Part shown: positions 1 through 57,210 of the stretch, piece after piece
Layout of the letters: each line of letters begins with the position of its first letter
Position numbering within the stretch: position 1 is the stretch's first letter
Source: an uncultured Planctomycetia bacterium
Lineage (GTDB): Bacteria > Omnitrophota > Gorgyraeia > 2-02-FULL-51-18
Assembly: GCA_964497635.1 (NCBI GenBank)
Contig: CAZCDB010000001.1
Span: forward strand, 1 to 57,210
DNA length: 57,210 nt
Reading direction: 5' to 3'
Notes under the pieces: model-generated
What the model saw: only the letters and a program-made list of their open reading frames with translations
What the model was told of the DNA's origin: nothing
The model's database searches: none
Position numbers and translations under genes: made by a program

Positions 1-2
1 AA

Positions 3-3000
3 AAAAATTCACCACTGGATGGGTGGAGCTTACGGTTTCAGAACCAGCAGGGCAAACCCACTACGGTGCCTTTAAATAATCTCAATGGCTATGGGGATAC
101 ACCTCTTGAGGTTGATAGCGTTCTTGAGCTTGTAAGAACCAACGTCCCAGCCGGTTTTCTCCGTATTCAAAATAATACAAATCCTCGTGTGCCATTTGTC
201 GTGAGTGGTGATCCAGATGAGGTGATCCGTTGGGTGATTGGCTTGAGAATTTCAGCACCGGATACACTCATTTATGCTCCTCGTATCGGAATGAGTCCAA
301 TGTTCTTTGATGCGCCGTCAAGGCCGCTTGGAGAGATCCGCAGAACAGATACAGTTTTTGTTGATGAAAATGGCTTCCTCCATCTGATCGCTGATGCTCA
401 AAATGAAGAGTGGAAGCCAATTCTAATTGGTTATAAACGTGTCGATGTGTCAGACCTCCCAACCACCGCGATACCTGATGACCGTGGGGCTAGGCTATCT
501 TCTATTACCAAAGACATGGTCATTTCCTATGGAAAAGAAAGGCAGGAGCCAACGACCGTGAAAGTAACGGTGAAGATAGAGCTCCTAACAGCTGTGGCTG
601 CCCCGCCTAAATTTGAGCTTTTTTACAGAGTTTCAGGATTAGAAGATTTTCTATCGCTGGGCACGATAGAAAATCCTTCACCTGCAGACATGGGCGAGCT
701 TTTAAGCCAATTTGAAGGCACAAGATTTAACCCTTCTTCCTTACCTACACTTGAAGAAAAAATAGCCAAAATGATGAGGGATTTTAAAGTAGCGGTCAAT
801 TCCGGAGCGAGGTTGGCATTAACGTCGGATCTGGAAAATGCAGCCACCTTGGCTAGCGCGAATTTGTTTAGTGAATTCACTTTCAACGTCCCCGGTCAGG
901 GTTCTTTTACGATTTCTGAAAAAGGGGCCAATCTGATGGAGCTTTCGATGGACAAGACGGCGGATCTGCCGGCTCGGGCACTGATCAAGCGGCATGAGAC
1001 CGGGCATGTGGGGTCGTTTTTGATGGCGCCGTTTTCGGGGCGGCAGGTGCGGTATTTAAAGAAAACTGTGAGTGGCAGGGAAGTCACAATCGATCTTGGA
1101 AAACTGCCGGGAGCGGCTCCTTGGAAACCGGCTGGTCACGTTGGAGACGAGCCTTATGTACTGCATGGTTTTTTAAGAAATGCCCGCTGGACTTTGGAGC
1201 CGGGTTCTACGGATAGCTCCGCTACTTTTTCAGTGAAAAATAGCGACATTCCCGTTTCAATCACGGATATTGATGGCGCGGACATCCCCGAAATAAAAAC
1301 CTTGGCCGATATTTTCGGTGATCTTCAGTATCAAGTCACGTATCAGTGGGCGGATGGGAAGTTTGGGATTCTTCCGTCAGTGACCAATCTAGGCACGACG
1401 GAAGCCACCACGGAGCTTAATCACCACCTGACGTTGGATCTGGCGGACTCTGATGCGGGATTGAGCGAGTGGTCAGCGCAAATCGATGCGGTAAAATATC
1501 GTCGGATGAATGATAACAAGATGCCAAAACGCTCTCCCCTGGCGCGAGTGAGGAGCGGTGGAGAATATGATTTTAGAGAGCCTGTGGCTCTTGATCGCCC
1601 CATCGAGGTAGGTCTTGCTGCTTTGGAAGATACCGATGGCATTGTTGAGGGAAGATTTATTCATAAAGGTGGAGAAACCATCTCGCTTAGCTGGGACGCC
1701 GCTACTTTTCCGCAGACTCTTCTCTGGGCGCCCGTGGGACTCAGAGGATTTGAAGGCCGAGCCGGTTTCCAACCCAAAAGCTCTTCTCCCGGTGCCGCAG
1801 GTCTTGAAAAAGCCGGGATCAAAGACGCAAATTTACTTCATCTAAAACCCAACCAGACCATCACGGGAAAAATAGAGATTGGAAGAGCTTTGGTGACGGT
1901 TGCCGCTGCACGGCTATCCAGTGCTTCAGACTCAGAGCCTGAAATCCCTTCACTTGATGATCAGATTGAAGCGTGGAAGAAGAACCATGCTACAGCCCAT
2001 GCGGTATCTAGAATTTTGGTGAATGAAGATGAGAATATACCTCGGATGTTGTTAGAATTTGTAACGAAGAATGTTCTTGGACTAGAACCTAAGGAAGATT
2101 CTGATAAAGTTATTTTAGCCTTAAAATCAGAAGATGCTTGGGACGCTTTTCAAAGCGGATCATTCGACTTTATAGTCACGGACATTAATACAAAGTCGGA
2201 TATTAACGGTATCGATCTTATTCGTCATATCCGCGAGCAAGAGGCTCGTGATCAAGTTCAACAACCTGTCATGATTTTGGTGCAGAGCTCAACACTCAAG
2301 CCAGCGATGAAAGGGCTTGATCTCAAAGAGTTTGGGCCCGATACATTTTATGTTGAGAAGCCTGCGGGAGATGCGATCCAAAAACTATTTGCCGCCGATG
2401 TTGTTTCCGCTGTTACATTTGAAGCAAAGGATGTCTCCATCGGTCAAGTGAATGAAGTGATTGACCAAGCTATTGGCGCAGCCATTAAGTATGCCGATAA
2501 GAAGCAAATGACAGCGATCCGTGTCAATTTTAATGGAAATGAAATTGGGAGGCATACGAGACCATTTAATAAGCAGATACTGTCCAGCAGCGTTATCAAC
2601 CATATTTCCGATCATGTTCGGTCAACACGAGAAGTTTCAATCTATGACATTCATACGGAAAATGCCACGGTGGTGATTACTTCAAAACCTGAGAGCGAAA
2701 GGACTCCTAAGCCTAAAGAGGTGAGGCCAGATCTATGGACTCGAATCTCTAGGTTTGCCTCTAAACTTTGGAAGTCCGCCGGCGCGCGGTTGGTCGATAA
2801 AAAAACCCTGGTTCGATGGACATCTCTTTTGGACAACGAGCCGCTTTTTCATCGGTACTCTTCAGTTTGGAAAGCTCACGATGATTTGGAGGGCGCTCGT
2901 CAGAGACTATTTTCTTTGCTAAAGCCGGGCGAAGAATACGATCCGAATCTACGGGTAACATTAACACCTCTCACAAGCCCCAATGCTGCTATTTCCAATG

Positions 3001-6000
3001 CACATCGTTTGCGTTCACTCACTCCTATTGAACTAAATCGAGAGATCCGGCTTCACAGTTCCAAAGATTTAGCGCTTTCCATCCTTTTGGCTCCGGGTAA
3101 ATTTTTTCTCAACCTCATAGATCGACTGATGGATATGTTATCACCGGATCAGCTGAGCATATTGATGACTACCAAACAGCGTTATAGCGAAGGAGATGCG
3201 GTATTGGTTCAGGTCAGAGTGCTTGAGCAATCGATCATCCCTAAGGAGACTTATATTGCGTGGTTATCCGATTACGGCACCGGTTGGATTCAAGGTAGAG
3301 TCGGAGAGGTCAAAAGTAACGGCAGAGTCCGGATCTTTTTTGGACCTCTGGACAACGATAAAGCTCCCAATCTAGAACTTGATGGAAGCAGTCAAAGTCT
3401 TCAAAAAGCCCCTCGTAATGCGAGGGGTGCCCGGTTGGCGGCGCTTCCTGTGATTGGTGAATTTACGCTCGCGACTGTTCAGAGTCTTGCTGAGGAAAGT
3501 ATTAATGTCCGAACCTATCCTTCAAATGACAAGACCAGTCAAACTTACTTCATCACCACTCAGATGAATCCGGAAAGACTGGAGTATGTTGTGAAATACA
3601 CAAGAAGTGCAAATGGCGATTACTTGGTCCTCTTTCCGCCGAATGGTTTATTAAGAGATCAACAAGGAGAAAAAACAATCTATAAAAGAGATGTTGATGG
3701 CGAAGAATTTGATGGTGTCGTATCGGCTCTTGCGCAGGCGGCCAAGAGAGAGTTGCGTACAGATAATCCAGATGTGCCGGCCATATTATCTTTAAATGAT
3801 CTCATACCCATTGTTGGTGGAGACGGGGCGAGTTTTGAGAGATTTCGGGCGTCTTTTAATGGAGATGGTTTTAACGTTCGTACACATTCAAAGGACACCT
3901 ATAACCTTGTTGTCATTTTTTATGGTACCAGCGAACCTTATTTTGTTTTAAATTTTATCCAAAAAGGAACTCGTTTTGATAGCACACCTGTTGCAAGCCA
4001 GATCTTGCCCTATATCAATCAAGGACACGATAGACAAAATGCTTGGTTTATGCGTGGGCATATGGTTAATAAAATAGAGGGTAGGGAAGTTTACAGGATC
4101 AATGGCGCACGCTTGTCCGCTGATTTTGATGAGCAGATGGATGCCTTGGGAATCGCCCCGCGTCAGGTGACTCATATTTTTCTTAATGATGCTTCCGACA
4201 TTATTCGCCCGCTTTTGGAGAGTGCCATCCGAAGCAGTTTTCCTGAGATTCCAGAGGCGAATATCGTTGTCACCCAGACACCTGCTGACGCGCAGGAAGC
4301 AGTGACTAGACTTTTAAGTCAGCTAGAGACCCCAGGTCAGCTTCTAGTCATCACGGATGTAAATCCATATTCAGCTACAGGAAATGGCTATGATGTGATC
4401 AGGCATCTCAGAGCTTTGGAAAATGAACGTGGTCCTGTAGACCTAGACCAGAGAAATCTCGCTGTGATTACCAGCGTTAACTTCAATGAGACAGCGATTA
4501 TTGCGGAACAAAATAGTAGAAAAGATCTTTTCGCGCTTTATGTTGCAAAAGACAATACCCCCCAACTTTTAGACGCATTAAAGACTAGATTAAGCTCTCC
4601 TGCCGCTGCACGGTTGGCAGCAGCTATTACACTGGATGATAAGATAAAAGCTCTTCGCGAGATCTATTATGGGCTTGATCAAGCACAAATGAGTGACAGT
4701 AATGAAAAGCTTCGCGCACAAGAAGAGGCTATTCGCAAAGGACTTTCCGGGATCGTGAACCAGTCCATCATCAATGTTTTAGTCTCATACAAAAGAGGTA
4801 AAAAAAATACACAAGAAGCGGAAGATTCCTCTGCTAACCATCTCATACGATTGATCGCTCTCAGCTTGATGCAAGCAAAAAAAACTTATGATGTCTCAGA
4901 TCTATTGATGCAGGCTCAAGCGTTAAGAGATAAGAGTGAGCAATTAGATCGCCGGGGGGCTCTTTGGTCGATTAGAAATTTGAATCCCAGAGACCTTGAT
5001 GAAAAGGAGCGCGAAGATGTTGTCCGGGTTTTGCGCGATATCATTGCTGGTCCTGATCAGGATTCGCTGGTTACCGATGATGCTAAAAGCGCTCTTTCTA
5101 GGTCTGTTTCTACTGGTGCAGAAGTTTTAGCGCCAAAAATTATCGACGACACGATTGATTATTTTATAGAGCACCCGAGCAGTGATGGCTATCTAATGTT
5201 TATCCGGCTTGGTCTACGTGCACAGAAAGCTTATCTCCACGTTAAAGAAGCCTTTAGAAGGACTAGTAGGGAGCAATCAAGACACTTGTTGTTACAGGCT
5301 TTATTTGCTGTGACTCCAAATCCAGCCGCAGATTTGAAATCTTACCTAACCAATAGTCAATATGACGCTAGCGGATGGCACGATGATACAGATGGTCGAT
5401 ATTCTTTCGAAAGATCTTTTCTCAATCTTGCTACTTCACATAAGGATCAAGCCAGCGATATTTTATCGGATTACATCAAGGATCAGAAAAATCATTTGGA
5501 ATTGAGAGTTATGGCCGCGCAGGCTCTGGGGGCACTGAAGGAAGATATAGCTTCCTCTTTGCCTGTATTGATTGATTTGCTTGATGAGGTCATGCAGATA
5601 GACAGAACCAGCTATTCATATGCCTTAGAAACCAACTCTAAAATCGTGATTTTTGCGGTGAGTCGAGTCGGCAAAAATAATCCAACTGTTATCGAGAGAT
5701 TTTCTCGTCTTTTGGACGATAGCAATTCCCGTGTTTTGCGAGCAACTTTGGAAGCGCTATCGTACTTGGGCGAACAAGCCAAGCCGCTACTTCCAAAATT
5801 AGAAGTTTTGGCTGTTCGAACAGATCGTTCAGATTTTAAAGATGAAACTTTAGCAACGATTGAGGCTATTAAGTTTGGAAGGATTCGGGATGTATTAATT
5901 GCCGCACGCTTGGCGACGGTAAAGACACCACTCACAGGTTTGCAGCATCGAAGCATTTTTAAAGTGGGAAAAAATCGATTTAAAATAGAATCAGTCAGTG

Positions 6001-7577
6001 ATAACGGGATTACTTTTAAACTGAATGGTAAAGACGGTGTGGCAAAAATAAATACGGTGATTCAGTTGGGAGGAAAAGAAGCCGAAAATAAAGCGACCAT
6101 TCGTATTCTATCGATCAAAGATGGTCTGGTAGATATCGAAGTCGATGCTCCCGCTGAGAAAATCGTAGAGCCTCTTCTTGACAATGAAACTCACTTGATT
6201 GGTAACGGTGCAAAAGAAAATCAGGTAAAAATTTTTGTAAAAACATCTGGGGAGCAGCACGTGATAACGATACGCAATCAATCCAATGCCGCAGTTGCCA
6301 CGATCACAATCAATGCCGCGATCATGGATATTGCAAAACGTGACTTGGTTTTAGACATCGTTGAACAATTGGATAGGGCATTGGCTGGAGTTCCAATAAC
6401 CAGCATGACCTCTTCTCAATATAAGGAAAAAATTGAGCCTGTATTCGAAAAGCTCAAGAGAAAACCAGGCGCTCGTTTAGCGCAAGAGATTTCACCAAGG
6501 CCGTTCAATCTTTTTGGGGCATCTGCAGAACAAACAGAGCCTTTAGATTTGAATCTGGCCGGCGCTCGAATCGCTGCGGCGAATTCAAATAGTATTTCGG
6601 TGGCCGAAAGACTTAAGATTTTGATTTTAACATCGTTTGCAGCGCTGAGCTTTGCGACTTTTGCCTTTGCGGCAGACGGACCCATGACCACGGCCACTAT
6701 TTCGACTGAGGAGGGAGGGCTCTCTCAAGTTCTTACGTTGTCTCCGGGTGATTTGGAAGTTGTTCGAAACGGGGGACTTTTGGACACCCACCATCAAGCT
6801 TTACGCGCCGCCAGGGCTCAAGCCGATACGCTTTTGGAAAAAGCTCTCCCGGTTTGGAGCGATGCTTCTTTCTGGGATGGCTTTGAAACCGCTTTGGCTT
6901 CGACAACTGGAGATCTTAAGAATCTGGATCTTTTTATCCCGCTGTCCGTGGCCTCTTCCAGCGTTGATTTAAAAAAGACGGTGGGCAAAGTGGTAAGCAA
7001 ACTAGAAAAGTTGGGCGCAAAAAGAAATATCAAATTAACTATTTATCTGACCACCAACGGCCAAGACACACCTTTTTATCTGGCTCAACAGATTCAAAAA
7101 ATAAACAGCAGCTTGCCCAATCTTCGCCACGCCGAGGTCCGCTTTCTGGCTTCCCGTCGTGGGACTTTGGCTCAGGATGCGGTGAACACGATCCTTTCTC
7201 GAGCGGATGGGGAGGCTTCCCTTCTCGCCGGCCGGACTCGGGCGATGATCCTTGCGGAAGGTTCGACTGCGGAGCAACTCTCCTCCAGCTTAGGTCCCGT
7301 GACAGATCTTTATGGTAAAAACGTCTCCATCGCAGGCGTTCAGATGCCCGCAACGGAAGCGGAAGCTGAGCTCGCCTCTTACTCCATCGCCAATATGGTT
7401 CTTGTTTCCGCACAAAAAGCTCTGGGCTTGGATCTCTCGATTCTCCCCGCCAGCACTTTTGGGTTTTCGATCGAGCATTTAAGTAACCTCGGCGAAGTTG
7501 TTGTTTTCCGCCTCTTAAGGCTTGATGAAGAACTCAACGCCTTAAAGCTCGCCCGCCAAGCCGAAATCGCCGCTTAA
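3..7577 (+). CDS. Giant multidomain protein, probably 5'-partial (2524 codons visible). Contains two receiver-like domains, HEAT-like repeats and one C-proximal hydrophobic helix.
   Basis: The frame is uninterrupted from nt 3 to TAA at 7575-7577. The ORF track starts at GTG 66, but codons 3-65 in the same frame have no stop, and no purine-rich SD precedes 66. The gene therefore most likely continues upstream of the window. Domain calls come from motif reading of the translation (see sub-features). Confidence 0.85.
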   Translation, partial: KNSPLDGWSLRFQNQQGKPTTVPLNNLNGYGDTPLEVDSVLELVRTNVPAGFLRIQNNTNPRVPFVVSGDPDEVIRWVIGLRISAPDTLIYAPRIGMSPMFFDAPSRPLGEIRRTDTVFVDENGFLHLIADAQNEEWKPILIGYKRVDVSDLPTTAIPDDRGARLSSITKDMVISYGKERQEPTTVKVTVKIELLTAVAAPPKFELFYRVSGLEDFLSLGTIENPSPADMGELLSQFEGTRFNPSSLPTLEEKIAKMMRDFKVAVNSGARLALTSDLENAATLASANLFSEFTFNVPGQGSFTISEKGANLMELSMDKTADLPARALIKRHETGHVGSFLMAPFSGRQVRYLKKTVSGREVTIDLGKLPGAAPWKPAGHVGDEPYVLHGFLRNARWTLEPGSTDSSATFSVKNSDIPVSITDIDGADIPEIKTLADIFGDLQYQVTYQWADGKFGILPSVTNLGTTEATTELNHHLTLDLADSDAGLSEWSAQIDAVKYRRMNDNKMPKRSPLARVRSGGEYDFREPVALDRPIEVGLAALEDTDGIVEGRFIHKGGETISLSWDAATFPQTLLWAPVGLRGFEGRAGFQPKSSSPGAAGLEKAGIKDANLLHLKPNQTITGKIEIGRALVTVAAARLSSASDSEPEIPSLDDQIEAWKKNHATAHAVSRILVNEDENIPRMLLEFVTKNVLGLEPKEDSDKVILALKSEDAWDAFQSGSFDFIVTDINTKSDINGIDLIRHIREQEARDQVQQPVMILVQSSTLKPAMKGLDLKEFGPDTFYVEKPAGDAIQKLFAADVVSAVTFEAKDVSIGQVNEVIDQAIGAAIKYADKKQMTAIRVNFNGNEIGRHTRPFNKQILSSSVINHISDHVRSTREVSIYDIHTENATVVITSKPESERTPKPKEVRPDLWTRISRFASKLWKSAGARLVDKKTLVRWTSLLDNEPLFHRYSSVWKAHDDLEGARQRLFSLLKPGEEYDPNLRVTLTPLTSPNAAISNAHRLRSLTPIELNREIRLHSSKDLALSILLAPGKFFLNLIDRLMDMLSPDQLSILMTTKQRYSEGDAVLVQVRVLEQSIIPKETYIAWLSDYGTGWIQGRVGEVKSNGRVRIFFGPLDNDKAPNLELDGSSQSLQKAPRNARGARLAALPVIGEFTLATVQSLAEESINVRTYPSNDKTSQTYFITTQMNPERLEYVVKYTRSANGDYLVLFPPNGLLRDQQGEKTIYKRDVDGEEFDGVVSALAQAAKRELRTDNPDVPAILSLNDLIPIVGGDGASFERFRASFNGDGFNVRTHSKDTYNLVVIFYGTSEPYFVLNFIQKGTRFDSTPVASQILPYINQGHDRQNAWFMRGHMVNKIEGREVYRINGARLSADFDEQMDALGIAPRQVTHIFLNDASDIIRPLLESAIRSSFPEIPEANIVVTQTPADAQEAVTRLLSQLETPGQLLVITDVNPYSATGNGYDVIRHLRALENERGPVDLDQRNLAVITSVNFNETAIIAEQNSRKDLFALYVAKDNTPQLLDALKTRLSSPAAARLAAAITLDDKIKALREIYYGLDQAQMSDSNEKLRAQEEAIRKGLSGIVNQSIINVLVSYKRGKKNTQEAEDSSANHLIRLIALSLMQAKKTYDVSDLLMQAQALRDKSEQLDRRGALWSIRNLNPRDLDEKEREDVVRVLRDIIAGPDQDSLVTDDAKSALSRSVSTGAEVLAPKIIDDTIDYFIEHPSSDGYLMFIRLGLRAQKAYLHVKEAFRRTSREQSRHLLLQALFAVTPNPAADLKSYLTNSQYDASGWHDDTDGRYSFERSFLNLATSHKDQASDILSDYIKDQKNHLELRVMAAQALGALKEDIASSLPVLIDLLDEVMQIDRTSYSYALETNSKIVIFAVSRVGKNNPTVIERFSRLLDDSNSRVLRATLEALSYLGEQAKPLLPKLEVLAVRTDRSDFKDETLATIEAIKFGRIRDVLIAARLATVKTPLTGLQHRSIFKVGKNRFKIESVSDNGITFKLNGKDGVAKINTVIQLGGKEAENKATIRILSIKDGLVDIEVDAPAEKIVEPLLDNETHLIGNGAKENQVKIFVKTSGEQHVITIRNQSNAAVATITINAAIMDIAKRDLVLDIVEQLDRALAGVPITSMTSSQYKEKIEPVFEKLKRKPGARLAQEISPRPFNLFGASAEQTEPLDLNLAGARIAAANSNSISVAERLKILILTSFAALSFATFAFAADGPMTTATISTEEGGLSQVLTLSPGDLEVVRNGGLLDTHHQALRAARAQADTLLEKALPVWSDASFWDGFETALASTTGDLKNLDLFIPLSVASSSVDLKKTVGKVVSKLEKLGAKRNIKLTIYLTTNGQDTPFYLAQQIQKINSSLPNLRHAEVRFLASRRGTLAQDAVNTILSRADGEASLLAGRTRAMILAEGSTAEQLSSSLGPVTDLYGKNVSIAGVQMPATEAEAELASYSIANMVLVSAQKALGLDLSILPASTFGFSIEHLSNLGEVVVFRLLRLDEELNALKLARQAEIAA
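2010..2394 (+). other. CheY-like receiver (REC) domain 1 inside the giant ORF
   Basis: The REC landmark residues appear in order: RILVNEDE (beta1 acidic pair), FDFIVTDINTKSDINGIDLIRHIR (beta3 Asp plus alpha3), PVMILVQSS (beta4 Ser) and FYVEKP (beta5 Lys-Pro). Confidence 0.6.
4167..4592 (+). other. CheY-like receiver (REC) domain 2 inside the giant ORF
   Basis: HIFLNDASD (beta1), LLVITDVNPYSATGNGYDVIRHLR (beta3 Asp), LAVITSV (beta4 Thr/Ser) and YVAKDN (beta5 Lys). Order and spacing match REC domain 1. Confidence 0.55.
5490..5890 (+). other. HEAT/PBS-lyase-like helical repeats inside the giant ORF
   Basis: Repeated pattern of the type RVMAAQALGALKEDIASSLPVLIDLLDE ... SNSRVLRATLEALSYLGEQAKPLLPKLEVL, typical of HEAT_2-type repeats. 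Confidence 0.5.
6615..6674 (+). other. Single hydrophobic helix, a TM anchor or internal signal-peptide-like segment, in the giant ORF
   Basis: KILILTSFAALSFATFAFAADGP: a basic residue, about 18 hydrophobic residues and an AFA-AD motif like a signal peptidase I site. It is the only such segment in the visible 2524 aa. Confidence 0.6.
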
Positions 7578-7606
7578 TCAGCCTTGTAAGCAACTTTACA
7601 CCCCTC

Positions 7607-7666
7607 TTGACTCTACCTCATTTCGTAGTATACTTTAAGTATCGATAGATATTTCGTAATACGAAA
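7607..7666 (+). promoter_or_regulatory. sigma70-type promoter plus palindromic operator of vapBC
   Basis: TTGACT (7607-7612), 16-nt spacer, TATACT (7629-7634). Perfect palindrome TTTCGTA-A-TACGAAA at 7652-7666, and a direct repeat of ATTTCGTA at 7620 and 7651. AAGAGG SD lies before ATG 7677. Confidence 0.65.
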
Positions 7667-7676
7667 AGAGGTTCTT

Positions 7677-7889
7677 ATGTCCCAAGTGCTTGTGTCGACC
7701 AAATACCAGGTGGTCATCCCCAAAGATGTTCGCCAGCAAATGGAGATACGTCCGGGTCAGAAGATGAGCTGTATCGCGATCGGAAATGTGATCCATCTGG
7801 TGCCCGCTAGACCCCTGTCAAGCCTGAGAGGTTTTATTAAACCGGTGTCGCTTAAGGATCTCAGGGAAAAGAAAGATAGGGTCTTGTGA
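7677..7889 (+). CDS. vapB: AbrB/MazE/SpoVT-fold antitoxin (VapB-like)
   Basis: 70 aa. The N-terminal motif KYQVVIPKDVRQQMEIRPGQKM is the typical swapped-hairpin AbrB-type DNA-binding motif. It overlaps the downstream PIN gene by 4 nt (GTGA). Confidence 0.85.
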   Translation: MSQVLVSTKYQVVIPKDVRQQMEIRPGQKMSCIAIGNVIHLVPARPLSSLRGFIKPVSLKDLREKKDRVL

Positions 7890-8275
7890 TCGTCGTCGAT
7901 TCCTCCGGCTGGATGCACTACTTTATGAACGGTGACTTGGCGGAATCCTACGCCCAGCATCTTTCGAAGCCCGATCGAGTATTGACGCCGACAGTTATAT
8001 TATATGAAGTCTTCAAAAAGATTCAGCGTGAGTACGGACGAGAAGAGGCCTCTGTGGCCGCGGCCGAGATTGAAAAGACACAACTTGTCCCGTTTTCTTC
8101 GCAGATGGCATATCACGCGGCCGACATTTCGTCTCAGTATCACCTAAGTCTGGCAGATTCCATGATCTACGCGACCGCTCATTTTTATGGCGCTAAACTT
8201 GTGACTAGTGACGCGGACTTTAAAGATCTGCCCAATGTCGTTTTTTTAAATCCAACAGAACCTGGTTTAGATTAA
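7886..8275 (+). CDS. vapC: PIN-domain ribonuclease toxin (VapC-like)
   Basis: 129 aa. IVVDSSGW (first acidic residue), LTPTVILYEV, LSLADSMIYATA and LVTSDADF give the PIN acidic quartet pattern. It is coupled to the upstream antitoxin. Confidence 0.85.
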   Translation: MIVVDSSGWMHYFMNGDLAESYAQHLSKPDRVLTPTVILYEVFKKIQREYGREEASVAAAEIEKTQLVPFSSQMAYHAADISSQYHLSLADSMIYATAHFYGAKLVTSDADFKDLPNVVFLNPTEPGLD

Positions 8276-8282
8276 AAAAATC

Positions 8283-8960
8283 ATGGCTAAGAATTTTCTA
8301 ATAGCAGTTCCTTTTGCAGACAATACACCTGTTGTGGCCGTCCGTCGTGCCACAAAAGAGGGGATGGGGGTGGCGGAGCTTCGGGTGGATCTTTTTTCTT
8401 CTTATGAAATTGCTCACGTTCTGAATGAAGCGCGTAAATTTAAAAAAATATCTACCATCGCTACTATTCGTTCCAAAAAAGAAGGGGGGCAGTGGAAAGG
8501 CTCTGAAGCTCAGCGGTTGGAGCTTTTTAAAGTACTACTCCCTTTTGTGAATACGATCGATATCGAGCTGAGCTCTCAAAAAATTATTCAGCCGGTCATC
8601 GCCGAAGCGCGTCGTCTAAAAAAGAAAGTGATTGTCTCGTATCATCATTTTCAAAAGACGCCCAGCCGTCCGGCCCTTGAGACTATTTTTAAAAAAGCCA
8701 AAGCCGCCGGAGCCGACATCGTCAAAATCGCGGTGATGGCTCGCTCCAAAAAGGATGTCAAAAGCCTGGCGGAGTTTACGGTTGCACACGCAAAAGCCGG
8801 GGTGATTACCCTTTCCATGGGCAAAGAGGGCGAGATTTCGCGGATTTTATTTCCCCTGTTAGGGTCCCGACTGACTTTTGCTCATATGGGGCGCTCAAGT
8901 GCTCCCGGACAGATGGATCTTAAGACCACCACCCGCCTGCTTAAAAAATTATACGCCTAA
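8283..8960 (+). CDS. aroD: Type I 3-dehydroquinate dehydratase
   Basis: GVAELRVDLF, ATIRSKKEGG, IDIEL, VSYHHFQKTP, GADIVKIAVMA (Schiff-base Lys context) and ITLSMG are AroD class I motifs. Confidence 0.8.
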   Translation: MAKNFLIAVPFADNTPVVAVRRATKEGMGVAELRVDLFSSYEIAHVLNEARKFKKISTIATIRSKKEGGQWKGSEAQRLELFKVLLPFVNTIDIELSSQKIIQPVIAEARRLKKKVIVSYHHFQKTPSRPALETIFKKAKAAGADIVKIAVMARSKKDVKSLAEFTVAHAKAGVITLSMGKEGEISRILFPLLGSRLTFAHMGRSSAPGQMDLKTTTRLLKKLYA

Positions 8961-9015
8961 AAGCCTTTCTGATATAATCTAGGTCTTTTCTGAAACCAAC
9001 TGTTTTGGAGCTGCC

Positions 9016-10317
9016 TTGATCAATCGCTACACGCTCCCCGAAATGGGGAAGATCTGGACCGAGGAAAATCGGTTTAGAGTCATGCTCGAAGTCGAAGTCG
9101 CCGCCTGCGAGGCGATGGCCGCGCTGCACCTTATCCCCAAAAAATCCGCCCAAAACATCCGTAAAAAAGCCTCTTTTCAGTTGTCACAAGTCCATAAATA
9201 TGAACAAGTTACAAAGCATGATGTCACCGCATTTTTAAAGAGTATCGCTGATTTTGTCGGACCCGATGCTCGCTTTATTCACAAGGGGTTGACCTCTAGC
9301 GACGTGTTGGATACCGCACTTAGCTTGCAGATTCGGGAAGCGCTGGATCTCTTGGTTGACACGGTGGGTGAATTTACCCTTCTTTTGAAGAAAAAAGCCA
9401 TTCAGTACCAAAACACCCCGATGATGGGCCGCTCGCATGGGGTGCACGCCGAGCCGGTGACCTTGGGTCTTAAATTCCTTCTTTTTTATGATGAATTTCG
9501 CCGCAATCTGACGCGTCTTGAAAATGCCCGCAAAGTCATCTCTTACGGCAAGATTTCCGGGGCTGTGGGTACGTACGCCAACATTGATCCCCGCGTCGAA
9601 GACAAAACTTTGAAAATTTTGAAGCTTGAAACAGCGCCTGTCTCCACTCAAGTTTTACAGCGCGATCGTCATGCGGAAGTTTTGTCGTCTCTTGCGATTT
9701 TAGGCGGCTCCCTTGAAAAACTAGCCACGGAAATCCGTCATTTGCAAAAAACAGAGACATTGGAGCTTGAAGAGCCTTTTGCTGAGGGTCAGACGGGGTC
9801 CAGTGCCATGCCCCACAAGAGAAATCCCGTGAACTGCGAGCGCATCGCGGGCTTGGCACGCCTACTTCGAGCCAACTCCCACGCGGCGGTTGAAAATATC
9901 GCCCTCTGGCATGAGCGCGACATCACCCACTCGTCGGTGGAGCGCATCATTCTCCCAGATTCTTTTATCCTGGCACATTTTATGATGTCCGAGATGAAGG
10001 CGGTCATCAAGGATTTGCATGTCTATCCGCAAAACATGATGGACAATATTTGGAAAACCCGCGGACTTATTTTCTCTCAACGTGCGCTCTTGGCGCTCAT
10101 CGACAAGGGTCTTTCGCGAGAAGCCGCCTATAAAATCATCCAAAAGAACGCGATGCGTGTCTGGAAAGACAAAAACTTGAATCTCAAGGATCTTCTTTTG
10201 GAAGAAAAAGACGTGATGGCTCATTTTTCAAAAAAAGAGATCGAGGCACTTTTTCATCTGGATTATCACTTAAAACACGTGGGAACGATTTTTAAAAGAG
10301 TTCTCAAGCGGAGATAA
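9016..10317 (+). CDS. purB: Adenylosuccinate lyase
   Basis: TTG start. RYTLPEMGKIWTEENRF N-terminus, GLTSSDVLDTA, and the GSSAMPHKRNP signature loop of the fumarase/ASL superfamily. Confidence 0.95.
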   Translation: MINRYTLPEMGKIWTEENRFRVMLEVEVAACEAMAALHLIPKKSAQNIRKKASFQLSQVHKYEQVTKHDVTAFLKSIADFVGPDARFIHKGLTSSDVLDTALSLQIREALDLLVDTVGEFTLLLKKKAIQYQNTPMMGRSHGVHAEPVTLGLKFLLFYDEFRRNLTRLENARKVISYGKISGAVGTYANIDPRVEDKTLKILKLETAPVSTQVLQRDRHAEVLSSLAILGGSLEKLATEIRHLQKTETLELEEPFAEGQTGSSAMPHKRNPVNCERIAGLARLLRANSHAAVENIALWHERDITHSSVERIILPDSFILAHFMMSEMKAVIKDLHVYPQNMMDNIWKTRGLIFSQRALLALIDKGLSREAAYKIIQKNAMRVWKDKNLNLKDLLLEEKDVMAHFSKKEIEALFHLDYHLKHVGTIFKRVLKRR

Positions 10318-10319
10318 AA

Positions 10320-10559
10320 ATGAAAGCCAAAGTTTACGTCACGTTAAGAAAGTCAGTGTTTGATCCCCAAGGCAAAGCCGTGCAGGGAGCGCTGGCTTCC
10401 ATGGGTTTTAACGACGTCCAAAACGTCCGCATGGGCAAATACATTGAGCTTGAGCTCGGCACCACCGAAAAAGCAAAAGCCGAAGAAAAGATCAAAATAA
10501 TGTGCGAAAAACTTTTAGCTAATACGGTTATTGAGGATTATAGGTACGAACTAAACTAA
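10320..10559 (+). CDS. purS: FGAM synthase subunit PurS
   Basis: 79 aa with VYVTLRKSVFDPQGKAVQGAL, typical of PurS. It lies directly upstream of purQ. Confidence 0.9.
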   Translation: MKAKVYVTLRKSVFDPQGKAVQGALASMGFNDVQNVRMGKYIELELGTTEKAKAEEKIKIMCEKLLANTVIEDYRYELN

Positions 10560-11222
10560 ATGAAATTTGGCGTTGTTGTTTTCCCAGGATCTAATTGTGA
10601 TTATGACTGCTATCACGTTTTGAAAAACGTGTTGCAGAAGGAGACGGATTTTATCTGGCACAAGGACCGGGATATTTCTAAATATGACTGTATTGTCCTA
10701 CCCGGGGGATTTAGTTACGGGGATTATCTGAGAACAGGCTCGATCGCGCGGTTTTCTCCTGTCATGGAGAGCGTCTACAAGCACGCGGACCGGGGCAAGC
10801 TTGTGATCGGGATTTGTAATGGCTTTCAGATTTTGCTCGAGGCAGGTCTTCTGCCGGGAGCGATGCTACGCAACCGCTCCCTGAAGTTTATCTGCAAATT
10901 TGTCGAGCTTCAGGTTCAAACCACGAACACCCCTTTTACCAAAAAAGCCAAAAAAGGCGAGATTTTAAACATCCCTATTGCGCATGGAGAGGGGAACTAT
11001 TTTGCCGATGAGGCGACGCTCTTTGAGCTTAAACAAAACGACCAGATTGTTGTGAAGTACAAGGAAAACCCCAACGGGTCTTTGGAGGACATCGCCGGCA
11101 TTTGCAACTTTAAGCGCAATGTCTTTGGTCTCATGCCCCATCCCGAGCGTGCCTCTGAAAAAGAGCTGGGCTCAACGGATGGCCTCCGGATTTTTCAGTC
11201 GATCGTGGAGTCGCTCTCATGA
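10560..11222 (+). CDS. purQ: FGAM synthase glutaminase subunit PurQ
   Basis: FPGSNCDYD, the GICNGFQ nucleophile elbow and MPHPER (His-Glu of the triad). Confidence 0.95.
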
Positions 11223-13459
11223 GCACCCTAGTGATTGAAATCACTCCCGAAATCATTCAAAAACATGGCATTACACCTTCGGAGTACGAAGAAATCAAAA
11301 AGGTTTTGGGCCGTGCACCCAACCTCACGGAGCTGGGTATTTTTAGCGTCATGTGGAGCGAGCACTGCTCGTACAAAAATTCAAAAAATGTACTGAAGCT
11401 TTTGCCCAAAGATGGTGCGCGGATGCTGGTGAAAGCCGGTGAAGAAAACGCGGGCGTTGTCGATATCGGCGATGGATACGTCATTGCTTTTAAGGTGGAG
11501 TCTCACAATCATCCTTCGGCGATTGAGCCGTTTCAAGGGGCCGCGACGGGGGTGGGTGGGATTTTAAGAGATATTTTTACGATGGGCGCGAGGCCTATTG
11601 TCGCGATGAATTCGCTTCGTTTTGGAAAACTCGCGGATAAAAACGCCAGTGCCGAAGAGCTTACTACCAAGCGGCTTTTTTCAGGGGTGGTTTCGGGGAT
11701 CGCGCACTACGGCAATTGTTTCGGCGTGCCTACCATTGGCGGCGAAGTTTATTTTGACGAAAGTTATGAGGGAAATCCTCTCGTGAATGCGTTTGCTCTG
11801 GGGCTTGCCAAGCGCGAAGAGATTGTCAAAGCCAAAGCTGAGGGCGTGGGAAATCCTGTCTTTTATCTGGGTGCCTCCACCGGCCGCGATGGCATGGGCG
11901 GCGCTAGCTTTGCCTCCAAAGATCTCACTGAAGAGTCGGAGAAAGACCGCCCGGCAGTGCAAGTCGGCGACCCCTTTATGGAAAAACTTCTTCTGGAAGC
12001 GGTCTTAGAGCTTTTGAAGTCTGGTTCTGTTGTGGGAATTCAGGATATGGGCGCGGCGGGACTGACCTGCTCGACTTGTGAGACCGCTTCCCGTGGAAGT
12101 ACCGGCATTGAGATTGATGTCGCCAAAGTTCCTCAACGTGAAGCGGGTATGGTGCCGTATGAGATCATGCTCTCGGAGTCCCAAGAGCGGATGCTTGTGA
12201 TCATCCAAAAAGGCAAAGAACACATTGCTAAGCGGATTTTTGATAAGTGGGATCTTCACGCGGAAGAGATTGGTTTTGTCACTGGGGATGGCCTCATGCG
12301 CGTCAAAGAAAACGGCGTCACCGTGGCCGAGATTCCCGCCAAGCGCCTGGCGGATGACGCGCCGCTTTACACACGCGAGGAAAGAGAGCCCGCTTACTAT
12401 AAAAAATCTCAAAGTTTTGACCCCAAGAGCCTTGGAAGTGCCGGGGATCTTAACGCTGTTCTTTTAAAAATTTTAGATTCACCTACCGTCGCGAGTAAGC
12501 AGTGGGTGTACGAGCAGTACGACCACATGGTGCGTACCAACACGACGGTTCTTCCGGGTTCGGACGCCTCGGTAGTTCGCGTCAAGGGTACGGATAAGTC
12601 GATCGCTATCTCGCTGGATTGCAACTCAACTTACTGTTATCTAGATCCTTACGAGGGTGGAAAAATTGTCGTGGCAGAGTCCGCGCGCAATGTTGTGTGT
12701 TCCGGGGCCCGACCCCTTTCTATCACCAACTGTCTTAACTTTGGAAATCCCCACAACCCTGAGATTTTCTGGCAGCTTAAAAAATCCATCGAAGGGATGC
12801 GGGATGCCTGCCTTGCTTTTGACACACCGGTTTCCGGGGGTAACGTTTCTCTCTACAATCAGAACCCACGAGGGGCCGTCGATCCAACCCCGGTGGTTGG
12901 GATGGTTGGGCTTCTGGAAGGTCGTGAACCGATGACCTCTCATTTTAAAAATGAAGGCGACGTGATCATTCTTTTGGGCAAAACAAAAGAAGAGTTGGGC
13001 GGTTCTGAGTTTTTGAAAACCATTTTCAATGTGAAGTCTGGAAAAACCCCTTCTTTAGATCTTAAAGAAGCCAAAACTTTAATTGATCTCATGCTGGATC
13101 TCTCAGAGAAAAAACTTTTGCAGTCGGCTCATGACTGTGCCGAGGGGGGGCTTGCGGTGGCGCTGGCCGAGTCTTGTATCACTTCTCAAGGAAAAGAAAT
13201 CGGGGCGGTGGTGGAAGTCGCCGCGGATGGGATTTCCAAAGAAGCGCTTCTTTTTGGCGAGACGCAGTCGCGCATTGTCCTCTCGGTCAAACCGGAGCAG
13301 TTGGCACAGGCCGAGGCCTGCATCCAGAAATTTTCTTATCCGTACCAAGTGATCGGTAAAGTCAAAGGACGTGATTTAAAAATCAACGATTGTCTTCAAG
13401 TGGCTGTGCCGGTACTAAGTCACACTTGGAGAAATGCAATCTCAAGAAGGATGGCCTGA
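11219..13459 (+). CDS. purL: FGAM synthase subunit PurL (small type)
   Basis: 746 aa. [15 protein letters not shown], the duplicated AIR-synthase-like fold and a 4-nt overlap with purQ. Confidence 0.95.
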
Positions 13460-13462
13460 CCC

Positions 13463-13717
13463 ATGAAAGAAATCATTCAGTCGCTAGAAAAAATATCAAA
13501 GCTGGCGGCGGCGCAGGCAGCCGATGTCAAAGAGCTTGAAAAGGCCATCAGCGCGGCGCGTGATGCCATCAAAAAAAACGAAAAAGATTCAAGACTTGAA
13601 ACCCTCGATGGCGAGTTGTCCATATGGCAGTCCAAATTATCAGTGATCGTTAAAGAACCTATTGGCCGGCAGGGGATATCCAAACACTGCTTACACTGGG
13701 TCGGAAAACTAAAATAA
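13463..13717 (+). CDS. Hypothetical 84-aa helical protein wedged between purL and purF
   Basis: The ORF starts 3 nt after the purL stop, and its TAA overlaps the purF ATG by 1 nt (TAATG). It is Ala/Lys/Glu-rich and predicted helical. I recognise no family. Confidence 0.5.
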   Translation: MKEIIQSLEKISKLAAAQAADVKELEKAISAARDAIKKNEKDSRLETLDGELSIWQSKLSVIVKEPIGRQGISKHCLHWVGKLK

Positions 13718-15111
13718 TGGATGAATTAAAAGATAAGTGCGGAGTGTTTGGAGTTTTTGGACACACGGACGCGGCGTATTTGGCGTACCTAGGGCTTTAC
13801 GCGCTCCAGCACCGGGGGGAGGAATCTGCCGGGATTGTGACTTCCAACGGTCGTAAAATGGCCGCTCATCTGGGCATGGGTCATGTGCAGGATATTTTTG
13901 ATGGGAATCAACTAGAGAGGCTTCCGGGGGATCGTGCGATCGGGCATGTTCGCTACTCCACGACAGGCTCTAGCAATATTAAAAATGCCCAACCGATTTT
14001 AGTCGACTATTCCCGCGGGGAAGTGGCCATCGGGCACAACGGAAATCTGGTCAACGCCAATATTTTGCGTGCCGAGCTTGAAGCCCATGGGTCTATTTTT
14101 CAGACGACCACCGATAGCGAGATTATTATTCATCTGATGGCAAGGCCTCAGCATCGCAATGTTAAAGAAGGGGTCATGGATGCCCTTTCACGTGTCAAAG
14201 GGGCTTATTCGGTTGTGATTTTGACCAATGATATGTTGATCGCAGCCAGAGACCCTCAAGGGTTTCGCCCTTTATGGCTTGGGAAGCTGGGGAATGCTTG
14301 GGTGGTGTCCAGCGAGACTTGCGCGTTTGACATCATGGACGCGACAGCGGTGCGGGAAGTGGCTCCGGGGGAGGCTGTGTTTATTACGGCGCAAGGACTG
14401 ACTTCTGAAAAAATAGAGTCGGAAGGGGCCAAGCATGCACATTGTATTTTTGAGCACGTGTATTTTTCAAGACCGGATTCTAAAATTTTTGGTGAGAGTG
14501 TGCATCTAGTTCGGCAGAAGTTTGGCCGCCGCCTAGCCCAAGAATCCCACGTGGATGCCGATATTGTGGTGCCGGTGCCGGATTCGGGAAACTCCGCAGC
14601 TCTTGGATACTCACAAGAGTCTGGGATTCCATTGGAAACAGCGATTATCCGCAATCATTATGTGGGTCGCACCTTCATCCAACCAACTCAAGGGATGCGC
14701 GACTTTAAAGTCCGCGTCAAATTTAATCTAATTCGTGAAGTTTTAAAAGATAAGCGCATCGTGGTGGTCGATGACTCGATTGTGCGTGGGACCACTTCCA
14801 AGATGCGTGTTAAAAGCCTGCGGCTAGCGGGAGCCAAGGAAGTGCATTTGAGGATCAGCTGTCCGCCGCATCGTTTTCCTTGCGCGTACGGGATTGATTT
14901 TCCGACGAAGGAAGAGTTGATTTCTAATAAGTATTCCAAGGAAGAAATTTGCAAGTATTTGGAGTGTGATTCGGTGGAGTATTTATCCTTGGATGGGATG
15001 CTCTCGTGTGTGAGCTATCCCAAGGAGAGTTATTGCACGGCTTGCTGGAGCGGAAATTATCCCGTTCCTTTTGAAGCAGTGGACAAATTTCATGCGGAGA
15101 AATGTCGATGA
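13717..15111 (+). CDS. purF: Amidophosphoribosyltransferase, with a short propeptide and Cys-rich C-terminus
   Basis: MDELKDKCGVFGVFG (Ntn Cys after a 7-aa propeptide), VVVDDSIVRGTT PRPP loop, and C-terminal CTACWSGNYP as in Fe-S type PurF. Confidence 0.95.
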   Translation: MDELKDKCGVFGVFGHTDAAYLAYLGLYALQHRGEESAGIVTSNGRKMAAHLGMGHVQDIFDGNQLERLPGDRAIGHVRYSTTGSSNIKNAQPILVDYSRGEVAIGHNGNLVNANILRAELEAHGSIFQTTTDSEIIIHLMARPQHRNVKEGVMDALSRVKGAYSVVILTNDMLIAARDPQGFRPLWLGKLGNAWVVSSETCAFDIMDATAVREVAPGEAVFITAQGLTSEKIESEGAKHAHCIFEHVYFSRPDSKIFGESVHLVRQKFGRRLAQESHVDADIVVPVPDSGNSAALGYSQESGIPLETAIIRNHYVGRTFIQPTQGMRDFKVRVKFNLIREVLKDKRIVVVDDSIVRGTTSKMRVKSLRLAGAKEVHLRISCPPHRFPCAYGIDFPTKEELISNKYSKEEICKYLECDSVEYLSLDGMLSCVSYPKESYCTACWSGNYPVPFEAVDKFHAEKCR

Positions 15112-16115
15112 AAGTTTCTAAAAAGAAAAGTGTGAGTTACAAAAACTCAGGAGTGGATATTGACCGGGCCGATGATTTTATCGAAGCGATCAAGCCGCTG
15201 GCCAAGTCAACGCGTCGTCCGGAAGTCATGGGTGGTATCGGCGGGTTTGGCGCGCTTTGTCGTTTTCCCTCCAAATACAAAAAGCCGATCATGGTCAGCT
15301 CCACGGATGGAGTGGGTACCAAGCTTAAAGCTGCCCAACAGGTGGGAATTGTTGAGGGGTTGGGGATTGATCTGGTCGCCATGAACGTCAATGATATTTT
15401 GACGATGGGGGCTGAGCCTTTATTTTTTCTCGATTATTTTGCGGTGGGCAAAATTGATGTCCAAATGATGAAATCAATTGTGACAGGGATCGCCGAGGGT
15501 TGCCGTCAGGCGGGTTGTGCGCTCATCGGGGGTGAAACCGCTGAAATGCCAGGACTTTATAAGGTGGGAGATTTTGATCTAGCTGGGTTTACCGTCGGCG
15601 TGGTCGAAGAATCCAAAATCATTGATGGAAGCAAGGTCGAGAGCGGGCAGGTGATCATCGGGCTTGCCTCCAGCGGAGTGCATTCCAACGGGTTTTCTCT
15701 GGTCCGAAAAGTTCTGAAAGAAGATTTTATCAAGCAGCACGCGGCGGAGATTGTAAAGCCTACCAAGATTTATGTAAAACCCATCCTGTCTTTGATTGAG
15801 AAGGAGCCCGTTTTTGCGATGGCGCATATTACAGGGGGTGGGTTTTTTGACAATATCCCACGAGTGCTTCCCAAGGGTTGTGGCGCTAAGATCCATATGG
15901 GCAGCTGGCCTATCCCGCGGGTTTTCCGCTGGATACAGGAAGCGGGAAATGTCGAGGCGCGCGAGATGTACCGGACATTTAATATGGGCGTCGGGTTTAT
16001 TTTGGTCACACCCAAGGAAAACGCCGTGAAAGTGATTTCTCATTTAGCAACATTTAAACAGCATGCCTGGATTGTGGGAGAAATCATCAAAGGCGAAGGG
16101 GTGATGGTCCAATGA
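15102..16115 (+). CDS. purM: AIR synthetase
   Basis: SYKNSGVDID, STDGVGTK, DLVAMNVNDIL and GGETAEMPG motifs. Confidence 0.95.
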   Translation: MSMKVSKKKSVSYKNSGVDIDRADDFIEAIKPLAKSTRRPEVMGGIGGFGALCRFPSKYKKPIMVSSTDGVGTKLKAAQQVGIVEGLGIDLVAMNVNDILTMGAEPLFFLDYFAVGKIDVQMMKSIVTGIAEGCRQAGCALIGGETAEMPGLYKVGDFDLAGFTVGVVEESKIIDGSKVESGQVIIGLASSGVHSNGFSLVRKVLKEDFIKQHAAEIVKPTKIYVKPILSLIEKEPVFAMAHITGGGFFDNIPRVLPKGCGAKIHMGSWPIPRVFRWIQEAGNVEAREMYRTFNMGVGFILVTPKENAVKVISHLATFKQHAWIVGEIIKGEGVMVQ

Positions 16116-17389
16116 AAGTCCTAGTCATTGGTAATGGTGGAAGAGAGCATGCGATTTGTTGGAAGCTTTCTCAGAGTCCGAAGCTGACGAAGCTTTACGC
16201 CGCCCCTGGAAACGCGGGGATCGCTGAGGTCGCACAATTGGTGGATATTCCCGCCAAAGATCAAGAGGCGCTTCTGAAATTTGTCAAAAAAGAGGAAATT
16301 GGTCTGGTGGTGGTGGGCCCTGAGGCACCTTTGGTGGACGGGATTGTGGATCGTTTTGAAAAAGAGGGCGTGAAGATTTTTGGACCTAGTCAGTACTGCG
16401 CGCAGCTGGAGGGCTCTAAAGTTTTTTCCAAAGAAATGATGAAAAAGCTCGGGATTCCTACGGCGGATTTTGAAGTTTTTAGCTCGGCTGAGAAAGCCAT
16501 GGATCATGTGGCCAAGCAGGGCGTTCCCATCGTGATCAAGGTGGATGGATTGGCGGGGGGGAAAGGTGTGGTCGTTGCCACGTCCATGCCCAAGGCCATG
16601 GAAGCCATCCACTTGCATATGGTCAAAAAGGTTTTTGGTAAGGCCGGGGAAAAAGTCATCTTAGAAGAGTGTCTTTCGGGGGAGGAGGCTTCGATCATTG
16701 CGGTGACTGATGGCACGACGGTGCATCTTTTGGCTTCCAGCCAAGATCATAAAAGACTCTACGACGGCGATCATGGCCCCAATACCGGCGGGATGGGAGC
16801 TTACTCTCCAGCACCGGTGGTGACCGACGAAGTGGAGAAAGAAATTTTGAAAAAAGTTTTTATGCCGATCGTGAGTGAATTTAAGGCGTTGGGGCATCCT
16901 TACAAAGGTTTTCTTTACGCGGGGATTATGCTCACGCCCAAGGGTTTTCGGGTTTTAGAATTTAACACGCGTTTAGGTGACCCTGAGACACAGGCGATTT
17001 TACCCCGTCTTAAAAATGATTTACTTGAGATTATCCTGGCAACGGTTGAGGAGAGGCTTTACGCGACAAAGCTTGAGTGGAAAGATGAAGAGTGTGTTTG
17101 CGTGGTGCTGGCCTCTGAGGGGTATCCTGAGAACTATGAAGTGGGCAGAAAAATCGCGGGAATATCCATCGCCCGGGAAGACCGGGATGTGCATGTGTTT
17201 CACGCGGGGACGCGTCGTGAAAATGGCGACCTTTTGACTGCGGGAGGCCGTGTGCTAAACGTGGTGGGTTGTGGGAGAACTTTTTTTGAAGCTTTGTCCA
17301 AAACCTACAATGCAGTCGAGAAGATTTTTTTTGATAAGATGGTTTATCGTAAAGATATCGGGCATCGGGCTGCCCGAGTTTTGAAATAA
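16112..17389 (+). CDS. purD: Phosphoribosylamine-glycine ligase
   Basis: MKVLVIGNGGREHA, the ATP-grasp segment VIKVDGLAGGKGV, and EFNTRLGDPETQ. Confidence 0.95.
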   Translation: MKVLVIGNGGREHAICWKLSQSPKLTKLYAAPGNAGIAEVAQLVDIPAKDQEALLKFVKKEEIGLVVVGPEAPLVDGIVDRFEKEGVKIFGPSQYCAQLEGSKVFSKEMMKKLGIPTADFEVFSSAEKAMDHVAKQGVPIVIKVDGLAGGKGVVVATSMPKAMEAIHLHMVKKVFGKAGEKVILEECLSGEEASIIAVTDGTTVHLLASSQDHKRLYDGDHGPNTGGMGAYSPAPVVTDEVEKEILKKVFMPIVSEFKALGHPYKGFLYAGIMLTPKGFRVLEFNTRLGDPETQAILPRLKNDLLEIILATVEERLYATKLEWKDEECVCVVLASEGYPENYEVGRKIAGISIAREDRDVHVFHAGTRRENGDLLTAGGRVLNVVGCGRTFFEALSKTYNAVEKIFFDKMVYRKDIGHRAARVLK

Positions 17390-17402
17390 CAGGAGGATTT
17401 CA

Positions 17403-17888
17403 ATGAAGCCAAGAGTGGCAATTATGATGGGAAGTGATTCGGATGCGGAAACACTCAAACCTTGTGGGGAAGTCTTGCGGGAATTTGGAGTGCCTTTTGT
17501 GGCGCGAGTATTGTCGGCTCACCGGACACCCCGTCAGGCGGTGGAGTTTGCCGAAGCGGCTAAAGGAGAAGGGATTGAAGTAATTATCTGCGCGGCGGGT
17601 GGTGCGGCGCATTTGGCCGGTGTTGTCGCAGCGCACACAGAGCTACCGGTGATCGGTATTCCTGTGGTTACGGATTTTATGGGGGGCTTGGATTCGCTCT
17701 TGGCAACGGTTCAGATGCCGGCCGGGACGCCGGTGGCGACGGTGGGAGCTCATTCAGGTGGAGTTCGTAATGCCGCATTTCTTGCGATCCGCATGATGGC
17801 GATGAAAGACGCCTCGCTTGAGAAGGCGCTGGTGGAGTACAAACAAAAGAACGTCGAAAAGATTCTTAAAAAAACAGTCAATCTGTGA
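17403..17888 (+). CDS. purE: N5-CAIR mutase-type PurE
   Basis: VAIMMGSDSD, SAHRTP, AAGGAAHLAGVVAA and VIGIPV. Confidence 0.9.
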   Translation: MKPRVAIMMGSDSDAETLKPCGEVLREFGVPFVARVLSAHRTPRQAVEFAEAAKGEGIEVIICAAGGAAHLAGVVAAHTELPVIGIPVVTDFMGGLDSLLATVQMPAGTPVATVGAHSGGVRNAAFLAIRMMAMKDASLEKALVEYKQKNVEKILKKTVNL

Positions 17889-18346
17889 CACAAAACATTC
17901 TTTTTGTCTGCACGGGAAATAGCTGCCGCTCGGTGATGGCGGAGGGACTGTTTAAAAAAGCGATGCAGTCGCGGCAAAAAGATTTTGTGGTGGGTTCTGC
18001 TGGTGTGGCGGCTCCGGACGGCATGGCCTCGACCCAGGAGACAATCCGCGCGATGAAGCGGGCCGGGGTGGATATGTCAGGTCATCGGAGTCGACGTCTT
18101 ACCCAGAGCTTGGTGGAGACGGCCGATAAGATTTACGTGATGGAAAAGTTTCATGAGCTCTTGATTTTAAATAGCTGGCCGCAGGCCAAGAATAAAGTGC
18201 ACCTTTTAATGGAGTACTCTCCGGAGCGGATCCCCGGAATGGAGCCAGACGATGTGCCGGACCCTATCCAGACTTCCGATGAATATTATGGACAGATTTT
18301 GAAGGTTGTTGAAGGTTGCATCGAAAATATTGTTAAGACGTTATAA
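17885..18346 (+). CDS. Low-molecular-weight protein phosphatase (YwlE-like)
   Basis: GTG start overlapping the purE stop. P-loop LFVCTGNSCRSVMAEG (CX5R-S) and the downstream DVPDP general-acid Asp. Confidence 0.85.
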   Translation: MTQNILFVCTGNSCRSVMAEGLFKKAMQSRQKDFVVGSAGVAAPDGMASTQETIRAMKRAGVDMSGHRSRRLTQSLVETADKIYVMEKFHELLILNSWPQAKNKVHLLMEYSPERIPGMEPDDVPDPIQTSDEYYGQILKVVEGCIENIVKTL

Positions 18347-18364
18347 GAATAACCCGGAGGAATT

Positions 18365-18856
18365 ATGAGAATAGCTTTAGGCGCGGATCATGGAGGCTTT
18401 ACGCTCAAAAACGAGATCCATAGTTTTCTGAAGGGCCAGGGACATGAAACCGTGGATTATGGCACTTTTTCTCCCGAGTCTTGTGACTATCCGGAGTTTG
18501 CCAACAAGGTGGCCAAATCCGTTTCTGATAAAAAGTCGGATGCGGGTATTTTGATCTGCAAGAGCGGCAACGGGATGGCAATCGTAGCCAATAAGTTCCC
18601 TGGGGTTCGTGCCGCCATCTGTTTTGATAAAAACGTGGCTCTTTTGTCCCGTCAGCATAATGACGCCAATATTTTGGTGCTTGGTTCCGAGCATCTTTTT
18701 GATGACCCTGAGCAGATCATTAAAGCGTGGCTTTCTTCAGGATTTGAAGGGGGCCGCCATAAAAGACGTGTGGACCAAATCATCAAGCTTGAAAATAAGC
18801 TTTGTCCTAAGCCTGCGCCTAAAAAAACCATCAAGAAGAAGGGAAAAAAGAAATGA
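18365..18856 (+). CDS. rpiB: Ribose-5-phosphate isomerase B with a Lys-rich C-terminal tail
   Basis: [36 protein letters not shown] and GGRHKRRV. It carries an extra tail, [19 protein letters not shown]. Confidence 0.9.
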
Positions 18857-20118
18857 GCGGGATGAGTTCTTTGCGTCAAACAGACCCGGAAGTTTTTAAA
18901 GCGGTTGCCAACGAAACACGTCGTCAAAATGACAACATTGAGCTGATTGCCAGCGAAAATTTTACCAGCATTGCCGTCATGGAAGCAGTGGGTTCAGCTC
19001 TCACCAACAAGTACGCGGAAGGCTATCCTGAAAAACGCTGGTATGGGGGGTGTGAATACGTTGACGTTGTGGAAACGTTGGCGATTGAGCGGGCTAAAAA
19101 GCTTTTTGGCGCGGAGCATGTCAATGTTCAGCCACATTCAGGTTCCCAGGCCAACGCGGCGGTTTATTATGCTGCTTTGACTCCCGGCGACACGGTCCTA
19201 GCGATGAATCTTGCGCATGGGGGACACTTGACGCACGGCCATCCGATGAATTTCTCGGGGAAAAATTTTAAGATCGTGCCTTATGGCGTGAGCCAAAAGG
19301 ATGAACGCCTGGATTATGATGAGATCGAATCTTTGGCGGTTGAGCATAAACCCAAAATGATTTTGGCCGGCGCTTCGGCTTATCCGCGTATCATTGATTT
19401 TGCGCGCTTCCGCAAAATCTGCGACAAGGTGGGGGCTCTTTTTATGGTAGATATGGCACATATTGCGGGTCTGGTGGCCGCAGGTTTGCACCCGAGTCCA
19501 GTACCTTATGCCGAATTTGTCACGACGACGACGCACAAGACTTTGCGTGGCCCTCGCGCCGGGATGATTCTGTGCCGCGAAGCCTTTGCCAAAAAAATCG
19601 ACGCGGAAGTTTTCCCAGGTCTTCAAGGTGGCCCTTTGATGCACGTGATTGCTGGGAAAGCCGTGGCACTCAAAGAAGCCCTCGAGCCTTCTTTTAAAGA
19701 GTATCAGACTCAAATCGTCAAGAACGCCAAAGTTTTGGCCGATGAGCTGACTAAGAGGGGTTATCGTCTGGTTTCCGGTGGTACCGACAACCACCTGATG
19801 CTCGTCGACGTCAACCAAAAAGGCCTCACCGGCAAAGACTGCGCCCACGCCTTGGATCTAGCTGCAATCACAGTGAATAAGAACGGAATTCCTTTCGACA
19901 CTCAAAGCCCCTTCAAAGCCGGCGGCGTTCGTCTGGGAACTCCCGCAGTGACCACACGCGGCATGAAAGAACCTGAAATGAAACTCATCGCCCAGTATAT
20001 CGATGAGGTACTCTCTAATATCCAATCCGAACCCAAAATCCAAGCGGTTCGCACCGAAGTCAAAAAGTTGACGCAAAAGTTTCCACTTTATCCGGAGTTG
20101 CTAGAGCGGCTAAAGTAG
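18853..20118 (+). CDS. glyA: Serine hydroxymethyltransferase
   Basis: [16 protein letters not shown] and [12 protein letters not shown] (PLP Lys). Confidence 0.95.
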
Positions 20119-20127
20119 GAGTGCTAA

Positions 20128-20598
20128 GTGTCAAGGACTGACCCCAGAAAGGTTTTTTTGACATTGCTTCTGGGGGCTGTTTTTATTACAGCGCACCCTC
20201 TTGGTTTGCCTAAGTCATTGAATTTGTTCTTGTGGAGCTGCTTGAATAAAGTGGGGCTGGATATTTCAATGACTCCACTGACTTTTGATATGATGATGAT
20301 GTATGACTCGGGTAAGAAGTTGAACATCTATAAATACAAAATAGATGTGATTTATAGATCTGAAAGTGGCGATAAGATCATTCCAGGGAGAGCCCTTTCT
20401 TTTTACGGTTTTAAAGTTCCTGCCATTTTATTTTCTGAGATGTGCCGAGCGGGCATTGATACAAGCTGCTTCATTTATGCTATGAGCTATTACCTGAAGA
20501 AGCAGTATGGCCCTGGTACTGAATTTATGATCCATGTGAATACCGATGAGGAGGGTGTGAAATCATACGGTTTAAATATTTTTTACCCATGTTTTTAA
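20128..20598 (+). CDS. Hypothetical protein with a hydrophobic N-terminus; partner of the HTTM::DCC gene
   Basis: GTG start, 156 aa. N-terminal VFLTLLLGAVFITAHPLG is signal or anchor-like. It overlaps the next gene by 10 nt. I recognise no family. Confidence 0.45.
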   Translation: MSRTDPRKVFLTLLLGAVFITAHPLGLPKSLNLFLWSCLNKVGLDISMTPLTFDMMMMYDSGKKLNIYKYKIDVIYRSESGDKIIPGRALSFYGFKVPAILFSEMCRAGIDTSCFIYAMSYYLKKQYGPGTEFMIHVNTDEEGVKSYGLNIFYPCF

Positions 20599-21821
20599 AA
20601 AAATATTTAATTAAAAATAAGTCGGAAATAAAAGAGGCTACACCCTACGAAATCATTCTTTTTAGGGTCTGCTTTGGTCTTTATCTTGCTTATTATAATT
20701 TAAGTCTTGTTCCAGATCTGTTAAGTTATTTCGGGCCATCGAGCATGTTTCGTCCAGAGCTGTGTCATTTCTTGCAACCCTCTCTTTTATTTGTTTTTTG
20801 GAGCCCTGTTGGAATTTGGTCTTTTTTTATTTTAATGATGGGTTTAATTTTTTTATTTATCACAGGATTTTGTACCCGATATTTTGTATGGATCCTTTGG
20901 GCCCTCCAAGTTTCATTTTACAACGCGAATCCCATAATTATTCATGAGCCGCAGCAATTAGCCAACCTTTTGCTCCTTTTCTTTTTTTTCCTTCCCCTAG
21001 GAAACCAATGTAAAGAAAATGAGATAGAGGGAGCTCAAGATCTAGTTCGTCTATTAGTATTTTTTCTTAGCATTTATTATTTGATGGCGGGTTTAAAAAA
21101 GTTGCCAGACCCACTTTGGCAGCAAGGGACCGGTATCTCTTATATCCTTTCATGGGAGGCTCTTGGAAAGGATAACATCCTTACTCGTTTTATCATTGGT
21201 TGTGTTCCTATCGGCCGATTGCTAAATTACGGTACACTGGTCTTTGAAATTAGCTTTATTTTTCTTATTTTCACTCGATTCAAGCCTTTATTGGTGCTAA
21301 CGGCTTTTTTGTTCCAATTCATGATTTTTCTTACATTGGATGTCGGTAGCTTTCCATGGATTATGATAGCGTGGCAAGTTTTATTGTTAGATATTGAAAC
21401 AAGAAAAAAATATGGTATTTTTTTTCAAAAACTGAGGCAGCGCTTTAAAGGATTGTGCCCAATTTCAAGGATTGACACCCTTGTGCTCATTGATGGGGAT
21501 TGTGATCTGTGCAGTAATATTCCGGCATTTACGTCGAGATGCGATCCAGACAATCGTATTAAATTTATTGCTTTACAATCTCCCGCAGGGCAACAACTCC
21601 TCTTCCAACATCGCTTACCAACCGCGGATTTTAATTCTTTTGTTTTGATTGAAAATGGGGAAGTGTTCACAAAATCTACCGCGGCATTAAAGTATTTTAA
21701 GAGATTAAATTTTCCCTGGTCACTTTTATATATTTTTATTATTCTTCCAAATCCAATTCGTGATTTTTTTTATGATTTCGTGGCAAAGAACAGGTATCGA
21801 TGGTTTAGAATTAGAAACTAA
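20589..21821 (+). CDS. Fusion of an HTTM-like polytopic membrane domain with a DCC/DUF393 thiol-disulfide oxidoreductase domain
   Basis: The N-terminal 290 aa are multi-TM and start with the HTTM-like motif YEIILFRVCFGLYLAYY. The C-terminal LIDGDCDLCSNIPAF ... FVAKNRYRWF matches the DCC (DxxCxxC) family. Confidence 0.7.
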   Translation: MFLKKYLIKNKSEIKEATPYEIILFRVCFGLYLAYYNLSLVPDLLSYFGPSSMFRPELCHFLQPSLLFVFWSPVGIWSFFILMMGLIFLFITGFCTRYFVWILWALQVSFYNANPIIIHEPQQLANLLLLFFFFLPLGNQCKENEIEGAQDLVRLLVFFLSIYYLMAGLKKLPDPLWQQGTGISYILSWEALGKDNILTRFIIGCVPIGRLLNYGTLVFEISFIFLIFTRFKPLLVLTAFLFQFMIFLTLDVGSFPWIMIAWQVLLLDIETRKKYGIFFQKLRQRFKGLCPISRIDTLVLIDGDCDLCSNIPAFTSRCDPDNRIKFIALQSPAGQQLLFQHRLPTADFNSFVLIENGEVFTKSTAALKYFKRLNFPWSLLYIFIILPNPIRDFFYDFVAKNRYRWFRIRN

Positions 21822-23214
21822 GAACCGCTTGGCTGCCGAAAAATTGGCGGTCTTCGGCATGGTCGTTGAGAGGGGATTGGCGGATCAGGACGTAATCGTC
21901 AAAACCGTATTCTAGCTTCAGAAGTGTGTTGGGGTTGGGTCGATAGCCAAGGCCGATGGAAAAACGGGTTAGCTGGCTGACATCATCCCCAAAAGAGGCT
22001 ACGCCATCAGAGTAAGGGCCTCCCTCAAAATGATAACCTTCGCTTTCGCTGAAGGTGCCGATACCGCTGTAGCGAGCTACAAGATAGAGCTGGTCATTGA
22101 TGCGATAAAGGGGCTCGATAGCAAAGTAAGTCAGATCGCGATTGAAGGTCCCATCCTGATCCTCAATAAAAACCTGGCCTCCAAAGACGCCCAGCTGAGC
22201 CTTGTCTTGATGAAAAAATGTAGCGGCTAGTTCATAGGCCAGCGGATCGATGATACCTGAGGTGCTGGTTCCAAGTGTTGAAAAACGCCCACCAGTGCCT
22301 ACAGGCTCCAATATGTTTCCGCCAAAAACTTGGCTGGAAGCGGTTGTATCTCCCGTACGACTTGCACTGGCAGCCAAATATAAAAATTCTGTAGGCTTGC
22401 CTTGGATACGACCCACAATCATCTTGTCAGAGTCATCGTCAAGACCGCGTGTGTTGGAACCATCCATCACCGCTAGCTGCCAACCCACTCCTCGCCACTG
22501 ACCATAAAGCTCAATCCCTTCATCAACCCCTGAGGGCCAAGGCACGTCATTAGTGATCAGGGGATTATCGACTGCGTCTTCCCACAGCTTTCCTTCGCCA
22601 TAAGGGATATCCAGGCGGCCTATTTTGATCCCCATTCCGCCGTCATTTTCATCTGCAAAAATATTTTTGAAACGCGCATAAATCTCACGAGTTCCAAGAT
22701 CTTGCCTTGTCTCGGAGCCAAGCCGCACCACTTCAACTTCGGTAAAAAAGTTTACGTTTTCCCAGACTCTCGCGTCAATAAATAGGGTGGCCTGATAACT
22801 GAGGAAGCCTCCATTTTCACGTTCGGCGTCTTGACCTGTGATTGCATACCCGGCAGCTCCAAAACCACTTAAATCAATACGACGGAACCATTCCTGACTC
22901 GAGGATAAGGAGGATAAATTTCCATAAGAGTTGGTCAGCACGCTCGGTGGCGCTTCGCGTTCTGATAAATCAACGCTTTTAGGGGGTGCTTGCGTATAGG
23001 CGGGTGTTTTGGAGGTCTCGTATTTTTGAGTCGTGCCCTCAAACTTTTGCACCCGCTCATAGAGTTCACGGATCAACTGATCCTGACGATCAATCCGGGC
23101 TTTCTGCTCCTCAACAATTTTTTTAAGATCAGAAACATCATCAGCCAATACTGGGCCAGAAAAAAGAAGAAATGAGGAGAGGAGGGCGAGCGTTGTTTTT
23201 TTCAAGAAGGTCAA
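21811..23214 (-). CDS. Porin-like outer-membrane beta-barrel protein with an N-terminal coiled coil
   Basis: Signal peptide MTFLKKTTLALLSSFLLFSGPVLA-DD and a coiled segment KKIVEEQKARIDRQDQLIRELYERV. Alternating amphipathic strands follow, with a terminal aromatic residue (QAVLSF). Confidence 0.65.
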   Translation of the reverse strand: MTFLKKTTLALLSSFLLFSGPVLADDVSDLKKIVEEQKARIDRQDQLIRELYERVQKFEGTTQKYETSKTPAYTQAPPKSVDLSEREAPPSVLTNSYGNLSSLSSSQEWFRRIDLSGFGAAGYAITGQDAERENGGFLSYQATLFIDARVWENVNFFTEVEVVRLGSETRQDLGTREIYARFKNIFADENDGGMGIKIGRLDIPYGEGKLWEDAVDNPLITNDVPWPSGVDEGIELYGQWRGVGWQLAVMDGSNTRGLDDDSDKMIVGRIQGKPTEFLYLAASASRTGDTTASSQVFGGNILEPVGTGGRFSTLGTSTSGIIDPLAYELAATFFHQDKAQLGVFGGQVFIEDQDGTFNRDLTYFAIEPLYRINDQLYLVARYSGIGTFSESEGYHFEGGPYSDGVASFGDDVSQLTRFSIGLGYRPNPNTLLKLEYGFDDYVLIRQSPLNDHAEDRQFFGSQAVLSF

Positions 23215-25373
23215 AATGCCGCGACGATTCGGTCGCGGCCGCCTTGTTTGGCGGTGTAGAGCGAGCTGTCGGCAGTTTGCAAAACTTCTTTGCCGGTGGC
23301 TCCGTTGATTGGATAGAGACCTACGCCTACAGAAAAAGAAACGGGGCGAAGAATTTTATCACCATATTTTATCTGTAAAGCTTTTACACCCACCCTTAGC
23401 TCTTCAGCTTTTTGACGAGTGTTTTCGTTGGTGGCTTGTGGCAGAATCACAACAAATTCTTCTCCCCCATAACGGCAGATGATATCCCCATGGCGGCATT
23501 TCATCTGGAGGTACCTTGCAACTTCAACCAGTACAACGTCACCGGCTTCATGTCCTTCTGAGTCATTAAATTTTTTAAAGAGGTCAATGTCAATCATGAT
23601 AACGCCTACCATGATGTTCTGGCGTTTGGCACGAGAGATCTCAATTTCCATGGATTCTTCCATGTAGCGGCGGTTAAAAAGGCCGGTGAGTGGATCTCGA
23701 ACTGATTCGATTTCAAGGCGTCCCCTTAGTTTTACGTTAGAAAGCGCCAGACTTGTGTGTTTGGCAATCGTACCGATGAGGTGCTGATTTTCAATATGAA
23801 TATCTTCTTTTTTTGGAGGAAAGAGACTTAAAATCCCCATATTGCCACTGAGAGCCGTCAATGAAACGCAAATGTACCCTGGGGGGAGAACTTCTCCACG
23901 AAGATGCTGACAATTAATCACAGCCTTGGAAGCATCATCTACCACGTGAATGCCCGCGCGCCTAAGAGCCACACAGTCATCCGGAGAAAAAACATCTTTT
24001 TCAGAAGGAGGGTTTCCCCAAGTGGCAGCAACTTCCACTGTGTTTCCTGTGGGTCCTATTGCTGCGATAAAACCAGACCATTCTGGGAAAAGGCGTTGCG
24101 TGATGCTGATCACGGCCCGGTGAATCTCCTCTTTAGAGGTACATGTTTGAAGGACGTCATCCAGCTCGCTCAAGAGAGAGGCTTCGAGATTTCTTCGCTC
24201 CAGTTGAGCTACCCAATCCTGAAGCTTATGGTTGGTATTATCCAATTCTTCGGTGCGTTGGCGGACTTCACTCTCAAGTCCTTTGGAGTAGCCGGCTAAA
24301 ACTGTGTTGGCATTTCGCAGGTCTTTAATCATACGATTAAAAGACTCCGTGAGTTCTCCAATCTCATCATTGGAACGCACCTCAAGGTTTTGATCAAGGT
24401 TTCCACGCGCTACTTCATTGGCGCAGATGGCCAGCTGTCGAATGGGGCTTGAGATGCTGCGCGCAGTCAGAAAGCTAACCACAAACGATATGAGGGCTGC
24501 AATAAAACCAATCAAAATCAAAGTCAGCTGAAGACTTCGATAATAAATTGCTAGTGAACGATTGAGTGAAATCATTAATATATACATGATCCCGTTATCG
24601 TTAAAGTCTCCTTTAAAAGGGGAAACAATAGCCAATTGTTTTTCGCCCGCCAGACTGAATTCTTGTGGTGCAGCCATCGAAGAAAGAGAGTCTTGTTGAT
24701 TCAGAAGTTCTTGGAAGCCTTCAGCTTCAGAACGAGAACCGGAGCTGGCTAGAAGAGTTTTGTTGAAGGAAAAGGCAATATGACTTTCAGCCATATTATG
24801 AAATTTCTTGGCAAAGGCATCATCCATGCGATACCCAGCCCAAAGGACGCCATAAACCGCGCCATCAGAGGTGATGGGCATTGAAATCACCTGGTAAAGC
24901 TTACCTCCAACGATTTCCAGGGCGGCATATTCTTTGCCTTCAAGGGCCAACCGGACTCCTTTTTCACCGGATAAGTCATCTCCGTAGTAGCCTGGGTCAT
25001 GGGCGCGAGTCGTGACAATACCCTTTGAATCAATAACAGCAAATACATCGTAGTTGACCACTTCCTGCATTTCTTTCAAGGTAAAGAGGACGGTTTCTCG
25101 GTCAATCCCGGGGGTCACGATGACGCTTTTTAAGCGGGGGGACTCAGCAATCAGACGCAGATTTAGCTTGATCGTTTGGAAGCGCTCACTCATAAAGTTA
25201 TCGAAGGTCAGTCGTGTTTCTGATAACTCACTACGGATTTTATCGGACATCGTATTTCGAGCGCTAAAGTAAAGAGCTAGAAGTGTTAGGACAAGTACCG
25301 CACAAAGCGCTGAGCAGATGCTGACAAAAATCTTAGTATTGAGATTGGCTTTAGAAGAGGTTTTTTCTTTCAT
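23211..25373 (-). CDS. Membrane sensor diguanylate cyclase: periplasmic Cache-like domain, HAMP, GAF-like region and GGDEF
   Basis: Two TM segments flank a ~250-aa periplasmic region. HAMP motif (PIRQLAICANEVARGNLD...IGELTESFNRM), and GGDEF domain with RYGGEEF and an RHGD I-site 5 residues upstream. 4-nt overlaps with both neighbours. Confidence 0.85.
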   Translation of the reverse strand: MKEKTSSKANLNTKIFVSICSALCAVLVLTLLALYFSARNTMSDKIRSELSETRLTFDNFMSERFQTIKLNLRLIAESPRLKSVIVTPGIDRETVLFTLKEMQEVVNYDVFAVIDSKGIVTTRAHDPGYYGDDLSGEKGVRLALEGKEYAALEIVGGKLYQVISMPITSDGAVYGVLWAGYRMDDAFAKKFHNMAESHIAFSFNKTLLASSGSRSEAEGFQELLNQQDSLSSMAAPQEFSLAGEKQLAIVSPFKGDFNDNGIMYILMISLNRSLAIYYRSLQLTLILIGFIAALISFVVSFLTARSISSPIRQLAICANEVARGNLDQNLEVRSNDEIGELTESFNRMIKDLRNANTVLAGYSKGLESEVRQRTEELDNTNHKLQDWVAQLERRNLEASLLSELDDVLQTCTSKEEIHRAVISITQRLFPEWSGFIAAIGPTGNTVEVAATWGNPPSEKDVFSPDDCVALRRAGIHVVDDASKAVINCQHLRGEVLPPGYICVSLTALSGNMGILSLFPPKKEDIHIENQHLIGTIAKHTSLALSNVKLRGRLEIESVRDPLTGLFNRRYMEESMEIEISRAKRQNIMVGVIMIDIDLFKKFNDSEGHEAGDVVLVEVARYLQMKCRHGDIICRYGGEEFVVILPQATNENTRQKAEELRVGVKALQIKYGDKILRPVSFSVGVGLYPINGATGKEVLQTADSSLYTAKQGGRDRIVAAF

Positions 25374-26053
25374 GGATAGGATCTCGAATAATCTTTGCCG
25401 AGTTTATTTTTATGGGTTTGGGTTGTCTTATCTTCTCCGAGCACAAACTTGGCGGTATTCACTCCTTCTCCGATGACGATGTCACGTGATACTTCAGGAC
25501 CAAATCGTTGCCATACACGCACACGGTAGGTTCCAGGTGAAATCCCTTCAATGCGAAACGACCCATCTTCGGCCGTTACGGCAAAATAAGGGTTTGAAAG
25601 CACAAGGACGTATCCGGCCATATTGGGGTGAATGTTGCAGTAAATTTTTGACAATCCAGTTTTATCATAGAGAACTTGTTTGGAGAGCCTCTGCTTGTAT
25701 AGTCCAAGGTCAAAGGGCTTGATTTCAGAGAGCGAGAAAACATTATGGAAAATGTCATCATCATTTAAAAAATCAACTGTTGTTCCAACAACTACTGGCA
25801 GGACCTCCGGGACAAATTTTTTCCCCTTCTGAAGAATCACCGGATTTTGAGGGGGAAGCGAGAAGACTTGATTGCCGATGGCATCAATAAAAACAACGGC
25901 GTTTGAGCCATCTTCTTTAATGGAGCCGTCTTTTCGAAGAATTTGTGTGGTCCCTTCTAGAACAGCAGCGGAGCAGTCTGAAGTGATGGCCAGAAGACAA
26001 AAAAAGGCGGCAACAGAGGAAACAATTTTGATAAAAGATAGAGTTGGTTTCAT
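25370..26053 (-). CDS. Secreted cupredoxin-like protein with a CarboxypepD_reg-like beta-sandwich
   Basis: Signal peptide. Candidate type-1 copper ligand set FHNVFS ... YCNIHPNM (His, Cys, His, Met). The C-terminal DGSFRIEGISPGTYRVRVW is typical of the carboxypeptidase regulatory-like fold. Confidence 0.6.
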   Translation of the reverse strand: MKPTLSFIKIVSSVAAFFCLLAITSDCSAAVLEGTTQILRKDGSIKEDGSNAVVFIDAIGNQVFSLPPQNPVILQKGKKFVPEVLPVVVGTTVDFLNDDDIFHNVFSLSEIKPFDLGLYKQRLSKQVLYDKTGLSKIYCNIHPNMAGYVLVLSNPYFAVTAEDGSFRIEGISPGTYRVRVWQRFGPEVSRDIVIGEGVNTAKFVLGEDKTTQTHKNKLGKDYSRSYP

Positions 26054-26129
26054 GTTATTTTTTTATATTATTGGTAATTCCTTGATTAAGAATATACTTT
26101 TTTGATAAAAAAGTCAATGAAGGTATAAA

Positions 26130-27038
26130 TTAAATTCGAGAAGATTTAGCGAGTGCCGTTTCTTGTTTTGCGGCTAAAATCATCGAGTTTGAAGTTTGTC
26201 GGAGGTCCTGGGCCCAGCCAATTTTCCCCAGAGTCCAGATAATCCACTTGGTGGGATCCCAGTCGTACCAATGAATCCCGTTACGGTAGTCGTTGGGGAA
26301 GCGATGATGATAGTTGTGATAGCCTTCTCCGTTGGTTAGGACGGCACCAAACCAATTATCTTTGGCACTAGAGTGGGGGTCGTAGTTAGCCGTACCAAAA
26401 GTGTGTGCAAAGGAGTTGATGAAAAAAGTAGAGTTGAGAACAAGCACGAGGCGAAGCGCAACCGCTAGAAGTAATCCCCCCATCCAATGACCCATGAACC
26501 CTCCGATGAGGATTGGAGTGATTAGCCCTGCCGTGACCGCCCAGAGAGGGTAGTAGCGATGTTGATGCATGATAAGACGACTTTTTCCTAGATCTTTGAC
26601 ATTGTCCTCATTGGCTGGTTGTTTCCAAAAAAGAATCCATCCCATATGGGCGTAAAAAAACCCATAACGAATATTGTGGGGGTCTAATTCTGTGTCGACG
26701 TATTGGTGATGGGTGCGATGTTGGGAGGACCACTTGAAGGCGGACTGCTGGAAAGCACCCGCCCCAAAAAAAAGAACTAAAAAACGTACCAAGGCATTGG
26801 CTTTAAACGTGCTGTGTGCAAAAAGGCGGTGATAGCCGGCGGTAATCGAGAAAGAAGTCGCAAACACATAAAAGAAAAAAAGAGCCCATTCGGCTTTAGA
26901 AACACCCACATGGAAAATATAGATTGGGACGCAGGTAAGCGTCACCAGGGTTGTCAAAAAAATCAGAAAAAAACTCGGCCAGCGTAGCTTTTGCTTTAAG
27001 TGACCCGTTGCGATGGCCTGATCAATGGGTCTCATCAA
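26130..27038 (-). CDS. Acyl-CoA (delta-9 type) fatty acid desaturase
   Basis: Three His boxes: HRLFAH, HRTHHQYVDTELDPH and HNYHHRFPNDY. Four TM segments. Confidence 0.9.
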   Translation of the reverse strand: MMRPIDQAIATGHLKQKLRWPSFFLIFLTTLVTLTCVPIYIFHVGVSKAEWALFFFYVFATSFSITAGYHRLFAHSTFKANALVRFLVLFFGAGAFQQSAFKWSSQHRTHHQYVDTELDPHNIRYGFFYAHMGWILFWKQPANEDNVKDLGKSRLIMHQHRYYPLWAVTAGLITPILIGGFMGHWMGGLLLAVALRLVLVLNSTFFINSFAHTFGTANYDPHSSAKDNWFGAVLTNGEGYHNYHHRFPNDYRNGIHWYDWDPTKWIIWTLGKIGWAQDLRQTSNSMILAAKQETALAKSSRI

Positions 27039-27050
27039 ATTTTTTAAGAA

Positions 27051-27218
27051 CTAAGGAGTTGTCTCAGGGGTGGGATCGGACAAAGTTTGCTCCGGAGGAA
27101 GAGAATCTGAAGACGCCACGCCGGCCTTAAGGCTTAAGCGTCGGGCGATTTTCTCATCCCGCTTTTTTTTCTTGGCTTCTTCACGCTTTCTTTTATTAAG
27201 ATTAAAATTTTCTCTCAT
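27051..27218 (-). CDS. Possible 55-aa highly basic small protein
   Basis: Hand-translated ORF below the track cutoff: MRENFNLNKRKREEAKKKKRDEKIARRLSLKAGVASSDSLPPEQTLSDPTPETTP. It fills the otherwise empty mgtE-desaturase gap. The SD is weak. Confidence 0.25.
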   Translation of the reverse strand: MRENFNLNKRKREEAKKKKRDEKIARRLSLKAGVASSDSLPPEQTLSDPTPETTP

Positions 27219-27266
27219 CAGGCCATCTTAACAGCTTTGGAGAGGCTTCTCAATCTATTTAACAGA

Positions 27267-28643
27267 TTAGCTGTGAATCAAGAGCAGTGTTGCGAGGGTG
27301 AAATAGGTCAGATTGCTGATAATGTCGGTAATCGTGGTAATCAAGGGACCGGTGGCGGTGGCCGGATCCACCCCGGCACGATCCAAAACGATAGGACCCA
27401 CAGCGCCAATGGTGGATGCGACGGTCATCGAGGTAAGAATGCCAGCGCCCACCACCAAGGAAAATTGAAAATGGTATTGGCTTCCATAAAGAAGATAGGC
27501 TGCGCCGCCCAGAAGGAGACTATAAATAAACCCCAGAAGGAAGCCGACTCCTACTTCGCGCAGGATGATGCTGGTTTTGTGGTGGCCATTAACCTGTCCC
27601 AAAGCGAGGCTGCGCACAACAATCGTGGCGGATTGGGAGCCGACATTTCCTCCCATTCCGGCAATTAGAGGGGAGAACGAAGCTAAAGCGATAATCTTGG
27701 CGATGATGGGTTCATGGTGTTTAATGATGAGGGAAATCACCATCCCGCCCAGAAGAGTGACTAGAAGCCATGGCATGCGAATGCGAACAACCTTTAGGAT
27801 AGATCTTTCATCAAAATCCTGAGCTTGCGTTCCTGCCATCTTGGCAATGTCTTCGGTGGCTTCTTGTTTCATGATGGACAAGATGTCATCAGAGGTAATG
27901 ACGCCAATCAATTTCCCCTCTTGATCGACAACCGGTGCTGAGGCCAGATGATACTTTTCAAAAATTTTAGCGACGTCTTCCTGATCTGTTTCCGGCCGAA
28001 TTTTTATCCCCTCAATCGAGGACATGAAGGTTTGAAGTTTTTCATCCGTCGGGGCGCTTAAAATATCTTGGACGTCCAGGGTTCCGACAGCTTTTCCTGT
28101 ATCGTCTGTGACAAAAAGGGAAGCCAAGTGTTTTTTTTGGTTGGGCCGAAGGATGGACTGGAGAAGTGAGATGGCTTGCTTGGCCGTCATTTTGGGGGAG
28201 AGACGGATAAACTCAGGGTGCATGAGACTGCCCGCCTGATTTTCCTCAAACTTCATTAAGGTATCGATGGAAGTCAGTGAAGCTTGATGTTTGATGAGGC
28301 TTGTCATGCGCTTGACCATGCGCGGGGGCATGACATGAAATATTTTAGCCAGATCCGGAGAGTCTATGCCTTCCAGGATAGGTGTCACCATATCTTCTTG
28401 GAGCTTATCCAGGAGGTATTTTTGATCTTCCAGTTCAAGGATTTCAAAAAGTTTGAGAGCGGTTCTGGAAGGAAGGAGTCTAAAAATTTGTAATTTTTCT
28501 TGCTCGTCAAAGTGTTTCCAACACCCCGCGAAATCAATCGGGGAGTATTCACGGGCCAGCTGTTTTAGAAGGACGTAGTCTCTTTGCTTCAAAAGCTCCC
28601 GAATTTCTGGGATCAGAAGCGTCATGACATGAGTTTGTTCCAT
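27267..28643 (-). CDS. mgtE: Magnesium transporter MgtE
   Basis: MgtE N-domain, a tandem CBS pair and five C-terminal TM segments (GNVGSQSATIVVR, TTITDI). Confidence 0.9.
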   Translation of the reverse strand: MEQTHVMTLLIPEIRELLKQRDYVLLKQLAREYSPIDFAGCWKHFDEQEKLQIFRLLPSRTALKLFEILELEDQKYLLDKLQEDMVTPILEGIDSPDLAKIFHVMPPRMVKRMTSLIKHQASLTSIDTLMKFEENQAGSLMHPEFIRLSPKMTAKQAISLLQSILRPNQKKHLASLFVTDDTGKAVGTLDVQDILSAPTDEKLQTFMSSIEGIKIRPETDQEDVAKIFEKYHLASAPVVDQEGKLIGVITSDDILSIMKQEATEDIAKMAGTQAQDFDERSILKVVRIRMPWLLVTLLGGMVISLIIKHHEPIIAKIIALASFSPLIAGMGGNVGSQSATIVVRSLALGQVNGHHKTSIILREVGVGFLLGFIYSLLLGGAAYLLYGSQYHFQFSLVVGAGILTSMTVASTIGAVGPIVLDRAGVDPATATGPLITTITDIISNLTYFTLATLLLIHS

Positions 28644-28749
28644 AGAGCCTTAGAATAGGCGCCGAAGATAACCTTGTCAATCACGAAGCCTCTAAGGGTC
28701 TCCCAAAATAGAGCTTTAGCCCCTAGCTTCGATGGGTTATACTGACTCA

Positions 28750-29103
28750 ATGAAACAATTCTCTAGAGGTTTTACCTTGCTTGAAATCATGATTGTTTGC
28801 GCGGTGATTGTTATGTTGGGGTCTATTGCGGTTCCTTCGTTTAGGGTCGCAAGAGAAACCGCGAGAACAAATTCCTGCTTAAATAATCTAAGAATTATTT
28901 CCCAGGCTAAAAATCAACTGGCTCTAGCAGACGGTTTGGGGGATGAGGACGTACCAACATCGGCGCAAATTTCTCCTTACCTTAAATTTGCCGATTCTTC
29001 CACCGGTCTCCCCGCAGAGCCTTTGGGCGGTACTTATTCCATCAATGAGATTAATATCAAGCCGACCTGCAGCGTTGGCTCCCCCCACGTCCTTCAAGAT
29101 TAA
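28750..29103 (+). CDS. Prepilin-type N-terminal cleavage/methylation domain protein (type IV pilin or pseudopilin-like)
   Basis: MKQFSRG-FTLLEIMIVCAVIVMLGSIAV is a class III signal peptide with Glu+5. The start is moved to the second in-frame ATG (28750) to give a canonical short leader. The track ORF starts at 28732. Confidence 0.8.
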   Translation: MKQFSRGFTLLEIMIVCAVIVMLGSIAVPSFRVARETARTNSCLNNLRIISQAKNQLALADGLGDEDVPTSAQISPYLKFADSSTGLPAEPLGGTYSINEINIKPTCSVGSPHVLQD

Positions 29104-29133
29104 ACCAACTGTTTTGTTTTTGGAGGTCCGGGC

Positions 29134-29997
29134 ATGAAAAAAGTATTAATCGTTGCCAAAAAAAGCGCTTACCAGACTTATTTTAATGAGTACCAACACC
29201 AGTCGCTTAAAAAACTAATCCGCAAAGGCGACGCGGCGCTCCTAAGAATCCGTCGTTCCCATGACACCCACTACAAAACACTTGAGGATATCCGACAATT
29301 TTTAAAAAAAAGAAATGTTTCTGTGCATGTTTTATTTCGAGGGGAAAAGTTTGATTCTAAAAAATATGATCTGGTGATTTCAGTGGGTGGGGATGGCTCA
29401 TTTTTGGAGGCGTCTCATCAGCTTGAAAAAGGACTCATTCTTGGGGTCAACTCGGACACCAGTCACAGTGTTGGAAAACTTTGCCCGGCCAATCGTAGCA
29501 ATTTTGAGTATTATTTTAATCAAATCCAAAAAGGTCATTTCAAAATCCAGTCGCTTCACCGCATGGAAGTCCGTCTAAATCGTAAAAAATTGGCCTTTTA
29601 TGTGCTCAACGATATTCTTGTCACTCATCTGTGCCCGGCGGCCATGAGCCACTACACGATCCAAATCGGTTCTGTGGCTGAAAAACAAAGAAGCTCGGGT
29701 GTTTGGATCTCAACCGCTGCGGGTTCGACGGCGGCGATGCATTCAGCGGGCGGTCGACCGATGCTACAGACTTCCAAGGCTCTTCAGTATTTGCCGCGAG
29801 AGCTTTTTCAGGGGCACGGTCAAGACTATAGACTCCAGGGTGGGATTCTTCCTCCAGGTAAAAAACTGACCCTTGTTTCCCAAATGCAAGAGGGGATGCT
29901 TTATCTGGACGGCGCCCACCATACAATGCCGTTTGGGTACGGGGATCGTCTGGAAGTGTCAGATGGGGTGCCGCTTCATAGTGTTTTTATTGCTTGA
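29134..29997 (+). CDS. nadK: NAD kinase
   Basis: DLVISVGGDGSFL, VNSD, NDILV and STAAGSTAAMHSAGG motifs. Confidence 0.8.
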   Translation: MKKVLIVAKKSAYQTYFNEYQHQSLKKLIRKGDAALLRIRRSHDTHYKTLEDIRQFLKKRNVSVHVLFRGEKFDSKKYDLVISVGGDGSFLEASHQLEKGLILGVNSDTSHSVGKLCPANRSNFEYYFNQIQKGHFKIQSLHRMEVRLNRKKLAFYVLNDILVTHLCPAAMSHYTIQIGSVAEKQRSSGVWISTAAGSTAAMHSAGGRPMLQTSKALQYLPRELFQGHGQDYRLQGGILPPGKKLTLVSQMQEGMLYLDGAHHTMPFGYGDRLEVSDGVPLHSVFIA

Positions 29998-30042
29998 CGC
30001 CCATAATTTTATTATTTATGATATTTCTGTAATTTCAGAAAT
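29994..30042 (+). promoter_or_regulatory. sigma70-type promoter plus inverted-repeat operator upstream of the GbsR/MarR-type regulator
   Basis: TTGACG (29994-29999), 17-nt spacer, TATGAT (30017-30022). This is followed immediately by ATTTCTG-N6-CAGAAAT (30023-30042), 8 nt before ATG 30050. Confidence 0.55.
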
Positions 30043-30049
30043 ATAGATA

Positions 30050-30601
30050 ATGAAACTATCCGAAGTTCAAAAACGCTTTATTCTTCATTGGGGGGAGATT
30101 GGCGCCTGGTCCGGAATCAACCGGACGGTGGCCCAGATCTTTGCCCTGCTCTATCTTTCCGATAAAGCTCTAAACGCCGAACAAATCGCAGAAACTCTTT
30201 CCATCTCCAGGTCCAATGTCAGCACGGGGATCCGTGAACTTCAGACCTGGCGTCTGATTCGGGTGATTCATGTCATAGGGGACCGGCGGGATCATTTTGA
30301 AACACTCAAAGATGTTTGGGAGATGTTCTCGCTCATGATGGATGAGAGGCGACGCCGGGAGTTTGACCCGACTCGCCAGGTTTTAAAATCCTGCTTGGAG
30401 GATTTGGAAAAAGCAAGTCCGGAAGATTTATCCACCAAAAAAGCGATTGGGCAGATGCTTGATTTTTTTGACACGATGACGATATTTCATGATGAGCTTC
30501 GACAAATTCCCTCCAAGCAGATGAAGCAATTTGTCGCCTCGACTCGGAAAATCCAACAACTACTAAAATTATTGCCATCGTATGGAAAAGAGAAGACATA
30601 A
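30050..30601 (+). CDS. GbsR/MarR-family winged-helix transcriptional regulator
   Basis: FILHWGEIGAWSGINRTVAQIFALLYLSDKALNAEQIAETLSISRSNVSTGIRELQTWRLI matches the GbsR/COG1510 pattern. Confidence 0.75.
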   Translation: MKLSEVQKRFILHWGEIGAWSGINRTVAQIFALLYLSDKALNAEQIAETLSISRSNVSTGIRELQTWRLIRVIHVIGDRRDHFETLKDVWEMFSLMMDERRRREFDPTRQVLKSCLEDLEKASPEDLSTKKAIGQMLDFFDTMTIFHDELRQIPSKQMKQFVASTRKIQQLLKLLPSYGKEKT

Positions 30602-30603
30602 CC

Positions 30604-31335
30604 ATGGCGATCCTTCTGTTTATTCTCCTCCACTGGTATCTAGCGGCTTTTTGTCAGACGGTGTATTTGCATCGATACGCGTCGCATCAGATGTTTACAA
30701 TGACACGTTTTTGGGAGCGCGTGTTTTACGTCCTCACCTTCATCACTCAAGGGTCTTCTTATCTCAATCCTCGCGCTTATGCTCTAATGCATCGGATGCA
30801 TCATGCTTATAGCGATACAACAAGCGATCCTCACTCTCCTGTTTTTTTTAAAAGTCCTGTCCGGATGATGCTTAACACATTGAAGGTCTATCTAGATTTA
30901 TATTCCAATAAAATTCAGCCCGAGCCAAAATTTGAGGGCGGGTACCCCGAGTGGCCGGTGTTTGATCGGTGGGCCAATCTTTTGGGAGTGCGATTTCTCT
31001 GGATTGTCGCGTATATCGCTTTTTATGTCTATTTCGCGACGGCGTGGTGGCAGTTTTTGTTGATCCCTATCCACATTTTTATGGGACCAATCCATGGGGC
31101 GATCGTCAACTGGTGCGGTCACCGCTACGGCTATGCCAATCACGACAATCGTGATCAATCCAAAAACACCCTCTCGGTCGATCTATTGACCATGGGGGAG
31201 CTGATGCAAAATAATCATCACCGGGATACCCAGAGAGTTAACTTTGCCCATCGTTGGTTTGAGTGGGATCCGACGTACTTCTTGCTTCGGATCCTTCACC
31301 GGGCTAAAGTGCTCCGTTTTAGCAGGTCTCAGTAA
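30604..31335 (+). CDS. Short membrane fatty-acid desaturase family protein
   Basis: His boxes HRYASH, HRMHHAYSDTTSDPH and NNHH. It starts 3 nt after the regulator stop. Confidence 0.8.
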   Translation: MAILLFILLHWYLAAFCQTVYLHRYASHQMFTMTRFWERVFYVLTFITQGSSYLNPRAYALMHRMHHAYSDTTSDPHSPVFFKSPVRMMLNTLKVYLDLYSNKIQPEPKFEGGYPEWPVFDRWANLLGVRFLWIVAYIAFYVYFATAWWQFLLIPIHIFMGPIHGAIVNWCGHRYGYANHDNRDQSKNTLSVDLLTMGELMQNNHHRDTQRVNFAHRWFEWDPTYFLLRILHRAKVLRFSRSQ

Positions 31336-32126
31336 TGTCCACTTTTCACTTGGCTTGCCTTTTGGGAGTGATGTTTGTTTTTATTTTCATGATTTTTTTG
31401 TGGGTTTTACAGCTGAAAACAAAAAATGCGGGCGTTGTCGATCTAGGGTGGACTCTCTCGTTGGTGGTTTTGGTGGTCTCTTATGCGGTGGCGGCGCCCG
31501 GAGCATTTCAGCGTAAGTTTTTGATTGTCGGCATGGTGCTGTGCTGGGGACTGCGATTGGCTTCTCATATTTACCGACGGATACAAAAAGAAGTCCATGA
31601 AGATCACCGCTATCAGAGCATGAGGCAAGCTCTGGGGAATAAGGCTCCTTTCTTTTTTCTCCTCTTTTTTCTTTTTCAAGCGGTGGTGGCGGTGGCGATT
31701 TCGCTGCCGTTTTACCTAGCGTCTAAAAATCCAGATCCAAAGCTTTATCCCGTGGAAGTGATCGCTTTAATTTTATGGGGGATTGCTTTCACGGGTGAGA
31801 CCATCGCAGATGCTCAGCTGCGTGGTTTTAAACACGATCCCGCCAATCGTGGCAAAGTCTGTGAGGTGGGTCTTTGGAACTATTCGCGGCATCCCAACTA
31901 TTTTTTTGAATGCCTTATCTGGATCAGTTATTTTCTGGTGGCGTCGGCGTCTCCCGGGGGAATTTACGCATTGGTCAGTCCGGTACTCATGATTTTTTTT
32001 ATTGTGAAGGTGAGCGGCGTACCTCCGGCGGAAGCACAGTCTCTGGCTTCGCGTGGAGAAGCTTACCGACGCTATCAAGCCTCCACCTCTGTCCTAATTC
32101 CCTGGTTTAAGAAAAATAAGGTATGA
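31335..32126 (+). CDS. DUF1295 / steroid-5-alpha-reductase-like membrane protein
   Basis: Multi-TM, with C-terminal GLWNYSRHPNYFFECLIW typical of DUF1295/ICMT-like proteins. TAATG overlap with the upstream gene. Confidence 0.75.
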   Translation: MSTFHLACLLGVMFVFIFMIFLWVLQLKTKNAGVVDLGWTLSLVVLVVSYAVAAPGAFQRKFLIVGMVLCWGLRLASHIYRRIQKEVHEDHRYQSMRQALGNKAPFFFLLFFLFQAVVAVAISLPFYLASKNPDPKLYPVEVIALILWGIAFTGETIADAQLRGFKHDPANRGKVCEVGLWNYSRHPNYFFECLIWISYFLVASASPGGIYALVSPVLMIFFIVKVSGVPPAEAQSLASRGEAYRRYQASTSVLIPWFKKNKV

Positions 32127-33160
32127 GTTTTCAATTTACCCTGCTTGAAAAAGGACTTCTTCCAGATGTTCTTATCCGTTGGGGGATCCGCGATCTTTTG
32201 AAGAAAAAACTCGAGCTTGAATCCCGCGGGGGAGTCCAGGCCCAATCCGAGCGTTTCCGTCAATTTCTTGAGGCAACGCGCAAAAGCCCTATTTCCATCA
32301 ATACCGATGAGGCCAATGCCCAGCATTACGAGGTGCCGGCAGAGTTTTTTGAAAAAATCATGGGCTCTCGGATGAAATACAGCTCGGGGTACTGGAAGGA
32401 TGGAGTTTCTTGGCTCAACCAATCCGAAGAAGACATGCTGGCACTGACCGCTCAAAGGGCCGAGCTTCGGGACGGACAAACTATTTTAGAGCTGGGTTGC
32501 GGCTGGGGATCGCTGACACTTTGGATGGCCGAGCATTTTCCCAAAAGCCGTATCGTGGCTGTCTCCAATTCCAAAAGCCAAAAGCAATTTATCGAGGCTA
32601 AAGCCGCTCGCCTTGGCATCCGCAACGTCACCGTCATTACTTGTGAAATGAGCCAGTTTCATACGGAAGAGACCTTTGACCGGATTGTCACCGTGGAAAT
32701 GTTTGAGCACATGCGAAACTACGAAAAACTTTTTGAAAAAGTCTCCGGATTTTTAAAGCCCTTAGGCAAACTATTCATTCATGTATTTTCTCACAAGCAG
32801 TGGGCCTACTTTTATGAGGACAATGGACCCCAGGATTGGATCACGCGCTTTTTTTTCTCAGGCGGGACGATGCCCAGTCATCACTTGTTTCTTTATTTTC
32901 AAAATTTTTTGACGATTGAAAATCACTGGCAAGTGGACGGGACCCATTATCAGAAAACTTGCCGGGCCTGGTTGGAGAATATGGACCGTCATGAAAAAGA
33001 AATCCGGCCTATTTTAAAAAAGGTTTACGGCGCTGAGAGCGGGAAGTGGTGGGTGTATTGGCGTGTGTTTTTTATGGCGTGTGAGGAGCTTTTTGGCTAT
33101 CGGGGAGGTCAAGAGTGGATGGTAAGCCACTATCTTTTTCGGAAGGCTTCGGGTGAATAA
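32123..33160 (+). CDS. Cyclopropane-fatty-acyl-phospholipid-synthase-like SAM methyltransferase (copy 1)
   Basis: AQHYEVPAEFFEKIMGSRMKYSSGYW, the SAM motif ILELGCGWGSL, and VEMFEHM. Confidence 0.85.
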   Translation: MSFQFTLLEKGLLPDVLIRWGIRDLLKKKLELESRGGVQAQSERFRQFLEATRKSPISINTDEANAQHYEVPAEFFEKIMGSRMKYSSGYWKDGVSWLNQSEEDMLALTAQRAELRDGQTILELGCGWGSLTLWMAEHFPKSRIVAVSNSKSQKQFIEAKAARLGIRNVTVITCEMSQFHTEETFDRIVTVEMFEHMRNYEKLFEKVSGFLKPLGKLFIHVFSHKQWAYFYEDNGPQDWITRFFFSGGTMPSHHLFLYFQNFLTIENHWQVDGTHYQKTCRAWLENMDRHEKEIRPILKKVYGAESGKWWVYWRVFFMACEELFGYRGGQEWMVSHYLFRKASGE

Positions 33161-34397
33161 ACCAAAGGTAGCGGTCATCGGCACCGGCATCGCAGGGATG
33201 GCGGCGGCTTACACACTTCGGGATCGATGCGAAATTTCATTTTACGAAAAAGAAGCGGTTCCAGGAGGACATACTCACACTGTCACCATCGATGAAGAAG
33301 GTCAGCCGATTTTCATCGACACGGGGTTTATGGTCTACAACGAAGTGACTTATCCGGAGCTGGTCCGATTTTTCAAAGCGCTGGAGATTCCCGTTAAAAA
33401 TACCTCGATGTCTTTTAGCGTCCAGCACAAACCTTCCGATCTTGAGTACTGCGGCACCGGCATCGCGGGACTTTTTTCCCAGAAAAAAAATATTTTTCGG
33501 CCCTCTTATTGGAAACTACTTGGGGCGATTGATCGATTTAATCGCGAGTGTTTAGAGATTTTGTCGGAAGGGGCGAACCCCAATCAAACAATTGCCGAAT
33601 ATGTTCTAAAAAAAAATCTAGGGGAAGATATTCTTGAAAAGTATCTTCTCCCAATGAGTGCGGCGATCTGGTCAACTCCTCCGGACAAAATGCTGCAGTT
33701 TCCGGCACGGACCTTGGTGCGTTTTTTTAAAAACCATGGGCTTTTGGGACTGACCGGGCATTTTCAGTGGAAAACCATTGAAGGGGGAAGTCGTGTCTAC
33801 CGCGACAAAGTGCTCTCGTTTTTCCCAGGGGCTCTGAAACTAGACCGGGCCGCGGTGGAGGTTTCACAAGATCAGGGGGCTGTTTTGGTTCGGGACAGCC
33901 GAGGGGAAGAGGCGCGTTTTGAAGCGGTGGTTTTGGCCTCTCACGCGGATCAGACTCTCAAGATGTTAAAAGACCCTTCTGTTTTAGAGCGAGAGCTTTT
34001 ATCAAAATTTCGCTACCAGAAAAACTTCTCAGTGCTTCACACCGACGAATCTTTGATGCCAAAAACTCGCACGGCTTGGTCGTCCTGGAATTACCGGATT
34101 GAGCCAGACCGCGCGTCCAGCGTGATTTACTGGATGAACAGTCTTCAAGGGGTCTCTAAAAAGAAAAATTATTTTGTTTCCATCAATGATCCGGGTCAAA
34201 TAGATCCTGCAAAAATTTTATGGAAAAAAGAAGTCGAGCATCCGATTTATAACGCGGAAGCCGTTGAGGCTCAAAAGGAGCTTCCCCGGCTCAATGAAAA
34301 GGGACCGATTTATTTTTGCGGAAGCTACTTTAACTATGGCTTTCATGAGGATGCGTTTGTTTCGGGGGTCCGAGCGGCTGAGGCGATTTTAAAATGA
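33153..34397 (+). CDS. FAD/NAD-binding amine-oxidase-like oxidoreductase (COG2907 type)
   Basis: GTG start. Dinucleotide fold KVAVIGTGIAGMAAAY ... YEKEAVPGGHTHT. It sits directly upstream of DUF1365, as in conserved lipid clusters. Confidence 0.8.
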   Translation: MNKPKVAVIGTGIAGMAAAYTLRDRCEISFYEKEAVPGGHTHTVTIDEEGQPIFIDTGFMVYNEVTYPELVRFFKALEIPVKNTSMSFSVQHKPSDLEYCGTGIAGLFSQKKNIFRPSYWKLLGAIDRFNRECLEILSEGANPNQTIAEYVLKKNLGEDILEKYLLPMSAAIWSTPPDKMLQFPARTLVRFFKNHGLLGLTGHFQWKTIEGGSRVYRDKVLSFFPGALKLDRAAVEVSQDQGAVLVRDSRGEEARFEAVVLASHADQTLKMLKDPSVLERELLSKFRYQKNFSVLHTDESLMPKTRTAWSSWNYRIEPDRASSVIYWMNSLQGVSKKKNYFVSINDPGQIDPAKILWKKEVEHPIYNAEAVEAQKELPRLNEKGPIYFCGSYFNYGFHEDAFVSGVRAAEAILK

Positions 34398-35173
34398 GTT
34401 CTTGTCTCTACGAGTGCGATATCCTGCACGCTCGCTTCTCTCCAAAAAAGTACAAGCTCTCCCAAAAGATCTTTATGTTTTATCTGGATTTGGATGAGCT
34501 GGAGGATCTTGGGAAAAAATTTTTATTTTTTGGCCGAAACCAGTGGAAGCTCTTTAATTTTTGTGACAAAGACCACTATGTCGGCCCTCACCCAACCGCC
34601 AAAGAAAATATTCTCGCTTTTCTTTCTTCTAAAGGAATGTCACCGCTGCCTCAGAAAATCAAGCTTCTGACCCATTTGCGGGTTTTGGGCTATGTGTTTA
34701 ATCCGGTGTCTTTTTATTTTTGCTTTGACGGCCAGGACAGGCCGGTGGCGGTGGTGGCGGAGGTGGGGAATACGTTTGGGGAGCAAAAGGCATTTTATCT
34801 TGGAAAAGACAAATGGGTGGGAGATGCTTTTAAAGACCGTCAGACCAAATATTATTATATTTCTCCTTTTGTGGATTTGGATGCACAACTGGATTTTCAT
34901 CTAGAGGTTCCGGGTGAGACGATGAATATTCGGGTGGATGATTGGAAGGAAGGTCAGAAGTTTTTTATTTCGACGATGACGGGAAAAAGAAAGCCTCTTT
35001 CCGATGCCTCCCTTCTTTGGTATGCTCTGCGTTATCCGCTGGTAACGCTTCAGGTGATCTTATCGATTCACTGGCATGCGTGGCGGCTGTGGCTTTTAAA
35101 AGTGCCTCATCATCCCAAACAAGAAAGACCCGATTTGCAAAGAGACGTGACGCGTGAGTACCAAAAAAAGTAA
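34394..35173 (+). CDS. DUF1365 family protein
   Basis: SCLYECDILHARFSPKKYKLSQKIFMFYLDLDEL is the characteristic N-terminal pattern of DUF1365. ATGA overlap with the upstream gene. Confidence 0.75.
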   Translation: MSSCLYECDILHARFSPKKYKLSQKIFMFYLDLDELEDLGKKFLFFGRNQWKLFNFCDKDHYVGPHPTAKENILAFLSSKGMSPLPQKIKLLTHLRVLGYVFNPVSFYFCFDGQDRPVAVVAEVGNTFGEQKAFYLGKDKWVGDAFKDRQTKYYYISPFVDLDAQLDFHLEVPGETMNIRVDDWKEGQKFFISTMTGKRKPLSDASLLWYALRYPLVTLQVILSIHWHAWRLWLLKVPHHPKQERPDLQRDVTREYQKK

Positions 35174-36398
35174 TTTTTATCGGGAGCTGGTTTTAAAGCT
35201 CTTATCTGAGATGACTCTTGGAAGCCTGACTTTGCGGCTTCCGGAAGGGGATGAGCTTGTTTTTGGCCGGGGAGAGGGATCCATCCAGGCTCGTGCTCAA
35301 ATAACATCGGATCATTTTTTTAAAAAATGTGTTTTATATGGCGACGTGGGTTTTGGCGAGGCCTATGTCGATGGGGATTGGCAAACCGACGACATCGAAG
35401 CGGTGATTGCTTGGATGATTTTAAATGTTGAAAATCACCCGACACTGATGGACACGCGCCAAAAAAGCGCTCCGGTTAATTTTCTTGGATTCTTGAATCA
35501 GCTGCGCCATCAGTTTAAAGCCAATACGGTTGAAAAAAGCCGCAAAAATATCTCCGCTCATTATGATCTGGGCAATGAATTTTTTCGTCTTTTTTTGGAC
35601 CCGGGGATGACTTATTCTTCCGCTTATTTTGGCTCAGGTTTGGATGCGAAGCATGAGACATTGCAAGAGGCTCAAGAAAGAAAATATTCCCAGCTTTGTC
35701 ATAAGCTTCAGCTGAAGGCCTCCGACCATGTGCTTGAAATCGGAAGCGGTTGGGGAGGTTTTGCCATCCACGCGGCCAAGCATTTTTACTCCCATGTGAC
35801 GACGATTACCATTTCCCGGGAGCAGTACGCTTACGCGCGTGAGCGATTTAAAAAAGAAGGACTGGCAGATAAAATCGATATCCAGCTGGTGGACTATCGT
35901 CACCTGAAAGGCCAATATGACAAAATCGCCTCGATTGAGATGATTGAAGCGGTGGGGCATGAACATCTGCCGGCTTATTTTTCCCAGTGCCATCGGCTTT
36001 TGAAAAAGGATGGGCTTTTAGGGCTTCAGATGATTTTGGCACCGGATCACCGGTATGAGAGTTTTCGTCAGCGGCCGGATTGGATTCAAAAGCATATATT
36101 TCCTGGCGGGCTTTTGCCCTCTTTTGAGGCGATATTAAAGGCCTTACGAAAAACGGGGGATTTGGGGCTTCTGGGATATGAGGACATGACTCCGTTTTAT
36201 GCCAAAACTTTGGCACTCTGGAGAGAGAATTTTGGACGAGCCCAGGCTCAAGTGCGCTCCTTGGGGTTTGATGAGGCTTTTATCCGGAAGTGGAATTATT
36301 ACTTTTCTTACTGCGAAGCGGCGTTTCGGATGCGCAATATCAGCGTGGTTCAAGCGGTGTTTACTCGGCCCAACAATCACCGATTGGTATCTTCATGA
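35154..36398 (+). CDS. Cyclopropane-fatty-acyl-phospholipid-synthase-like SAM methyltransferase (copy 2)
   Basis: GFGEAYVDGDW, ISAHYDLGNEFF, VLEIGSGWGGFA and IEMIEAVGHE. Confidence 0.9.
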   Translation: MSTKKSNFYRELVLKLLSEMTLGSLTLRLPEGDELVFGRGEGSIQARAQITSDHFFKKCVLYGDVGFGEAYVDGDWQTDDIEAVIAWMILNVENHPTLMDTRQKSAPVNFLGFLNQLRHQFKANTVEKSRKNISAHYDLGNEFFRLFLDPGMTYSSAYFGSGLDAKHETLQEAQERKYSQLCHKLQLKASDHVLEIGSGWGGFAIHAAKHFYSHVTTITISREQYAYARERFKKEGLADKIDIQLVDYRHLKGQYDKIASIEMIEAVGHEHLPAYFSQCHRLLKKDGLLGLQMILAPDHRYESFRQRPDWIQKHIFPGGLLPSFEAILKALRKTGDLGLLGYEDMTPFYAKTLALWRENFGRAQAQVRSLGFDEAFIRKWNYYFSYCEAAFRMRNISVVQAVFTRPNNHRLVSS

Positions 36399-36964
36399 AG
36401 CGATTTTTGGGAATCCATGGATTTTTTATTCTTCTAAGTTCTTTCTTCATAAGTCCAGTATGGGCTGGAGTTTTAGACGCCTCACTACGCTCCTCTGGTC
36501 GTGATAATCAGATCGCCGCTTTAAAACAAGAAACACTGGTTCTTCGGGGCAAAGGAATTTTTCGCTACATGGGAGTGAGGCTTTATGAGGCGTTTCTTTA
36601 TGTGGGTGCCGGAGTGGAGCCTCTTTCGGAAACGCCTAGAAAATTGGTGATTCGCTACGACCGCGTTATCCCCAAAGATGCGATTATTCAGGCCGCTGAG
36701 AAAAATCTTAAAAATAACCCGGAAGTGCATTTTCTAGAGATTAAAGATAGGGTCGATCGCTTGCATCGTGCTTATGTGAGCGTTAAAAAAGGGGATGAGT
36801 ATTCCCTGGTCTATCGTTCCGGGAAAACCGTCCTCTTTTATAATCAGAAACCTTTGGTGGAGGTTCAAGGTGCCGATTTTGCCAAGGCTTATTTTAGTAT
36901 TTGGCTCTCGAAGTACTCCATCAATCAAAAACTCAGAAAAGAGCTCATTGGAGAGCCTCGATGA
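36395..36964 (+). CDS. Secreted chalcone-isomerase-like (fatty-acid-binding type) protein
   Basis: The start is set at ATG 36395 (ATGA overlap with the cfa-like stop). This gives the signal peptide MKRFLGIHGFFILLSSFFISPVWA. LVLRGKGIFRYMGVRLYEAFLYV and FAKAYFSIWLS match the Chalcone_3-type pattern. The track ORF start at 36290 lies inside the upstream gene. Confidence 0.7.
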   Translation: MKRFLGIHGFFILLSSFFISPVWAGVLDASLRSSGRDNQIAALKQETLVLRGKGIFRYMGVRLYEAFLYVGAGVEPLSETPRKLVIRYDRVIPKDAIIQAAEKNLKNNPEVHFLEIKDRVDRLHRAYVSVKKGDEYSLVYRSGKTVLFYNQKPLVEVQGADFAKAYFSIWLSKYSINQKLRKELIGEPR

Positions 36965-37455
36965 GTCTTTGGCTTCGACTTTTGTGGATTTATTTTCGAA
37001 ATTTTTCAAAGAAAAAATTAAATCCTCTGGGTGTGTCGGTTGTCGGACTCATGGCTCTGCCCAATGACTTGGATATTTATGGGCACATCAATAATGGACG
37101 CTACTTAACGCTCATGGACCTAGGGCGTATTGATCTTATTTGGCGCACCGGGATGGGGGGCATGGCCAAGAAGTACCAGTGGTCGCCCCTGGTGGGGGCT
37201 GTTCGCATTCGGTATCGGAAGTCTTTGAGGGTGTTTCAGTCTTTTGAGATTCATACCCGGATTTTGGGATGGGACCAAAAATGGTTTTATATGGAGCAGA
37301 CCTTTCGTCGGGGTCGTCGGGAGATGGTTCGCGCGACGGTCCAGGGGCTCTTTCGCGGTCCTGAGGGGAATATCCCCCCGGCTCGGGTGCTCCATTCCCT
37401 TGGATTTGCTGAGAACTCACCCCTACCCCCCTCCCATTTCTTAGATTTTGCTTAA
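36961..37455 (+). CDS. Hotdog-fold acyl-CoA thioesterase (4HBT/YbgC-like)
   Basis: The start is set at ATG 36961 (ATGA overlap). LPNDLDIYGHINNGRYLTLMDLGR is typical of thioesterase-superfamily proteins. Confidence 0.7.
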   Translation: MSLWLRLLWIYFRNFSKKKLNPLGVSVVGLMALPNDLDIYGHINNGRYLTLMDLGRIDLIWRTGMGGMAKKYQWSPLVGAVRIRYRKSLRVFQSFEIHTRILGWDQKWFYMEQTFRRGRREMVRATVQGLFRGPEGNIPPARVLHSLGFAENSPLPPSHFLDFA

Positions 37456-37510
37456 AAAAATCGTTTAAAAATAGTTTTCATTAAAATTTAGCATTCCAGA
37501 ATAAATTTTC

Positions 37511-37539
37511 TTGCACAAAAGATAATGGAGGGGTAGAAT
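37511..37539 (+). promoter_or_regulatory. sigma70-type promoter upstream of the small lipoprotein and PKD genes
   Basis: TTGCAC (37511-37516), 17-nt spacer, TAGAAT (37534-37539). Inverted repeat ATGGAGG/CCTCCAT (about 37525-37550) overlaps the -10 box. Confidence 0.55.
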
Positions 37540-37597
37540 CCACCTCCATAAAACTTCCCTGACCTATCACCTTGTTTGCTAAAAATTTGGAGTCTCT

Positions 37598-37747
37598 ATG
37601 AGAAAGCTTTTATATTTTACGTTGGCATTGATGGTGACTTTGACAGCCGTTGGCTGTGCTAAAAAAAGTGCTTCTGAGCAGTTACGTGAGGATATGAACA
37701 AAGCCGCAAAGCAAATCGACAAAGACGTTAAAAATCTTATCAACTAA
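37598..37747 (+). CDS. Small lipoprotein (49 aa)
   Basis: Hand-translated: MRKLLYFTLALMVTLTAVGCAKKSASEQLREDMNKAAKQIDKDVKNLIN. It has a lipobox (LTAVG-C) and a GGAG SD 6 nt upstream. Confidence 0.6.
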   Translation: MRKLLYFTLALMVTLTAVGCAKKSASEQLREDMNKAAKQIDKDVKNLIN

Positions 37748-37780
37748 GTGTAAGTCAACACAACAAGGAGAGTCGTTCAA

Positions 37781-39013
37781 ATGAAGAGCTCAAAAAAGGC
37801 AGTAGCCGCTCTGTTGGTTCTGGCGGGAGTTGTTTTCTTCCAGTATCGCGGATGGGCTGGAGAGTATACCGATAAGTCGTATCATGGAGATGAAACTCAT
37901 TATTACAAACACCCTCGTCATGGCTCCTTTACCGGACCTTTTGACTACGGTTCAAAAAACAAACAAGCAGTAGCTCCGGCACCACGTGTTCAGACGGGAA
38001 AATGCAATACCTTTACCTTTGACGCGACTCGGTCTACGGATCCTGACAAACAACAGTTAACCTATCTTTGGAATTTCGGTGATGGCCAGACCAGCGATCA
38101 AGCCGTGGTGACTCACACCTACGAAAAAGCGGGTGACTATGATGTCTCGCTGACCGTTCGTGATAATTCGGGGATGATTTGTGACACTGGTGCTTCAAAC
38201 ACCAAGGTTAGCGCTAATTTTCCTCCAACCGCTTCTATCAAAGACGTCCGCGCTTGCGTAGGCGAAGCAGTCACTTTGGATGGATCGGCTTCCGAGGGTT
38301 CCGGACCTTTGAGCTATCGCTGGGATTTTGGCGATGGAACAACCGGTGAAGGTGCTCAGGTCACTCACACCTATGAAAAAGCAGGAAATTATCGTGTTAG
38401 CTTGGTGGTGGATGATGGAAAGAATACCGCTTGTTCAACCGCGGCGGCTTCAAACGTTGTATTGATTGGAGATAGACCCTCTGCCAATCTGACCGGACCC
38501 ACCTCTCTTTGTGTGGGACGTGTGGCGGGTTTTGACGCGCAAGCTCAAGGGGTTTCCAAGCTTCACTGGGATTTCGGTGATGGCAGCACATGGGATGGCG
38601 GATCAAAAGCTAGCCACTCCTTTACAAAACCAGGCACTTATACCGTGACGGTTACCGGAGACAATGGACAGGGGCTTTCTTGCTCTTCCGTGGTTTCTAG
38701 CACCAAAGTGACGGTGTACGGGTCTCCGATTGCCAATGCAGGCCAGAACTTGGTTTGCTGTGTGGGGAAAGAAGCTAGCTTTGACGGATCAGGATCTTCT
38801 TCCGCCGACGGCAGCCCTCTTTCCTATCACTGGGACTTCGGTGATGGTGCAACAGCCGATACCGCTCAAGCAACCCATGTTTATGAGAAGATTGGGACTT
38901 ACCGTGTGGTTCTTACGGTGAAAGATAATTCCGGCAGCGATTGCGGCATGGCTTCCAGCTCTTTTGTGGCCAACGTGAACGCTCAGCCTGAAGCGGTTAT
39001 CGTCGTTAAGTAA
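37781..39013 (+). CDS. Secreted protein with four PKD domains
   Basis: Signal peptide. Four repeats of FDxSxS..PLSYxWDFGDGxT...THxYEKxGxYxVxLxVxDxxG, with WDFGDG codons at about 38069, 38321, 38567 and 38831. Confidence 0.85.
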   Translation: MKSSKKAVAALLVLAGVVFFQYRGWAGEYTDKSYHGDETHYYKHPRHGSFTGPFDYGSKNKQAVAPAPRVQTGKCNTFTFDATRSTDPDKQQLTYLWNFGDGQTSDQAVVTHTYEKAGDYDVSLTVRDNSGMICDTGASNTKVSANFPPTASIKDVRACVGEAVTLDGSASEGSGPLSYRWDFGDGTTGEGAQVTHTYEKAGNYRVSLVVDDGKNTACSTAAASNVVLIGDRPSANLTGPTSLCVGRVAGFDAQAQGVSKLHWDFGDGSTWDGGSKASHSFTKPGTYTVTVTGDNGQGLSCSSVVSSTKVTVYGSPIANAGQNLVCCVGKEASFDGSGSSSADGSPLSYHWDFGDGATADTAQATHVYEKIGTYRVVLTVKDNSGSDCGMASSSFVANVNAQPEAVIVVK

Positions 39014-39029
39014 GTCTGATTGTTCTTTG

Positions 39030-39068
39030 AAAGCCAGGCCCTTACCCAGGGCCTGGCTTTCATTCTTT
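39030..39068 (+). terminator. Rho-independent terminator after the PKD gene
   Basis: Perfect 12-bp stem AAAGCCAGGCCC / GGGCCTGGCTTT with a 7-nt loop (39030-39060), followed by CATTCTTT. Confidence 0.6.
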
Positions 39069-39079
39069 GTGGAGCTTAA

Positions 39080-40825
39080 ATGAAAAAGGTAATTTTAATT
39101 TTTTCGGCCCTTTTCTCCATTATCTTTGTTGCCACCCTTATTTTTATAGCCACTTTTGATGTCAACCGTTACAAGGGGCAAGTAGAACAAGCCGTTGAAA
39201 AAGCGGTGGGAGAGCCTGTCACGATTGGTCGGATAGGGCTGCAGTGGCAGGGTGGGATTGTTTTGCAATTATCCAAAGTGGCAGTATCTCACCCACAGGA
39301 TCCGGCAAAAGCTCCAGGTATTTTCTTGGAAAATTTATTGCTCAGACTTGAGTTTTTGCCCTTATTGAAAAAGTCGCTTCAGGTTTCTTCGATTGTGCTC
39401 GATCGACCCTCGATTGAGATTTCTCGGGAAGTGGATGGGTCGATTCGGGTGGGAGGTCTTGATTTTTCTAAACAGGCTCAAAACCAACCCAAAGGTTTTC
39501 CTGAGACCGTTAACAATGCGCATGGAAGCTCTTCTGTTTCCTGGTCCATAGACTCAATTAAGATTCATGAAGGACGCCTAATTTTGCGGGATTCCTCACG
39601 TGTTAGCCCGTTGACGCTAGAGGTACAGAAGATCAATATTCACATCCCTCATTTTTCACTGACACAACCCTTCTCATTTGAAGTCGCCGCCTCGGTGCTA
39701 AGCCAACAACAAAATATCCGGGCCTCCGGCAGTGCTCTGCTAAAAAGTTCGGGGACACTGGTGCTGCGCTCATTGGAAGTGGCCACTGATTTAAAGGATC
39801 TGGATTTTGAAAAAACTCTTCAACTGCTTCCGAGTCTCAAGGGATTGCGTCAACGCCCCGAAGGGGTGATCGCGATCAAGCTAGATGAGTTTGAGCTTCC
39901 CCTAGAGGCAACCTCTCCTCGCAAAGGACAACTGGAAATAAAAGATGGCAAAGCCATTTTCAAGTCATTTCCGATTGAAAATATGAATTTGACCGCTCAA
40001 GTGGAGGGTGCAAAAATAAACATCAACTCCTTGACCGGGATCGTTGCCGGGGCTCCGACAGAGTTATCAGGAACTCTTTCCGGGTGGGGTCCTCAGGCCT
40101 CATTGACTCTTAGAGGAGAGATCCAAAATCTTTCTCTGGAATATCTCATGAGAGAGGTCCATCCGAATGCACCCAGGCTCCAAGGACACTTGACGTTGGC
40201 GCTCGAGGGTCAGGCTCGTGGCACTTCTTGGGAAGATATTTCAAGATCGTTGGATGGTCGTGCGCGGCTTCTGATGAGTGATGGGGTGCTTTTAAACTAT
40301 AATATTTTAAGAGAAATCGTTCAAAAAATCTCGATTATACCCGGAGCGGAAGCGGCCCTGCAGGCCAATTTTCCTCAAGCTTATCGTTTGAGACTTCAGG
40401 ATCGAAGCACTGTTTTGAGGCCTGTGGACTTATCTGCCAACATTGTCGATGGTGTGCTATATGTGGATCCCTTGAGAGTGGATACGGATTTTATTTTGAT
40501 TTACGGGGCCGGAGGGCTTGGGCTGGATCGAAATTTAAATATCAACGCGAACCTGATTTTAAATCAAGAAATATCACGCGCGATTGTCGGAGCATTTAAC
40601 CCGCTTCAAGTCTTGGGTAATAACCGGGGGGAGATCGTGATTCCAGTGGCGGTTTCAGGGGAGCTTCCGCAAGTCAAGATCACCCCAGACTCTAAATATA
40701 TTGCCTCTAAGTTGCTTGCCGGGAAAACCCAAGAAGTCATTCAGGATCTTATTGCTGACCCCAAAGGGGGATTGGATAAAATAGAAGATATTTTTAAGAA
40801 AAACCTCAAAAACCTTAACATCTAA
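39080..40825 (+). CDS. AsmA-family outer-membrane biogenesis protein
   Basis: N-terminal TM, then FDVNRYKGQVEQAVEKAVGEPVTIGRIGLQW, typical of the AsmA N-terminus. Long beta-rich body. Confidence 0.75.
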   Translation: MKKVILIFSALFSIIFVATLIFIATFDVNRYKGQVEQAVEKAVGEPVTIGRIGLQWQGGIVLQLSKVAVSHPQDPAKAPGIFLENLLLRLEFLPLLKKSLQVSSIVLDRPSIEISREVDGSIRVGGLDFSKQAQNQPKGFPETVNNAHGSSSVSWSIDSIKIHEGRLILRDSSRVSPLTLEVQKINIHIPHFSLTQPFSFEVAASVLSQQQNIRASGSALLKSSGTLVLRSLEVATDLKDLDFEKTLQLLPSLKGLRQRPEGVIAIKLDEFELPLEATSPRKGQLEIKDGKAIFKSFPIENMNLTAQVEGAKININSLTGIVAGAPTELSGTLSGWGPQASLTLRGEIQNLSLEYLMREVHPNAPRLQGHLTLALEGQARGTSWEDISRSLDGRARLLMSDGVLLNYNILREIVQKISIIPGAEAALQANFPQAYRLRLQDRSTVLRPVDLSANIVDGVLYVDPLRVDTDFILIYGAGGLGLDRNLNINANLILNQEISRAIVGAFNPLQVLGNNRGEIVIPVAVSGELPQVKITPDSKYIASKLLAGKTQEVIQDLIADPKGGLDKIEDIFKKNLKNLNI

Positions 40826-40844
40826 TAAAAAAGGAGGGTACATT

Positions 40845-41141
40845 ATGAAGGGGTTTATGGAATTTATTCGGGCGCAGGGTGTGGTGGGTTTGGCGGTTGG
40901 TTTTATTTTGGGCGGCGCTGTGTCGAAGGTGGTGGCTTCTCTTGTTGGAGATTTGATTACCCCTATCTTAGGGATTGCTTTGGGAGCCGCACAAGGTTTA
41001 AGAGAGGCACATCTAATGCTTGGTCCCGCCAAGATTACCTATGGCAATTTTATAAATACGATGATTGATTTTTTAGTCATCGCCATGGTGGTTTATTTTG
41101 GGGTGAAAGGTCTAGGTCTTGATAAGCTGGATAAAAAATAA
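40845..41141 (+). CDS. mscL: Large-conductance mechanosensitive channel
   Basis: FMEFIRAQGVVGLAVGFILGGAVSKVVASLVGDLITPILG and FINTMIDFLVIAMVVYF. It is a short (98 aa) version. Confidence 0.85.
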   Translation: MKGFMEFIRAQGVVGLAVGFILGGAVSKVVASLVGDLITPILGIALGAAQGLREAHLMLGPAKITYGNFINTMIDFLVIAMVVYFGVKGLGLDKLDKK

Positions 41142-41679
41142 CGGCAAAGTGATTGCTGCAGGGATTTATTTTTTCCTGCTAACGAGCGCATTGTCTTTTG
41201 CCGGTGAAAACAAGGAAAATCTAAACGGGCAGCAGAGGCTGCCCGTTTTTTCATCCAAACCGTCTTACCACGGTCTTTTTGATGAAGAGTTAATCGGGAT
41301 GAAGGATCTCTTCCGGCTTCTTTTTCAGGAAAAGAAAAAATTTTTGTTACTGGATGCGCGTGGAAAACAAAGTTATGACACGCTTCATCTCAAAGGAGCC
41401 AAGCTCCCGCTGGGTCATGATTTTTATTGGCAGGAAGATTTGTTTCGTAGGGGGATTGTCAAGACCGTCCTGGATCGAGACAAAGAGCTTGAGAAGGCCA
41501 TGAAGCGGTATCCCAAAGACACGGCGATTGTGACCTACTGCAACGATGATTGTCATGCCAGCGCGGTCCTTGTGCTGCAGTTGAAGCGTTTGGGTTTCAC
41601 CAATGTAAAAGCAATGATCGAGGGGATACAGACCTGGCAAAAAGAAGGTTATCCGGTCGCCTCAAGCGTTTCTGGGTAG
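41119..41679 (+). CDS. Periplasmic rhodanese-domain protein
   Basis: TTG start (alternative GTG at 41149). Signal peptide ...IAAGIYFFLLTSALSFA-GE. Rhodanese fold LLDARGKQSYDTLHLKGA ... YCNDDCHASA ... GIQTWQKEGYPV. Confidence 0.7.
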   Translation: MISWIKNNGKVIAAGIYFFLLTSALSFAGENKENLNGQQRLPVFSSKPSYHGLFDEELIGMKDLFRLLFQEKKKFLLLDARGKQSYDTLHLKGAKLPLGHDFYWQEDLFRRGIVKTVLDRDKELEKAMKRYPKDTAIVTYCNDDCHASAVLVLQLKRLGFTNVKAMIEGIQTWQKEGYPVASSVSG

Positions 41680-41714
41680 TGATGCCATAGGCTATGGTAC
41701 AATTCCTTTTTAGC

Positions 41715-41801
41715 GTGCCCGTAGCTTCCGCCTGATCGGAGATCAGGACGGATCCGTCCTCGCCCATAGGCGAGGCGGACAATTGATAAGGATTAGGGCA
41801 C
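41715..41801. repeat. Structured element E1: tRNA-Arg-like acceptor stem enclosing four-way-junction module M1
   Basis: GTGCCCGTAGCT (41715-41726) is identical to the first 12 nt of tRNA-Arg, and GGGCAC (41796-41801) can pair with it. Inside is closing stem TCCGC/GCGGA with hairpins CTGATC-GGA-GATCAG, GACGG-AT-CCGTC and CTCGCC-CATA-GGCGAG. Confidence 0.7.
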
Positions 41802-41821
41802 GACAATATTCAAATAGTCTT

Positions 41822-41895
41822 GTGCCCGTAGCTCAATTGGATAGAGCGCTTCCCTCCGAAGGAAGAGGTTGATGGTTCGACCCCATTCGGGCACA
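41822..41895 (+). tRNA. tRNA-Arg (anticodon CCG)
   Basis: Hand-folded cloverleaf: acceptor GTGCCCG/CGGGCAC, D arm GCTC-AATTGGATA-GAGC, anticodon arm CTTCC-CTCCGAA-GGAAG and T arm GATGG-TTCGACC-CCATT. No encoded CCA. Confidence 0.9.
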
Positions 41896-41905
41896 CGGTT
41901 TTAGC

Positions 41906-41934
41906 TTGGACCATCCTAGGTCTTTGGCTATAAT
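41906..41934 (+). promoter_or_regulatory. Near-consensus sigma70 promoter inside the tRNA island
   Basis: TTGGAC (41906-41911), 17-nt spacer, TATAAT (41929-41934). It would drive element E2 plus tRNA-Lys and downstream genes. Confidence 0.55.
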
Positions 41935-41957
41935 AACACCCTTTAGCATGCAAGGGC

Positions 41958-42101
41958 TTTTGCGCCGATAGCTCAGTTGGTAGAGGTCGCTAAGCCTCTG
42001 CTTAGCGACACTTCGCGCCGGCATTGATAGCCGGCTTGTCGCAGCTTCCGCCTGCTGCTTTTGCAGCAGGACGGACCCGTCCTCGTCTATGACGAGGCGG
42101 G
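41958..42101. repeat. Structured element E2: 28-nt copy of the tRNA-Lys 5' part, two perfect hairpins, and the second copy of module M1
   Basis: 41958-41985 is identical to 42143-42170 (leader TTTT, acceptor 5' strand and D arm). Hairpins GTCGCTAAG-CCTCTG-CTTAGCGAC (41986-42009) and GCCGGC-ATTGATA-GCCGGC (42017-42035). M1 copy at 42047-42101. Confidence 0.7.
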
Positions 42102-42146
42102 GACTCTAGACGTAGAACTAGGTTTTAGATTTAGGTAAAAGATTTT

Positions 42147-42219
<73 letters not shown>

Positions 42220-42220
42220 C

Positions 42221-42346
42221 AAATTTCGATTTTGAAGGCCCATCTGCTTCGTTGCGATGGCAAGTTGTTTGTGCGACGCTATTTCCATAGCGTCTCCGCA
42301 CAACTTGCCATCGCGCCTCGCATCTGAACCTTCAAAATCAAAATTT
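42221..42346. repeat. Structured element E3: ~126-nt long hairpin (family M2) directly 3' of tRNA-Lys
   Basis: Outer 18-bp stem AAATTTCGATTTTGAAGG / CCTTCAAAATCAAAATTT (1 mismatch). Perfect 15-bp inner stem GCGATGGCAAGTTGT / ACAACTTGCCATCGC. Apex GACGCT-ATTTCCAT-AGCGTC. The 31-nt core 42269-42299 is identical to 42853-42883. Confidence 0.75.
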
Positions 42347-42365
42347 GGAAATGACTAAGAAATAG

Positions 42366-42447
42366 GGGCGGATGGCGAAACTGGCAGACGCGTCAGCCTT
42401 AGGAGCTGATGGGGCAACCCTTGGAGGTTCGAGTCCTCTTCCGCCCA
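42366..42447 (+). tRNA. tRNA-Leu (anticodon UAG)
   Basis: Acceptor GGGCGGA/TCCGCCC, anticodon arm TCAGC-CTTAGGA-GCTGA, a long variable arm and T arm GGAGG-TTCGAGT-CCTCT. No encoded CCA. Confidence 0.9.
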
Positions 42448-42645
42448 TGATTTTAGTTGCCGAAGAGGACTCGAAGAGAGTTTCGTCGCCGTTGGTAAAA
42501 GTCGACTGTCCAGTGGACAGTCGACAATTCCTTCGACGAAACGAATGGCCGACCGGAGTCGAGCCGTCTAAGAGCGGAGCGACGTAGTCGCGTAGCGGGA
42601 AGTTTGGCGAGACGTAGGCGCCAAGTCCTCTTCCGCCCATGATTT
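42448..42645. repeat. Structured element E4: ~176-nt hairpin-rich insert ending in a 22-nt direct copy of the tRNA-Leu 3' end
   Basis: AGTCCTCTTCCGCCCATGATTT occurs at 42432-42453 (T arm, acceptor and 6 nt of trailer) and again at 42624-42645. Between them: an 11-bp perfect hairpin GTCGACTGTCC-AGT-GGACAGTCGAC (42501-42525), nested in TTTCGTCG/CGACGAAA, plus further hairpins at 42547-42565 and 42579-42591. Confidence 0.75.
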
Positions 42646-42727
42646 GCCCATTTCGTTGCAGGCGAGGCGCAGATCAGGTATATTACAGGCTAAGATTTTT
42701 TAGGATGAGTTGATTTAAAAGTTTCAA

Positions 42728-42803
42728 GCGGGAGTAACTCAGCGGCTAGAGTGCCACCTTGCCAAGGTGGACGTCGAGGGTTCGAATCCCTTCTCCCGCT
42801 CCA
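42728..42803 (+). tRNA. tRNA-Gly (anticodon GCC), with encoded CCA
   Basis: Acceptor GCGGGAG/CTCCCGC, D arm ACTC-AGCGGCTA-GAGT, anticodon arm CCACC-TTGCCAA-GGTGG, T arm GAGGG-TTCGAAT-CCCTT, then T-CCA. Confidence 0.9.
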
Positions 42804-42807
42804 TTTA

Positions 42808-42927
42808 TTTTTGTCGGAGCAGGCCCATCTACTTTGTTGCGGGCTCGTTCGCTTGTGCGACGCTATTTCCATAGCGTCTCCGCGCTCAGTCGCCCGCGTC
42901 GCGTATCTGGGCCTGCTGCGACAAAAA
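42808..42927. repeat. Structured element E5: ~120-nt long hairpin (family M2) directly 3' of tRNA-Gly
   Basis: Outer 20-bp stem TTTTTGTCGGAGCAGGCCCA / TGGGCCTGCTGCGACAAAAA (1 mismatch) and inner GCGGGC/GCCCGC. It has the same 31-nt apex core TTGTGCGACGCTATTTCCATAGCGTCTCCGC as E3. Confidence 0.75.
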
Positions 42928-42958
42928 TTAAAAAGAATTCTAAAAGGAAAGCTACTTA

Positions 42959-43423
42959 ATGAAAATCGTTGAGTTTTTGAACGAAAAAGCAATCACGGCC
43001 AATATTAAATCAACTAAAAAAGAAGAAGTCCTTCGAGAGCTTGTGGATATTTTGGCGAAAGCCGAAGGATTCAGAAATAAAGAAGAGCTGATCAAAGTTT
43101 TGATCAACCGCGAGAACCTGGGCAGCACAGGCATCGGCCAGGGAGTGGGGATTCCTCACGCAAAAACAAATGTCGTGAAGAAATTGGTGGCGGCTTTTGG
43201 GCTGTGTCCTCAAGGGGTTCATTTTGACGCGTTGGATGGCGAACCGGTTTATATCTTTTTTCTTTTAGTGGCTCCGGAAGATTCTGCAGGCCCGCATTTG
43301 AAGGGGCTTGCTCGCATCTCACGCCTTCTCAAGGACAAGTATTTCAGGGAGTCACTCAAGTCTCTCTCAGACGAAAAAGCCATTCTTAAATTGATTCGTG
43401 AGGAAGATGCTAAGAAACCCTAA
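42959..43423 (+). CDS. ptsN: PTS EIIA(Ntr)-type regulatory protein
   Basis: 154 aa. RENLGSTGIGQGVGIPHAK (phosphorylatable His context of the fructose/mannitol EIIA family) and FFLLVAP. Confidence 0.8.
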   Translation: MKIVEFLNEKAITANIKSTKKEEVLRELVDILAKAEGFRNKEELIKVLINRENLGSTGIGQGVGIPHAKTNVVKKLVAAFGLCPQGVHFDALDGEPVYIFFLLVAPEDSAGPHLKGLARISRLLKDKYFRESLKSLSDEKAILKLIREEDAKKP

Positions 43424-43507
43424 GGGTTTTTAGTGCTTCAAACGTTTATCGGTTTGCCAATTTTAGCCGTTTGATTTACCAAAAATTATTTTCTTAGAGG
43501 AATTTCT

Positions 43508-44776
43508 ATGGGTCTTTTTAAGTGGCTGTATCCGGGGATGAGGATTAAGCGTTGGGTGACGCTCTGTTGTTTTGGGGTCATTCTCTGCTCAATCGGTTTT
43601 GTGCTTGCTCTGACGGATATTCAGCGTTCTTACGGAAGTTTGATTGTGCTTCTTGGTTTTGGGGTGGTGGCAGTCAGTATCCGAAAAATCATCAAGTCGG
43701 TGGTGACGGTGCTTCTGCCCGAACGTGAGAATGAATTTGTCAATATCATGTACCAGAAGCGGTATTTGGAGCGGGGTCCTCGGATTGCGGTGATCGGGGG
43801 CGGGTCTGGTCTTGCCGTTCTTTTGCATGGTTTAAAAGAGTTTACCTCCAATATCACGGCGGTGGTGACGGTCGCCGACGATGGAGGCTCTTCGGGGCGT
43901 CTGAGAGATCAATTTGATATCCCGCCTCCGGGAGACATTCGAAACTGTCTGGTGGCTTTGGCGGATGCCGAGCCCTTGATGAGTGATCTTTTTCAGTTTC
44001 GTTTTAAAGAGTCAGGGGCTTTTGAAGGGCATAATTTTGGGAATCTTTTTATTTTGGCGATGCTCAAAGTCACAGGTGATTTTGAGAAGGCGATTCGCGA
44101 GTCTTCCAAGATTTTGGCGATTCGCGGGCGGGTGGTGCCCTCCACTTTAAAAAGAGTGACATTAGTGGCGCAGTTCGCCGATGGAAGTCAGGTGGCCGGA
44201 GAGAGTCATATTTCAAAAACTCCCGGGAAGATTCAAAGGCTTTATTTGCAGCCAGCCAATTCTTCAGCCGCTGAAGACGCTCTTTTTGCGATAGAAAATG
44301 CGGACGCGATTGTGATCGGACCGGGAAGCCTTTATACGAGTCTTTTGCCGAATCTTTTGATTGAGGATTTGTCGGCGGCGATTGCGCGCTCACGGGCTCC
44401 TAAGATTTATATTTGCAATGTGATGACGCAGACGCACGAAACAGACAATTTTACAGCGTTTGATCATGTCAACGCGATCGCGGAGCATTCTCACGCGGAT
44501 GTATTGAGTCATGTGATCGTCAATAACGGCAAGATTCCTTCGGTGATTTTGGAACGATACGCCCAAGGGGGTTCGATTCCGGTCAAGGCGGATACGGAAA
44601 AAATTTGTGCGCTGGGGTATCAGGTGATTGAAGACAATATCATTAACACTGCGGATATTGTGCGTCACAATCCGCGGCGTGTTTCCAAATTGATTTTAGA
44701 AATCATCCACGCGGATAAAAAGAAGAACCCGAGTGAGAAAAAACAACGTAAAACGAAGTTGCTTGAAACAGTCTAA
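43508..44776 (+). CDS. yvcK: YvcK/CofD-family (UPF0052) protein with an N-terminal two-helix membrane extension and a Lys-rich tail
   Basis: RIAVIGGGSGLAVLLHGLK, VVTVADDGGSSGRLR and GPGSLYTSLLPNL are YvcK hallmarks. They are preceded by ~90 aa containing WVTLCCFGVILCSIGFVLAL and LIVLLGFGVVAVSI. Confidence 0.8.
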   Translation: MGLFKWLYPGMRIKRWVTLCCFGVILCSIGFVLALTDIQRSYGSLIVLLGFGVVAVSIRKIIKSVVTVLLPERENEFVNIMYQKRYLERGPRIAVIGGGSGLAVLLHGLKEFTSNITAVVTVADDGGSSGRLRDQFDIPPPGDIRNCLVALADAEPLMSDLFQFRFKESGAFEGHNFGNLFILAMLKVTGDFEKAIRESSKILAIRGRVVPSTLKRVTLVAQFADGSQVAGESHISKTPGKIQRLYLQPANSSAAEDALFAIENADAIVIGPGSLYTSLLPNLLIEDLSAAIARSRAPKIYICNVMTQTHETDNFTAFDHVNAIAEHSHADVLSHVIVNNGKIPSVILERYAQGGSIPVKADTEKICALGYQVIEDNIINTADIVRHNPRRVSKLILEIIHADKKKNPSEKKQRKTKLLETV

Positions 44777-44790
44777 ACGATGCAGGGTTT

Positions 44791-45069
44791 ATGTTAATTA
44801 AAAAGAAAATTAAAATTACCAATCCTCAAGGCCTTCACGCAAGGCCAGCGTCCAATTTTGTCAAAATTGCCAATCGCTATGAATCGGAGATCCTGGTCAA
44901 AAAAGGAAGCGAGTCGGTCAGCGGGAAGTCAATCATGAGCCTGATGACTCTAGCCGCTAACCACGGATCCATTTTAGAAATTGAAGTCAGCGGTCCTGAC
45001 GCTGAGGCGGCGATGAAAGAGATCGAGTCGTTTTTGACCAACGATAAAGAGGGGGAGGAGCGCTCATGA
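44791..45069 (+). CDS. ptsH: Phosphocarrier protein HPr
   Basis: ITNPQGLHARPAS (His15 context) and GKSIMSLMTL (Ser46 context). Confidence 0.9.
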   Translation: MLIKKKIKITNPQGLHARPASNFVKIANRYESEILVKKGSESVSGKSIMSLMTLAANHGSILEIEVSGPDAEAAMKEIESFLTNDKEGEERS

Positions 45070-46814
45070 AGCTTTTGACCGGGATTGCGGCTTCTCCGGG
45101 AATTGTCATTGGAAAGGCTTTTGTCCTCGACAGCGAGGATATCTCCATCCCCCAAAGACACATCAAAGAGTCTGCCATCCCCAAAGAAATCACGCGTCTT
45201 CAGGATGCCTTGACCATGACCCGTGCGGAGATTATCGGGATCCGGGACAAGATTTCACATGAAATCGGTCAGGAGCATGGAGATATTTTTAATGCGCATT
45301 TGATGGTGCTCGAAGACCGGGTCATTATTGAAGAGGTGATGGAGCGCATCAAAAAGGAAAAATTTTCAGCGGAATACATTTTTTCCCAAGTTCTTAAAAA
45401 ATACATTCAGTCTTTTTTGAAAATAGACGATGAGTATCTTCGCGAGCGGGTGAGTGACATCAGCGACGTGGGGCGTCGCGTGATACGGCACTTGGCGGGG
45501 GAGCAGAAGAGTTCTTTATCGGATCTAAAAGAAAAAGTTATCGTGGTGGCTTATGATCTGTCCCCCAGTGATACCGCGGTGATGAATCGTAAAAATGTAA
45601 TTGGATTTATCACCGATATCGGAGGTCGGACTTCACACACCGCCATCATGGCGAAGTCTCTTGAGATTCCTGCCGTGGTGGGTCTTGAAAAAGCCACGCA
45701 CATCATCAAAACCGGAGATGCGCTGGTGCTTGATGGAATTACCGGTACTATTTTAATCAATCCCAGCCCCAACGATCTTCAAAAATATCGCCAGGAACAA
45801 GTTCGTTATCAGGAGTTTAATAAAGGACTTAAGCGGTTTAAAGATTTACCCAGCGTCACTAAGGACGGTCGTAAGATAGAACTAGCCGCCAACATTGAAT
45901 TGCCCTCCGAGACCGATTCGGTTCTTTCTCATGGTGCCGATGGGATCGGTCTTTATCGCAGTGAATTTTTGTACATGAATCGAGCGGGTTTGCCCACAGA
46001 AGAAGACCAGTATCAAGCTTACAAAACCGTGGTGATGGCCATGGCGCCCAAGCCTGTGATTGTGCGCACTTTCGATCTAGGGGGAGACAAATTTTTATCT
46101 CATTTGGAAATGCCTCATGAAATGAATCCGTTTTTAGGATGGCGGGCGATCCGTTTTTGTTTGGCCTCTCCTGAGATTTTTAAGGTGCAGTTGCGGGCTA
46201 TCTTGAGGGCTTCCGCTCATGGCAAGCTTCGCCTGATGTATCCGATGATCTCCGGGGTTGGGGAACTCCGTCAGGCCAATAAGCTTTTGGAAGAGGCGCG
46301 CAATGAGCTTCGCGCTAAGAAGATCCCATTTGACTCGGAGATGGAAGTGGGAGCCATGATCGAGATTCCTTCGGCGGCGCTAACCTGCGATATTTTGGCC
46401 GCGGAGGTTGACTTCTTTAGCATTGGAACCAATGACTTAATTCAATACGCGTTGGCGGTGGATCGAATCAATGAAAAAATTGCTTATCTGTATGAGCCGG
46501 CACATCCGGCGGTTTTAAGGCTTTTGAAAAATATTATCGAGACGGGGCATTCGAAGAAGGTGTGGGTTGGAATTTGCGGTGAAATGTCAGGAGACCCACT
46601 TTTGACGCCGGTGCTGGTGGGACTTGGTATTGATGAAATCTCAACCTCTCCTGTGATGATCCCTGAGATCAAAAAGATCGTACGCTCCTTGACTTATACG
46701 GAAGCCGAAGACATTGCCAAACAGGTATTAACGTTTAATACCGGCGAAGAAGTGATGCATTATCTGAAGAATCGATACCAGCAGATGATGCGTCTATCCA
46801 CGAGCAAAAAATGA
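45066..46814 (+). CDS. ptsI: PEP-protein phosphotransferase (Enzyme I)
   Basis: GGRTSHTAIMAKSLEIPAVVG (active His), GIGLYRSEFLYM, and FFSIGTNDLIQY. Confidence 0.95.
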   Translation: MKLLTGIAASPGIVIGKAFVLDSEDISIPQRHIKESAIPKEITRLQDALTMTRAEIIGIRDKISHEIGQEHGDIFNAHLMVLEDRVIIEEVMERIKKEKFSAEYIFSQVLKKYIQSFLKIDDEYLRERVSDISDVGRRVIRHLAGEQKSSLSDLKEKVIVVAYDLSPSDTAVMNRKNVIGFITDIGGRTSHTAIMAKSLEIPAVVGLEKATHIIKTGDALVLDGITGTILINPSPNDLQKYRQEQVRYQEFNKGLKRFKDLPSVTKDGRKIELAANIELPSETDSVLSHGADGIGLYRSEFLYMNRAGLPTEEDQYQAYKTVVMAMAPKPVIVRTFDLGGDKFLSHLEMPHEMNPFLGWRAIRFCLASPEIFKVQLRAILRASAHGKLRLMYPMISGVGELRQANKLLEEARNELRAKKIPFDSEMEVGAMIEIPSAALTCDILAAEVDFFSIGTNDLIQYALAVDRINEKIAYLYEPAHPAVLRLLKNIIETGHSKKVWVGICGEMSGDPLLTPVLVGLGIDEISTSPVMIPEIKKIVRSLTYTEAEDIAKQVLTFNTGEEVMHYLKNRYQQMMRLSTSKK

Positions 46815-47557
46815 TCGCTGTGATTCTTGCGGCCGGCTACGCCACAAGGCTTTATCCCCTGACGGAAAATAAGCCCAAATGCTTGTTGGAGGTGGGTGGG
46901 AGCACGATTTTAGACCGCATCCTAAAACAGTTGGATGAAATCTCGGGTTTAGAGCGCCTGGTGGTGGTGACCAATCACCGGTTTTACTCTCAGCTTGTTT
47001 CTTGGAAGAGCACAGCTTACCTAAAAGTCCCCATCGAGATCTTAGATGATGGCACTACTTCCAATGATAATCGCTTGGGGGCTGTGGGGGATTTGGGACT
47101 GGCGATTGATCGGGCTCAGATTTCATCCGATATTTTGCTTTTGGCCAGTGATAATTTATTTGAGCAAAGCTTGGCGCAGTTTGCTCACAAGGCAGCTCTT
47201 CAAAAAGAAGCGGTTTCGATCGGGGTTTACGATCTGGGATCTAGCGATCTAGCGGCTAAAAAATATGGAGTGATCGAGGCAGCGGCCTCAGGAGAGGTTT
47301 TAAGTTTTGAAGAAAAGCCGGAAAAACCAAAATCTAGCCTGATTGGGATGGGAGTTTATTATCTGCCGGTGGCAACGTTGGGGTGGGTTCGTGAGTATTT
47401 GAAGCAAAAAGACGCTCAAGATGCCCCCGGATTTTATATCCGATGGCTTTTGGGAAAGGTTAAGATTTTCAGTTTGAAGTTTTCTGGCCTATGGTATGAT
47501 ATCGGCGATTTTAAATCTTTGGATGAAGCGGATCAGTATTTTAGGCTTAAAAAATAA
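46811..47557 (+). CDS. Sugar-phosphate nucleotidyltransferase family protein
   Basis: MIAVILAAGYATRLYPLTENKPKCLLEVGG is the G-rich NTP-transferase signature. Specificity cannot be determined from sequence reading. Confidence 0.75.
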   Translation: MIAVILAAGYATRLYPLTENKPKCLLEVGGSTILDRILKQLDEISGLERLVVVTNHRFYSQLVSWKSTAYLKVPIEILDDGTTSNDNRLGAVGDLGLAIDRAQISSDILLLASDNLFEQSLAQFAHKAALQKEAVSIGVYDLGSSDLAAKKYGVIEAAASGEVLSFEEKPEKPKSSLIGMGVYYLPVATLGWVREYLKQKDAQDAPGFYIRWLLGKVKIFSLKFSGLWYDIGDFKSLDEADQYFRLKK

Positions 47558-47575
47558 CCAGAACCAGAGGATTTT

Positions 47576-48718
47576 ATGCGCCAAGAATCTCTTTTTTTCT
47601 CTTCTGAAAGCATCACTGAAGGACACCCAGACAAGGTAGCGGATCAGATTTCTGACGCAATTTTGGATGCGATCTTAACGCAGGATGCAATGGGTCGTGT
47701 GGCTTGCGAGACTTTGGTGACGACCGGACTTGCTTTTGTGGCGGGTGAGATTACCACCAATTGTTATGTGGATATCCCCAAAATTGTTCGTTCAACCATC
47801 CAAGGGATTGGGTACGATAACCCCATGTTTGGTTTTGATTACAATACTTGCGCGGTGGTGACCTCGATTCAGGGCCAGTCGCCGGATATTGCCATGGGCG
47901 TGGACAAGGGGGGCGCGGGAGATCAGGGGATGATGTTTGGATTTGCTTCCAACGAGACCCCGGAATACATGCCGCTGCCTATTTCTTTGGCTCATAAAAT
48001 TACCCGTCGTGTGGCAGAAATTCGAAAGAAAAAAATAGTGCCCTACCTGCGTCCGGATGGAAAATCTCAAGTCACCATCGAATATGAAAATGGCAAGCCT
48101 AAGCGTTGCGATGCGATTGTGATCAGCGTCCATCATTTGCCCAAGGTCAGCTTAAAACAGATTGCTGATGACATGAAGAAGCTTGTCATTGACCGTGTGA
48201 TCCCCGGCCAATATGTCGATAAAAAAACGAAAATTTATATCAACCCCACCGGTCGATTTGAAGTGGGTGGGCCTCAGGCGGACACCGGTCTTACAGGACG
48301 CAAAATCATTGCCGATACTTACGGCGGGTTTGGGTCTCATGGGGGCGGTGCTTTTTCAGGCAAGGATCCTACAAAGGTTGATCGTTCCGCTTCTTACATG
48401 GCGCGATACATTGCCAAAAATATCGTGGCGGCCAAGCTTGCCGACCGTTGTGAGATCCAGCTGGCTTACGCCATTGGGGTTGCCGAGCCTGTTTCAGTGA
48501 TGGTGGATACAGGGGGCACGGGAAAGACATCGGATGGGCATATCGGACAGCTGGTGCGCCGTCACTTTGATCTGACCCCTCTTGGGATTATTAAACAGTT
48601 GAAGTTGCGCCGCCCTATTTATAGAAATACAGCAGCGTACGGTCATTTTGGTCGAAACGAAGAAGGCTTTACTTGGGAAGAGTTGACCAAGGTTGCCGAC
48701 TTGAAGAAAGGGTTATAA
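47576..48718 (+). CDS. metK: S-adenosylmethionine synthetase
   Basis: [39 protein letters not shown]. Confidence 0.95.
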
Positions 48719-49987
<1,269 letters not shown>

Positions 49988-49991
49988 GTTT

Positions 49992-51080
49992 TTAGGAAGT
50001 ATTTTTGATCAGGTAAATCCCTACCATCGCGAAGAGAAGATTTCCAAACCACGCGGCAAACGCGGGGGGAAGATAGCTTCCTTTTCCCAGAGCTAAGCTC
50101 ATCGAAACAATCCCGTAGTAGAGAAGCACCAGTGCAAAACTTGTCCCGATTCCCATAGCAATTCCTCCACGGCCTGTTTTCATGGCCAGCGGCGCCCCGA
50201 TCAAGATGACGATAAAACTGACAAAGGGGAATGAAATCTTGTAATGAAGGTCCACGGATAACTTTTGGATCAATTTTCGACTGGCACTTCCTAGATGCCC
50301 GATATGCTCTTTGAGTTCCTTGGAATTCATAAACTCGATTTGAGAACCTTCGTGAATAAAATCCCGCGGTTTCTGGTTTAAAGGAAAATCCATTTTTTCA
50401 GAAAAGGCGGGATTGCCGATAATCTCTCCGCGACGATTGATGCGGTATTGAATGACATCATAGAAAGTCCATTTATCTTTTTCATAAACAGCCTTTTTGG
50501 CTTTGATGCTAGCCTGATAGGCTTCTCTCATATTATTTTCAAAAATCACAACGTCATGAAGGGTTTGGGTCGATAACTGAAACTCTCGGGCGTAAATCAT
50601 GCGGTCATCTTTCCCGTAAAGGGTGACTTTGTTTAATGCGCGATCCTCAAAGTCATTTTTCCCTTTCTTAATGAGTCCTTCCATGATCGAGGCAGAAGTC
50701 AGGGAAGAGCGGGGGACCACCATTTCGTTGATTAGAAGGACGGTAAAGCTGATCAAGATACCCACAAAAAAATAAGGAAGGAGGATATGAAAAGCACTGA
50801 TGCCACTAGCTTTCAACGCGATGATTTCATTGTGTTTGCTTAAAGACCCAATTACAAATAGAACTGAGACTAGGCAGGCAATGGGCACCACTTGAACCAG
50901 AATGGTTGGTATAAAATAACTATAATACGAGAAAATAACTGAAGGCGAGACCCCTTGCTTTAAAAATTCATCCAGGTTGGCAAACAGATCAATGATGATA
51001 AATAAAATTAAAAAAACAGCCAGACAATACAATAAGGTATATACAAAATTGCGGATGAGATAGCGGTCTAGGATGCGCAT
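49992..51080 (-). CDS. lptG: LptF/LptG-family LPS export permease (second gene of the pair)
   Basis: MRILDRYLIRNF N-terminus, six TM segments with a large periplasmic loop, and pairing with an upstream paralogue. Confidence 0.8.
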   Translation of the reverse strand: MRILDRYLIRNFVYTLLYCLAVFLILFIIIDLFANLDEFLKQGVSPSVIFSYYSYFIPTILVQVVPIACLVSVLFVIGSLSKHNEIIALKASGISAFHILLPYFFVGILISFTVLLINEMVVPRSSLTSASIMEGLIKKGKNDFEDRALNKVTLYGKDDRMIYAREFQLSTQTLHDVVIFENNMREAYQASIKAKKAVYEKDKWTFYDVIQYRINRRGEIIGNPAFSEKMDFPLNQKPRDFIHEGSQIEFMNSKELKEHIGHLGSASRKLIQKLSVDLHYKISFPFVSFIVILIGAPLAMKTGRGGIAMGIGTSFALVLLYYGIVSMSLALGKGSYLPPAFAAWFGNLLFAMVGIYLIKNTS

Positions 51081-51084
51081 TTTT

Positions 51085-52185
51085 TTAAGTCTTCACCGTT
51101 TTATTCAATAGGAAAAGCCCGATACCACCAATCACTAGATTGGAAAATTGAAGTCCCAAGAATGGGTGCACGAGTCCTTTTTGGGCCAGGGCTTTACCAC
51201 CGATCAGAAGCATCCAGTAAGCGGTCATGAGTAAAAGACTGATCACAAAGCTGACAGACCGATGACTTCGTCGCGTGGTAATCCCCAAAGGAATTCCAAT
51301 CAAAAGAAAGGAGATACTAGATAGAGCCAAAGCCACTTTATTATGTATTTCGGCGGACAGGGGGTAGGTGGCTTTGATCCCTTCTTCTCCCAGGCTTTCG
51401 ATTTCATTTCTTAGTTCACGGATGGACATATCTTTGGGTTTTTTTCCCAATTTTTCAGTCTCTTTGATGTCCGATAGATTGAGCGGGAAGTCATAGGTTT
51501 TAAAATTGATGGTATAAAACTTGGCCGGGTCTTTGGCGTCCGGTTCATCGCTGGTGCCTTGGATCAGGCGAAGCTTGATAATGCCTTCTTCAGGTAGGGA
51601 GATCAGCTCACCTTTTTGAGCGGTGATGGTGCGAGTCGGTCTGCCTTCTTGGGGCTGGTAGATGCGGATCCCCTTAAGCTTGTTTTTATCGATTTCATAG
51701 ATAAAAATGACAAAATTTTTAAATTTCTTGATAAAAGTGCCTTCTTCCAGAGCCGCTGCGGGGTTTTCAATCCCGATCCGCTTAAGGAGAACCCGGTAGC
51801 GATAATGGGTGGAAGAGGCCAGTTGGTCGGAGAGAATCAATGTCAGGAGTGATAAAACAACAACGGTAAAAAAAAGAGGTTTTGCGATCTTCAAGAGGCT
51901 GATGCCGCTGGCACGCATGGCCATGATCTCATTGTCGTAGGAGAGTTTTCCAAAAAGCGACAAGGTTCCGATAAGCACAGACATAGGGATGATGAAAGTT
52001 AGCACAAAGGGCAGGGAGTACCAGAGAAGTTTTAACACGAGAAAAATATTTACTGATTTATTAAAAATAAAATCAGCCATCTGGACCAGGCCGCGTCCCA
52101 AAAGAAACAAGAGAATAAAAGCGCCAATCGAGAATAGGAATGGGGAGAAGAACTCCAGGATGATGTGGTTACGCAGGACTCTCAT
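51085..52185 (-). CDS. lptF: LptF/LptG-family LPS export permease (first gene of the pair)
   Basis: YjgP/YjgQ architecture (three TM, a periplasmic beta-jellyroll-like loop, three TM), immediately upstream of its paralogue. Confidence 0.8.
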   Translation of the reverse strand: MRVLRNHIILEFFSPFLFSIGAFILLFLLGRGLVQMADFIFNKSVNIFLVLKLLWYSLPFVLTFIIPMSVLIGTLSLFGKLSYDNEIMAMRASGISLLKIAKPLFFTVVVLSLLTLILSDQLASSTHYRYRVLLKRIGIENPAAALEEGTFIKKFKNFVIFIYEIDKNKLKGIRIYQPQEGRPTRTITAQKGELISLPEEGIIKLRLIQGTSDEPDAKDPAKFYTINFKTYDFPLNLSDIKETEKLGKKPKDMSIRELRNEIESLGEEGIKATYPLSAEIHNKVALALSSISFLLIGIPLGITTRRSHRSVSFVISLLLMTAYWMLLIGGKALAQKGLVHPFLGLQFSNLVIGGIGLFLLNKTVKT

Positions 52186-52188
52186 TTT

Positions 52189-52905
52189 TTATAATCCCCG
52201 TGCGACGGTTAACACGGTCACGGTGCTCGCACCCGCGGTGTGGAGGGTTTTGGCGCACTCGGAGGCGGTGAAGCCGGTGGTCAGGATATCATCCACCAGC
52301 AGGATGTGCTTACCCAGAAAAGGGTGATTGGCTTGAACCCGAAAAGAGCCTTCGATGTTGGCCAGGCGCTCACGTTTGTTGAGGAGGGACTGATGTTGTT
52401 TGGAGAGTTTTTTGGTCAAAAAGTGACTAAAATCCGGTTTTTGAATCTGCTTGGCCACCGCCTTGGAAAGAAGTGTTGACTGATTAAAACCCCGCTCTCT
52501 TTGCTGGAGAGCCTCCATGGGGACGCCGACCAGGCAGTCTATTCCTGAAGTGTCTAGGTGTTGATCGATAAAATCAAGGAGGGTCTGTGAGAAGAAATGA
52601 CCCAGGGATCGTTGGTTTTTATACTTAAACTGCTGTAAGAGCTCTCGTGTTTTACCCTCATACAGAAGGGCAGAATAGGCTCTCTGATAAGAAGGTTGCT
52701 GATCTTGGCATTGTCCGCAGCGCTGTCCTTCGGCGGCAGAGCCTCTACCGCAGACGATGCAGAAGGGGGGCCATATCTTAAGCAGGGCGGAGTGGCATTT
52801 TTTGCAAACTCCCAAGCGATCAGTCCAAGGCAATAGCTCGTCACAAGTCTGACAAATTTTTGGGAATAAAAGAGAGGAGGTGACCTCCAAGGCAGTTTGT
52901 ATCAT
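52189..52905 (-). CDS. ComF-family phosphoribosyltransferase-like protein
   Basis: N-terminal Cys clusters (CQTCDE...CKKCH, CIVCG...CGQC) and a C-terminal PRPP loop ILLVDDILTTGFT. The start is moved to ATG 52905 (MIQTALEV) because the track start at 52953 would overlap the nth start codon head-on. Confidence 0.75.
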   Translation of the reverse strand: MIQTALEVTSSLLFPKICQTCDELLPWTDRLGVCKKCHSALLKIWPPFCIVCGRGSAAEGQRCGQCQDQQPSYQRAYSALLYEGKTRELLQQFKYKNQRSLGHFFSQTLLDFIDQHLDTSGIDCLVGVPMEALQQRERGFNQSTLLSKAVAKQIQKPDFSHFLTKKLSKQHQSLLNKRERLANIEGSFRVQANHPFLGKHILLVDDILTTGFTASECAKTLHTAGASTVTVLTVARGL

Positions 52906-52945
52906 GGGGTTAATATAACATAGGCTCGATGTTATAATAAAGGCT

Positions 52946-53626
52946 ATGTCCAAAAGTCTATTGGCCGCTCAAGCTCTCCAAAACCTCCCCGGTTTTTTAA
53001 AACACTTGCGTCAAGAGGTCCTCCAATGGAAGGCACCTATTGTGGGGACTTTTGCTCAAGGGCCGCAGGCGCCTTTTAAAGTCCTTATTTCTACGCTGCT
53101 TAGCCTACGCACCAAAGATAAGACCACGGAAGAGGCTAGTCATCGGCTTTTTAAAAAGGCCCAGACCCCACAAGCTCTGGTCCAGTTAACGGCTACTGAG
53201 ATTGAGAAGCTGATTTATCCGGTAGGATTCTATCGTACGAAGGCTAAGAACCTTTTGGCGGTTTGCCGGGTGCTGATTGACCAATTTGGAGGGGAGGTCC
53301 CTTCGGATCTTGAAACGCTTTTGACTCTCAAGGGTGTGGGTCGAAAAACGGCCAACTTGGTGGTAACCGTGGGTTTTGGGAAGCCTGGAATTTGTGTGGA
53401 TACGCATGTGCATCGCATTTCCAACCGCTGGGGACTGGTCAAAACGCGCACACCCGATGAAACGGAGATGGCTTTAAGAAAAGTTTTACCCAGAAAATTT
53501 TGGATCGAGTACAACGACCTTCTTGTTTGCTTTGGTCAAAACCTTTGTCAGCCCGTTTCTCCTCTTTGCAGTCAGTGCAAACTCCAAAACCTTTGCCCAA
53601 GACTCGGGGTCAAATTCAGTCGATAA
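52946..53626 (+). CDS. nth: Endonuclease III
   Basis: HhH-GPD motif LKGVGRKTANLVV, catalytic DTHV, and an Fe-S cluster loop CQPVSPLCSQCKLQNLC. Confidence 0.9.
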   Translation: MSKSLLAAQALQNLPGFLKHLRQEVLQWKAPIVGTFAQGPQAPFKVLISTLLSLRTKDKTTEEASHRLFKKAQTPQALVQLTATEIEKLIYPVGFYRTKAKNLLAVCRVLIDQFGGEVPSDLETLLTLKGVGRKTANLVVTVGFGKPGICVDTHVHRISNRWGLVKTRTPDETEMALRKVLPRKFWIEYNDLLVCFGQNLCQPVSPLCSQCKLQNLCPRLGVKFSR

Positions 53627-53695
53627 ATCAAACCAAAAGTGCTACACTAATTTTTTAAATTTTATCTAAAACCATACAAAAAATAGGTTGATTCA

Positions 53696-54685
53696 ATGAA
53701 AAGAGCTCTGATTACAGGAGTGACCGGACAAGACGGATCTTATCTGGCGGATTTTCTTTTGGAAAAAGGTTACAAAGTTTATGGCATCATCCGTCGTGCG
53801 AGCCAAATCAATACTTCTCGGCTGGATCATCTCTACGAAGAGCCTCAGATTGTCAACAAGCGTTTGGAGCTTGTCTACGGAGACATGAACGATGCTAGCT
53901 CCATCAACCGTATTTTACGCACGGTCCGTCCGGATGAGATCTATAACTTGGCGGCCCAAAGTCATGTCAAAGTCAGCTTTGAAATCCCTGAGTACACAGC
54001 AGAGGTCACCGGACTTGGGTGTCTACGAATTCTGGAAGCGATCGTAGAGTCGGGGATCAAGACCAAGTTTTATCAAGCTTCTTCTAGTGAGCTTTTTGGA
54101 CGCACGACCGTGGTTCCCCAAAATGAAAATACACCTTTTGCACCCTGCAGCCCTTATGCGGTCGCCAAATTATTTGCTTACTGGACGACCAAAAACTACC
54201 GGGAGGGTGCGGGGATTTTTGCCTGCAACGGGATCTTGTTTAATCACGAGTCTCCTCGGCGTGGAGAGACTTTTGTGACGAGAAAAATTACAATCGCTGT
54301 GGCTAAAATTAAGAAAGGCTTACGAGACAAGCTCTATTTAGGAAATATGGATGCGAAGCGGGATTGGGGCTATGCCAAGGATTATGTCGAGGCGATGTGG
54401 CTGATGCTGCAACAAAAAAAGGCGGATGATTTTGTCATCGCGACCGGTGAAACACACACGGTCAGAGAATTTGTGGAAGAAGCTTTTAGTTATGCTGGAT
54501 TGGATTGGAAAAAGCATGTTCGGATCGACAAGCGTTATTTTCGTCCTTTGGAAATTGACGTGTTGCATGGGGACTGTTCCAAGGCCAAGAAAAAACTAGG
54601 ATGGAAGCCTAAGACAAGTTTTAAAGAGCTTGTGCGAATTATGGTGGATGCGGACATGAAGGCGGTTGAATCGGGTCAGTTGTGA
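53696..54685 (+). CDS. gmd: GDP-mannose 4,6-dehydratase
   Basis: [27 protein letters not shown], and [19 protein letters not shown]. Confidence 0.9.
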
Positions 54686-55971
54686 CAAAAACAGCCATCG
54701 TAGGATTGGGGTATGTAGGGCTTCCACTGGCGCTTCAATTTGTCCGCTCCGGAGTTTCTGTTTTGGGTTTGGATATTGATCCGGACAAAGTTATCTCCCT
54801 AAACAAGGGAAAAAGTTATATCCAGCATATTCCGGATCTTGAGATTGCGGAAGCCCTGGCCGCTGGGCGCTTTCAGGCTTCCTGTGATTTTTCAAAAGTT
54901 TCTGAAGTGGGAGCCGTCATTATTTGTGTCCCCACTCCCCTCAATAAAAATCGTGAGCCGGATATCTCTTATATTTTAAAAACAGGGGAGGCGATTGCGC
55001 CTCATCTGCGCCGTGGCATGATTGTGGTGCTTGAATCTACCACGTATCCGGGAACCACGGATGAGGATTTAAGAAAAGTACTCGAAAAGGGGTCGGCGCT
55101 TAAAGCGGGTGTTGATTTTAACCTGGCTTTTTCGCCGGAGCGAGAGGATCCCGGAAATCCTTTGAGCCGTGTCGGAGATATTCCGAAGGTGGTGGGTGGA
55201 CTGACTCCTCAATGTCTTGAAAAAACCAAAGCGCTTTATGAACAGGCGATTAAAAAGGTAATCCCTGTTTCTTCTTGCCGGGCGGCGGAAGCCACCAAGC
55301 TTCTTGAGAATATTTTCCGCAGTGTTAACATTGCTTTGGTCAATGAGCTCAAAGTGATTTATGCGGCGATGGGTATCGATATCTGGGAAGTGATTGAAGC
55401 GGCCAAAACCAAACCTTTTGGCTTTATGCCCTTTTATCCGGGGCCGGGTCTTGGGGGGCATTGCATTCCCATCGATCCTTTTTATCTAGCCTGGAAGGCA
55501 CGTGAGTATGGGAAGCCGACACGATTTATTGAGTTGGCGGGAGAGATCAATACTGCGATGCCTGAGTATGTGGTCAATCGTCTGGCGGAAGCACTCAACA
55601 GTCGTAAAAAAGCAATCAATGGAAGCCGGATTCTTTTGATGGGACTGGCTTACAAGCCCGATGTGGATGATATGAGAGAGTCGCCGACTTTTGTGTTGAT
55701 GGATCTACTGAAAGCCAGAGGAGCCCAGGTTGATTATTTCGATCCTCATATTCCAGTGATCAAACCCACGCGTGAGCATGCGCAGTGGGCGGGTTTAAAG
55801 TCTGTGGTCTGGAGCCAAGCCAATATTTCAAGTTATGATGCTGTTTTGATTTCCACGGCGCATCGACAGGTCTCGTACGAGCAGCTTTTTTTGTGGGCAG
55901 AGTGTATTGTGGATACCCGTAACGTGATGAAAGGTTCTTTGGCAGTCCCGGGAAAGGTTTTTAAAGCCTAA
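54682..55971 (+). CDS. Nucleotide-sugar dehydrogenase (UDP-GlcNAc/ManNAc 6-dehydrogenase-like)
   Basis: GTG start overlapping the gmd stop. [12 protein letters not shown] Rossmann motif, [11 protein letters not shown] catalytic Cys, and a C-terminal UDP-binding domain. Confidence 0.85.
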
Positions 55972-56312
55972 TGGAAAAAGACGAGCGCCCTTGGGGAAAA
56001 TATGAAGTGTTATGTGAAGCTCCGGGGACCAAGACGAAGCGGATTGAAGTCTATCCCGGAAAAAGATTTAGCTTACAGAAACATTTGAAGCGAGCTGAAA
56101 AATGGATTGTGATGACCGGCCAGGGGATCGCCACTGTCGGTGAACAACAAGTGAAGGTAGGTCCCGGATCTTTTGTGGATGTTCCTTGCGGGCAAACTCA
56201 TCGTATGCATAATATTGGGGAAACCCCTCTAGTGATTATTGAAGTTCAGTTTGGTAGCTACCTAGGAGAAGATGATATTGTACGATTCGAGGACGATTTT
56301 GGCCGAGCATAG
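55971..56312 (+). CDS. Stand-alone cupin domain of type II phosphomannose isomerase
   Basis: 113 aa. ERPWGKYEVL, SLQKHLKRAEKWIV and GQTHRMHNIGETPLVIIEVQ match the C-terminal cupin of GMP/PMI bifunctional enzymes. Confidence 0.75.
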   Translation: MEKDERPWGKYEVLCEAPGTKTKRIEVYPGKRFSLQKHLKRAEKWIVMTGQGIATVGEQQVKVGPGSFVDVPCGQTHRMHNIGETPLVIIEVQFGSYLGEDDIVRFEDDFGRA

Positions 56313-57096
56313 TAATCTGCTGAAAAAAACCAATCTCTTTTTTATTTTTTTAATTATCTCAGTAGCTTTTTTATCGGGCTGCGCGAAGCCTGCGATGAGG
56401 ACTTCGAGTACTTATTTTGCTCCCCCGACTCAAGTGATCCCACCCTCCCAAGGTTTTTACCACACCATCCAGAAGGGGCAGACTCTTTATTCCATCTCAA
56501 AGATTTACCGGGTGGATTTGGAAACGATTAAACGAGCCAATCGTATTTATGATCCTAGTTCTTTGGAAGTCGGACAGAAACTTTTTATTCCGCAAGCGGT
56601 GGCTTATACCTCCGGGCGGTCGTGGACTGGAGGGGCCGGTCCCGTTAGCTTTGACCAGGCTTTGCGGATTATTGGGCCCAGGAAAAATACTTATTTTTGG
56701 AAAACAATCACGGTGCATCATAGCGGGACGCGCCAAGGCAGTGCTCGCAGCTTTGAGCGGGATCATAAGCGTCGTAAGATGGGTGGGCTTTTTTATCATT
56801 TTGTCATTGGCAATGGCACTTCGACCGGGGATGGAGAAATTGAGACAGGGTTTCGGTGGCGGCGTCAAATCAAGGCCAATCGGCCTTATGACATCCAGAT
56901 TTGCTTGGTAGGAAATTTTGACAATCAGGAGGTTTCCTCGGCTCAGATGAACTCTCTGGTCAATTTGATCCGTGCAATTCAACAGGAATATCGAATCTCC
57001 ACCGGCAATGTGCGCCAGCACTGCGATATTCCGGGGAAACACACGGATTGCCCAGGAAAAAGATTTCCTTTTAGCCGCCTTCTATCGGCTTTATAA
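56272..57096 (+). CDS. LysM-domain N-acetylmuramoyl-L-alanine amidase (Amidase_2/PGRP type) lipoprotein
   Basis: Lipobox FLSGC. LysM domain YHTIQKGQTLYSISKIYRVDLETIKRANRIYDPSSLEVGQKLFIP. Amidase_2 motifs ITVHHSG and CPGKRFP. The start is uncertain, because ATG 56272 overlaps the upstream gene by 41 nt. Confidence 0.75.
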   Translation: MILYDSRTILAEHSNLLKKTNLFFIFLIISVAFLSGCAKPAMRTSSTYFAPPTQVIPPSQGFYHTIQKGQTLYSISKIYRVDLETIKRANRIYDPSSLEVGQKLFIPQAVAYTSGRSWTGGAGPVSFDQALRIIGPRKNTYFWKTITVHHSGTRQGSARSFERDHKRRKMGGLFYHFVIGNGTSTGDGEIETGFRWRRQIKANRPYDIQICLVGNFDNQEVSSAQMNSLVNLIRAIQQEYRISTGNVRQHCDIPGKHTDCPGKRFPFSRLLSAL

Positions 57097-57112
57097 TTCA
57101 AGTACTGCTTTG

Positions 57113-57210
57113 GGTGTTGCGATGGGTCCGGGCCGACTGTCCGTACAGTCGGCACTTCGCTTCGGCCTTGACGGCCTTTGCGTCGCCGCTGCGGTTTCCC
57201 GTCGCATCCT
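57113..57210. repeat. Structured element E6: a member of the hairpin-element family seen in the tRNA island, cut by the window end
   Basis: CTGCTT..GTTGCGATGG matches the 5' arm of E3. Closing stem GCGATGGG / CCCGTCGC (57119-57126 / 57198-57205). Hairpin GCCGACTGT-CCGT-ACAGTCGGC (57132-57153) resembles the E4 hairpin GTCGACTGTCC-AGT-GGACAGTCGAC. A further hairpin is GGCC-TTGAC-GGCC. Confidence 0.6.

Follow-up and report, generated by a model that had tools for sequence, protein, structure and literature searches.

The DNA analyzed in this study (the window, 57,210 nucleotides in total) opens within a giant gene, and translation of positions 3..7700 yielded, on the forward strand at 3..7577, a frame of 2,524 sense codons that includes no Cys codon and meets its first stop at 7575–7577. 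The gene runs off the contig edge at its 5′ end, so that the visible part is its 3′ part. These data agree with the original prediction, made from the sequence alone, of a 2,524-codon ORF open at the edge. In the ORF list, the version beginning at the first start spans 66..7577; the first 21 codons of the frame are free of stops and the GTG at 66 is preceded by no AGGAGG-like Shine-Dalgarno sequence, both as noted before. The protein had been expected to be larger than what is visible, and the gene of its closest relative, P0001, indeed encodes at least 7,620 aa, a lower bound because that ORF reaches its own contig end. Read with the standard code, the frame has no internal stop, which makes recoded stop codons irrelevant.

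An exact-protein lookup revealed that the giant-ORF sequence is shared by five assemblies, which derive from at least four runs, every copy ending at the same base. Identical copies lie in ENA ERZ3430528 and in Logan SRR7369912, SRR7369907 and SRR7369913. Since the same sequence is present in these four further assemblies, the giant ORF is not a one-off chimera, a danger that the original prediction had raised. No internal DNA repeats pointing to a mis-join were found in the giant gene.

Concerning the host, the PurB protein is 90–91% identical to those on Omnitrophota MAG contigs, and the best 16 PurB matches were all Omnitrophota or binned MAGs mislabelled as 'Planctomycetia'. Judging from this sequence comparison, the host is an Omnitrophota bacterium, as had been guessed. 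The giant gene is chromosomal and adjoins aroD and pur genes, and the genome fragment carries full purine synthesis and LPS export. The sole signalling gene in the 57-kb window encodes a dCache-HAMP-GGDEF protein (23211–25373). Neither a protease candidate nor a secretion system (including T1SS genes) was found in the 57-kb window, nor was any histidine kinase or Hpt protein, which the original prediction had proposed to seek nearby.

Ten copies of a short motif divide the visible chain into 11 modules, all on the forward strand. Besides six orphan modules, the chain comprises a mutarotase-like module, two receiver (REC) domains and a HEAT array, none of which dominates. M0 (aa 1–161, 3..485) is a 5′-truncated orphan of no family that ends just ahead of motif 1 (GARLS, nt 486–500), which opens the likewise family-less orphan M1 (106 aa, 486..803). 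Motif 2 (GARLA, nt 804–818) opens M2 (367 aa, 804..1904), and motif 3 (AARLS, nt 1905–1919) opens M3 (292 aa, 1905..2780), in which REC1 is followed by approximately 135 unmatched aa. Two further orphans of no family come next, M4 (215 aa, 2781..3425) with motif 4 (GARLV, nt 2781–2795) and M5 (226 aa, 3426..4103) with motif 5 (GARLA, nt 3426–3440). Motif 6 (GARLS, nt 4104–4118) begins M6 (167 aa, 4104..4604), which contains the receiver-like REC2 at nt ~4167–4592, and motif 7 (AARLA, nt 4605–4619) begins M7 (432 aa, 4605..5900), an all-helical module with HEAT/ARM repeats at nt ~5427–5894. The orphan M8 (189 aa, 5901..6467, motif 8 AARLA at nt 5901–5915) is beta-rich and then helical in a low-confidence model. 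A mini-module of 31 aa, M9 (6468..6560), follows with motif 9 (GARLA, nt 6468–6482), and motif 10 (GARIA, nt 6561–6575) leads into the terminal M10 (338 aa, 6561..7574).

The M2 module matched the Pfam family Aldose_epim at E 0.008 and is weakly homologous to a module of P0001. When both modules were combined into a profile, only mutarotase-like PDB chains were matched, with 3os7 as the best (E 0.01). M2 is probably galactose-mutarotase/aldose-1-epimerase-like on these sequence matches.

Two receivers had been predicted, and the first was recovered more firmly than the second. REC1 (aa ~669–790, nt ~2007–2372) matched Pfam Response_reg with 29.0 bits and E 1.3e-6, just below the 30.2-bit cut-off. 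REC2 (aa ~1389–1530) gave no Pfam match of its own at E<=5; its reading as a receiver comes from its blastp similarity to REC1 (E 9e-5) and from the landmark residues, including the Asp and the beta5 Lys, that it keeps in the pairwise alignment with REC1. Taken together, REC1 and REC2 were aligned to E. coli CheY by hhalign with 83% probability (E 8.6e-6). This alignment pairs 'FIVTD' with CheY 'FVISD' (D57) and 'YVEKP' with 'YVVKP' (K109), which bears out the proposed correspondence of the conserved Asp of REC1 to D57. Like CheY-like single-domain regulators (PF00072), both domains have an acidic beta1 end, a beta3 Asp, a Ser/Thr near beta4 and a beta5 Lys, and the REC2 module is of stand-alone receiver size; unlike them, both are embedded in a giant ORF, where REC1 falls under the Pfam cut-off and REC2 goes undetected. 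The presence of receivers in such a protein had been considered unusual, whereas PF00072 has been reported in 105 giant proteins and HEAT repeats as scaffold content (Nielsen & Lui 2026, bioRxiv 10.64898/2026.06.07.730766).

The predicted HEAT-like array was confirmed when M7 was scanned alone, since HEAT_2 (PF13646) matched two stretches with 34.4 bits against a cut-off of 27.7, accompanied by sub-threshold Arm, HEAT and HEAT_PBS matches. In a search of 1.84 billion proteins, aa 1812–1965 were matched by generic HEAT proteins. Single-sequence AlphaFold models of aa 620–1560 and aa 1535–2524 reached mean pLDDT values of 36 and 40, a quality at which motif exposure is not visible; the REC2 stretch shows strand-helix alternation in the former at a pLDDT of just 50–60, and the HEAT segment is all-helical at similarly low confidence.

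As the original prediction stated, most of the sequence is unmatched. Pfam, NCBIfam and PDB sequence and profile searches yielded nothing significant for either the orphan modules or the terminal domain; the whole protein had no match at E<=1e-3 in an index of 5.8 billion proteins and no relatives in genome_contigs or metagenome_contigs.

The only route to relatives was an indirect one, by way of the neighbouring purB gene. Giant ORFs with the repeated motif lie upstream of purB, in the same position, in L005/P0001, L007/P0002, L013, L016 and L020, and P0001 carries 19 motif copies. Their modules are complete ordinary enzymes and regulators: hexokinase, Pyr_redox_2, methyltransferase, GlpX, glutamate dehydrogenase (GDH), ADK, His_Phos_1 and DnaJ, and further FHA, Inositol_P, cNMP-binding and 2-Hacid_dh. 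A relative's hexokinase module used as a query retrieved plant hexokinases only. The motif falls close behind the domain ends, as the hexokinase profile ends at aa 1431 in L007 and at 415 in L005, with motifs at 1439 and 422, and glutamate dehydrogenase ends at 832 in L020, with a motif at 840. The following domain begins 25–45 aa past a motif, and strong hydrophobic helices sit 9–24 aa past one.

Against a relative with a PurB of 91% identity, homology is confined to M10, M9 and, at a weak level, M2. This variable module content is the pattern expected of cargo cassettes on a common connector. The last module of ~340 aa is the only one homologous across the family (M10 homologues in L006 at E 2e-45, P0001 at 1e-29, P0002 at 7e-29 and L018 at 1e-5). 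It consists of a signal-peptide-like helix (nt 6615–6674) and a subsequent alpha/beta domain of ~300 aa ending in LARQAEIAA-COOH, and had no Pfam or PDB match; the terminal-module alignment likewise found nothing in the 5.8-billion-protein index, metagenome_contigs or viral_contigs. The conserved core of M9 (FG.S..D) occupies the same place in the alignment of the relatives, and phmmer connects it to P0001 at E 0.002.

The motif is strongly enriched. The form [GA]AR[LI] occurs ten times in the 2,524 aa, compared with 0.37 on average and never more than 4 in 2,000 composition-preserving shuffles, and once in the 16,509 aa of the other ORFs of the window. The strict form [GA]ARL[AS] is present in eight copies in the visible giant ORF; by comparison, frames from outside the Omnitrophota contain 10 copies in 425,633 aa and other Omnitrophota frames five in 83,467 aa, and among the compared frames two or more copies were seen in giant ORFs only. 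Over 40 instances, the five positions are fixed, with Ala 30 times and Ser eight times at position +4, and the flanks are unconserved. From positions −5 to +10 around the motif the hydrophobic fraction is 0.17–0.23, compared with 0.32 overall. Across the motif instances, Gly and Ala are each written with four codons and Arg and Leu each with six, and this codon variety means that the constraint acts on the peptide. A low-complexity or composition artefact was ruled out by the shuffle test, and a DNA-level repeat or recombination site by the varying codons and the lack of DNA repeats in the gene.

Based on this evidence, what is visible is the 3′ end of a giant gene of the Omnitrophota 'multi-enzyme/multi-module' type, and the reading that we favour, though at slightly less than even chances, is that of a polyprotein-like chain in which the motif acts as a recognition site, with a protease as its most probable reader. 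From the sequence, we infer the cleavage at the motif, the position of the cut and the existence of a cutting enzyme. The chain is a Cys-free series of unrelated, independently folding units, each closed by the pentapeptide [G/A]-A-R-L-[A/S], which lies in a short hydrophilic stretch and would serve as the site of an endoprotease most likely encoded elsewhere. One translation product would thereby give rise to at least 11 pieces. We favour a cut after Leu because each downstream piece would then begin with Ala or Ser. Cleavage at motif 10 would yield an ordinary Sec-type pre-protein, its helix being positioned behind the motif like the signal sequence of an independent protein, and the receivers would become free CheY-like proteins of a single domain. 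Selection appears to maintain continuous translation, as the frame is open through all modules over 7.6 kb here and over 22.9 kb in P0001.

Several points count against this interpretation: the cleavage is putative and no protease candidate lies in the window, a motif of five residues might just as well serve for docking or as a hinge, and the Arg-Leu codons are skewed, a hint that nucleotides or the speed of translation may be constrained in addition or instead. That Omnitrophota giants are cleaved after translation was suggested by West-Roberts et al. (2023, bioRxiv 10.1101/2023.11.21.568195), for whom the cleavage points were unknown and this missing information blocked their analysis. A more specific proposal, which we put forward tentatively at about one chance in three, is that [G/A]-A-R-L-[A/S] marks these cleavage points, that these bacteria make housekeeping enzymes, regulators and even Sec-exported proteins as virus-style polyproteins served by a dedicated protease, and that the entire precursor was purged of Cys for a reason tied to this processing or to handling of the unfolded chain. 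To our knowledge, cytoplasmic polyproteins of housekeeping enzymes have no bacterial precedent.

The strongest competitor, which we regard as somewhat improbable, is that the chain is never cleaved and works as an intact multi-enzyme, multi-regulator assembly tethered at the inner membrane, in which the motif is a hinge or a docking site for a chaperone or membrane receptor and the RECs switch neighbouring modules. The continuously kept reading frame and the protease-free window are in line with it, as are the HEAT arrays, which are typical of scaffolds, and Nielsen & Lui interpret such giants as anchored in the inner membrane, with their regulatory and metabolic parts facing the cytoplasm. 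The original prediction came close to this view, and its lone hydrophobic helix was reproduced: the Kyte-Doolittle 19-mer maximum of 2.07 at aa 2206 is the sole segment above 1.5 in the visible protein. The tethered topology drawn from it, with ~300 aa outside, is less secure. The helix sits 19 residues past motif 10 and resembles a Sec signal peptide (KILILTSFAALSFATFAFA↓ADG) rather than a mid-protein anchor; moreover, in some homologues the corresponding stretch carries charges or has little hydrophobicity, and neither an anchor nor a signal-peptide-like helix is kept in L006 and L008. The notion of one huge cytoplasmic scaffold also overlooks the ten motif copies that delimit self-contained modules. 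Passive linkers are not normally one exact pentapeptide while flanks and modules turn over, and both the signal-like helices just past motifs and the completeness of each enzyme module fit separable units better.

The second competitor concerns the absence of Cys, which numbers 0 in 2,524 residues compared with 1.2% in the neighbouring genes (P about 1e-13) and 0 in the 7,620 aa of P0001, an avoidance shared by the relatives' giant ORFs. Such avoidance is typical of proteins secreted unfolded, for example RTX proteins and autotransporter passengers. By analogy, the chain or its modules might be translocated unfolded to the outside, or into a host or prey, and processed there, a reading that we consider unlikely; the model would be the MARTX toxins, which bring in several effector domains and cut themselves in the linkers after Leu. 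A Leu followed by Ala or Ser would suit the MARTX cysteine protease domain, which 'cleaves exclusively after a leucine' (PMC2780291), and Omnitrophota are suspected predators or symbionts (PMC10066038). Against export stand the lack of RTX repeats, a C80 protease domain and T1SS genes, and the nature of the relatives' modules, as hexokinase, FBPase, GDH, adenylate kinase and DnaJ are core cytoplasmic and ATP- or NAD(P)H-dependent; with purine synthesis and LPS export encoded, the organism is also not obviously host-dependent. The zero Cys count in the visible part means that it embeds no cysteine peptidase (e.g., C39 or C80), and no peptidase domain, including C39 and S8, was detected in the visible 2,524 aa, in the 7,620 aa of P0001 or in the other relatives.

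Slightly less likely still is a role of the motif in translation, either as a rare-Arg-codon pause for co-translational folding or as an internal TTG start. The codon skew mentioned above is the main argument for it: the motif Leu is TTG in 20 of 41 instances (49%, against a background of 20%; p 4e-5), and the motif Arg is CGG in 15 of 41 (background 15%) and NGG in 24 of 41. Ala or Ser after Leu would, in addition, permit removal of the initiator Met. However, 12 of the 41 sites have Leu codons that cannot initiate, the last site of the window has Ile (ATC), and no correctly spaced Shine-Dalgarno sequence was found at the motif sites. At the Gly and Ala positions of the motif the residue is conserved and codon choice is unbiased, and separately made modules would tolerate stops between them, of which there are none in 7.6–22.9 kb. 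Finally, an artefact, whether through chimeric assembly, a pseudogene or a frame open by accident, is highly improbable in spite of the contig-end position and the empty 5.8-billion-protein search, since 2,524 stop-free codons are impossible by chance at 46% GC, the sequence recurs unchanged in the five assemblies without repeats suggesting a mis-join, and other species carry the homologous terminal module and motif at the same genomic position.

The favoured polyprotein-like reading can be compared with known systems. In viral polyproteins, such as those with picornavirus 3C sites, coronavirus Mpro sites (L-Q↓S/A/G) and alphavirus nsP2 sites (G-A↓), the likeness lies in one ORF, many units, a conserved site of 4–6 residues and small residues around the cut; those polyproteins carry their own protease, whereas here a chromosomal bacterial gene is concerned in which no protease module was detected. 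Bacterial surface polyproteins, namely Porphyromonas RgpA/Kgp/HagA, cut at Arg/Lys, and Mycoplasma hyopneumoniae P97/P102, cut at S/T-X-F↓X-D/E, are also large precursors with recurrent short motifs, theirs in disordered stretches, but they are secreted adhesins and proteases with a different motif, in contrast to the cytoplasmic-type enzyme chains here. In MARTX toxins, the linkers between modules are cut after Leu and module content varies among strains. Both MARTX (PMC2780291, PMC2900308) and the present family are chains of several thousand residues built of swappable, unrelated modules; the RTX repeats, InsP6-activated cysteine protease domain and T1SS export of the former were not found here (Pfam E<=1; zero Cys), where the modules are not toxins but enzymes and regulators of a housekeeping type.

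The closest likeness in origin is to the Omnitrophota 'multi-enzyme metabolic cluster' giants, which belong to the same phylum and have long ORFs tiling unrelated Pfam domains (hexokinase, methyltransferase, REC, HEAT). They are likewise mostly sequence-unique, often cut by contig ends and provided with membrane or signal segments (Nielsen & Lui 2026; West-Roberts 2023; Seymour et al. 2023, PMC10066038). Catalogues of these giants begin at 10 kaa, whereas the visible part here amounts to 2,524 aa and the best relative to at least 7,620 aa; the conserved terminal module here also has no family assignment in Pfam or PDB. The self-processing giants of West-Roberts 2023 embed a C39 or S8 peptidase, in contrast to the visible chain and its relatives. 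A recurrent inter-module motif, defined cleavage points and Cys avoidance receive no mention in Nielsen & Lui 2026, West-Roberts 2023 or Seymour 2023.

Multi-enzyme Omnitrophota giants had thus already been described (Nielsen & Lui 2026), and the new elements, for which we found no report, are the motif and the Cys avoidance. The delimiter motif gives a rule for splitting giants in silico into analysable units, allows a direct proteomic test, in which termini would be sought at the motif, and can serve as bait for the enzyme or partner that reads it. Cys avoidance, which extends across thousands of residues, adds another testable constraint. Giant genes make up a large share of the small Omnitrophota genomes. 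If cleavage were confirmed, this would be the first case known to us of bacterial polyprotein expression of core metabolism.

The reading frame that opens the window is stop-free for 2,524 sense codons and reaches its first stop at 7575-7577 (translation of window 3-7700), as the original prediction held. The gene is listed as an ORF at 66..7577; the 21 codons 5' of GTG 66 are also open, and no AGGAGG-like Shine-Dalgarno sequence is visible there. This giant gene is truncated and belongs to a known group, the multi-enzyme giant proteins of Omnitrophota. Its flanks are chromosomal housekeeping genes, namely a vapBC-like pair, aroD, purB, purS/Q/L/F/M/D/E, glyA, LptFG and others. A PurB search matched Omnitrophota MAGs at 75-91% identity, and eight relatives carry a long ORF at the same position upstream of purB. 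Several of the MAGs, with PurB 76-91% identical to that of the window (loci L005, L006, L008-L010, L013-L015 and L019), are titled 'uncultured Planctomycetia bacterium', probably through taxonomic mislabelling of the public entries. The pair directly 3' of the giant gene (7677-8275) consists of an AbrB/MazE-type antitoxin and a PIN (VapC-like) toxin, and such a pair holds the same position in the relative's locus L007 (8354-8946).

The visible protein is punctuated by a short motif. [GA]-A-R-[LI] was found 10 times (aa 162, 268, 635, 927, 1142, 1368, 1535, 1967, 2156 and 2187), compared with a mean of 0.37 copies, and a maximum of 4, in 2,000 composition-preserving shuffles, and with one copy in the 16,509 aa of the other ORFs of the window. 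The Leu or Ile is followed as Leu-Ala at five sites, Leu-Ser at three, and Leu-Val and Ile-Ala at one each. Every motif residue is encoded by differing codons across the ten sites; therefore, the constraint acts on the peptide. The motif is present in all syntenic giants except that of L017 and is repeated in most, with 19 copies in P0001 (the 7,620-aa long form of the L005 gene product, which reaches its contig end by coordinate arithmetic), nine in L013, and seven each in L007 and L020. A logo of 40 instances reads G28/A12, A40, R40, L40, A30/S8 with flanks not conserved, and the hydrophobic fraction drops around the motif. Open frames of non-Omnitrophota loci, 425,633 aa in all, contain 10 copies of the five-residue form, and at least two copies occur only in giant ORFs. 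The motif remains constant at every junction while its surroundings diverge. It forms a punctuation that is conserved across relatives and has very strong statistical support, and for which we found no earlier report.

In the relatives, the segments delimited by the motifs are whole cytoplasmic proteins of ordinary kinds: hexokinase, pyridine-nucleotide oxidoreductase, SAM methyltransferase, GlpX fructose bisphosphatase, 4-alpha-glucanotransferase, DnaJ, histidine phosphatase, adenylate kinase, glutamate dehydrogenase, FHA, inositol monophosphatase, metallo-beta-lactamase fold, cNMP-binding domains and 2-hydroxyacid dehydrogenase. Domains end 7-8 residues before the motif (hexokinase 1431 to 1439, hexokinase 415 to 422, GDH 832 to 840), and the following domain begins 25-45 residues past it. 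In P0002, the L007 protein and the only apparently complete family member, strong hydrophobic helices lie 9 and 24 residues past motifs. This protein starts (aa 1-594; L007 2520-4301) with a signal peptide and an orphan domain of ~550 aa that matches nothing in PDB or NCBIfam; two motifs and two transmembrane helices come next. Module M2 of the window protein is 27% identical to a P0001 module; their joint profile matches only galactose-mutarotase-like structures (best E 0.01), and M2 matches Pfam Aldose_epim at E 0.008. Apart from M2, the mini-module and the terminal module, no window module is matched in the relative with a 91% identical PurB. The module content therefore turns over fast, and what is retained is the connector and the terminal module.

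Homology among the syntenic giants was detected only in the last ~340-380 aa (tblastn, phmmer). The terminal module, M10, gave phmmer E values of 2e-45 (L006), 1e-29 (P0001), 7e-29 (P0002) and 1e-5 (L018), and the 31-aa mini-module before it shows weaker conservation. When 1.84 billion representatives were searched exhaustively with HMMER, just four proteins had the terminal module, and generic HEAT proteins were recovered with the giant protein. The word-indexed protein database returned no relatives of the giant protein or the terminal module, and only plant hexokinases for a relative's hexokinase module. Scanning loci directly with the whole protein or with the terminal module likewise gave no match. 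The terminal module closes with a conserved helix and tail (..L[RK]LA[RK]QAEIAA, ..QLTSAA, ..QATQSAA; window 7545-7574 and L005-L020). The C-termini of the syntenic giants are all small-residue tails, such as -IAA, -SAA and -SSA, which resemble C-terminal recognition tags.

Of the two predicted receivers, REC1 (nt ~2007-2372), scanned as a module alone, scored 29.0 bits against Pfam Response_reg (E 1.3e-6), just under the cut-off of 30.2 bits, and its PDB matches were CheY proteins (E 0.003-0.02). REC2 (nt ~4167-4592) has no Pfam match of its own and is supported by its likeness to REC1 (26-27% identity, blastp E 9e-5) and its retained landmark residues. In an hhalign comparison of REC1 plus REC2 with E. 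coli CheY (83% probability), the 'VTD' Asp fell on D57 and 'YVEKP' on K109-P110. The HEAT array in module M7 is firmly assigned (34.4 bits; cut-off 27.7), and the rest of the protein is, as first described, without a Pfam, NCBIfam or PDB match. Two single-sequence AlphaFold models of parts of the giant protein had pLDDT values of 36 and 40, too low for use. Two receivers inside so large a protein had been called unusual. REC and HEAT are not surprising there, as a June 2026 preprint (bioRxiv 10.64898/2026.06.07.730766) already describes the multi-enzyme giant class, lists REC, HEAT, hexokinase and methyltransferase among its contents and notes its strong bias towards the membrane.

The lone hydrophobic segment was recovered as the only one in the visible protein (aa 2206-2224, Kyte-Doolittle 2.07). 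It lies 19 residues past the last motif and is laid out like a Sec signal peptide: a basic n-region is followed by an h-region of 18 residues and AFA|A. A strongly hydrophobic helix at this place is seen only in the window protein and L007; the helix of P0001 is weaker, and those of L006 and L008 are charged. The proposed C-terminal domain outside the cell is therefore uncertain. Overall, the observations of the original prediction stood, and its interpretation did so in part.

Cysteine is avoided in these proteins. None occurs in the 2,524 residues of the giant protein (P about 9e-14, given an average of 1.18% in 42 other window genes), in P0001, or in L013, L006 and L016-L020, and the three in P0002 all lie in its N-terminal part. 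The absence extends to enzyme modules that normally contain cysteine.

Judging from sequence, we favour, at somewhat less than even confidence, the reading that the giant chain is cut at the motif. A five-residue block with small residues flanking Arg-Leu has the extent expected of a protease site (S4-S1'). Under the bacterial N-end rule, an exposed N-terminal Arg or Leu destabilises a product. A cut after the motif Leu would thus be favoured, as the new N-terminus would be Ala or Ser, whereas a cut before Arg or Leu would expose a destabilising residue. The P1 Leu and P1' small-residue preference of the MARTX protease domain (PMC2780291) is shared with this proposed cut. A cysteine enzyme within the visible chain is excluded as this protease, and neither the giant chain nor the window yielded a peptidase domain. 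The R-2 rule of mitochondrial processing peptidase is a second analogy for cleavage at the motif.

An uncleaved scaffold, in which the motif is a docking or hinge element, is a serious rival that we consider somewhat less likely than cleavage. An exported, MARTX-like chain shares the cut-site likeness, and we judge it improbable for modules of this cytoplasmic kind. A translational role for the motif is slightly more doubtful still. Among 41 sites (the ten in the window plus relatives L005, L007, L013 and L020), the Leu codon is TTG at 20 (20% background, p 4e-5), the Arg codon is CGG at 15 (15% background, p 5e-4) and CGG or AGG at 24, and the Gly and Ala positions have no codon bias. This skew hints at a nucleotide-level or translation-rate signal atop the peptide constraint. 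As the Leu codon is incapable of initiating at 12 of the 41 sites, internal initiation is ruled out as the motif's general function. An artefact is hardly credible, and a one-off chimera is excluded for the giant ORF, since its 7.6-kb stretch is base-identical in an ENA metaSPAdes contig and in three Logan contigs of other runs.

Two matching contigs from different assemblers (L001 and L002; ENA metaSPAdes and Logan) both start exactly at window base 1 (AAAAAAATTC, window 1-10), inside the giant gene. This assembler-independent break suggests upstream branching through population-level strain or module variation and not a simple repeat. A relative's 26-kb contig likewise ends within its own giant gene.

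Elsewhere in the window, a lipid-modification cluster (30604-36964), with a MarR regulator in front, encodes a fatty-acid desaturase, DUF1295, two cyclopropane-fatty-acid-synthase-like methyltransferases, an amine-oxidase flavoprotein, DUF1365 and a chalcone-isomerase-like protein. At 37781-40825, a protein with four PKD domains precedes an AsmA/YhdP-like protein (581 aa, no Cys); both serve the envelope of a diderm cell. Four tRNA genes (Arg-CCG, Lys-CTT, Leu-TAG, Gly-GCC) cluster at 41822-42803. The ORFs at 21811-23214 (-) (467 aa) and 20128-20598 (+) (156 aa) match no Pfam family; the former also lacks cysteine and adjoins a dCache-HAMP-GGDEF diguanylate cyclase (23211-25373).

A 2023 preprint (bioRxiv 10.1101/2023.11.21.568195) suspected cleavage of giants at unknown points, and three Omnitrophota papers (the two preprints and PMC10066038) mention no motif, defined cleavage points or cysteine. 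New here are the motif as delimiter, the avoidance of cysteine and the conservation of the terminal module. The motif and the cysteine avoidance make the question of giant-protein processing directly testable.

Follow-up and report, generated by a model that had tools for sequence, protein, structure and literature searches.

In the genome analysed here, a giant open reading frame (ORF) at the 5' edge of the window (the whole stretch of DNA that was analysed, 57,210 nt) encodes ten copies of a five-residue peptide, [GA]-A-R-[LI]-[ASV], which raises the question of whether the encoded protein acts as a single chain or is processed as a polyprotein. Giant genes are a hallmark of the Omnitrophota, and the choice between single chains and polyproteins has been posed as an explicit question by West-Roberts et al. 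(bioRxiv 10.1101/2023.11.21.568195), who suspected cleavage of giant proteins and stated that the cleavage points were unknown. The motif delimits whole-protein modules, is specific to Cys-free giants and occurs in genome-specific variants. From sequence comparison, there is about an even chance that [GA]-A-R-L-[AS] marks bacterial polyproteins for site-specific processing, with cleavage predicted at the motif.

The ORF (positions 3..7577; forward strand, as are all window features described here) translates into 2524 aa that include all ten motif copies; it is left open upstream by the contig edge and is thus 5'-truncated. The cysteine count of the window protein is 0. The copies lie where the preliminary description had placed them: GARLS (GGG GCT AGG CTA TCT) at 486..500, GARLA (GGA GCG AGG TTG GCA) at 804..818, AARLS at 1905..1919, GARLV at 2781..2795, GARLA at 3426..3440, GARLS at 4104..4118, AARLA at 4605..4619 and again at 5901..5915, GARLA at 6468..6482 and GARIA at 6561..6575. 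Between copies 2 and 3 lies a weakly aldose-1-epimerase-like module (819..1904, aa 273-634), whose homologue, encoded by a different giant ORF of this genome on contig C22, is likewise bounded on either side by the motif. BLAST alignments to this paralogue and to a relative in the genus stop at copy 3, and the paralogue match, the sole one of the window protein, stops precisely at the motif in either sequence. A receiver (REC) domain (2082..2324, aa 694-774), whose Pfam score of 29 bits is just below the cut-off of 30.2 bits, lies in the module that separates copies 3 and 4. It is the only receiver detected, and the 'REC2' proposed earlier (aa 1373-1534) received no support from Pfam and yielded no relatives by jackhmmer in the sequences searched. 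HEAT repeats (Pfam HEAT_2, 34 bits, above cut-off; 5427..5591, aa 1809-1863) lie between copies 7 and 8, and the copy described as following the HEAT array is indeed located beyond it, at aa 1967. The Pfam content of the ORF (the aldose-epimerase-like module, REC, HEAT and orphan modules) is that of a chain tiled by several unrelated families, none of which is dominant.

Towards the C-terminus, copy 9 opens a conserved tail unit and recurs where relatives from the genus align with it, and copy 10 aligns with GARIA, AARLA and a decayed ASRFA in relatives. As had been noted, both copies (aa 2156 and 2187) precede a hydrophobic helix, ILILTSFAALSFATFAFAA (6618..6674, aa 2206-2224), from which copy 10 is separated by 14 residues (aa 2192-2205); with a basic residue ahead and an AxA-like end, this helix looks like a signal peptide or anchor. 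The tail module, composed of the helix and about 300 aa (6576..7574), belongs to a narrow family with 5 matches among 1.84 billion representatives in an exhaustive search. It was dismissed as an obvious protease, since it has neither an invariant His nor an invariant Cys. Homologue searches by word index returned no matches, either for the window protein as a whole or for its tail separately, the tail profile found no relatives in metagenome contigs, and the AlphaFold single-sequence model of the tail reached a pLDDT of 38. The C-terminal cap (7539..7574) ends in RQAEIAA-COOH, preceded by ALKLA, a degenerate copy of the motif.

The number of motif copies far exceeds what the composition of the protein predicts. 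The earlier estimate of about 0.1 occurrences per tetrapeptide proved right (composition alone predicts 0.096 copies of GARL and 0.094 of the five-residue pattern), and the enrichment held in 23,000 shuffles, none of which gave more than 3 copies against the 10 observed: the mean was 0.09 (maximum 2) in 20,000 residue shuffles and 0.18 (maximum 3) in 3,000 dipeptide-preserving shuffles. In 500 dipeptide shuffles, six copies were attained by no tetrapeptide whatsoever. All AR[LI] tripeptides of the window protein (10/10) lie inside the full motif. Across the genome (1.46 Mb, 85.6 % complete), giant genes make up about 13 % of the sequence, and 19 giant ORFs, all nearly cysteine-free, have a motif density of 1.63 per 1000 aa, compared with 0.022 in 755 ordinary ORFs, a 74-fold difference; GARLA alone occurs 40 times genome-wide against 0.2 expected. 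The proposed check of whether other giants of the genome share the motif and its flanks came out positive for the motif only, the flanks being unrelated between copies genome-wide.

In the other giant proteins of this genome, about a hundred motif copies always separate protein-sized units, with a median inter-motif module of 337 aa, and the motif splits no detected Pfam domain. PGM domains I-IV, GlgA GT5+GT1, hexokinase 1+2, transaldolase and GlpX are each contained within a single inter-motif module, with one enzyme starting 11 aa past a motif and another ending 8 aa ahead of the next; the Pfam families of sister giants are GlpX, TAL, PGM, GlgA, ATP-grasp and hexokinase. That the separated units are whole proteins, rather than single structural domains, counts against a mere domain-capping element. 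Of the interpretations offered in the preliminary description, the module-capping one is therefore disfavoured, and that of a selected peptide signal at the boundaries of a polyprotein-like chain is supported, as homology blocks end at the motif and no Pfam domain is split by it. Within the genus, conservation is limited to modules inside otherwise different giant ORFs, with alignments ending at motifs; to judge by these alignments, re-assortment has brought modules into different giant proteins, also among members of one genus. Selection acts on the motif at the peptide level: where its DNA consensus is altered at a single position, the change is synonymous in 25 cases and non-synonymous in 12, against 8 and 19 possible changes, respectively.

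The surroundings of the motif agree with the linker location that had been suggested, as the immediate flanks are polar and linker-like. Hydrophobic residues are depleted at -4..-1 and +5..+10, and Pro reaches 17 % at -2 and is absent at +5. The structural expectation could be followed for one copy, the first motif behind a conserved N-terminal 'head' domain; it is the one copy mappable on a confident model (head pLDDT 83), and its segment, with a pLDDT below 50, agrees with a linker for that copy. A hydrophobic helix lies within 40 aa after a motif in 10/42 cases, whereas a motif follows a helix in 2/42 (p = 0.0014), and this placement of helices near module starts fits the N-terminal signals of separate proteins; the charge-bias topology of internal helices is split 4 against 5, favouring neither side. 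In many giants, the last motif copy lies 5-11 residues from the C-terminus, and an [AS]A-COOH ending is common to 67/101 related giant proteins; a tmRNA gene, sought in the assembly for comparison with these ends, was not found.

Related genomes have their own junction variants, including GARM, GARxA, GSRA and RSE[LV]R, and the variants track the genome, so that 3/3 giants of one genome use GARM. At aligned positions, the motif is kept in relatives, which is what had been expected of homologues, with the exception of some sites that have decayed to AGQL or ASRF. The spread of the motif was taken from a protein-level census, which replaced a scan of 301 Omnitrophota genomes with the DNA pattern GSNGCNMGNYTNGCN; the latter showed a clear excess only in the genus of the window (120 versus 18; 172 versus 32) and an approximately 2-fold one in two sister genera, and it is too noisy for mapping, since its reversed-pattern control varies with GC content.

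The processing explanation holds that a short linear recognition signal, [GA]-A-R-L-[AS], lies in exposed linkers between independent protein-sized modules, and that a site-specific protease would cut the Omnitrophota 'multi-enzyme' giants at this signal into separate proteins. One recognition factor per organism would presumably act in trans, because all giants of a genome share its variant, independently of which head paralogue is present. The cut may fall between Leu and Ala, with Leu or Met at P1, a small residue at P1' and stable Ala or Ser N-termini, or else between Arg and Leu, G-[AS]-R being the sole part that is constant across variants. Enrichment, unrelated flanks, peptide-level selection, the ends of homology blocks and whole enzymes per module count for processing, as do the linker context, aligned-site conservation, helices at module starts, stand-alone head genes and genome-tracking variants. 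Counted against it are the copies 5-11 residues from the C-terminus, where a cut would free only a tiny peptide, the decayed sites (AGQL, ASRF), and the codon bias and haplotype sharing described below, which proteolysis leaves unexplained. The lack of an identified protease or a conserved neighbouring gene, the weak assignment of the head and the existence of a headless giant also weigh against processing.

The enzyme that would make such cuts was sought among the peptidases of the genome, and the check proposed earlier, for a protease of matching specificity, identified none. C39 and S8 domains are those pointed to by West-Roberts et al. (10.1101/2023.11.21.568195). Searches of the 85.6 %-complete genome for families S41, C39 and C14 gave no matches; C80 (PF11713) also gave none, although control genomes gave none either. 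The two secreted S8 subtilases were rejected as the universal processing enzyme, S8 being present in 9/15 motif-bearing and 5/12 motif-less genomes, and M16 is uninformative, as it occurs in 6/6 genomes checked, one motif-less among these. No conserved adjacent gene was found among the neighbours of giant genes.

The only recurrent candidate enzyme for cutting, putative as a protease, would be the head, which carries a signal peptide and is conserved in most N-complete motif-bearing giants; it lies outside the window, and among motif-rich giants at least P0003 (7620 aa) is without it. A gene of its own (516-561 aa) encodes the head in sister lineages, where a separate large ORF with its own signal peptide follows. 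Candidatus Omnitrophota/Omnitrophica is the recorded source of the nearest relatives with a head (70 % identity) and of almost all of the 79 related loci. The head is possibly a TIKI/erythromycin-esterase-like hydrolase. Like the TIKI/TraB/ChaN/erythromycin-esterase superfamily, it has an alpha/beta core, an N-terminal xDxH, a C-terminal GGxH strand-end motif and invariant Glu residues, its invariant residues being D87, H89, N91, E117, E170, R445 and H470. Weak matches to Pfam PF04187 were obtained for 8/48 members (best E = 0.004), and erythromycin esterases are among the few non-helical Foldseek matches (3b55 and 6xcs, E = 0.09-0.26, TM-scores 0.16-0.26). Unlike the superfamily, the head has a helical insertion of about 250 aa, and all its matches fall below the family thresholds.

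An alternative that we consider improbable, yet deserving of attention, is that the motif is recognized and left uncut, providing a place where a chaperone, a modifying enzyme or a factor for secretion or targeting docks, or that it serves as a flexible joint, the giant being a single tethered multi-enzyme chain. Peptide-level selection, linker context and genome-specific variants would fit this equally well, no protease was found, and a copy 5-11 aa from the C-terminus beside [AS]A-COOH is more tag-like than a useful cut site. The modules, however, behave as independent proteins, in that they comprise whole enzymes, re-assort freely and in some cases have their own signal-peptide-like helices; moreover, sister lineages encode the head by a gene of its own, and five fixed residues are more than a mere hinge would require.

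A second group of explanations arises from the DNA itself. The preliminary description was right that codons vary between copies, and went too far in placing conservation at the protein level only, as the motif is encoded with a strong codon bias (GCR-CGG-YTG) and haplotypes are shared. Among 92 motifs of this genome, CGG is used 51 times (13 expected), TTG 58 times (22 expected) and GCR 78 times, whereas the same tripeptide away from the motif follows background codon usage; the bias is repeated in 24 loci of other genomes (CGG 88 versus 43 expected). Identical 9-nt haplotypes exceed the independent-codon expectation (372 versus 231, p = 0.0004; 81 versus 63, p = 0.002), and the dominant ones are gene- or genome-specific, such as GCC-CGG-CTG at 8/11 sites of one locus. 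In the giants, an 11-mer is read 45 times in frame 0 and not once in another frame or antisense, with 3 further occurrences elsewhere; this confinement to frame 0 of giant genes rules out a Chi-type genome-wide DNA signal.

A two-level junction, in which the peptide would be the processing mark and the GCR-CGG-YTG-GC core a joint for in-frame module exchange, resembling phase-compatible exon shuffling in bacteria, is unlikely on our assessment; if true, it would explain the complete differences in module order between species of one genus. Slightly more doubtful still is that the core of approximately 11-15 nt, G(S)N-GCR-CGG-YTG-GC, is primarily a recombination joint (microhomology or site-specific) for in-frame module swaps, with the peptide as a by-product or of secondary use. 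The codon bias here and in other genomes, the haplotype sharing, the near-confinement of the 11-mer to one frame and the rapid change of module order even within the genus all favour such a joint. On the other hand, synonymous first-position changes (AGG, CTN) are retained while few non-synonymous neighbours occur, which shows selection on the peptide itself; nucleotide information beyond 15 nt is near zero, no recombinase is associated with the giant genes, and the resemblance between the two tandem heads of contig C4 fades some 35 aa ahead of the motif instead of on it.

It is very unlikely that the GCR-CGG-YTG string acts in translation, by causing a ribosome pause, recoding or stop-restart at module ends for folding or protease-free release. 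G-ending codons are favoured at positions 2-4 in genomes of 45-67 % GC, and single-codon tRNAs with anticodons CGC, CCG, CCT and CAA are present, both of which would suit such a signal; against this, about a third to a half of sites have other codons, neither a start codon nor a ribosome-binding signal follows the motif, and a pause would not need peptide-level selection on the upstream G/A-A. Which of TTG and CTG is preferred also differs from genome to genome, and no start-codon role for TTG is required; an internal TTG start or leaderless restart was ruled out, as Leu is encoded by CTN at a third of sites and other genomes favour CTG. Finally, although Ala, Leu and Arg are frequent in the window protein, an origin of the motif in chance, composition or hidden diverged tandem domain repeats is refuted by dipeptide-preserving shuffles that never exceed 3 copies and by flanks that cannot be aligned, unlike the homologous flanks of the very different true domain repeats (HASLT, GFDGS) in other giants.

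A junction motif with genome-specific variants makes the question of chain versus polyprotein directly testable, since the precise termini of dozens of mature proteins can be predicted from it for each gene, and since it provides a search term for neo-termini in existing proteomes. It also allows giant ORFs to be divided into modules for structure prediction, and the codon-level signal offers a possible mechanism for rapid module re-assortment.

The nearest known systems are the Omnitrophota giants themselves, whose 'multi-enzyme' group forms class 1, with a 10-kaa cut-off, in a recent preprint (bioRxiv 10.64898/2026.06.07.730766); the window ORF, at 2524 aa and 5'-truncated, is below that cut-off. 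The junction motif is named neither there nor in 10.1101/2023.11.21.568195, nor elsewhere in the literature searched. Shared features are the phylum, very long ORFs, unrelated enzymes (PGM/PMM, hexokinase/ROK, starch synthase, receiver, HEAT) and membrane segments, whereas the suspected C39 is absent from the present genome and S8 is uncorrelated with the motif. Sortase and exosortase signals consist of a single motif, a membrane helix and a basic tail at the extreme C-terminus; the window protein differs from this arrangement in its ten internal copies and in the helix after copy 10, which is followed by a 300-aa domain.

MARTX toxins are giant secreted chains in which a C80 cysteine protease cuts the linkers between modules, on the C-terminal side of a Leu that a small residue follows. 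The present giants likewise have unrelated modules between conserved terminal regions, are Cys-poor and contain L-[AS] within the motif, where a cut of this type may fall. They differ in that their modules are housekeeping-type metabolic enzymes, that a Sec-type signal peptide and head replace the type I secretion signal, that the genome contains no RTX repeats (PF00353) in a search that did match control genomes, and that the window protein, having no Cys, cannot hold a cysteine protease. Viral polyproteins offer a further parallel, with picornavirus 3C, potyvirus NIa and flavivirus NS3 as the site-specific proteases that cut them. The likeness lies in one ORF encoding several whole proteins, with a short conserved motif at every junction that co-varies with lineage. 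Here, unlike in viruses, no embedded protease was identified and module order is not conserved, and about twenty such genes per genome reside on a cellular chromosome. If the predicted cleavage is true, the Omnitrophota would possess a cellular polyprotein system at a scale known just from viruses and a few toxins.

The open reading frame at 3..7577 (+), whose translation gives 2524 aa and whose 5' end runs off the contig, carries ten copies of [GA]-A-R-[LI]-[ASV], each where the preliminary description had placed it, at spacings of 31-432 residues. All ten AR[LI] tripeptides of this protein lie inside the full motif. Its composition predicts 0.096 GARL tetrapeptides and 0.094 occurrences of the five-residue pattern, in line with the earlier rough estimate of about 0.1. 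The pattern reached at most two copies in 20,000 residue shuffles, and the excess persists when dipeptide content is kept (at most 3 copies in 3,000 shuffles, against 10 observed); no tetrapeptide of any sequence attained six or more copies in 500 dipeptide shuffles. The motif in the window protein is thus real and highly non-random.

It is also a trait of a protein class and not of the window protein alone. The source genome (1.46 Mb, 102 contigs, 47% GC, 85.6% complete) encodes 22 ORFs that reach 1500 aa or more, which total 62.8 kaa and occupy about 13% of the DNA, many being interrupted by contig ends in this incomplete assembly. These ORFs contain 88 ARLA (3.2 expected), 50 GARL (2.2 expected) and 40 GARLA (0.2 expected), and in 19 of the 22 the motif reaches 1.63 copies per 1000 aa, compared with 0.022 in 755 ordinary ORFs. 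Cysteine makes up 0.028% of residues in the 19 motif-bearing giants versus 1.0% in ordinary ORFs, and is absent from the window protein; its near-absence suggests export or unfolded passage. The flanks of about 100 motif copies in these giants could not be aligned with one another. Contig C4 (2-16891; locus L015) has two giant genes (2530 and 3099 aa) in tandem, with one stop codon between them; the N-terminal heads share 69% identity, and the two cargoes are unrelated. With ARAGORN the incomplete assembly yielded just 31 tRNA genes and no tmRNA gene.

The units delimited by the motif can be recognized by homology. The single match of the window protein within its own genome, between aa 340-639 and a module of a giant on contig C22, ends in each of the two proteins precisely at the motif, and the C22 module has a motif at its opposite end as well. 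Among 40 related genomes, the own genus included, whole-protein conservation is absent and only single modules match, within ORFs of 1.4-7.6 kaa that otherwise differ. The matched pieces are the tail (2156-2524), aa 334-638, aa 631-805 with the receiver and aa 801-928, and the alignment ends coincide with motifs. In sister giants, all four domains of PGM/PMM, both halves of hexokinase and the GT5+GT1 pair of starch synthase each lie inside one inter-motif module, while transaldolase and GlpX occupy one module each; the gap between a motif and the start of the starch synthase is 11 residues, and 8 residues separate the end of a hexokinase from the motif that follows. The inter-motif distance has a median of 337 aa (interquartile range 189-540; 425 modules), matching ordinary bacterial proteins in length. 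Since the enzymes are whole within modules of protein size, the motif separates whole proteins and not folding domains; the earlier proposal of domain boundaries therefore holds for the position of the boundaries, but not for the nature of the units. In the window protein itself, the modules (+ strand) include a weakly matching aldose-epimerase-like unit, a receiver domain (29 bits) and HEAT repeats (34 bits), the remainder being orphan sequence; the domain named REC2 in the preliminary description was not detected in the domain search.

The immediate surroundings of the motif are consistent with the linkers previously proposed. Over 115 sites, hydrophobic residues are depleted and Ser/Thr/Pro enriched at -4..-1 and +5..+10, with Pro making up 17% of residues at -2 and missing at +5. 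The head of a sister giant, modelled with AlphaFold on a 48-sequence alignment, reached a pLDDT of 83; the 60 residues that close the model, with the first motif at their end, fall below 50. In 10 of 42 cases an internal hydrophobic helix begins no more than 40 residues downstream of a motif; the reverse order, with a motif up to 40 residues behind a helix, was seen in only 2 of 42 (p = 0.0014). In the window protein copy 10, noted earlier as just before the helix, lies 14 residues ahead of it. At aligned positions in homologues the motif is kept, with some decay: both pre-helix sites of the tail unit are retained in four genus relatives with flanks just 27-41% identical, two sites having decayed to ASRF and GSRLS, and elsewhere one relative has AGQL in place of the window's AARL. 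Another carries an additional AARLA where the window protein has none.

In this genome a signal peptide followed by a conserved head of about 500 aa opens most of the motif-bearing giants whose N-terminus is complete; these features come from sister giants, the N-terminus of the window ORF lying beyond the contig edge. The head has invariant residues (QDxHxN..Q, two Glu, one Arg, GGxH) and is found in 91 giants of the protein database and at more than 550 loci in GTDB species representatives, nearly all titled Candidatus Omnitrophota. Matches to the TIKI/ChaN family were weak (8 of 48 members, below threshold), and Foldseek returned nothing significant, with erythromycin esterases among the few non-helical matches (E = 0.09-0.26); a relationship of the head to either family is putative and unproven. 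At six Omnitrophota loci of sister lineages (L080, L086, L088, L095, L097 and L098) the head forms a gene by itself (516-561 aa), immediately adjoined downstream by a second, separate ORF (1000-2500 aa) that encodes a signal peptide of its own. A headless, motif-rich relative of 7620 aa, full of metabolic enzymes, has 19 copies and no Cys. At the opposite end, 67 of 101 giants terminate in [AS]A-COOH, as opposed to 11 of 755 ordinary ORFs, and many have a motif copy 5-11 residues before the C-terminus, e.g. ...GARIAVGAAA and ...AARLSRQADIAA; the C-terminal copy of the window protein is degenerate (...ALKLARQAEIAA).

Selection maintains the motif as a junction signal that sets apart the protein-sized modules of Omnitrophota giants. 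In the 91 head-bearing giants, [GA]ARL[AS] occurs 150 times (4.7 expected), and other genomes use GARM[AS], GAR-x-A, GSRA or RSE[LV]R in a like manner with unrelated flanks; the same architecture was observed with GAR-x-A, GARMA, GSRA, GFGA and RSE[LV]R in P0012, P0014, P0018, P0028, P0076, P0082 and P0085. The last of these proteins ends in ...RSEVRKSA-COOH, so having a motif copy beside the C-terminus is a shared feature. G-[AS]-R is constant across the ARL, ARM, GARxA and GSRA variants. Because the variant follows the genome and not where the head falls in the tree of heads (GARM in all three giants of one genome, GARL in all giants of three others), either one recognizing factor per organism or concerted evolution is suggested. 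The best explanation, held with about even confidence, is site-specific proteolytic processing, in which the giants would be cut at the motif junctions; we infer the cleavage, together with its scissile bond and enzyme. Recognition of the junctions without cutting is an unlikely alternative, and a DNA-level recombination joint as the primary cause is a still less likely one.

Searches of the genome identified no processing protease. Peptidase families S41, C39 and C14 and RTX repeats had no matches (85.6% completeness), and the C80 search was empty, as it was in control genomes. There is one M16 peptidase, cytoplasmic, and each of the six genomes examined for M16 has this family. Contigs C2 (4855-8866) and C25 encode two secreted, Cys-free S8 subtilases with long YD/RHS-like repeat tails, the complete paralogue having 1337 aa. 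S8 does not track the motif: it is encoded by 9 of the 15 genomes that have the motif and by 5 of the 12 that lack it. In two related genomes (G330 and G331; loci L039 and L045), open frames of 26,839 and 16,849 aa contain embedded S8 domains, which implies much larger giant genes in relatives. No gene is conserved beside giant genes. In the window, the giant ORF is immediately followed by a PIN-domain (VapC-like) gene (7886-8275) and then, at 8283-20118, by an ordinary housekeeping block of type I dehydroquinase, purine-biosynthesis genes (adenylosuccinate lyase, parts of FGAM synthase, purF-, purM-, purD- and purE-like) and SHMT, with no secretion or protease genes in that block.

Contrary to what had been supposed, conservation is not confined to the protein level. 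At 92 sites in the genome's giant ORFs the second Ala codon is GCA or GCG in 78 (about 40 expected), the Arg codon CGG in 51 (13 expected) and the Leu codon TTG in 58 (22 expected). GCR-MGG-TTG occurs at half of the motif sites, while the same tripeptide outside the motif has background codons (ordinary ORFs, n=128; giants themselves, n=32). In giant genes the 11-mer GCRMGGTTGGC has 45 occurrences, all of them in frame 0 and none antisense; three more lie elsewhere. CGG is again doubled in 24 loci of other genomes with 45-67% GC (88 vs 43), where 72% of sites have G-ending Leu codons and CTG is often favoured. Identical 9-nt haplotypes are commoner than independent codon preferences permit (p = 0.0004 and 0.002), and in some genes a gene-specific haplotype predominates. 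Even so, selection on the peptide is clear: one-mismatch variants of the consensus are synonymous in 25 cases and non-synonymous in 12 (possible, 8 vs 19). The codon bias may stem from recombination-copied junctions, an RNA or translation effect, or selection for accuracy.

A literature text search for the motif peptide returned nothing relevant. Giant multi-enzyme proteins have been described by West-Roberts et al. 2023 (bioRxiv 10.1101/2023.11.21.568195) and in a 2026 preprint (bioRxiv 10.64898/2026.06.07.730766), neither of which mentions the junction motif; in the former, cleavage of such proteins was already suspected and the cleavage points were stated to be unknown.

Follow-up and report, generated by a model that had tools for sequence, protein, structure and literature searches.

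Organization of the locus

Nine co-directional genes were found at positions 30050-37455 of the window, the 57,210-nt stretch of DNA from an uncultivated Omnitrophota bacterium analysed here, directly downstream of a promoter and an operator-like palindrome. The features are as follows (matches in brackets).

29994..30022, + strand: sigma-70-type promoter TTGACG-17-TATGAT (best match in 29000-38200, 10/12 positions)
30021..30044, no strand: operator-like palindrome ATATTTCTGTAA/TTTCAGAAATAT (24 nt, 11/12 palindrome)
30050..30601, + strand: GbsR/MarR-type winged-helix regulator, 183 aa, first cistron (MarR_2 37 bits, 2.9e-09)
30604..31335, + strand: short membrane fatty-acid desaturase, 243 aa (FA_desaturase 53 bits, 6.8e-14)
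31335..32126, + strand: DUF1295 polytopic membrane protein, 263 aa (DUF1295 239 bits, 7.6e-71; Steroid_dh 3e-12)
32123..33160, + strand: FufM-type (coclaurine-N-methyltransferase-like) SAM methyltransferase, 345 aa (CMAS 132 bits)
33153..34397, + strand: UfaD-like FAD-dependent flavoprotein of the amine-oxidase/phytoene-desaturase type, 414 aa (Amino_oxidase 63 bits, 3.3e-17; NAD_binding_8)
34394..35173, + strand: UfaO-like DUF1365 protein, 259 aa (DUF1365 230 bits, 3.6e-68, full-length match)
35154..36398, + strand: CFA-synthase-family methylase, 414 aa, in the position of UfaM (RPA2569) (CMAS 285 bits, 7.8e-85)
36395..36964, + strand: chalcone-isomerase-like (Chalcone_3) protein, 189 aa (Chalcone_3 84 bits, 1.8e-23)
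36961..37455, + strand: hotdog acyl-CoA/ACP thioesterase, 4HBT_2/YbgC type, 164 aa, last cistron (4HBT_2 76 bits, 3.8e-21)

All nine reading frames are intact. According to the ORF list and the junction sequences, every junction is an overlap except for one 2-nt gap between the regulator (TAA stop 30599-30601) and the desaturase (ATG 30604). The desaturase and DUF1295 genes share TAATG at 31335. ATGA overlaps join DUF1295 to the 345-aa methylase (32123-32126), the flavoprotein to DUF1365 (34394-34397), the 414-aa methylase to the Chalcone_3 gene (36395-36398) and the latter to the thioesterase (36961-36964). The flavoprotein starts at GTG 33153 within the 345-aa methylase gene (stop 33158-33160, 8-nt overlap), and the 414-aa methylase at GTG 35154 within the DUF1365 gene (stop 35171-35173, 20-nt overlap). 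The initial annotation had described eight coupled genes plus a regulator, which is the same set as the nine counted here with the regulator as first cistron; ORFs and junctions agree with its positions, and each of its domain calls was confirmed by Pfam profile search.

Promoter, operator and regulator

The NAD-kinase-like gene upstream ends within the promoter, its stop codon overlapping the -35 hexamer. The palindrome starts where the -10 hexamer ends and stops 5 nt short of the start codon. Its core, ATTTCTG-N6-CAGAAAT at 30023-30042, is the perfect 7-N6-7 repeat that had been noted near the regulator promoter, and it proved to be part of the 24-nt palindrome. Within the window alone the palindrome is not significant (45/100 shuffles match with at most 2 mismatches). 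No second perfect copy exists in the 1.46-Mb genome. Four orthologous loci (the window, L054, L057 and L058) have the same -35 and -10 hexamers and the same half-sites, although the rest of their upstream sequence has diverged. Because of this uniqueness and invariance, the palindrome is considered more than a chance occurrence.

For the regulator, the best NCBIfam match was the GbsR-family protein CudC, far under the cut-off, and the best solved structure was MJ223 (PDB 1ku9, 1.6e-13). Orthologues with 65-83% identity are located at the head of the same cluster, homologues with 52-58% identity sit in unrelated contexts, and the nearest relative lacks the gene. The MarR_2 match, the operator invariant in four loci and MJ223 as structural relative bear out the earlier view that a GbsR-type regulator heads the operon. 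The protein is a presumed autorepressor; it probably represses the operon via the palindrome abutting the -10 hexamer and would be released by a signal. A sigma/anti-sigma pair had been reported as absent, in line with the lack of any detectable ChrR-type anti-sigma domain in the host genome.

The flavoprotein, DUF1365 and 414-aa methylase

The order flavoprotein-DUF1365-CFA-type methylase is that of RPA2571-2570-2569, which suffice for 9M5-FuFA synthesis (PMC7380195). The flavoprotein takes the position of RPA2571 and matches DUF1365-adjoining flavoproteins of sigma/ChrR-linked proteobacterial clusters from end to end, at 38-41% identity. UfaO (RSP1090, RPA2570) is an O2-dependent DUF1365 protein (PMC7380195), and the roles given in the initial annotation for UfaM, UfaD (flavoprotein desaturase) and UfaO are correct according to the same study.

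The best structural matches of the 414-aa methylase are CFA synthases (5z9o, 7qos and 6bqc). In the tree it groups with cluster-linked methylases, including that of a sigma/ChrR-linked Pseudoalteromonas cluster, apart from the housekeeping Klebsiella Cfa (support 99/96). Genomes of a sister Omnitrophota family encode the two proteins, DUF1365 and CFA-type methylase, as a single fused ORF (671-679 aa), a link between this methylase and the UfaO step. Its place in the operon is not sufficient proof of a UfaM role, since R. sphaeroides can dispense with RSP1089, the CFA homologue of its operon, and has UfaM at another locus (PMC7380195). Core families and gene order together support the proposal that the operon modifies lipids and is of the furan/methylated fatty-acid type.

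The second methylase and the remaining genes

The 345-aa methylase shares 24-27% identity with the CFA type, a distance also seen between FufM and UfaM (26%, PMC7380195). Among solved structures, coclaurine and pavine N-methyltransferases of plants match it best (6gkv 8e-76, versus 9e-28 for E. coli CFA synthase), and it forms its own clade with Shinella and Acinetobacter homologues. FufM itself is reported to be 37.9% identical to AT4G33110, annotated as "coclaurine N-methyltransferase, putative". FufM is the dimethyl-furan methylase and by itself turned 9M5-FuFA into 9D5-FuFA in vitro (PMC7380195). RPA0923 and fufM overlap by ATGA, as read from published primers, like the DUF1295 and 345-aa methylase genes here. 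DUF1365 is also present in 24/25 genomes carrying a methylase of the 345-aa type (among 301 Omnitrophota genomes), the same pattern as the nesting of FufM within UfaO-containing genomes (PMC7380195). By sequence, the 345-aa methylase belongs to the coclaurine-N-methyltransferase-like family tied by literature to FufM.

The AlphaFold model of the DUF1295 protein (pLDDT 95) best matched delta14-sterol reductase (4quv), followed by SRD5A (7c83, 7bw1) and then ICMT, and its predicted fold is that of steroid/sterol C=C reductases. The desaturase carries the His boxes HRYASH, HRMHH and QNNHH, lacks transmembrane helix 1 of SCD1-type enzymes and aligns to mouse SCD1 (4ymk) from residue 76; it is 64-71% identical in L016, L054, L057 and L058. 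Its atypical shortness was counted against furan synthesis. The host genome has no FabA orthologue over the cut-off but 4-5 desaturases, which fits a need for an operon-borne desaturase.

The Chalcone_3 protein has an N-terminal signal-peptide-like hydrophobic segment (residues 4-29) and is a putative exported protein of the lipid-binding type; both Omnitrophota cluster types include homologues, and one lies near the Acinetobacter cluster. The thioesterase matches the YbgC/FadM subfamily under the cut-off. Of the related clusters examined, just one other has it, that of the nearest relative (L059/L060), which limits it to this genus-level lineage.

The extended set (own desaturase, two methylases, DUF1295 and Chalcone_3) was found in ~8-10% of the Omnitrophota genomes sampled, and the same gene set lies at 16 Omnitrophota loci and on an Acinetobacter plasmid. 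Of the oddities listed in the initial annotation, only the thioesterase and the regulator are lineage-specific; the desaturase, two methylases and Chalcone_3 protein belong to a common extended form. Its conclusion that three differences point to unusual chemistry is not supported, as the second methylase is of the FufM family and the extended set is widespread.

Proposed pathway and alternatives

Homology, gene order, coupling, conservation among loci and a conserved promoter and operator are the observations made here, and from them we infer every enzymatic step, the identity of the product and the repression. The proteins are putative Ufa/Fuf orthologues by family, gene order, context and literature links. 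We consider it likely that the nine genes form a self-regulated operon converting acyl chains of membrane phospholipids to methylated furan fatty acids, which are membrane antioxidants. The short desaturase would use O2 to form a cis-monoene, which the 414-aa CFA-type methylase (UfaM role) would convert to a methyl-trans-monoene. The flavoprotein (UfaD role) would then introduce a second double bond, the DUF1365 protein (UfaO role) would insert an O atom from O2 and close the furan ring, and the 345-aa FufM-type methylase would put the second methyl on the ring. The DUF1295 protein, the Chalcone_3 protein and the thioesterase would be accessory, outside these five steps.

Saturated or methylene mid-chain methyl-branched, or cyclopropane, fatty acids might be made instead of furans, which we regard as unlikely. 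The 345-aa methylase and the DUF1295 protein would then be a methylase/membrane ene-reductase pair comparable to BfaB/BfaA and TmpB/TmpA, whose 10-methyl fatty acids arise via a 10-methylene intermediate. The DUF1295 fold of NADPH-dependent sterol/steroid C=C reductases is consistent with this, ene-reductase activity is known for a fungal relative, UsgR (PMC8597850), and two-gene methylase and reductase modules arose at least twice (PMC7791843). The pair is always adjacent and coupled, and on contigs of other phyla it can stand alone, with neither UfaD nor UfaO nearby, which also tells against furan synthesis. In Omnitrophota, however, it is almost strictly nested in DUF1365-containing genomes, FufM needed no partner for its in vitro conversion, and the fold is common to methyltransferases such as ICMT. 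Such a pathway also leaves the UfaD and UfaO homologues without a role. We hold it quite improbable that free fatty acids, oxidised or methylated, are released in place of membrane-resident lipids and serve as signals or protectants for export, with the thioesterase freeing them and the Chalcone_3 protein carrying them in the periplasm. The coupling of the thioesterase as last cistron behind a signal-peptide-bearing protein, and the presence of both in the nearest relative, would fit; all other related clusters examined lack the thioesterase, however, and the characterised UfaM, UfaD, UfaO and FufM work on phospholipid-bound chains.

The operon could also be a horizontally acquired passenger, rarely or never active in a probably non-respiring host. 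Its spread is patchy: DUF1365 was detected in 29/301 Omnitrophota genomes, and a congeneric genome of 97% completeness gave no match. Neither a haem-copper nor a bd terminal oxidase was detected in the host genome (86% complete); the host may see little O2, which also weighs against furan synthesis, as three of the proposed steps need it. We nevertheless hold a passenger to be very improbable: the intact, coupled frames, the conserved promoter and operator, a G+C content equal to that of the flanks, and a synteny that extends in the nearest relative to the neighbouring NAD-kinase-like and AsmA genes argue against it. Other O2-using enzymes of the genome, its 4-5 desaturases and a candidate in an ORF that we take, from its N-terminal sequence, to be class I ribonucleotide reductase beta-like, speak against it as well.

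Comparison with known systems

The operon of methylated furan fatty-acid type proposed here has its closest counterpart in Rhodopseudomonas palustris CGA009, where the three core families stand in identical order as ufaD-ufaO-ufaM, RPA2571-2570-2569 (Lemke et al. 2020, PMC7380195). There too a second, distant (about 26%) methylase, fufM (RPA0924, after RPA0923), is ATGA-coupled to its upstream gene, and phospholipid-borne mono- and dimethyl furan fatty acids are the predicted end products in both. The genes here differ in forming a single operon that includes the desaturase, Chalcone_3 protein and thioesterase, and in their GbsR/MarR-type regulator. In Rhodobacter (Cereibacter) sphaeroides RSP1091-1087, the UfaD flavoprotein and UfaO DUF1365 genes adjoin and a CFA-type gene follows, as here; RSP1089 is however dispensable, ufaM (RSP2144) is unlinked, FufM is absent, and control is by singlet-oxygen sigmaE/ChrR, of which the host genome here has no detectable ChrR-type domain.

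BfaA/BfaB and TmpA/TmpB likewise combine a CFA-family methylase with an adjacent putative reductase. Their reductases are soluble flavoproteins of the FAD oxidase and geranylgeranyl-reductase types (PMC7791843), whereas here the methylase is partnered by DUF1295, a membrane protein, in the company of UfaD and UfaO homologues. Plasmid pYH12207-1 of Acinetobacter piscicola (NZ_CP048660.1, 17454-23580), compared by its genes, carries a run of desaturase, FAD oxidoreductase, DUF1365, CFA-type methylase, DUF1295 and class I methylase, the last 50% identical to the 345-aa methylase, with a chalcone-isomerase-family gene nearby. It differs in its full-length desaturase (328 aa), its gene order, its lipocalin and NTF2 genes, the lack of a thioesterase, and the LysR and histidine-kinase genes nearby instead of GbsR/MarR. 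The regulator shares its winged-helix MarR_2 domain with the GbsR family (Bacillus subtilis GbsR; MJ223, 1ku9) and, as there, is encoded first in the operon that it presumably represses, but its presumed targets here modify lipids and are not choline or glycine-betaine genes. Both the pathway and the extended gene set have already been described in other bacteria, and the operon adds one more ordinary case, under another kind of regulator.

A compact operon predicted to make methylated furan fatty acids

Nine plus-strand open reading frames lie between positions 30050 and 37455, and the sequence of every junction was read. The regulator and desaturase genes are separated by a 2-nt gap (TAA-CC-ATG, 30599-30606), a TAATG junction lies at 31335, ATGA overlaps occur at 32123, 34394, 36395 and 36961, and at 33153 and 35154 a GTG start precedes the stop codon of the gene before it, giving overlaps of 8 and 20 nt, respectively. 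Pfam searches returned MarR_2, FA_desaturase, DUF1295 with Steroid_dh, CMAS (132 bits), Amino_oxidase/NAD_binding_8, DUF1365, CMAS (285 bits), Chalcone_3 and 4HBT_2. No NCBIfam model was matched at or above its cut-off by the operon proteins. Both the translational coupling described in the initial annotation and its domain calls for each of the nine proteins were thus confirmed.

Judged from gene content and order, the operon most likely makes mono- and dimethyl furan fatty acids on membrane lipids. In the characterized pathway, the CFA-family methylase UfaM (RSP2144/RPA2569) forms 11-methyl-12-trans-18:1 (Lemke et al. 2020, PMC7380195), the FAD protein UfaD (RSP1091/RPA2571) forms a methylated diene (PMC7380195), and the DUF1365 protein UfaO (RSP1090/RPA2570) incorporates oxygen from O2, yielding the furan fatty acid 9M5-FuFA (PMC7380195). 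FufM (RPA0924, UniProt Q6NBA4), which is 26% identical to UfaM, methylates 9M5-FuFA to 9D5-FuFA (PMC7380195). The order ufaD-ufaO-ufaM in R. palustris is exactly that of 33153-36398 here. The DUF1365 protein matches PF07103 with 230 bits over positions 1-234 of 235 and falls in the UfaO family. Its gene shares an ATGA overlap with that of the adjoining flavoprotein (PF01593 and PF13450), a UfaD-like neighbor that is 38-41% identical to its equivalents in sigma/ChrR-linked proteobacterial clusters.

The 414-aa methylase, a CFA-synthase family member in the UfaM position and a candidate UfaM orthologue, was compared with one housekeeping Cfa. A CMAS-family tree built from 42 sequences placed it among cluster-linked enzymes, including a sigma/ChrR-linked one from Pseudoalteromonas, and a long branch with 99/96 support separated it from the Klebsiella housekeeping Cfa, the sole housekeeping reference. 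The E. coli-type Cfa equivalog model PRK11705, which has a cut-off of 400 bits, scored 272 bits for the 414-aa and 152 bits for the 345-aa methylase. A housekeeping identity for either methylase was rejected on these sub-threshold scores and on the supported branch apart from the one Klebsiella reference. In a sister Omnitrophota family, the DUF1365 protein and the CFA-type methylase are fused in a single open reading frame of 671-679 aa, as in these two loci:

L023, 9826-11865, plus strand: DUF1365-CFA-type methylase fusion
L025, 8647-10662, minus strand: DUF1365-CFA-type methylase fusion

Open frames of at least 665 aa hold about half of the DUF1365 matches (29) from the phylum sample. The tree grouping, the PRK11705 score and the fusions point to a role of the 414-aa methylase in the furan pathway and away from housekeeping cyclopropanation. 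In plants, UfaD-like and UfaM-like domains are fused instead (PMC10940516). A 28-mer across the RSP1090/RSP1089 junction, built from joined primer halves (a joining possibly wrong for RSP1090), had no match in the searched genome contigs.

The cluster-linked CFA-type gene of Klebsiella pneumoniae CP125156.1 (L034, 8759-9933) matches as two pieces in different frames with no annotated CDS and is possibly a frameshifted pseudogene. This record, although filed as a plasmid, is a chromosome of 5.4 Mb.

A probable FufM-type methylase of 345 aa

The second methylase is only 24-27% identical to the CFA-type enzyme and falls in a clade of its own (support 100/100) in the CMAS-family tree. Its closest solved relatives are the plant coclaurine, pavine and tetrahydroprotoberberine N-methyltransferases; it matches 6gkv over the full length at 8e-76, against 9e-28 for the E. 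coli CFA synthase 6bqc. It belongs to the coclaurine-N-methyltransferase-like CMAS branch (~26% to UfaM). FufM is 37.9% identical to Arabidopsis AT4G33110/LIME1 (PMC10940516), which is annotated as a putative coclaurine N-methyltransferase (PMC3388832). Through this link FufM and the 345-aa protein are placed in the same branch, the FufM side being drawn from the papers (PMC10940516, PMC3388832) and not from its own sequence.

According to the published primers, RPA0923 and fufM run in the same direction and overlap by ATGA, and the DUF1295 and 345-aa methylase genes overlap in the same way here. The primers also give the FufM termini (start MSGLASL, end RLKPA); the alphaproteobacterial family member from Shinella ends in ...SHYRLRPAGTRS. 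A 26-mer across the RPA0923/RPA0924 junction found no match in the searched genome contigs, and a search with the first 21 nt of fufM returned 13 metagenome matches, all of them unrelated short frames or other genes. In the Omnitrophota sample, DUF1365 was present in 29 of 301 genomes and the FufM-type methylase in 25. DUF1365 also occurred in 24 of these 25, and the one exception is a genome that is 67% complete. A methylase nested within the DUF1365 genomes is the pattern published for FufM, which is found in a subset of the organisms with UfaM, UfaD and UfaO. Predicted membership of the 345-aa protein in the FufM family is well supported, if not proven.

DUF1295 and alternative products

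In all loci compared (Omnitrophota, other phyla, Shinella and Acinetobacter), DUF1295 precedes the FufM-type methylase. The protein matches Steroid_dh with 47 bits, above the cut-off, and contains an invariant RHPNYFFE stretch. By sequence, no solved relative was found for it or for the chalcone-isomerase-like protein. The best folds for its structure model (pLDDT 95) were 4quv, 7c83 and 7bw1 (TM 0.49-0.55), with delta14-sterol reductase and steroid 5-alpha-reductases ranking first and ICMT methyltransferases, which match too, next. In Chlamydomonas, two 'CFA synthase' genes, DUF1365 and DUF1295 are all singlet-oxygen-induced in a SAK1-dependent manner (PMC4067076), and a later annotation describes one of these CFA genes as coclaurine-N-methyltransferase-like. 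The association of DUF1295 with FufM-type methylases may extend to algae.

The reductase-like fold leaves some room for DUF1295 as a membrane ene-reductase partner of the FufM-type methylase, which would make the pair a third independent methylase-plus-reductase module after BfaAB and TmpAB; we consider this improbable. If true, the pair would yield a reduced or methyl-branched lipid, the extended operon would have a product other than the two known furan fatty acids, and this would happen in a bacterium that apparently uses O2 only as a biosynthetic substrate. That the operon as a whole makes methyl-branched or cyclopropane products through such a pair is likewise an outside chance. Independence of the pair from the furan pathway is weakened by the nesting of the methylase in DUF1365 genomes (24/25), and the idea is kept as a rival only. 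The operon carries a thioesterase, which besides the window is present only in L059/L060, the nearest relative; no homologue was found in the loci of 16 relatives or in the orthologous loci L054 and L057. Released free fatty acids as the product seem less probable again. A silent passenger cluster is the least credible reading, and furan fatty acid synthesis is preferred to all of these.

An extended gene set shared with other lineages

The initial annotation listed three differences from R. sphaeroides (control by a GbsR-type repressor in place of a sigma/anti-sigma pair, two methylases with an extra desaturase, and an added thioesterase and secreted lipid-binding protein). These are real relative to that species, but they mostly describe an ordinary extended form of the cluster, since its components recur elsewhere; the thioesterase alone is rare. 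The same families were found in 16 Omnitrophota loci in two arrangements: [desaturase]-DUF1295-methylase-UfaD-UfaO-CFA-[CHI] in the window's own class, where CHI is the chalcone-isomerase-like protein, and UfaD-UfaO-CFA-desaturase-CHI-DUF1295-methylase in another. On an Acinetobacter piscicola plasmid the order is desaturase-FAD oxidoreductase-DUF1365-CFA-DUF1295-methylase, close to a gene of the chalcone-isomerase family, and a Shinella replicon carries sigma-ChrR-DUF1295-methylase near DUF1365. Other proteobacterial clusters contain SDR, NTF2, DUF2878, DUF3833 and photolyase genes instead. The initial interpretation was right in kind, a furan/methylated fatty acid type of cluster, but overstated how unusual it is.

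At 243 aa the operon desaturase is unusually short. It keeps the HRYASH, HRMHH and QNNHH boxes, lacks the first helix of SCD1-type enzymes and is 64-71% identical in relatives. A second desaturase, whose type occurs within furan clusters in the other Omnitrophota class, lies 3 kb upstream on the opposite strand:

26130-27038, minus strand: full-length delta-9-type desaturase, 302 aa, boxes HRLFAH, HRTHH and HNYHH

A predicted GbsR/MarR repressor with a conserved operator

Upstream of the regulator gene the following features were found:

29134-29997, plus strand: NAD-kinase-like gene (NAD kinase domains at 23 and 20 bits, weak and below cut-offs)
29994-30022, plus strand: TTGACG-17-TATGAT, the best sigma-70-like site in 29000-38200
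30021-30044: 24-nt palindrome, 11 of 12 pairs, core ATTTCTG-N6-CAGAAAT

On the window sequence alone the palindrome is statistically unremarkable. It matters because it is unique in the source genome and invariant across orthologous loci. A genome search for a wider regulon identified it as the sole perfect copy. Three orthologous loci, with regulators at 67-76% identity to the window's, share unchanged -35 and -10 hexamers and both half-sites, and differ further upstream. Conserved promoter and palindrome form a sound phylogenetic footprint of a predicted repressor site overlapping the transcription start. The best near-match operator, at 17469 on contig C13, falls within a gene that resembles an ABC ATPase, judged from sequence alone, and was taken as chance.

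The regulator has a MarR_2 winged helix, and its closest solved structure is MJ223, which we take to be the structural model used for GbsR. Its homologues are named GbsR/MarR in the source records; some, at 52-58% identity, occur in unrelated contexts in Planctomycetota-like genomes. With its MJ223/GbsR-related domain and the conserved palindrome over its own promoter, the protein is classed in the GbsR/MarR family as a predicted repressor, which upholds the regulator and the palindrome over its promoter proposed initially. Such a repressor would switch the furan fatty acid operon on and off. The 86%-complete genome gave no Cupin_7 (ChrR) match; for ChrR, the reported lack of a sigma/anti-sigma pair thus stands.

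L059, the closest relative of the locus as a whole, is likewise flanked by the NAD-kinase-like gene upstream and by AsmA downstream, and shares the eight enzyme genes. Across 285-1893 of L059 (GCA_964492015.1) no regulator gene is present, and the desaturase frame opens 8 nt downstream of the NAD-kinase-like gene. Close relatives thus differ in whether they carry the regulator, which is therefore a sub-lineage recruit outside the conserved module. In the orthologous locus L058 (GCA_021733565.1), a DUF1475 gene (4815-5156) lies between a short desaturase and DUF1295, downstream of the same regulator and operator. In the window, the stop codon of the NAD-kinase-like gene falls within the -35 hexamer of the operon promoter. 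This gene is syntenic with the cluster in L059 and unlinked in genome G210. An empty-site search in the same-genus genome G047 showed that the flanking gene is absent there too, so that neither gain nor loss of the cluster is demonstrable.

Host context and comparison with known systems

The source genome (1.46 Mb, 86% complete) belongs to the Omnitrophota, which are usually regarded as anaerobic. At this completeness, no haem-copper or bd oxidase was detected and no FabA orthologue scored over the cut-off. Four to five membrane fatty acid desaturases are encoded. On contig C13, open reading frames at 20321-21283 and 21332-23716 resemble class I ribonucleotide reductase by reading of the sequence, one frame being beta-subunit-like by its N-terminal sequence. 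These genome-wide observations concern contigs C1, C13, C84 and C96. Oxidases and FabA not detected at 86% completeness, together with the desaturases and the ribonucleotide-reductase-like frame, suggest a non-respiring host that meets O2 and depends on desaturases for unsaturated chains. Furan fatty acids are scavengers of membrane radicals and singlet oxygen, and such a host would profit from a membrane radical scavenger.

To our knowledge, the bacterial furan fatty acid pathway has been worked out in two Alphaproteobacteria only, and we know of no cultured lipid biochemistry for Omnitrophota. The locus leaves the known picture unchanged. It adds the full predicted four-enzyme set with a dedicated desaturase as one compact operon in this phylum. 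It is of practical use for annotating DUF1365, DUF1295 and 'Cfa-like' genes found in clusters of this kind, and as a source of compact gene sets for heterologous production. A separate line of genomic support for placing the operon-borne methylase in the furan pathway comes from the DUF1365-methylase fusions of relatives. SigmaE/ChrR control is a typical proteobacterial trait rather than a defining part of the pathway; here a GbsR/MarR regulator is first in the operon instead, and the singlet-oxygen sigma/anti-sigma switch appears to be replaced by a predicted repressor with a well-defined operator.

Follow-up and report, generated by a model that had tools for sequence, protein, structure and literature searches.

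Double-hairpin repeats in partial 5' duplicates of tRNA genes in Candidatus Omnitrophota: candidate selfish DNA related to REP and Ssn-type repeats

In a 57,210-nt stretch of DNA from an uncultured member of the Omnitrophota, hereafter called the window, the intact genes for tRNA-Arg(CCG) and tRNA-Lys(CTT) are each preceded by a partial copy of their own 5' part, and each partial copy carries a compact hairpin module (table 1). The locus raises the question of how such a module came to lie inside duplicated tRNA 5' sequence, and whether it is maintained as RNA or as DNA. A sequence-only reading had described two homologous modules, and this is borne out by covariance-model matches to both and by an 18-nt module core with two exact occurrences (four matches when up to three mismatches are allowed, vs. 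0.23 expected). The 12-nt and 28-nt tRNA repeats that it reported are real, and the near-consensus promoter that it placed before copy 2 corresponds to a promoter-like site upstream of the tRNA-Lys pseudo-fragment.

Two modules inside tRNA pseudo-fragments

Table 1. Features at positions 41,715 to 42,220 of the window
Feature	Position	Strand	Details
tRNA-Arg(CCG) 5' pseudo-fragment	41715..41726	+	First 12 nt of the tRNA, with the D-stem AGCT at its end; identical to 41822-41833
Module copy 1, double-hairpin element	41727..41779	+	Covariance-model match, 53.7 bits
Copy 1, half 1	41727-41752		TCCGCC-TGATCGGAGATCA-GGACGGA
Copy 1, half 2	41753-41779		TCCGTCC-TCGCCCATAGGCGA-GGCGGA
Decayed continuation of tRNA-Arg pseudo-fragment (CAATTGATAAGG, approximately positions 14-25), then GGGCAC (41796-41801)	41780..41801	+	Read from sequence
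Promoter-like site TTGATA-16-AATATT between module copy 1 and tRNA-Arg	41783..41810	+	9/12 consensus positions
Intact tRNA-Arg(CCG)	41822..41896	+	ARAGORN; Rfam RF00005, 66.5 bits
Promoter-like site TGGACC-16-TATAAT upstream of tRNA-Lys pseudo-fragment	41907..41934	+	10/12 consensus positions
tRNA-Lys(CTT) pseudo-fragment, first part (4-nt leader and positions 1-24)	41958..41985	+	28 nt, identical to 42143-42170
56-nt two-hairpin insert between pseudo-positions 24 and 25	41986..42041	+	-29.8 kcal/mol, z = -4.0
CAGCT, tRNA-Lys pseudo-fragment positions 25-29, with junction AGCT	42042..42046	+	Cf. 42171-42175 of the intact gene
Module copy 2, double-hairpin element	42047..42101	+	Covariance-model match, 70.7 bits
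Copy 2, half 1	42047-42075
Copy 2, half 2	42076-42101		Outermost pair is the C...G variant
GACTCT, tRNA-Lys positions 30-35, end of pseudo-fragment in the anticodon loop	42102..42107	+	Matches 42176-42181 of the intact gene
Intact tRNA-Lys(CTT)	42147..42220	+	ARAGORN; Rfam, 74 bits

Joining the flanks of copy 1 rebuilds the tRNA-Arg sequence with no mismatches. The module has entered a decayed partial duplicate of that gene cleanly, splitting it between positions 13 and 14. This replaces the earlier picture of copy 1 as a tRNA-Arg paralogue whose interior had been exchanged for the module. Part of that picture was an acceptor stem re-formed by the GGGCAC downstream, which does pair with 41715-41720 in the lowest-energy fold, but the orthologous loci L124 and L135 contain nothing equivalent. 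We therefore rejected the idea that copy 1 is a small tRNA-like RNA with its acceptor stem restored, since the 3' complement is not conserved in these two loci. The -35 box of the promoter-like site between copy 1 and tRNA-Arg overlaps the pseudo D-loop of the tRNA-Arg fragment, and comparable hexamers were seen by eye at the same place in L124 and L135.

The tRNA-Lys pseudo-fragment consists, in order, of positions 1-24, the 56-nt insert, positions 25-29, the module, and positions 30-35. The insert is a member of a different, unclassified hairpin element. AGCT stands immediately 5' of both window modules, as had been noted from the sequence, but its description as the D-stem sequence of the tRNAs fails for copy 2, where it corresponds to tRNA-Lys positions 26-29.

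Fold, variation, and insertion sites of the repeat family

The sequence-only reading had made further copies beyond the window its key test, and at least 39 distinct copies were collected from Candidatus Omnitrophota genomes and metagenomes. They form a family of 52-62-bp GC-rich palindromic repeats found, among the matches listed, mainly in Candidatus Omnitrophota, with two modules in the 57-kb window and at least three on two contigs of one assembly (L029 and L057). About 100 of the 120 genome-scan matches listed, from Streptomyces and similar high-GC organisms, were discarded as chance, and four matches on viral contigs were all high-GC, coding-like chance matches with neither hairpins nor tRNAs. 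Rfam searches of the window at gathering and E-value thresholds returned tRNAs only, and no family matched the module; the best sub-threshold match over a module was P11, at 17-20 bits against the 70 required. The literature that we searched on Omnitrophota repeats, on GIY-YIG nucleases with tRNA genes or mobile elements, and on YhbQ/UPF0213 does not describe the arrangement.

All copies have conserved feet, TCCG-CCT...AGG-A-CGGA in the first half and TCCG-T-CCT...AGG-CGGA in the second, and a common GACG-GATC-CGTC centre. Between the feet the inner stems vary freely in sequence and are always paired. The stems are 11-17 bp long, start with C-G pairs, and contain one bulge, and the loops span 3-9 nt. 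Two REP-like hairpins arranged head to head make up each copy, and their inner stems are interchangeable; the stem type TGCTGC, for example, occurs with five different partners.

The module had been read as a four-way junction, with a closing stem around three hairpins, whereas the fold favored by our predictions is two tandem bulged hairpins. In energy calculations the double hairpin beats the four-way junction by 8-11 kcal/mol and is the minimum for either strand, whether DNA or RNA parameters are used. For copy 1 it reaches -22.6 (DNA) and -35.6 kcal/mol (RNA), with z = -5.8 and -5.2, and for copy 2 -26.0 and -41.2 kcal/mol, with z = -9.5 and -9.0. The RNAalifold consensus is also the double hairpin, with 14 of 20 pairs compensated. 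Two pairs specific to the double hairpin, 24-46 and 2-22, show compensatory change, but the helices specific to the four-way junction show none in the alignment of distinct cores. The junction was rejected on all three grounds; its "hairpin 2" (GACGG-NN-CCGTC) would have a loop of only 2 nt, and in the favored fold the same letters form the two basal stems. The earlier observation that the inner hairpins of the window copies differ in sequence with pairing kept is correct. A covariation check, also suggested by the sequence-only reading, gave 98% paired cells across 34 distinct cores and 159 double-change cells vs. 46 in shuffles, with none of 500 shuffles reaching the observed value.

When their flanks are joined, 28 of the 39 copies restore an uninterrupted piece of tRNA sequence with no more than two mismatches, compared with 9 of 300 random positions. 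These 28 are accordingly clean insertions, with target sequence neither duplicated nor lost. The shared AGCT junction is a genuine preference: AGCT abuts the module at 9 of 14 independent sites (8% expected, P = 3e-7), and insertion 3' of AGCT occurs on either strand. The association with 5' tRNA fragments, first noted for the Arg and Lys modules, is seen for hairpin elements of relatives at tRNA-Asn, Asp, Met, and Leu. In L097, joining the flanks gives a match to a tRNA T loop in antisense, and modules are therefore not limited to sense-strand 5' fragments. Their restriction to tRNA pseudo-fragments could reflect a filter on survival rather than a target choice. Partial 3' tRNA duplications are also common in these loci.

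Turnover is visible in L100, the orthologous tRNA-Lys locus, which has one more module, between tRNA positions 5 and 6, and shares the GACTCT junction of copy 2. In the module common to both loci, both inner hairpins are different while the neighboring 90 nt are identical. The 56-nt insert is 100% identical in L100 and the surrounding spacers have diverged; this perfect conservation hints at some constraint beyond the mobile-element model. Only one presence/absence polymorphism was found. A search with rhodanese homologues (L157-L161) recovered no empty tRNA site without a pseudo-fragment, because L157-L159 come from the window's own organism (99.9-100% identity); L160 and L161 are without the tRNA cluster.

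A GIY-YIG nuclease gene in related loci and the origin of the arrangement

In relatives, the hairpin-bearing pseudo-fragment and the intact tRNA gene are separated by a gene for a GIY-YIG nuclease of about 80 aa. Such loci occur at tRNA-Asn, Asp, Met, and Leu in Omnitrophota and Patescibacteria, with the leader and 5' tRNA part repeated on both sides of the ORF. The ORF (PF01541, E down to 8e-16) adjoins the module in eight loci (L016, L025, L036, L087, L112, L131, L139, and L152), and in related loci PF01541 is the sole domain of proteins of 78-82 aa. A module-ORF-module layout is present in L087 and L152, and a hairpin repeat lies on the 5' side of the ORF in L016, L025/L139, L112, L036, L131, L162, L166, and L169. 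The same layout, built with other CCGCC...GGCGG hairpins, occurs at tRNA-Leu and tRNA-Met in Patescibacteria and in a further Omnitrophica genome; L146 has it at tRNA-Leu. Residues invariant in 14 aligned proteins include Y6, Y17, G19, R28, H32, and E64, which we interpret as the catalytic residues of the GIY-YIG fold. Among proteins of solved structure, the best-scoring relatives are the UPF0213 proteins EF2693 (E = 2e-6) and BH0048 (E = 1e-5), and no NCBIfam family matches the nuclease. No GIY-YIG gene is present in the 57-kb window, and approximately 30 of the 39 copies have no adjacent nuclease gene.

Ssn single-domain GIY-YIG nucleases bind and cut single-stranded DNA beside the hairpin repeats that flank their genes (PMC11893778). 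We consider it reasonably probable that the modules are tRNA-targeting selfish DNA of the REP or Ssn-repeat type, that is, hairpin dimers derived from a GIY-YIG cassette that invades tRNA genes from the 5' side. The partial tRNA duplicates would then be the footprint of a small cassette invading the 5' part of the gene. A complete cassette would comprise the old tRNA 5' piece with its hairpin, the GIY-YIG gene, and a new leader plus 5' segment joined to the remainder of the tRNA, so that the tRNA gene stays intact, and the window copies, which have no nuclease gene, would be non-autonomous or relics. By analogy with Ssn and its flanking repeats, the nuclease may recognize folded hairpins in single-stranded DNA, and repair of breaks in tRNA-like DNA may then copy or capture the element. 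If modules also break and are rejoined at their dyad centre, the many combinations of hairpin halves would be explained. GIY-YIG enzymes hydrolyze DNA and cannot join strands, and integration would therefore need host repair; we know of no established transposition chemistry, even for Ssn. A more specific proposal, that an Ssn-like single-domain nuclease and a 55-bp double-hairpin repeat form a minimal mobile system that targets the 5' half of strongly transcribed tRNA genes, single-stranded and cloverleaf-prone, inserts hairpin dimers footprint-free 3' of AGCT, and supplies a replacement 5' segment, is possible but doubtful.

Proximity to GIY-YIG genes could be coincidental because modules and nuclease genes both occupy tRNA pseudo-fragments, in which case the module may be an independent REP- or MITE-like element moved by another enzyme, e.g., a RAYT/IS200-type Y1 transposase. 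The insertion rule (3' of AGCT, on either strand, without target duplication) resembles that of IS200/IS605, most copies have no nuclease neighbor, and L100 gained a module alone. Hairpin elements with the same feet are nevertheless found with the GIY-YIG gene at several different tRNAs and across several phyla, a non-systematic look noticed no Y1 transposase beside any copy, and CGTC-type REPs have no known transposase (PMC3733652). Ssn moreover provides a precedent for pairing such a nuclease with such a repeat (PMC11893778), and we regard movement by an unrelated enzyme as unlikely. A scar of integrase insertion or excision, or a tandem duplication, with the hairpins serving as terminators, insulators, or protein-binding sites, is far less credible and in our view very improbable. 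The tRNA-Lys pseudo-fragment does stop at position 35, in the anticodon loop, and the partial 3' duplications mentioned above are also compatible with such events. The anticodon loop is a classical integrase crossover point. The duplicated part, however, is the 5' one, and the sequence-only reading correctly set aside integrase att scars, which duplicate the 3' end. Further, the "inserts" measure only 40-185 nt, none of the eight ORFs scanned in the 37.8-46.8 kb interval encodes an integrase, the module has no T tract, and neither module coincides with a called terminator-like site. A double-stranded DNA binding site, moreover, would not need inner stems that are variable in sequence and always paired.

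The remaining alternative is a functional structured RNA in the leader of the tRNA precursor, released by RNase P and acting as a small RNA, an insulator of processing or folding, or a stabilizer of the 5' end of the nuclease mRNA. It draws support from the very stable predicted RNA folds (z = -5 to -9), the strong covariation, and the promoter-like site at 41907-41934 upstream of the copy 2 pseudo-fragment. The L089 module must be transcribed, since it lies only 19 nt from the tRNA-Thr gene and downstream of a good promoter, and in ORF cassettes the hairpins would stand at the 5' end of the ORF transcript. Module position relative to likely promoters is inconsistent, however, being upstream of the probable -35 at tRNA-Arg loci and in the leader at tRNA-Thr. 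The antisense site in L097 and the lack of an Rfam match also count against an RNA. The module is a near-perfect two-fold palindrome that folds equally well on both strands, and G.U pairs and A.C mismatches are about equally rare, leaving no strand asymmetry. (G.T vs. A.C asymmetry was discarded as a test of RNA selection, having too few cases and no bias.) Apart from two bulges, no conserved loop or unpaired nucleotides were found among the copies. The discrete processed small RNA envisaged by the sequence-only reading is disfavored by these observations, and we judge a functional RNA to be distinctly unlikely. Of its broader claim of selection on an RNA or single-stranded DNA fold, selection of pairing over sequence stands, but there is no evidence for an RNA role of the module; selection appears to act on DNA palindromy.

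If nuclease and repeat do form the minimal mobile system proposed above, these loci would provide the first natural insertion-site record of how CGTC-type REPs or Ssn repeats spread, and would represent an unreported class of homing cassette, common to Omnitrophota and Patescibacteria, that duplicates the 5' part of a tRNA gene. The spread of small REP-type palindromes is poorly understood, above all for the CGTC class, and the role of the newly described Ssn nucleases beyond Neisseria is a standing question. The loci offer exact footprint-free insertion sites with a clear preference for tRNA-like DNA beside AGCT, together with one natural presence/absence polymorphism and a candidate enzyme gene in the same cassette. 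They would also place invasion of tRNA genes from the 5' side in two groups of uncultured, small-celled bacteria, whose 5' pseudo-fragments would be misread by annotators and by searches for integrative elements.

Comparison with known systems

Ssn (Chenal et al. 2025, PMC11893778) shares with the present loci a small (80-94 aa) single-domain GIY-YIG nuclease, a gene with GC-rich hairpin repeats of 20-50 nt (SRM/NTS, dRS3) on one side or both, repeats that also occur elsewhere in the genome, a CGTC-type head beside the repeat stem, and a repeat-gene-repeat layout like that of an insertion sequence. The SRM consensus HGTCWYN(0-2)YYVSBRHN(0-5)WNVSBRGN(0-2)RNCYNB, in contrast, fits none of the 39 modules with their flanks and has no match in the window, because the module has CGTC-C-T where the consensus needs CGTC-W-Y. 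The module also differs in being a zero-spacer head-to-head dimer with bulged stems, and in lying inside tRNA 5' pseudo-fragments, whereas PMC11893778 makes no mention of tRNA.

CGTC-tagged REPs are mostly head-to-head dimers (Di Nocera et al. 2013, PMC3733652). Like the modules, these REP/BIME sequences are short GC-rich imperfect palindromes with a CGTC head, form heterodimers of units with different stems and loops, fold as dimers into two hairpins or one larger structure, and belong to a class without a known transposase (PMC3733652). Their stems of 8-9 bp, starting with A-T, and loops of 4-5 nt (PMC3733652) do not fit the module. REP partners are usually 20-100 bp apart, whereas the module halves have no spacer, and CGTC REPs lie between ORFs, whereas modules lie in tRNA fragments. 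REP families of this kind number from tens to thousands of extragenic copies per genome.

IS200/IS605 elements insert 3' of a fixed tetranucleotide without target duplication. They and their miniature derivatives share with the modules hairpin-based ends, this footprint-free mode of insertion, and, likely, a single-stranded DNA substrate. They differ from the present element, which has two-fold symmetry and a length of only about 55 bp, and beside whose copies no Y1/HUH transposase was noticed.

In Allomyces, the atp6 case reportedly combines free-standing endonuclease ORFs with a duplicated fragment of the host gene. Mitochondrial double-hairpin elements and GC clusters of fungi resemble the modules in having two adjacent GC-rich hairpins (Paquin & Lang, in PMC10085805, PMC2800124), and in their suspected mobility, conserved structure, and location near or in structural RNA genes (PMC10085805, PMC2800124). 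They are organellar and eukaryotic, and they are not described as targeting tRNA 5' fragments. The GIY-YIG gene segB of phage T4 (PMC2988022) also lies beside tRNA genes and has hairpins upstream of its ORF, and homing endonucleases of this type are likewise expected to spread by break repair that co-converts flanking gene sequence. Seg and I-Tev enzymes possess a separate DNA-binding domain, whereas the protein described here is the catalytic domain alone (~80 aa), and unlike SegB, the present elements leave module-bearing 5' pseudo-fragments.

The tRNA cluster and the module family

The window is a chromosomal stretch from a Gram-negative-type bacterium and encodes AsmA, MscL, a rhodanese, PTS-Ntr EIIA, HPr and PtsP. 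Its four tRNA genes sit between the rhodanese gene and ptsN. Both modules lie exactly where the sequence-only reading placed them, and the 12- and 28-nt tRNA repeats that it reported were confirmed. The 18-nt module core occurs twice without mismatch, and a search permitting up to three mismatches returned 4 matches where 0.23 would be expected. The observation is genuine and lies well beyond chance. A covariance model search found no third module copy in the 57 kb, and the window contains no GIY-YIG ORF.

Coordinates of tRNA genes, modules and associated repeats in the window
Feature	Position	Remark
tRNA-Arg-CCG	41822-41896	
tRNA-Lys-CTT	42147-42220	
tRNA-Leu-TAG	42366-42447	
tRNA-Gly-GCC	42728-42803	
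Module copy 1	41727-41779	between positions 13 and 14 of decayed tRNA-Arg fragment
Module copy 2	42047-42101	between positions 29 and 30 of tRNA-Lys fragment (positions 1 to 35)
56-nt two-hairpin insert	41986-42041	tRNA-Lys fragment, between positions 24 and 25
12-nt tRNA repeat	41715-41726	= 41822-41833
28-nt tRNA repeat	41958-41985	= 42143-42170
Imperfect palindrome, ~130 nt	42221-42350	directly 3' of tRNA-Lys
Imperfect palindrome, ~130 nt	42804-42935	directly 3' of tRNA-Gly
31-nt palindrome core	42269-42299	= 42853-42883
tRNA-Leu 3' end	42432-42453	22-nt copy at 42624-42645

Scanning a structure-aware pattern against one genome per species gave at least ~20 loci once high-GC noise was set aside; among the matches listed, the majority came from MAGs labelled Candidatus Omnitrophota and a few carried the labels "uncultured bacterium", Planctomycetia or Staskawiczbacteria. 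Metagenomes contributed 25 further loci, every one a true copy, and viral contigs yielded chance matches only. With duplicates removed, the genome and metagenome scans define a family of 39 distinct copies, bearing out the key check of the sequence-only reading, that further copies exist elsewhere. The copies share the consensus TCCGCC-T[stem-loop-stem]A-GGACGGATCCGTCC-T[stem-loop-stem]A-GGCGGA. Three metagenome contigs belong to the window's own organism, matching it at 99.9-100% identity over the region they have in common.

Other repeats also accompany the tRNA genes. The palindromes 3' of tRNA-Lys and tRNA-Gly share an identical core, and a similar element follows tRNA-Asp in the related locus L016; these look like a second tRNA-associated repeat family. 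The copied 3' end of tRNA-Leu lies 170 nt past the gene, beyond hairpin-rich filler, and in related loci partial 3' duplications occur downstream of many tRNAs, never together with the module. At 41783-41810, and also in L124 and L135, the leftover D-loop (CAATTGG/A...) of the tRNA-Arg pseudo-fragment, a 5' partial gene copy, overlaps a plausible -35 box with a -10-like hexamer 16-17 nt away, and the tRNA-Arg promoter may now come from this pseudo-fragment.

Fold of the module

Each of the window's copies folds into two tandem hairpins, both with a one-base bulge. DNA parameters give this result for both strands and RNA parameters give it for the plus strand; the double hairpin accounts for 60-76% of the ensemble (z = -5 to -9.5). 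The four-way junction originally proposed is less stable by 8.3 kcal/mol in copy 1 and 10.7 kcal/mol in copy 2. The fold is under constraint across the family: over 34 distinct cores, gap-free and with loops trimmed, 98% of cells are paired, double-sided changes occupy 159 cells versus 46 in shuffles (0 of 500 reaching the observed value), and pairing drops to 30-50% when partners are slid. Inner stems do not discriminate between the two models because they are common to both. Positions that do distinguish them point to the double hairpin: at pair 24-46, 28 cores have U-A and 6 have C-G, and at pair 2-22, 33 have C-G and 1 has U-A; helices unique to the four-way junction show one-sided changes only. 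RNAalifold on a model-based alignment independently arrived at the double hairpin, in which 14 of 20 pairs show compensation. Since branch migration can interconvert both folds, the four-way junction may persist as a minor or protein-bound state of the module.

Selection on a DNA palindrome fits better than selection on RNA, because G.T pairs are about as scarce as A.C mismatches in the modules and no loop base is conserved across the family. The sequence-only reading was mostly wrong on structure and RNA, but right to suspect that the element is mobile, structurally constrained and linked to 5' pieces of tRNA.

Insertion sites and the GIY-YIG nuclease

The module is flanked by tRNA pieces. 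When 8 nt of left flank were joined to 6 nt of right flank, 28 of the 39 copies yielded an uninterrupted piece of tRNA sequence with two mismatches or fewer, whereas only 9 of 300 positions drawn at random from these loci did so. The modules thus represent clean insertions into tRNA-like DNA, the target being neither duplicated nor lost. In nearly every case the module sits in a partial copy of the 5' part of the tRNA gene found 20-450 nt downstream, and insertion points 8/9, 12/13, 17/18 and 29/30 recur. Such confinement to pseudo-fragments could reflect target choice or a survival filter. AGCT, earlier remarked at both junctions as the tRNA D-stem sequence, is touched by 9 of 14 independent sites against 8% expected (P = 3e-7) and so marks a real preference, although the AGCT of copy 2 is not the D-stem one.

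The module is recurrently linked with a small GIY-YIG gene and a 5' tRNA duplication. An ORF of 78-82 aa, with GIY-YIG as its sole domain, separates the module-bearing fragment from an intact tRNA-Asn or tRNA-Asp in L016, L025/L139, L036, L087, L112, L131 and L152; modules lie on both sides of it in L087 and L152, and the tRNA-Asn loci repeat the leader too, up to ~20 nt. Residues Y6, Y17, G19, R28, H32 and E64, which we take to be the catalytic ones, are among the positions invariant in 14 aligned proteins, and the closest solved relatives are UPF0213 proteins. The family is large: of 8,000 candidates scored in a profile search, over 5,600 proteins reached E <= 1e-6, and Patescibacteria and Omnitrophica supplied many of them. 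Genomic context was inspected for six members (P0003, P0008, P0049, P0055, P0088 and P0121), five of which show the order tRNA 5' piece, hairpin element, a few further tRNA bases, ORF and intact tRNA, at tRNA-Asn (L152), tRNA-Leu-TAG (L146), tRNA-Met (L162) and tRNA-Leu-CAA (L166, L169). The hairpin element is the standard module in L152 and elsewhere another GC-rich hairpin, mostly with CCGCC...GGCGG feet. The sixth, an Ignavibacteria locus (L167/L168), is arranged differently.

Several of these loci have further features. Two GIY-YIG ORFs lie either side of a single tRNA-Met in an Omnitrophica genome (L162 1201-1449 and 1554-1928). In L036 (4310-4530) and L112 (2965-3185), the tRNA-Asn gene downstream of the GIY-YIG cassette has a group I intron in its anticodon loop (RF00028; 63.6 and 51.8 bits). 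A 23S_rRNA_IVP (PF05635) gene directly follows the ORF and tRNA-Leu at L146 1884-2243, an order also present in six metagenome contigs.

Turnover and comparison with known systems

L100 comes from a different organism and carries the ortholog of the window's tRNA-Lys locus. Its pseudo-fragment and 56-nt insert (L100 184-240) are 100% identical to those of the window despite spacers of only ~55% identity, and the insert may be constrained or have been transferred recently. One module has been gained, L100 carrying an additional copy between tRNA-Lys positions 5 and 6; in the shared module both inner hairpins differ and the feet are the same. Fragments with two modules occur in L057, L087, L100 and L131. 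Hairpin halves are shuffled across the family, combining in many ways; a TGCTGC stem, for instance, is found with five different partners.

We moderately favor a tRNA-associated mobile double-hairpin element of the REP / Ssn-repeat type, and hold the mechanistic details with less confidence. The cassette, carrying its own copy of the tRNA 5' part, would spread when breaks in the 5' half of a tRNA gene are repaired; because it supplies that part, the gene would survive and the old piece would stay behind. The nuclease would recognize folded hairpins in single-stranded DNA, and cutting near the dyad centre followed by rejoining could generate the shuffled halves. The window copies would be relics or non-autonomous.

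Ssn proteins are single-domain GIY-YIG nucleases that bind and cut single-stranded DNA beside the hairpin repeats NTS/SRM; these repeats border the ssn gene and are also found dispersed genome-wide, an arrangement likened to an insertion sequence (Chenal et al. 2025, PMC11893778). In Neisseria, they fall into the class of CGTC-tagged REPs, mostly head-to-head dimers for which no transposase is known (PMC3733652). Like CGTC-type REPs, the module reads as a head-to-head dimer with a GACG|GATC|CGTC centre. In contrast, the SRM consensus fits 0 of 39 modules, stem and loop dimensions differ, and the module is tied to tRNA, which PMC11893778 does not mention. Looser parallels are the fungal mitochondrial double-hairpin elements and the T4 SegB endonuclease, located in a tRNA cluster. 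The module is best classed among REP / Ssn-repeat elements, as a new variant associated with tRNA.
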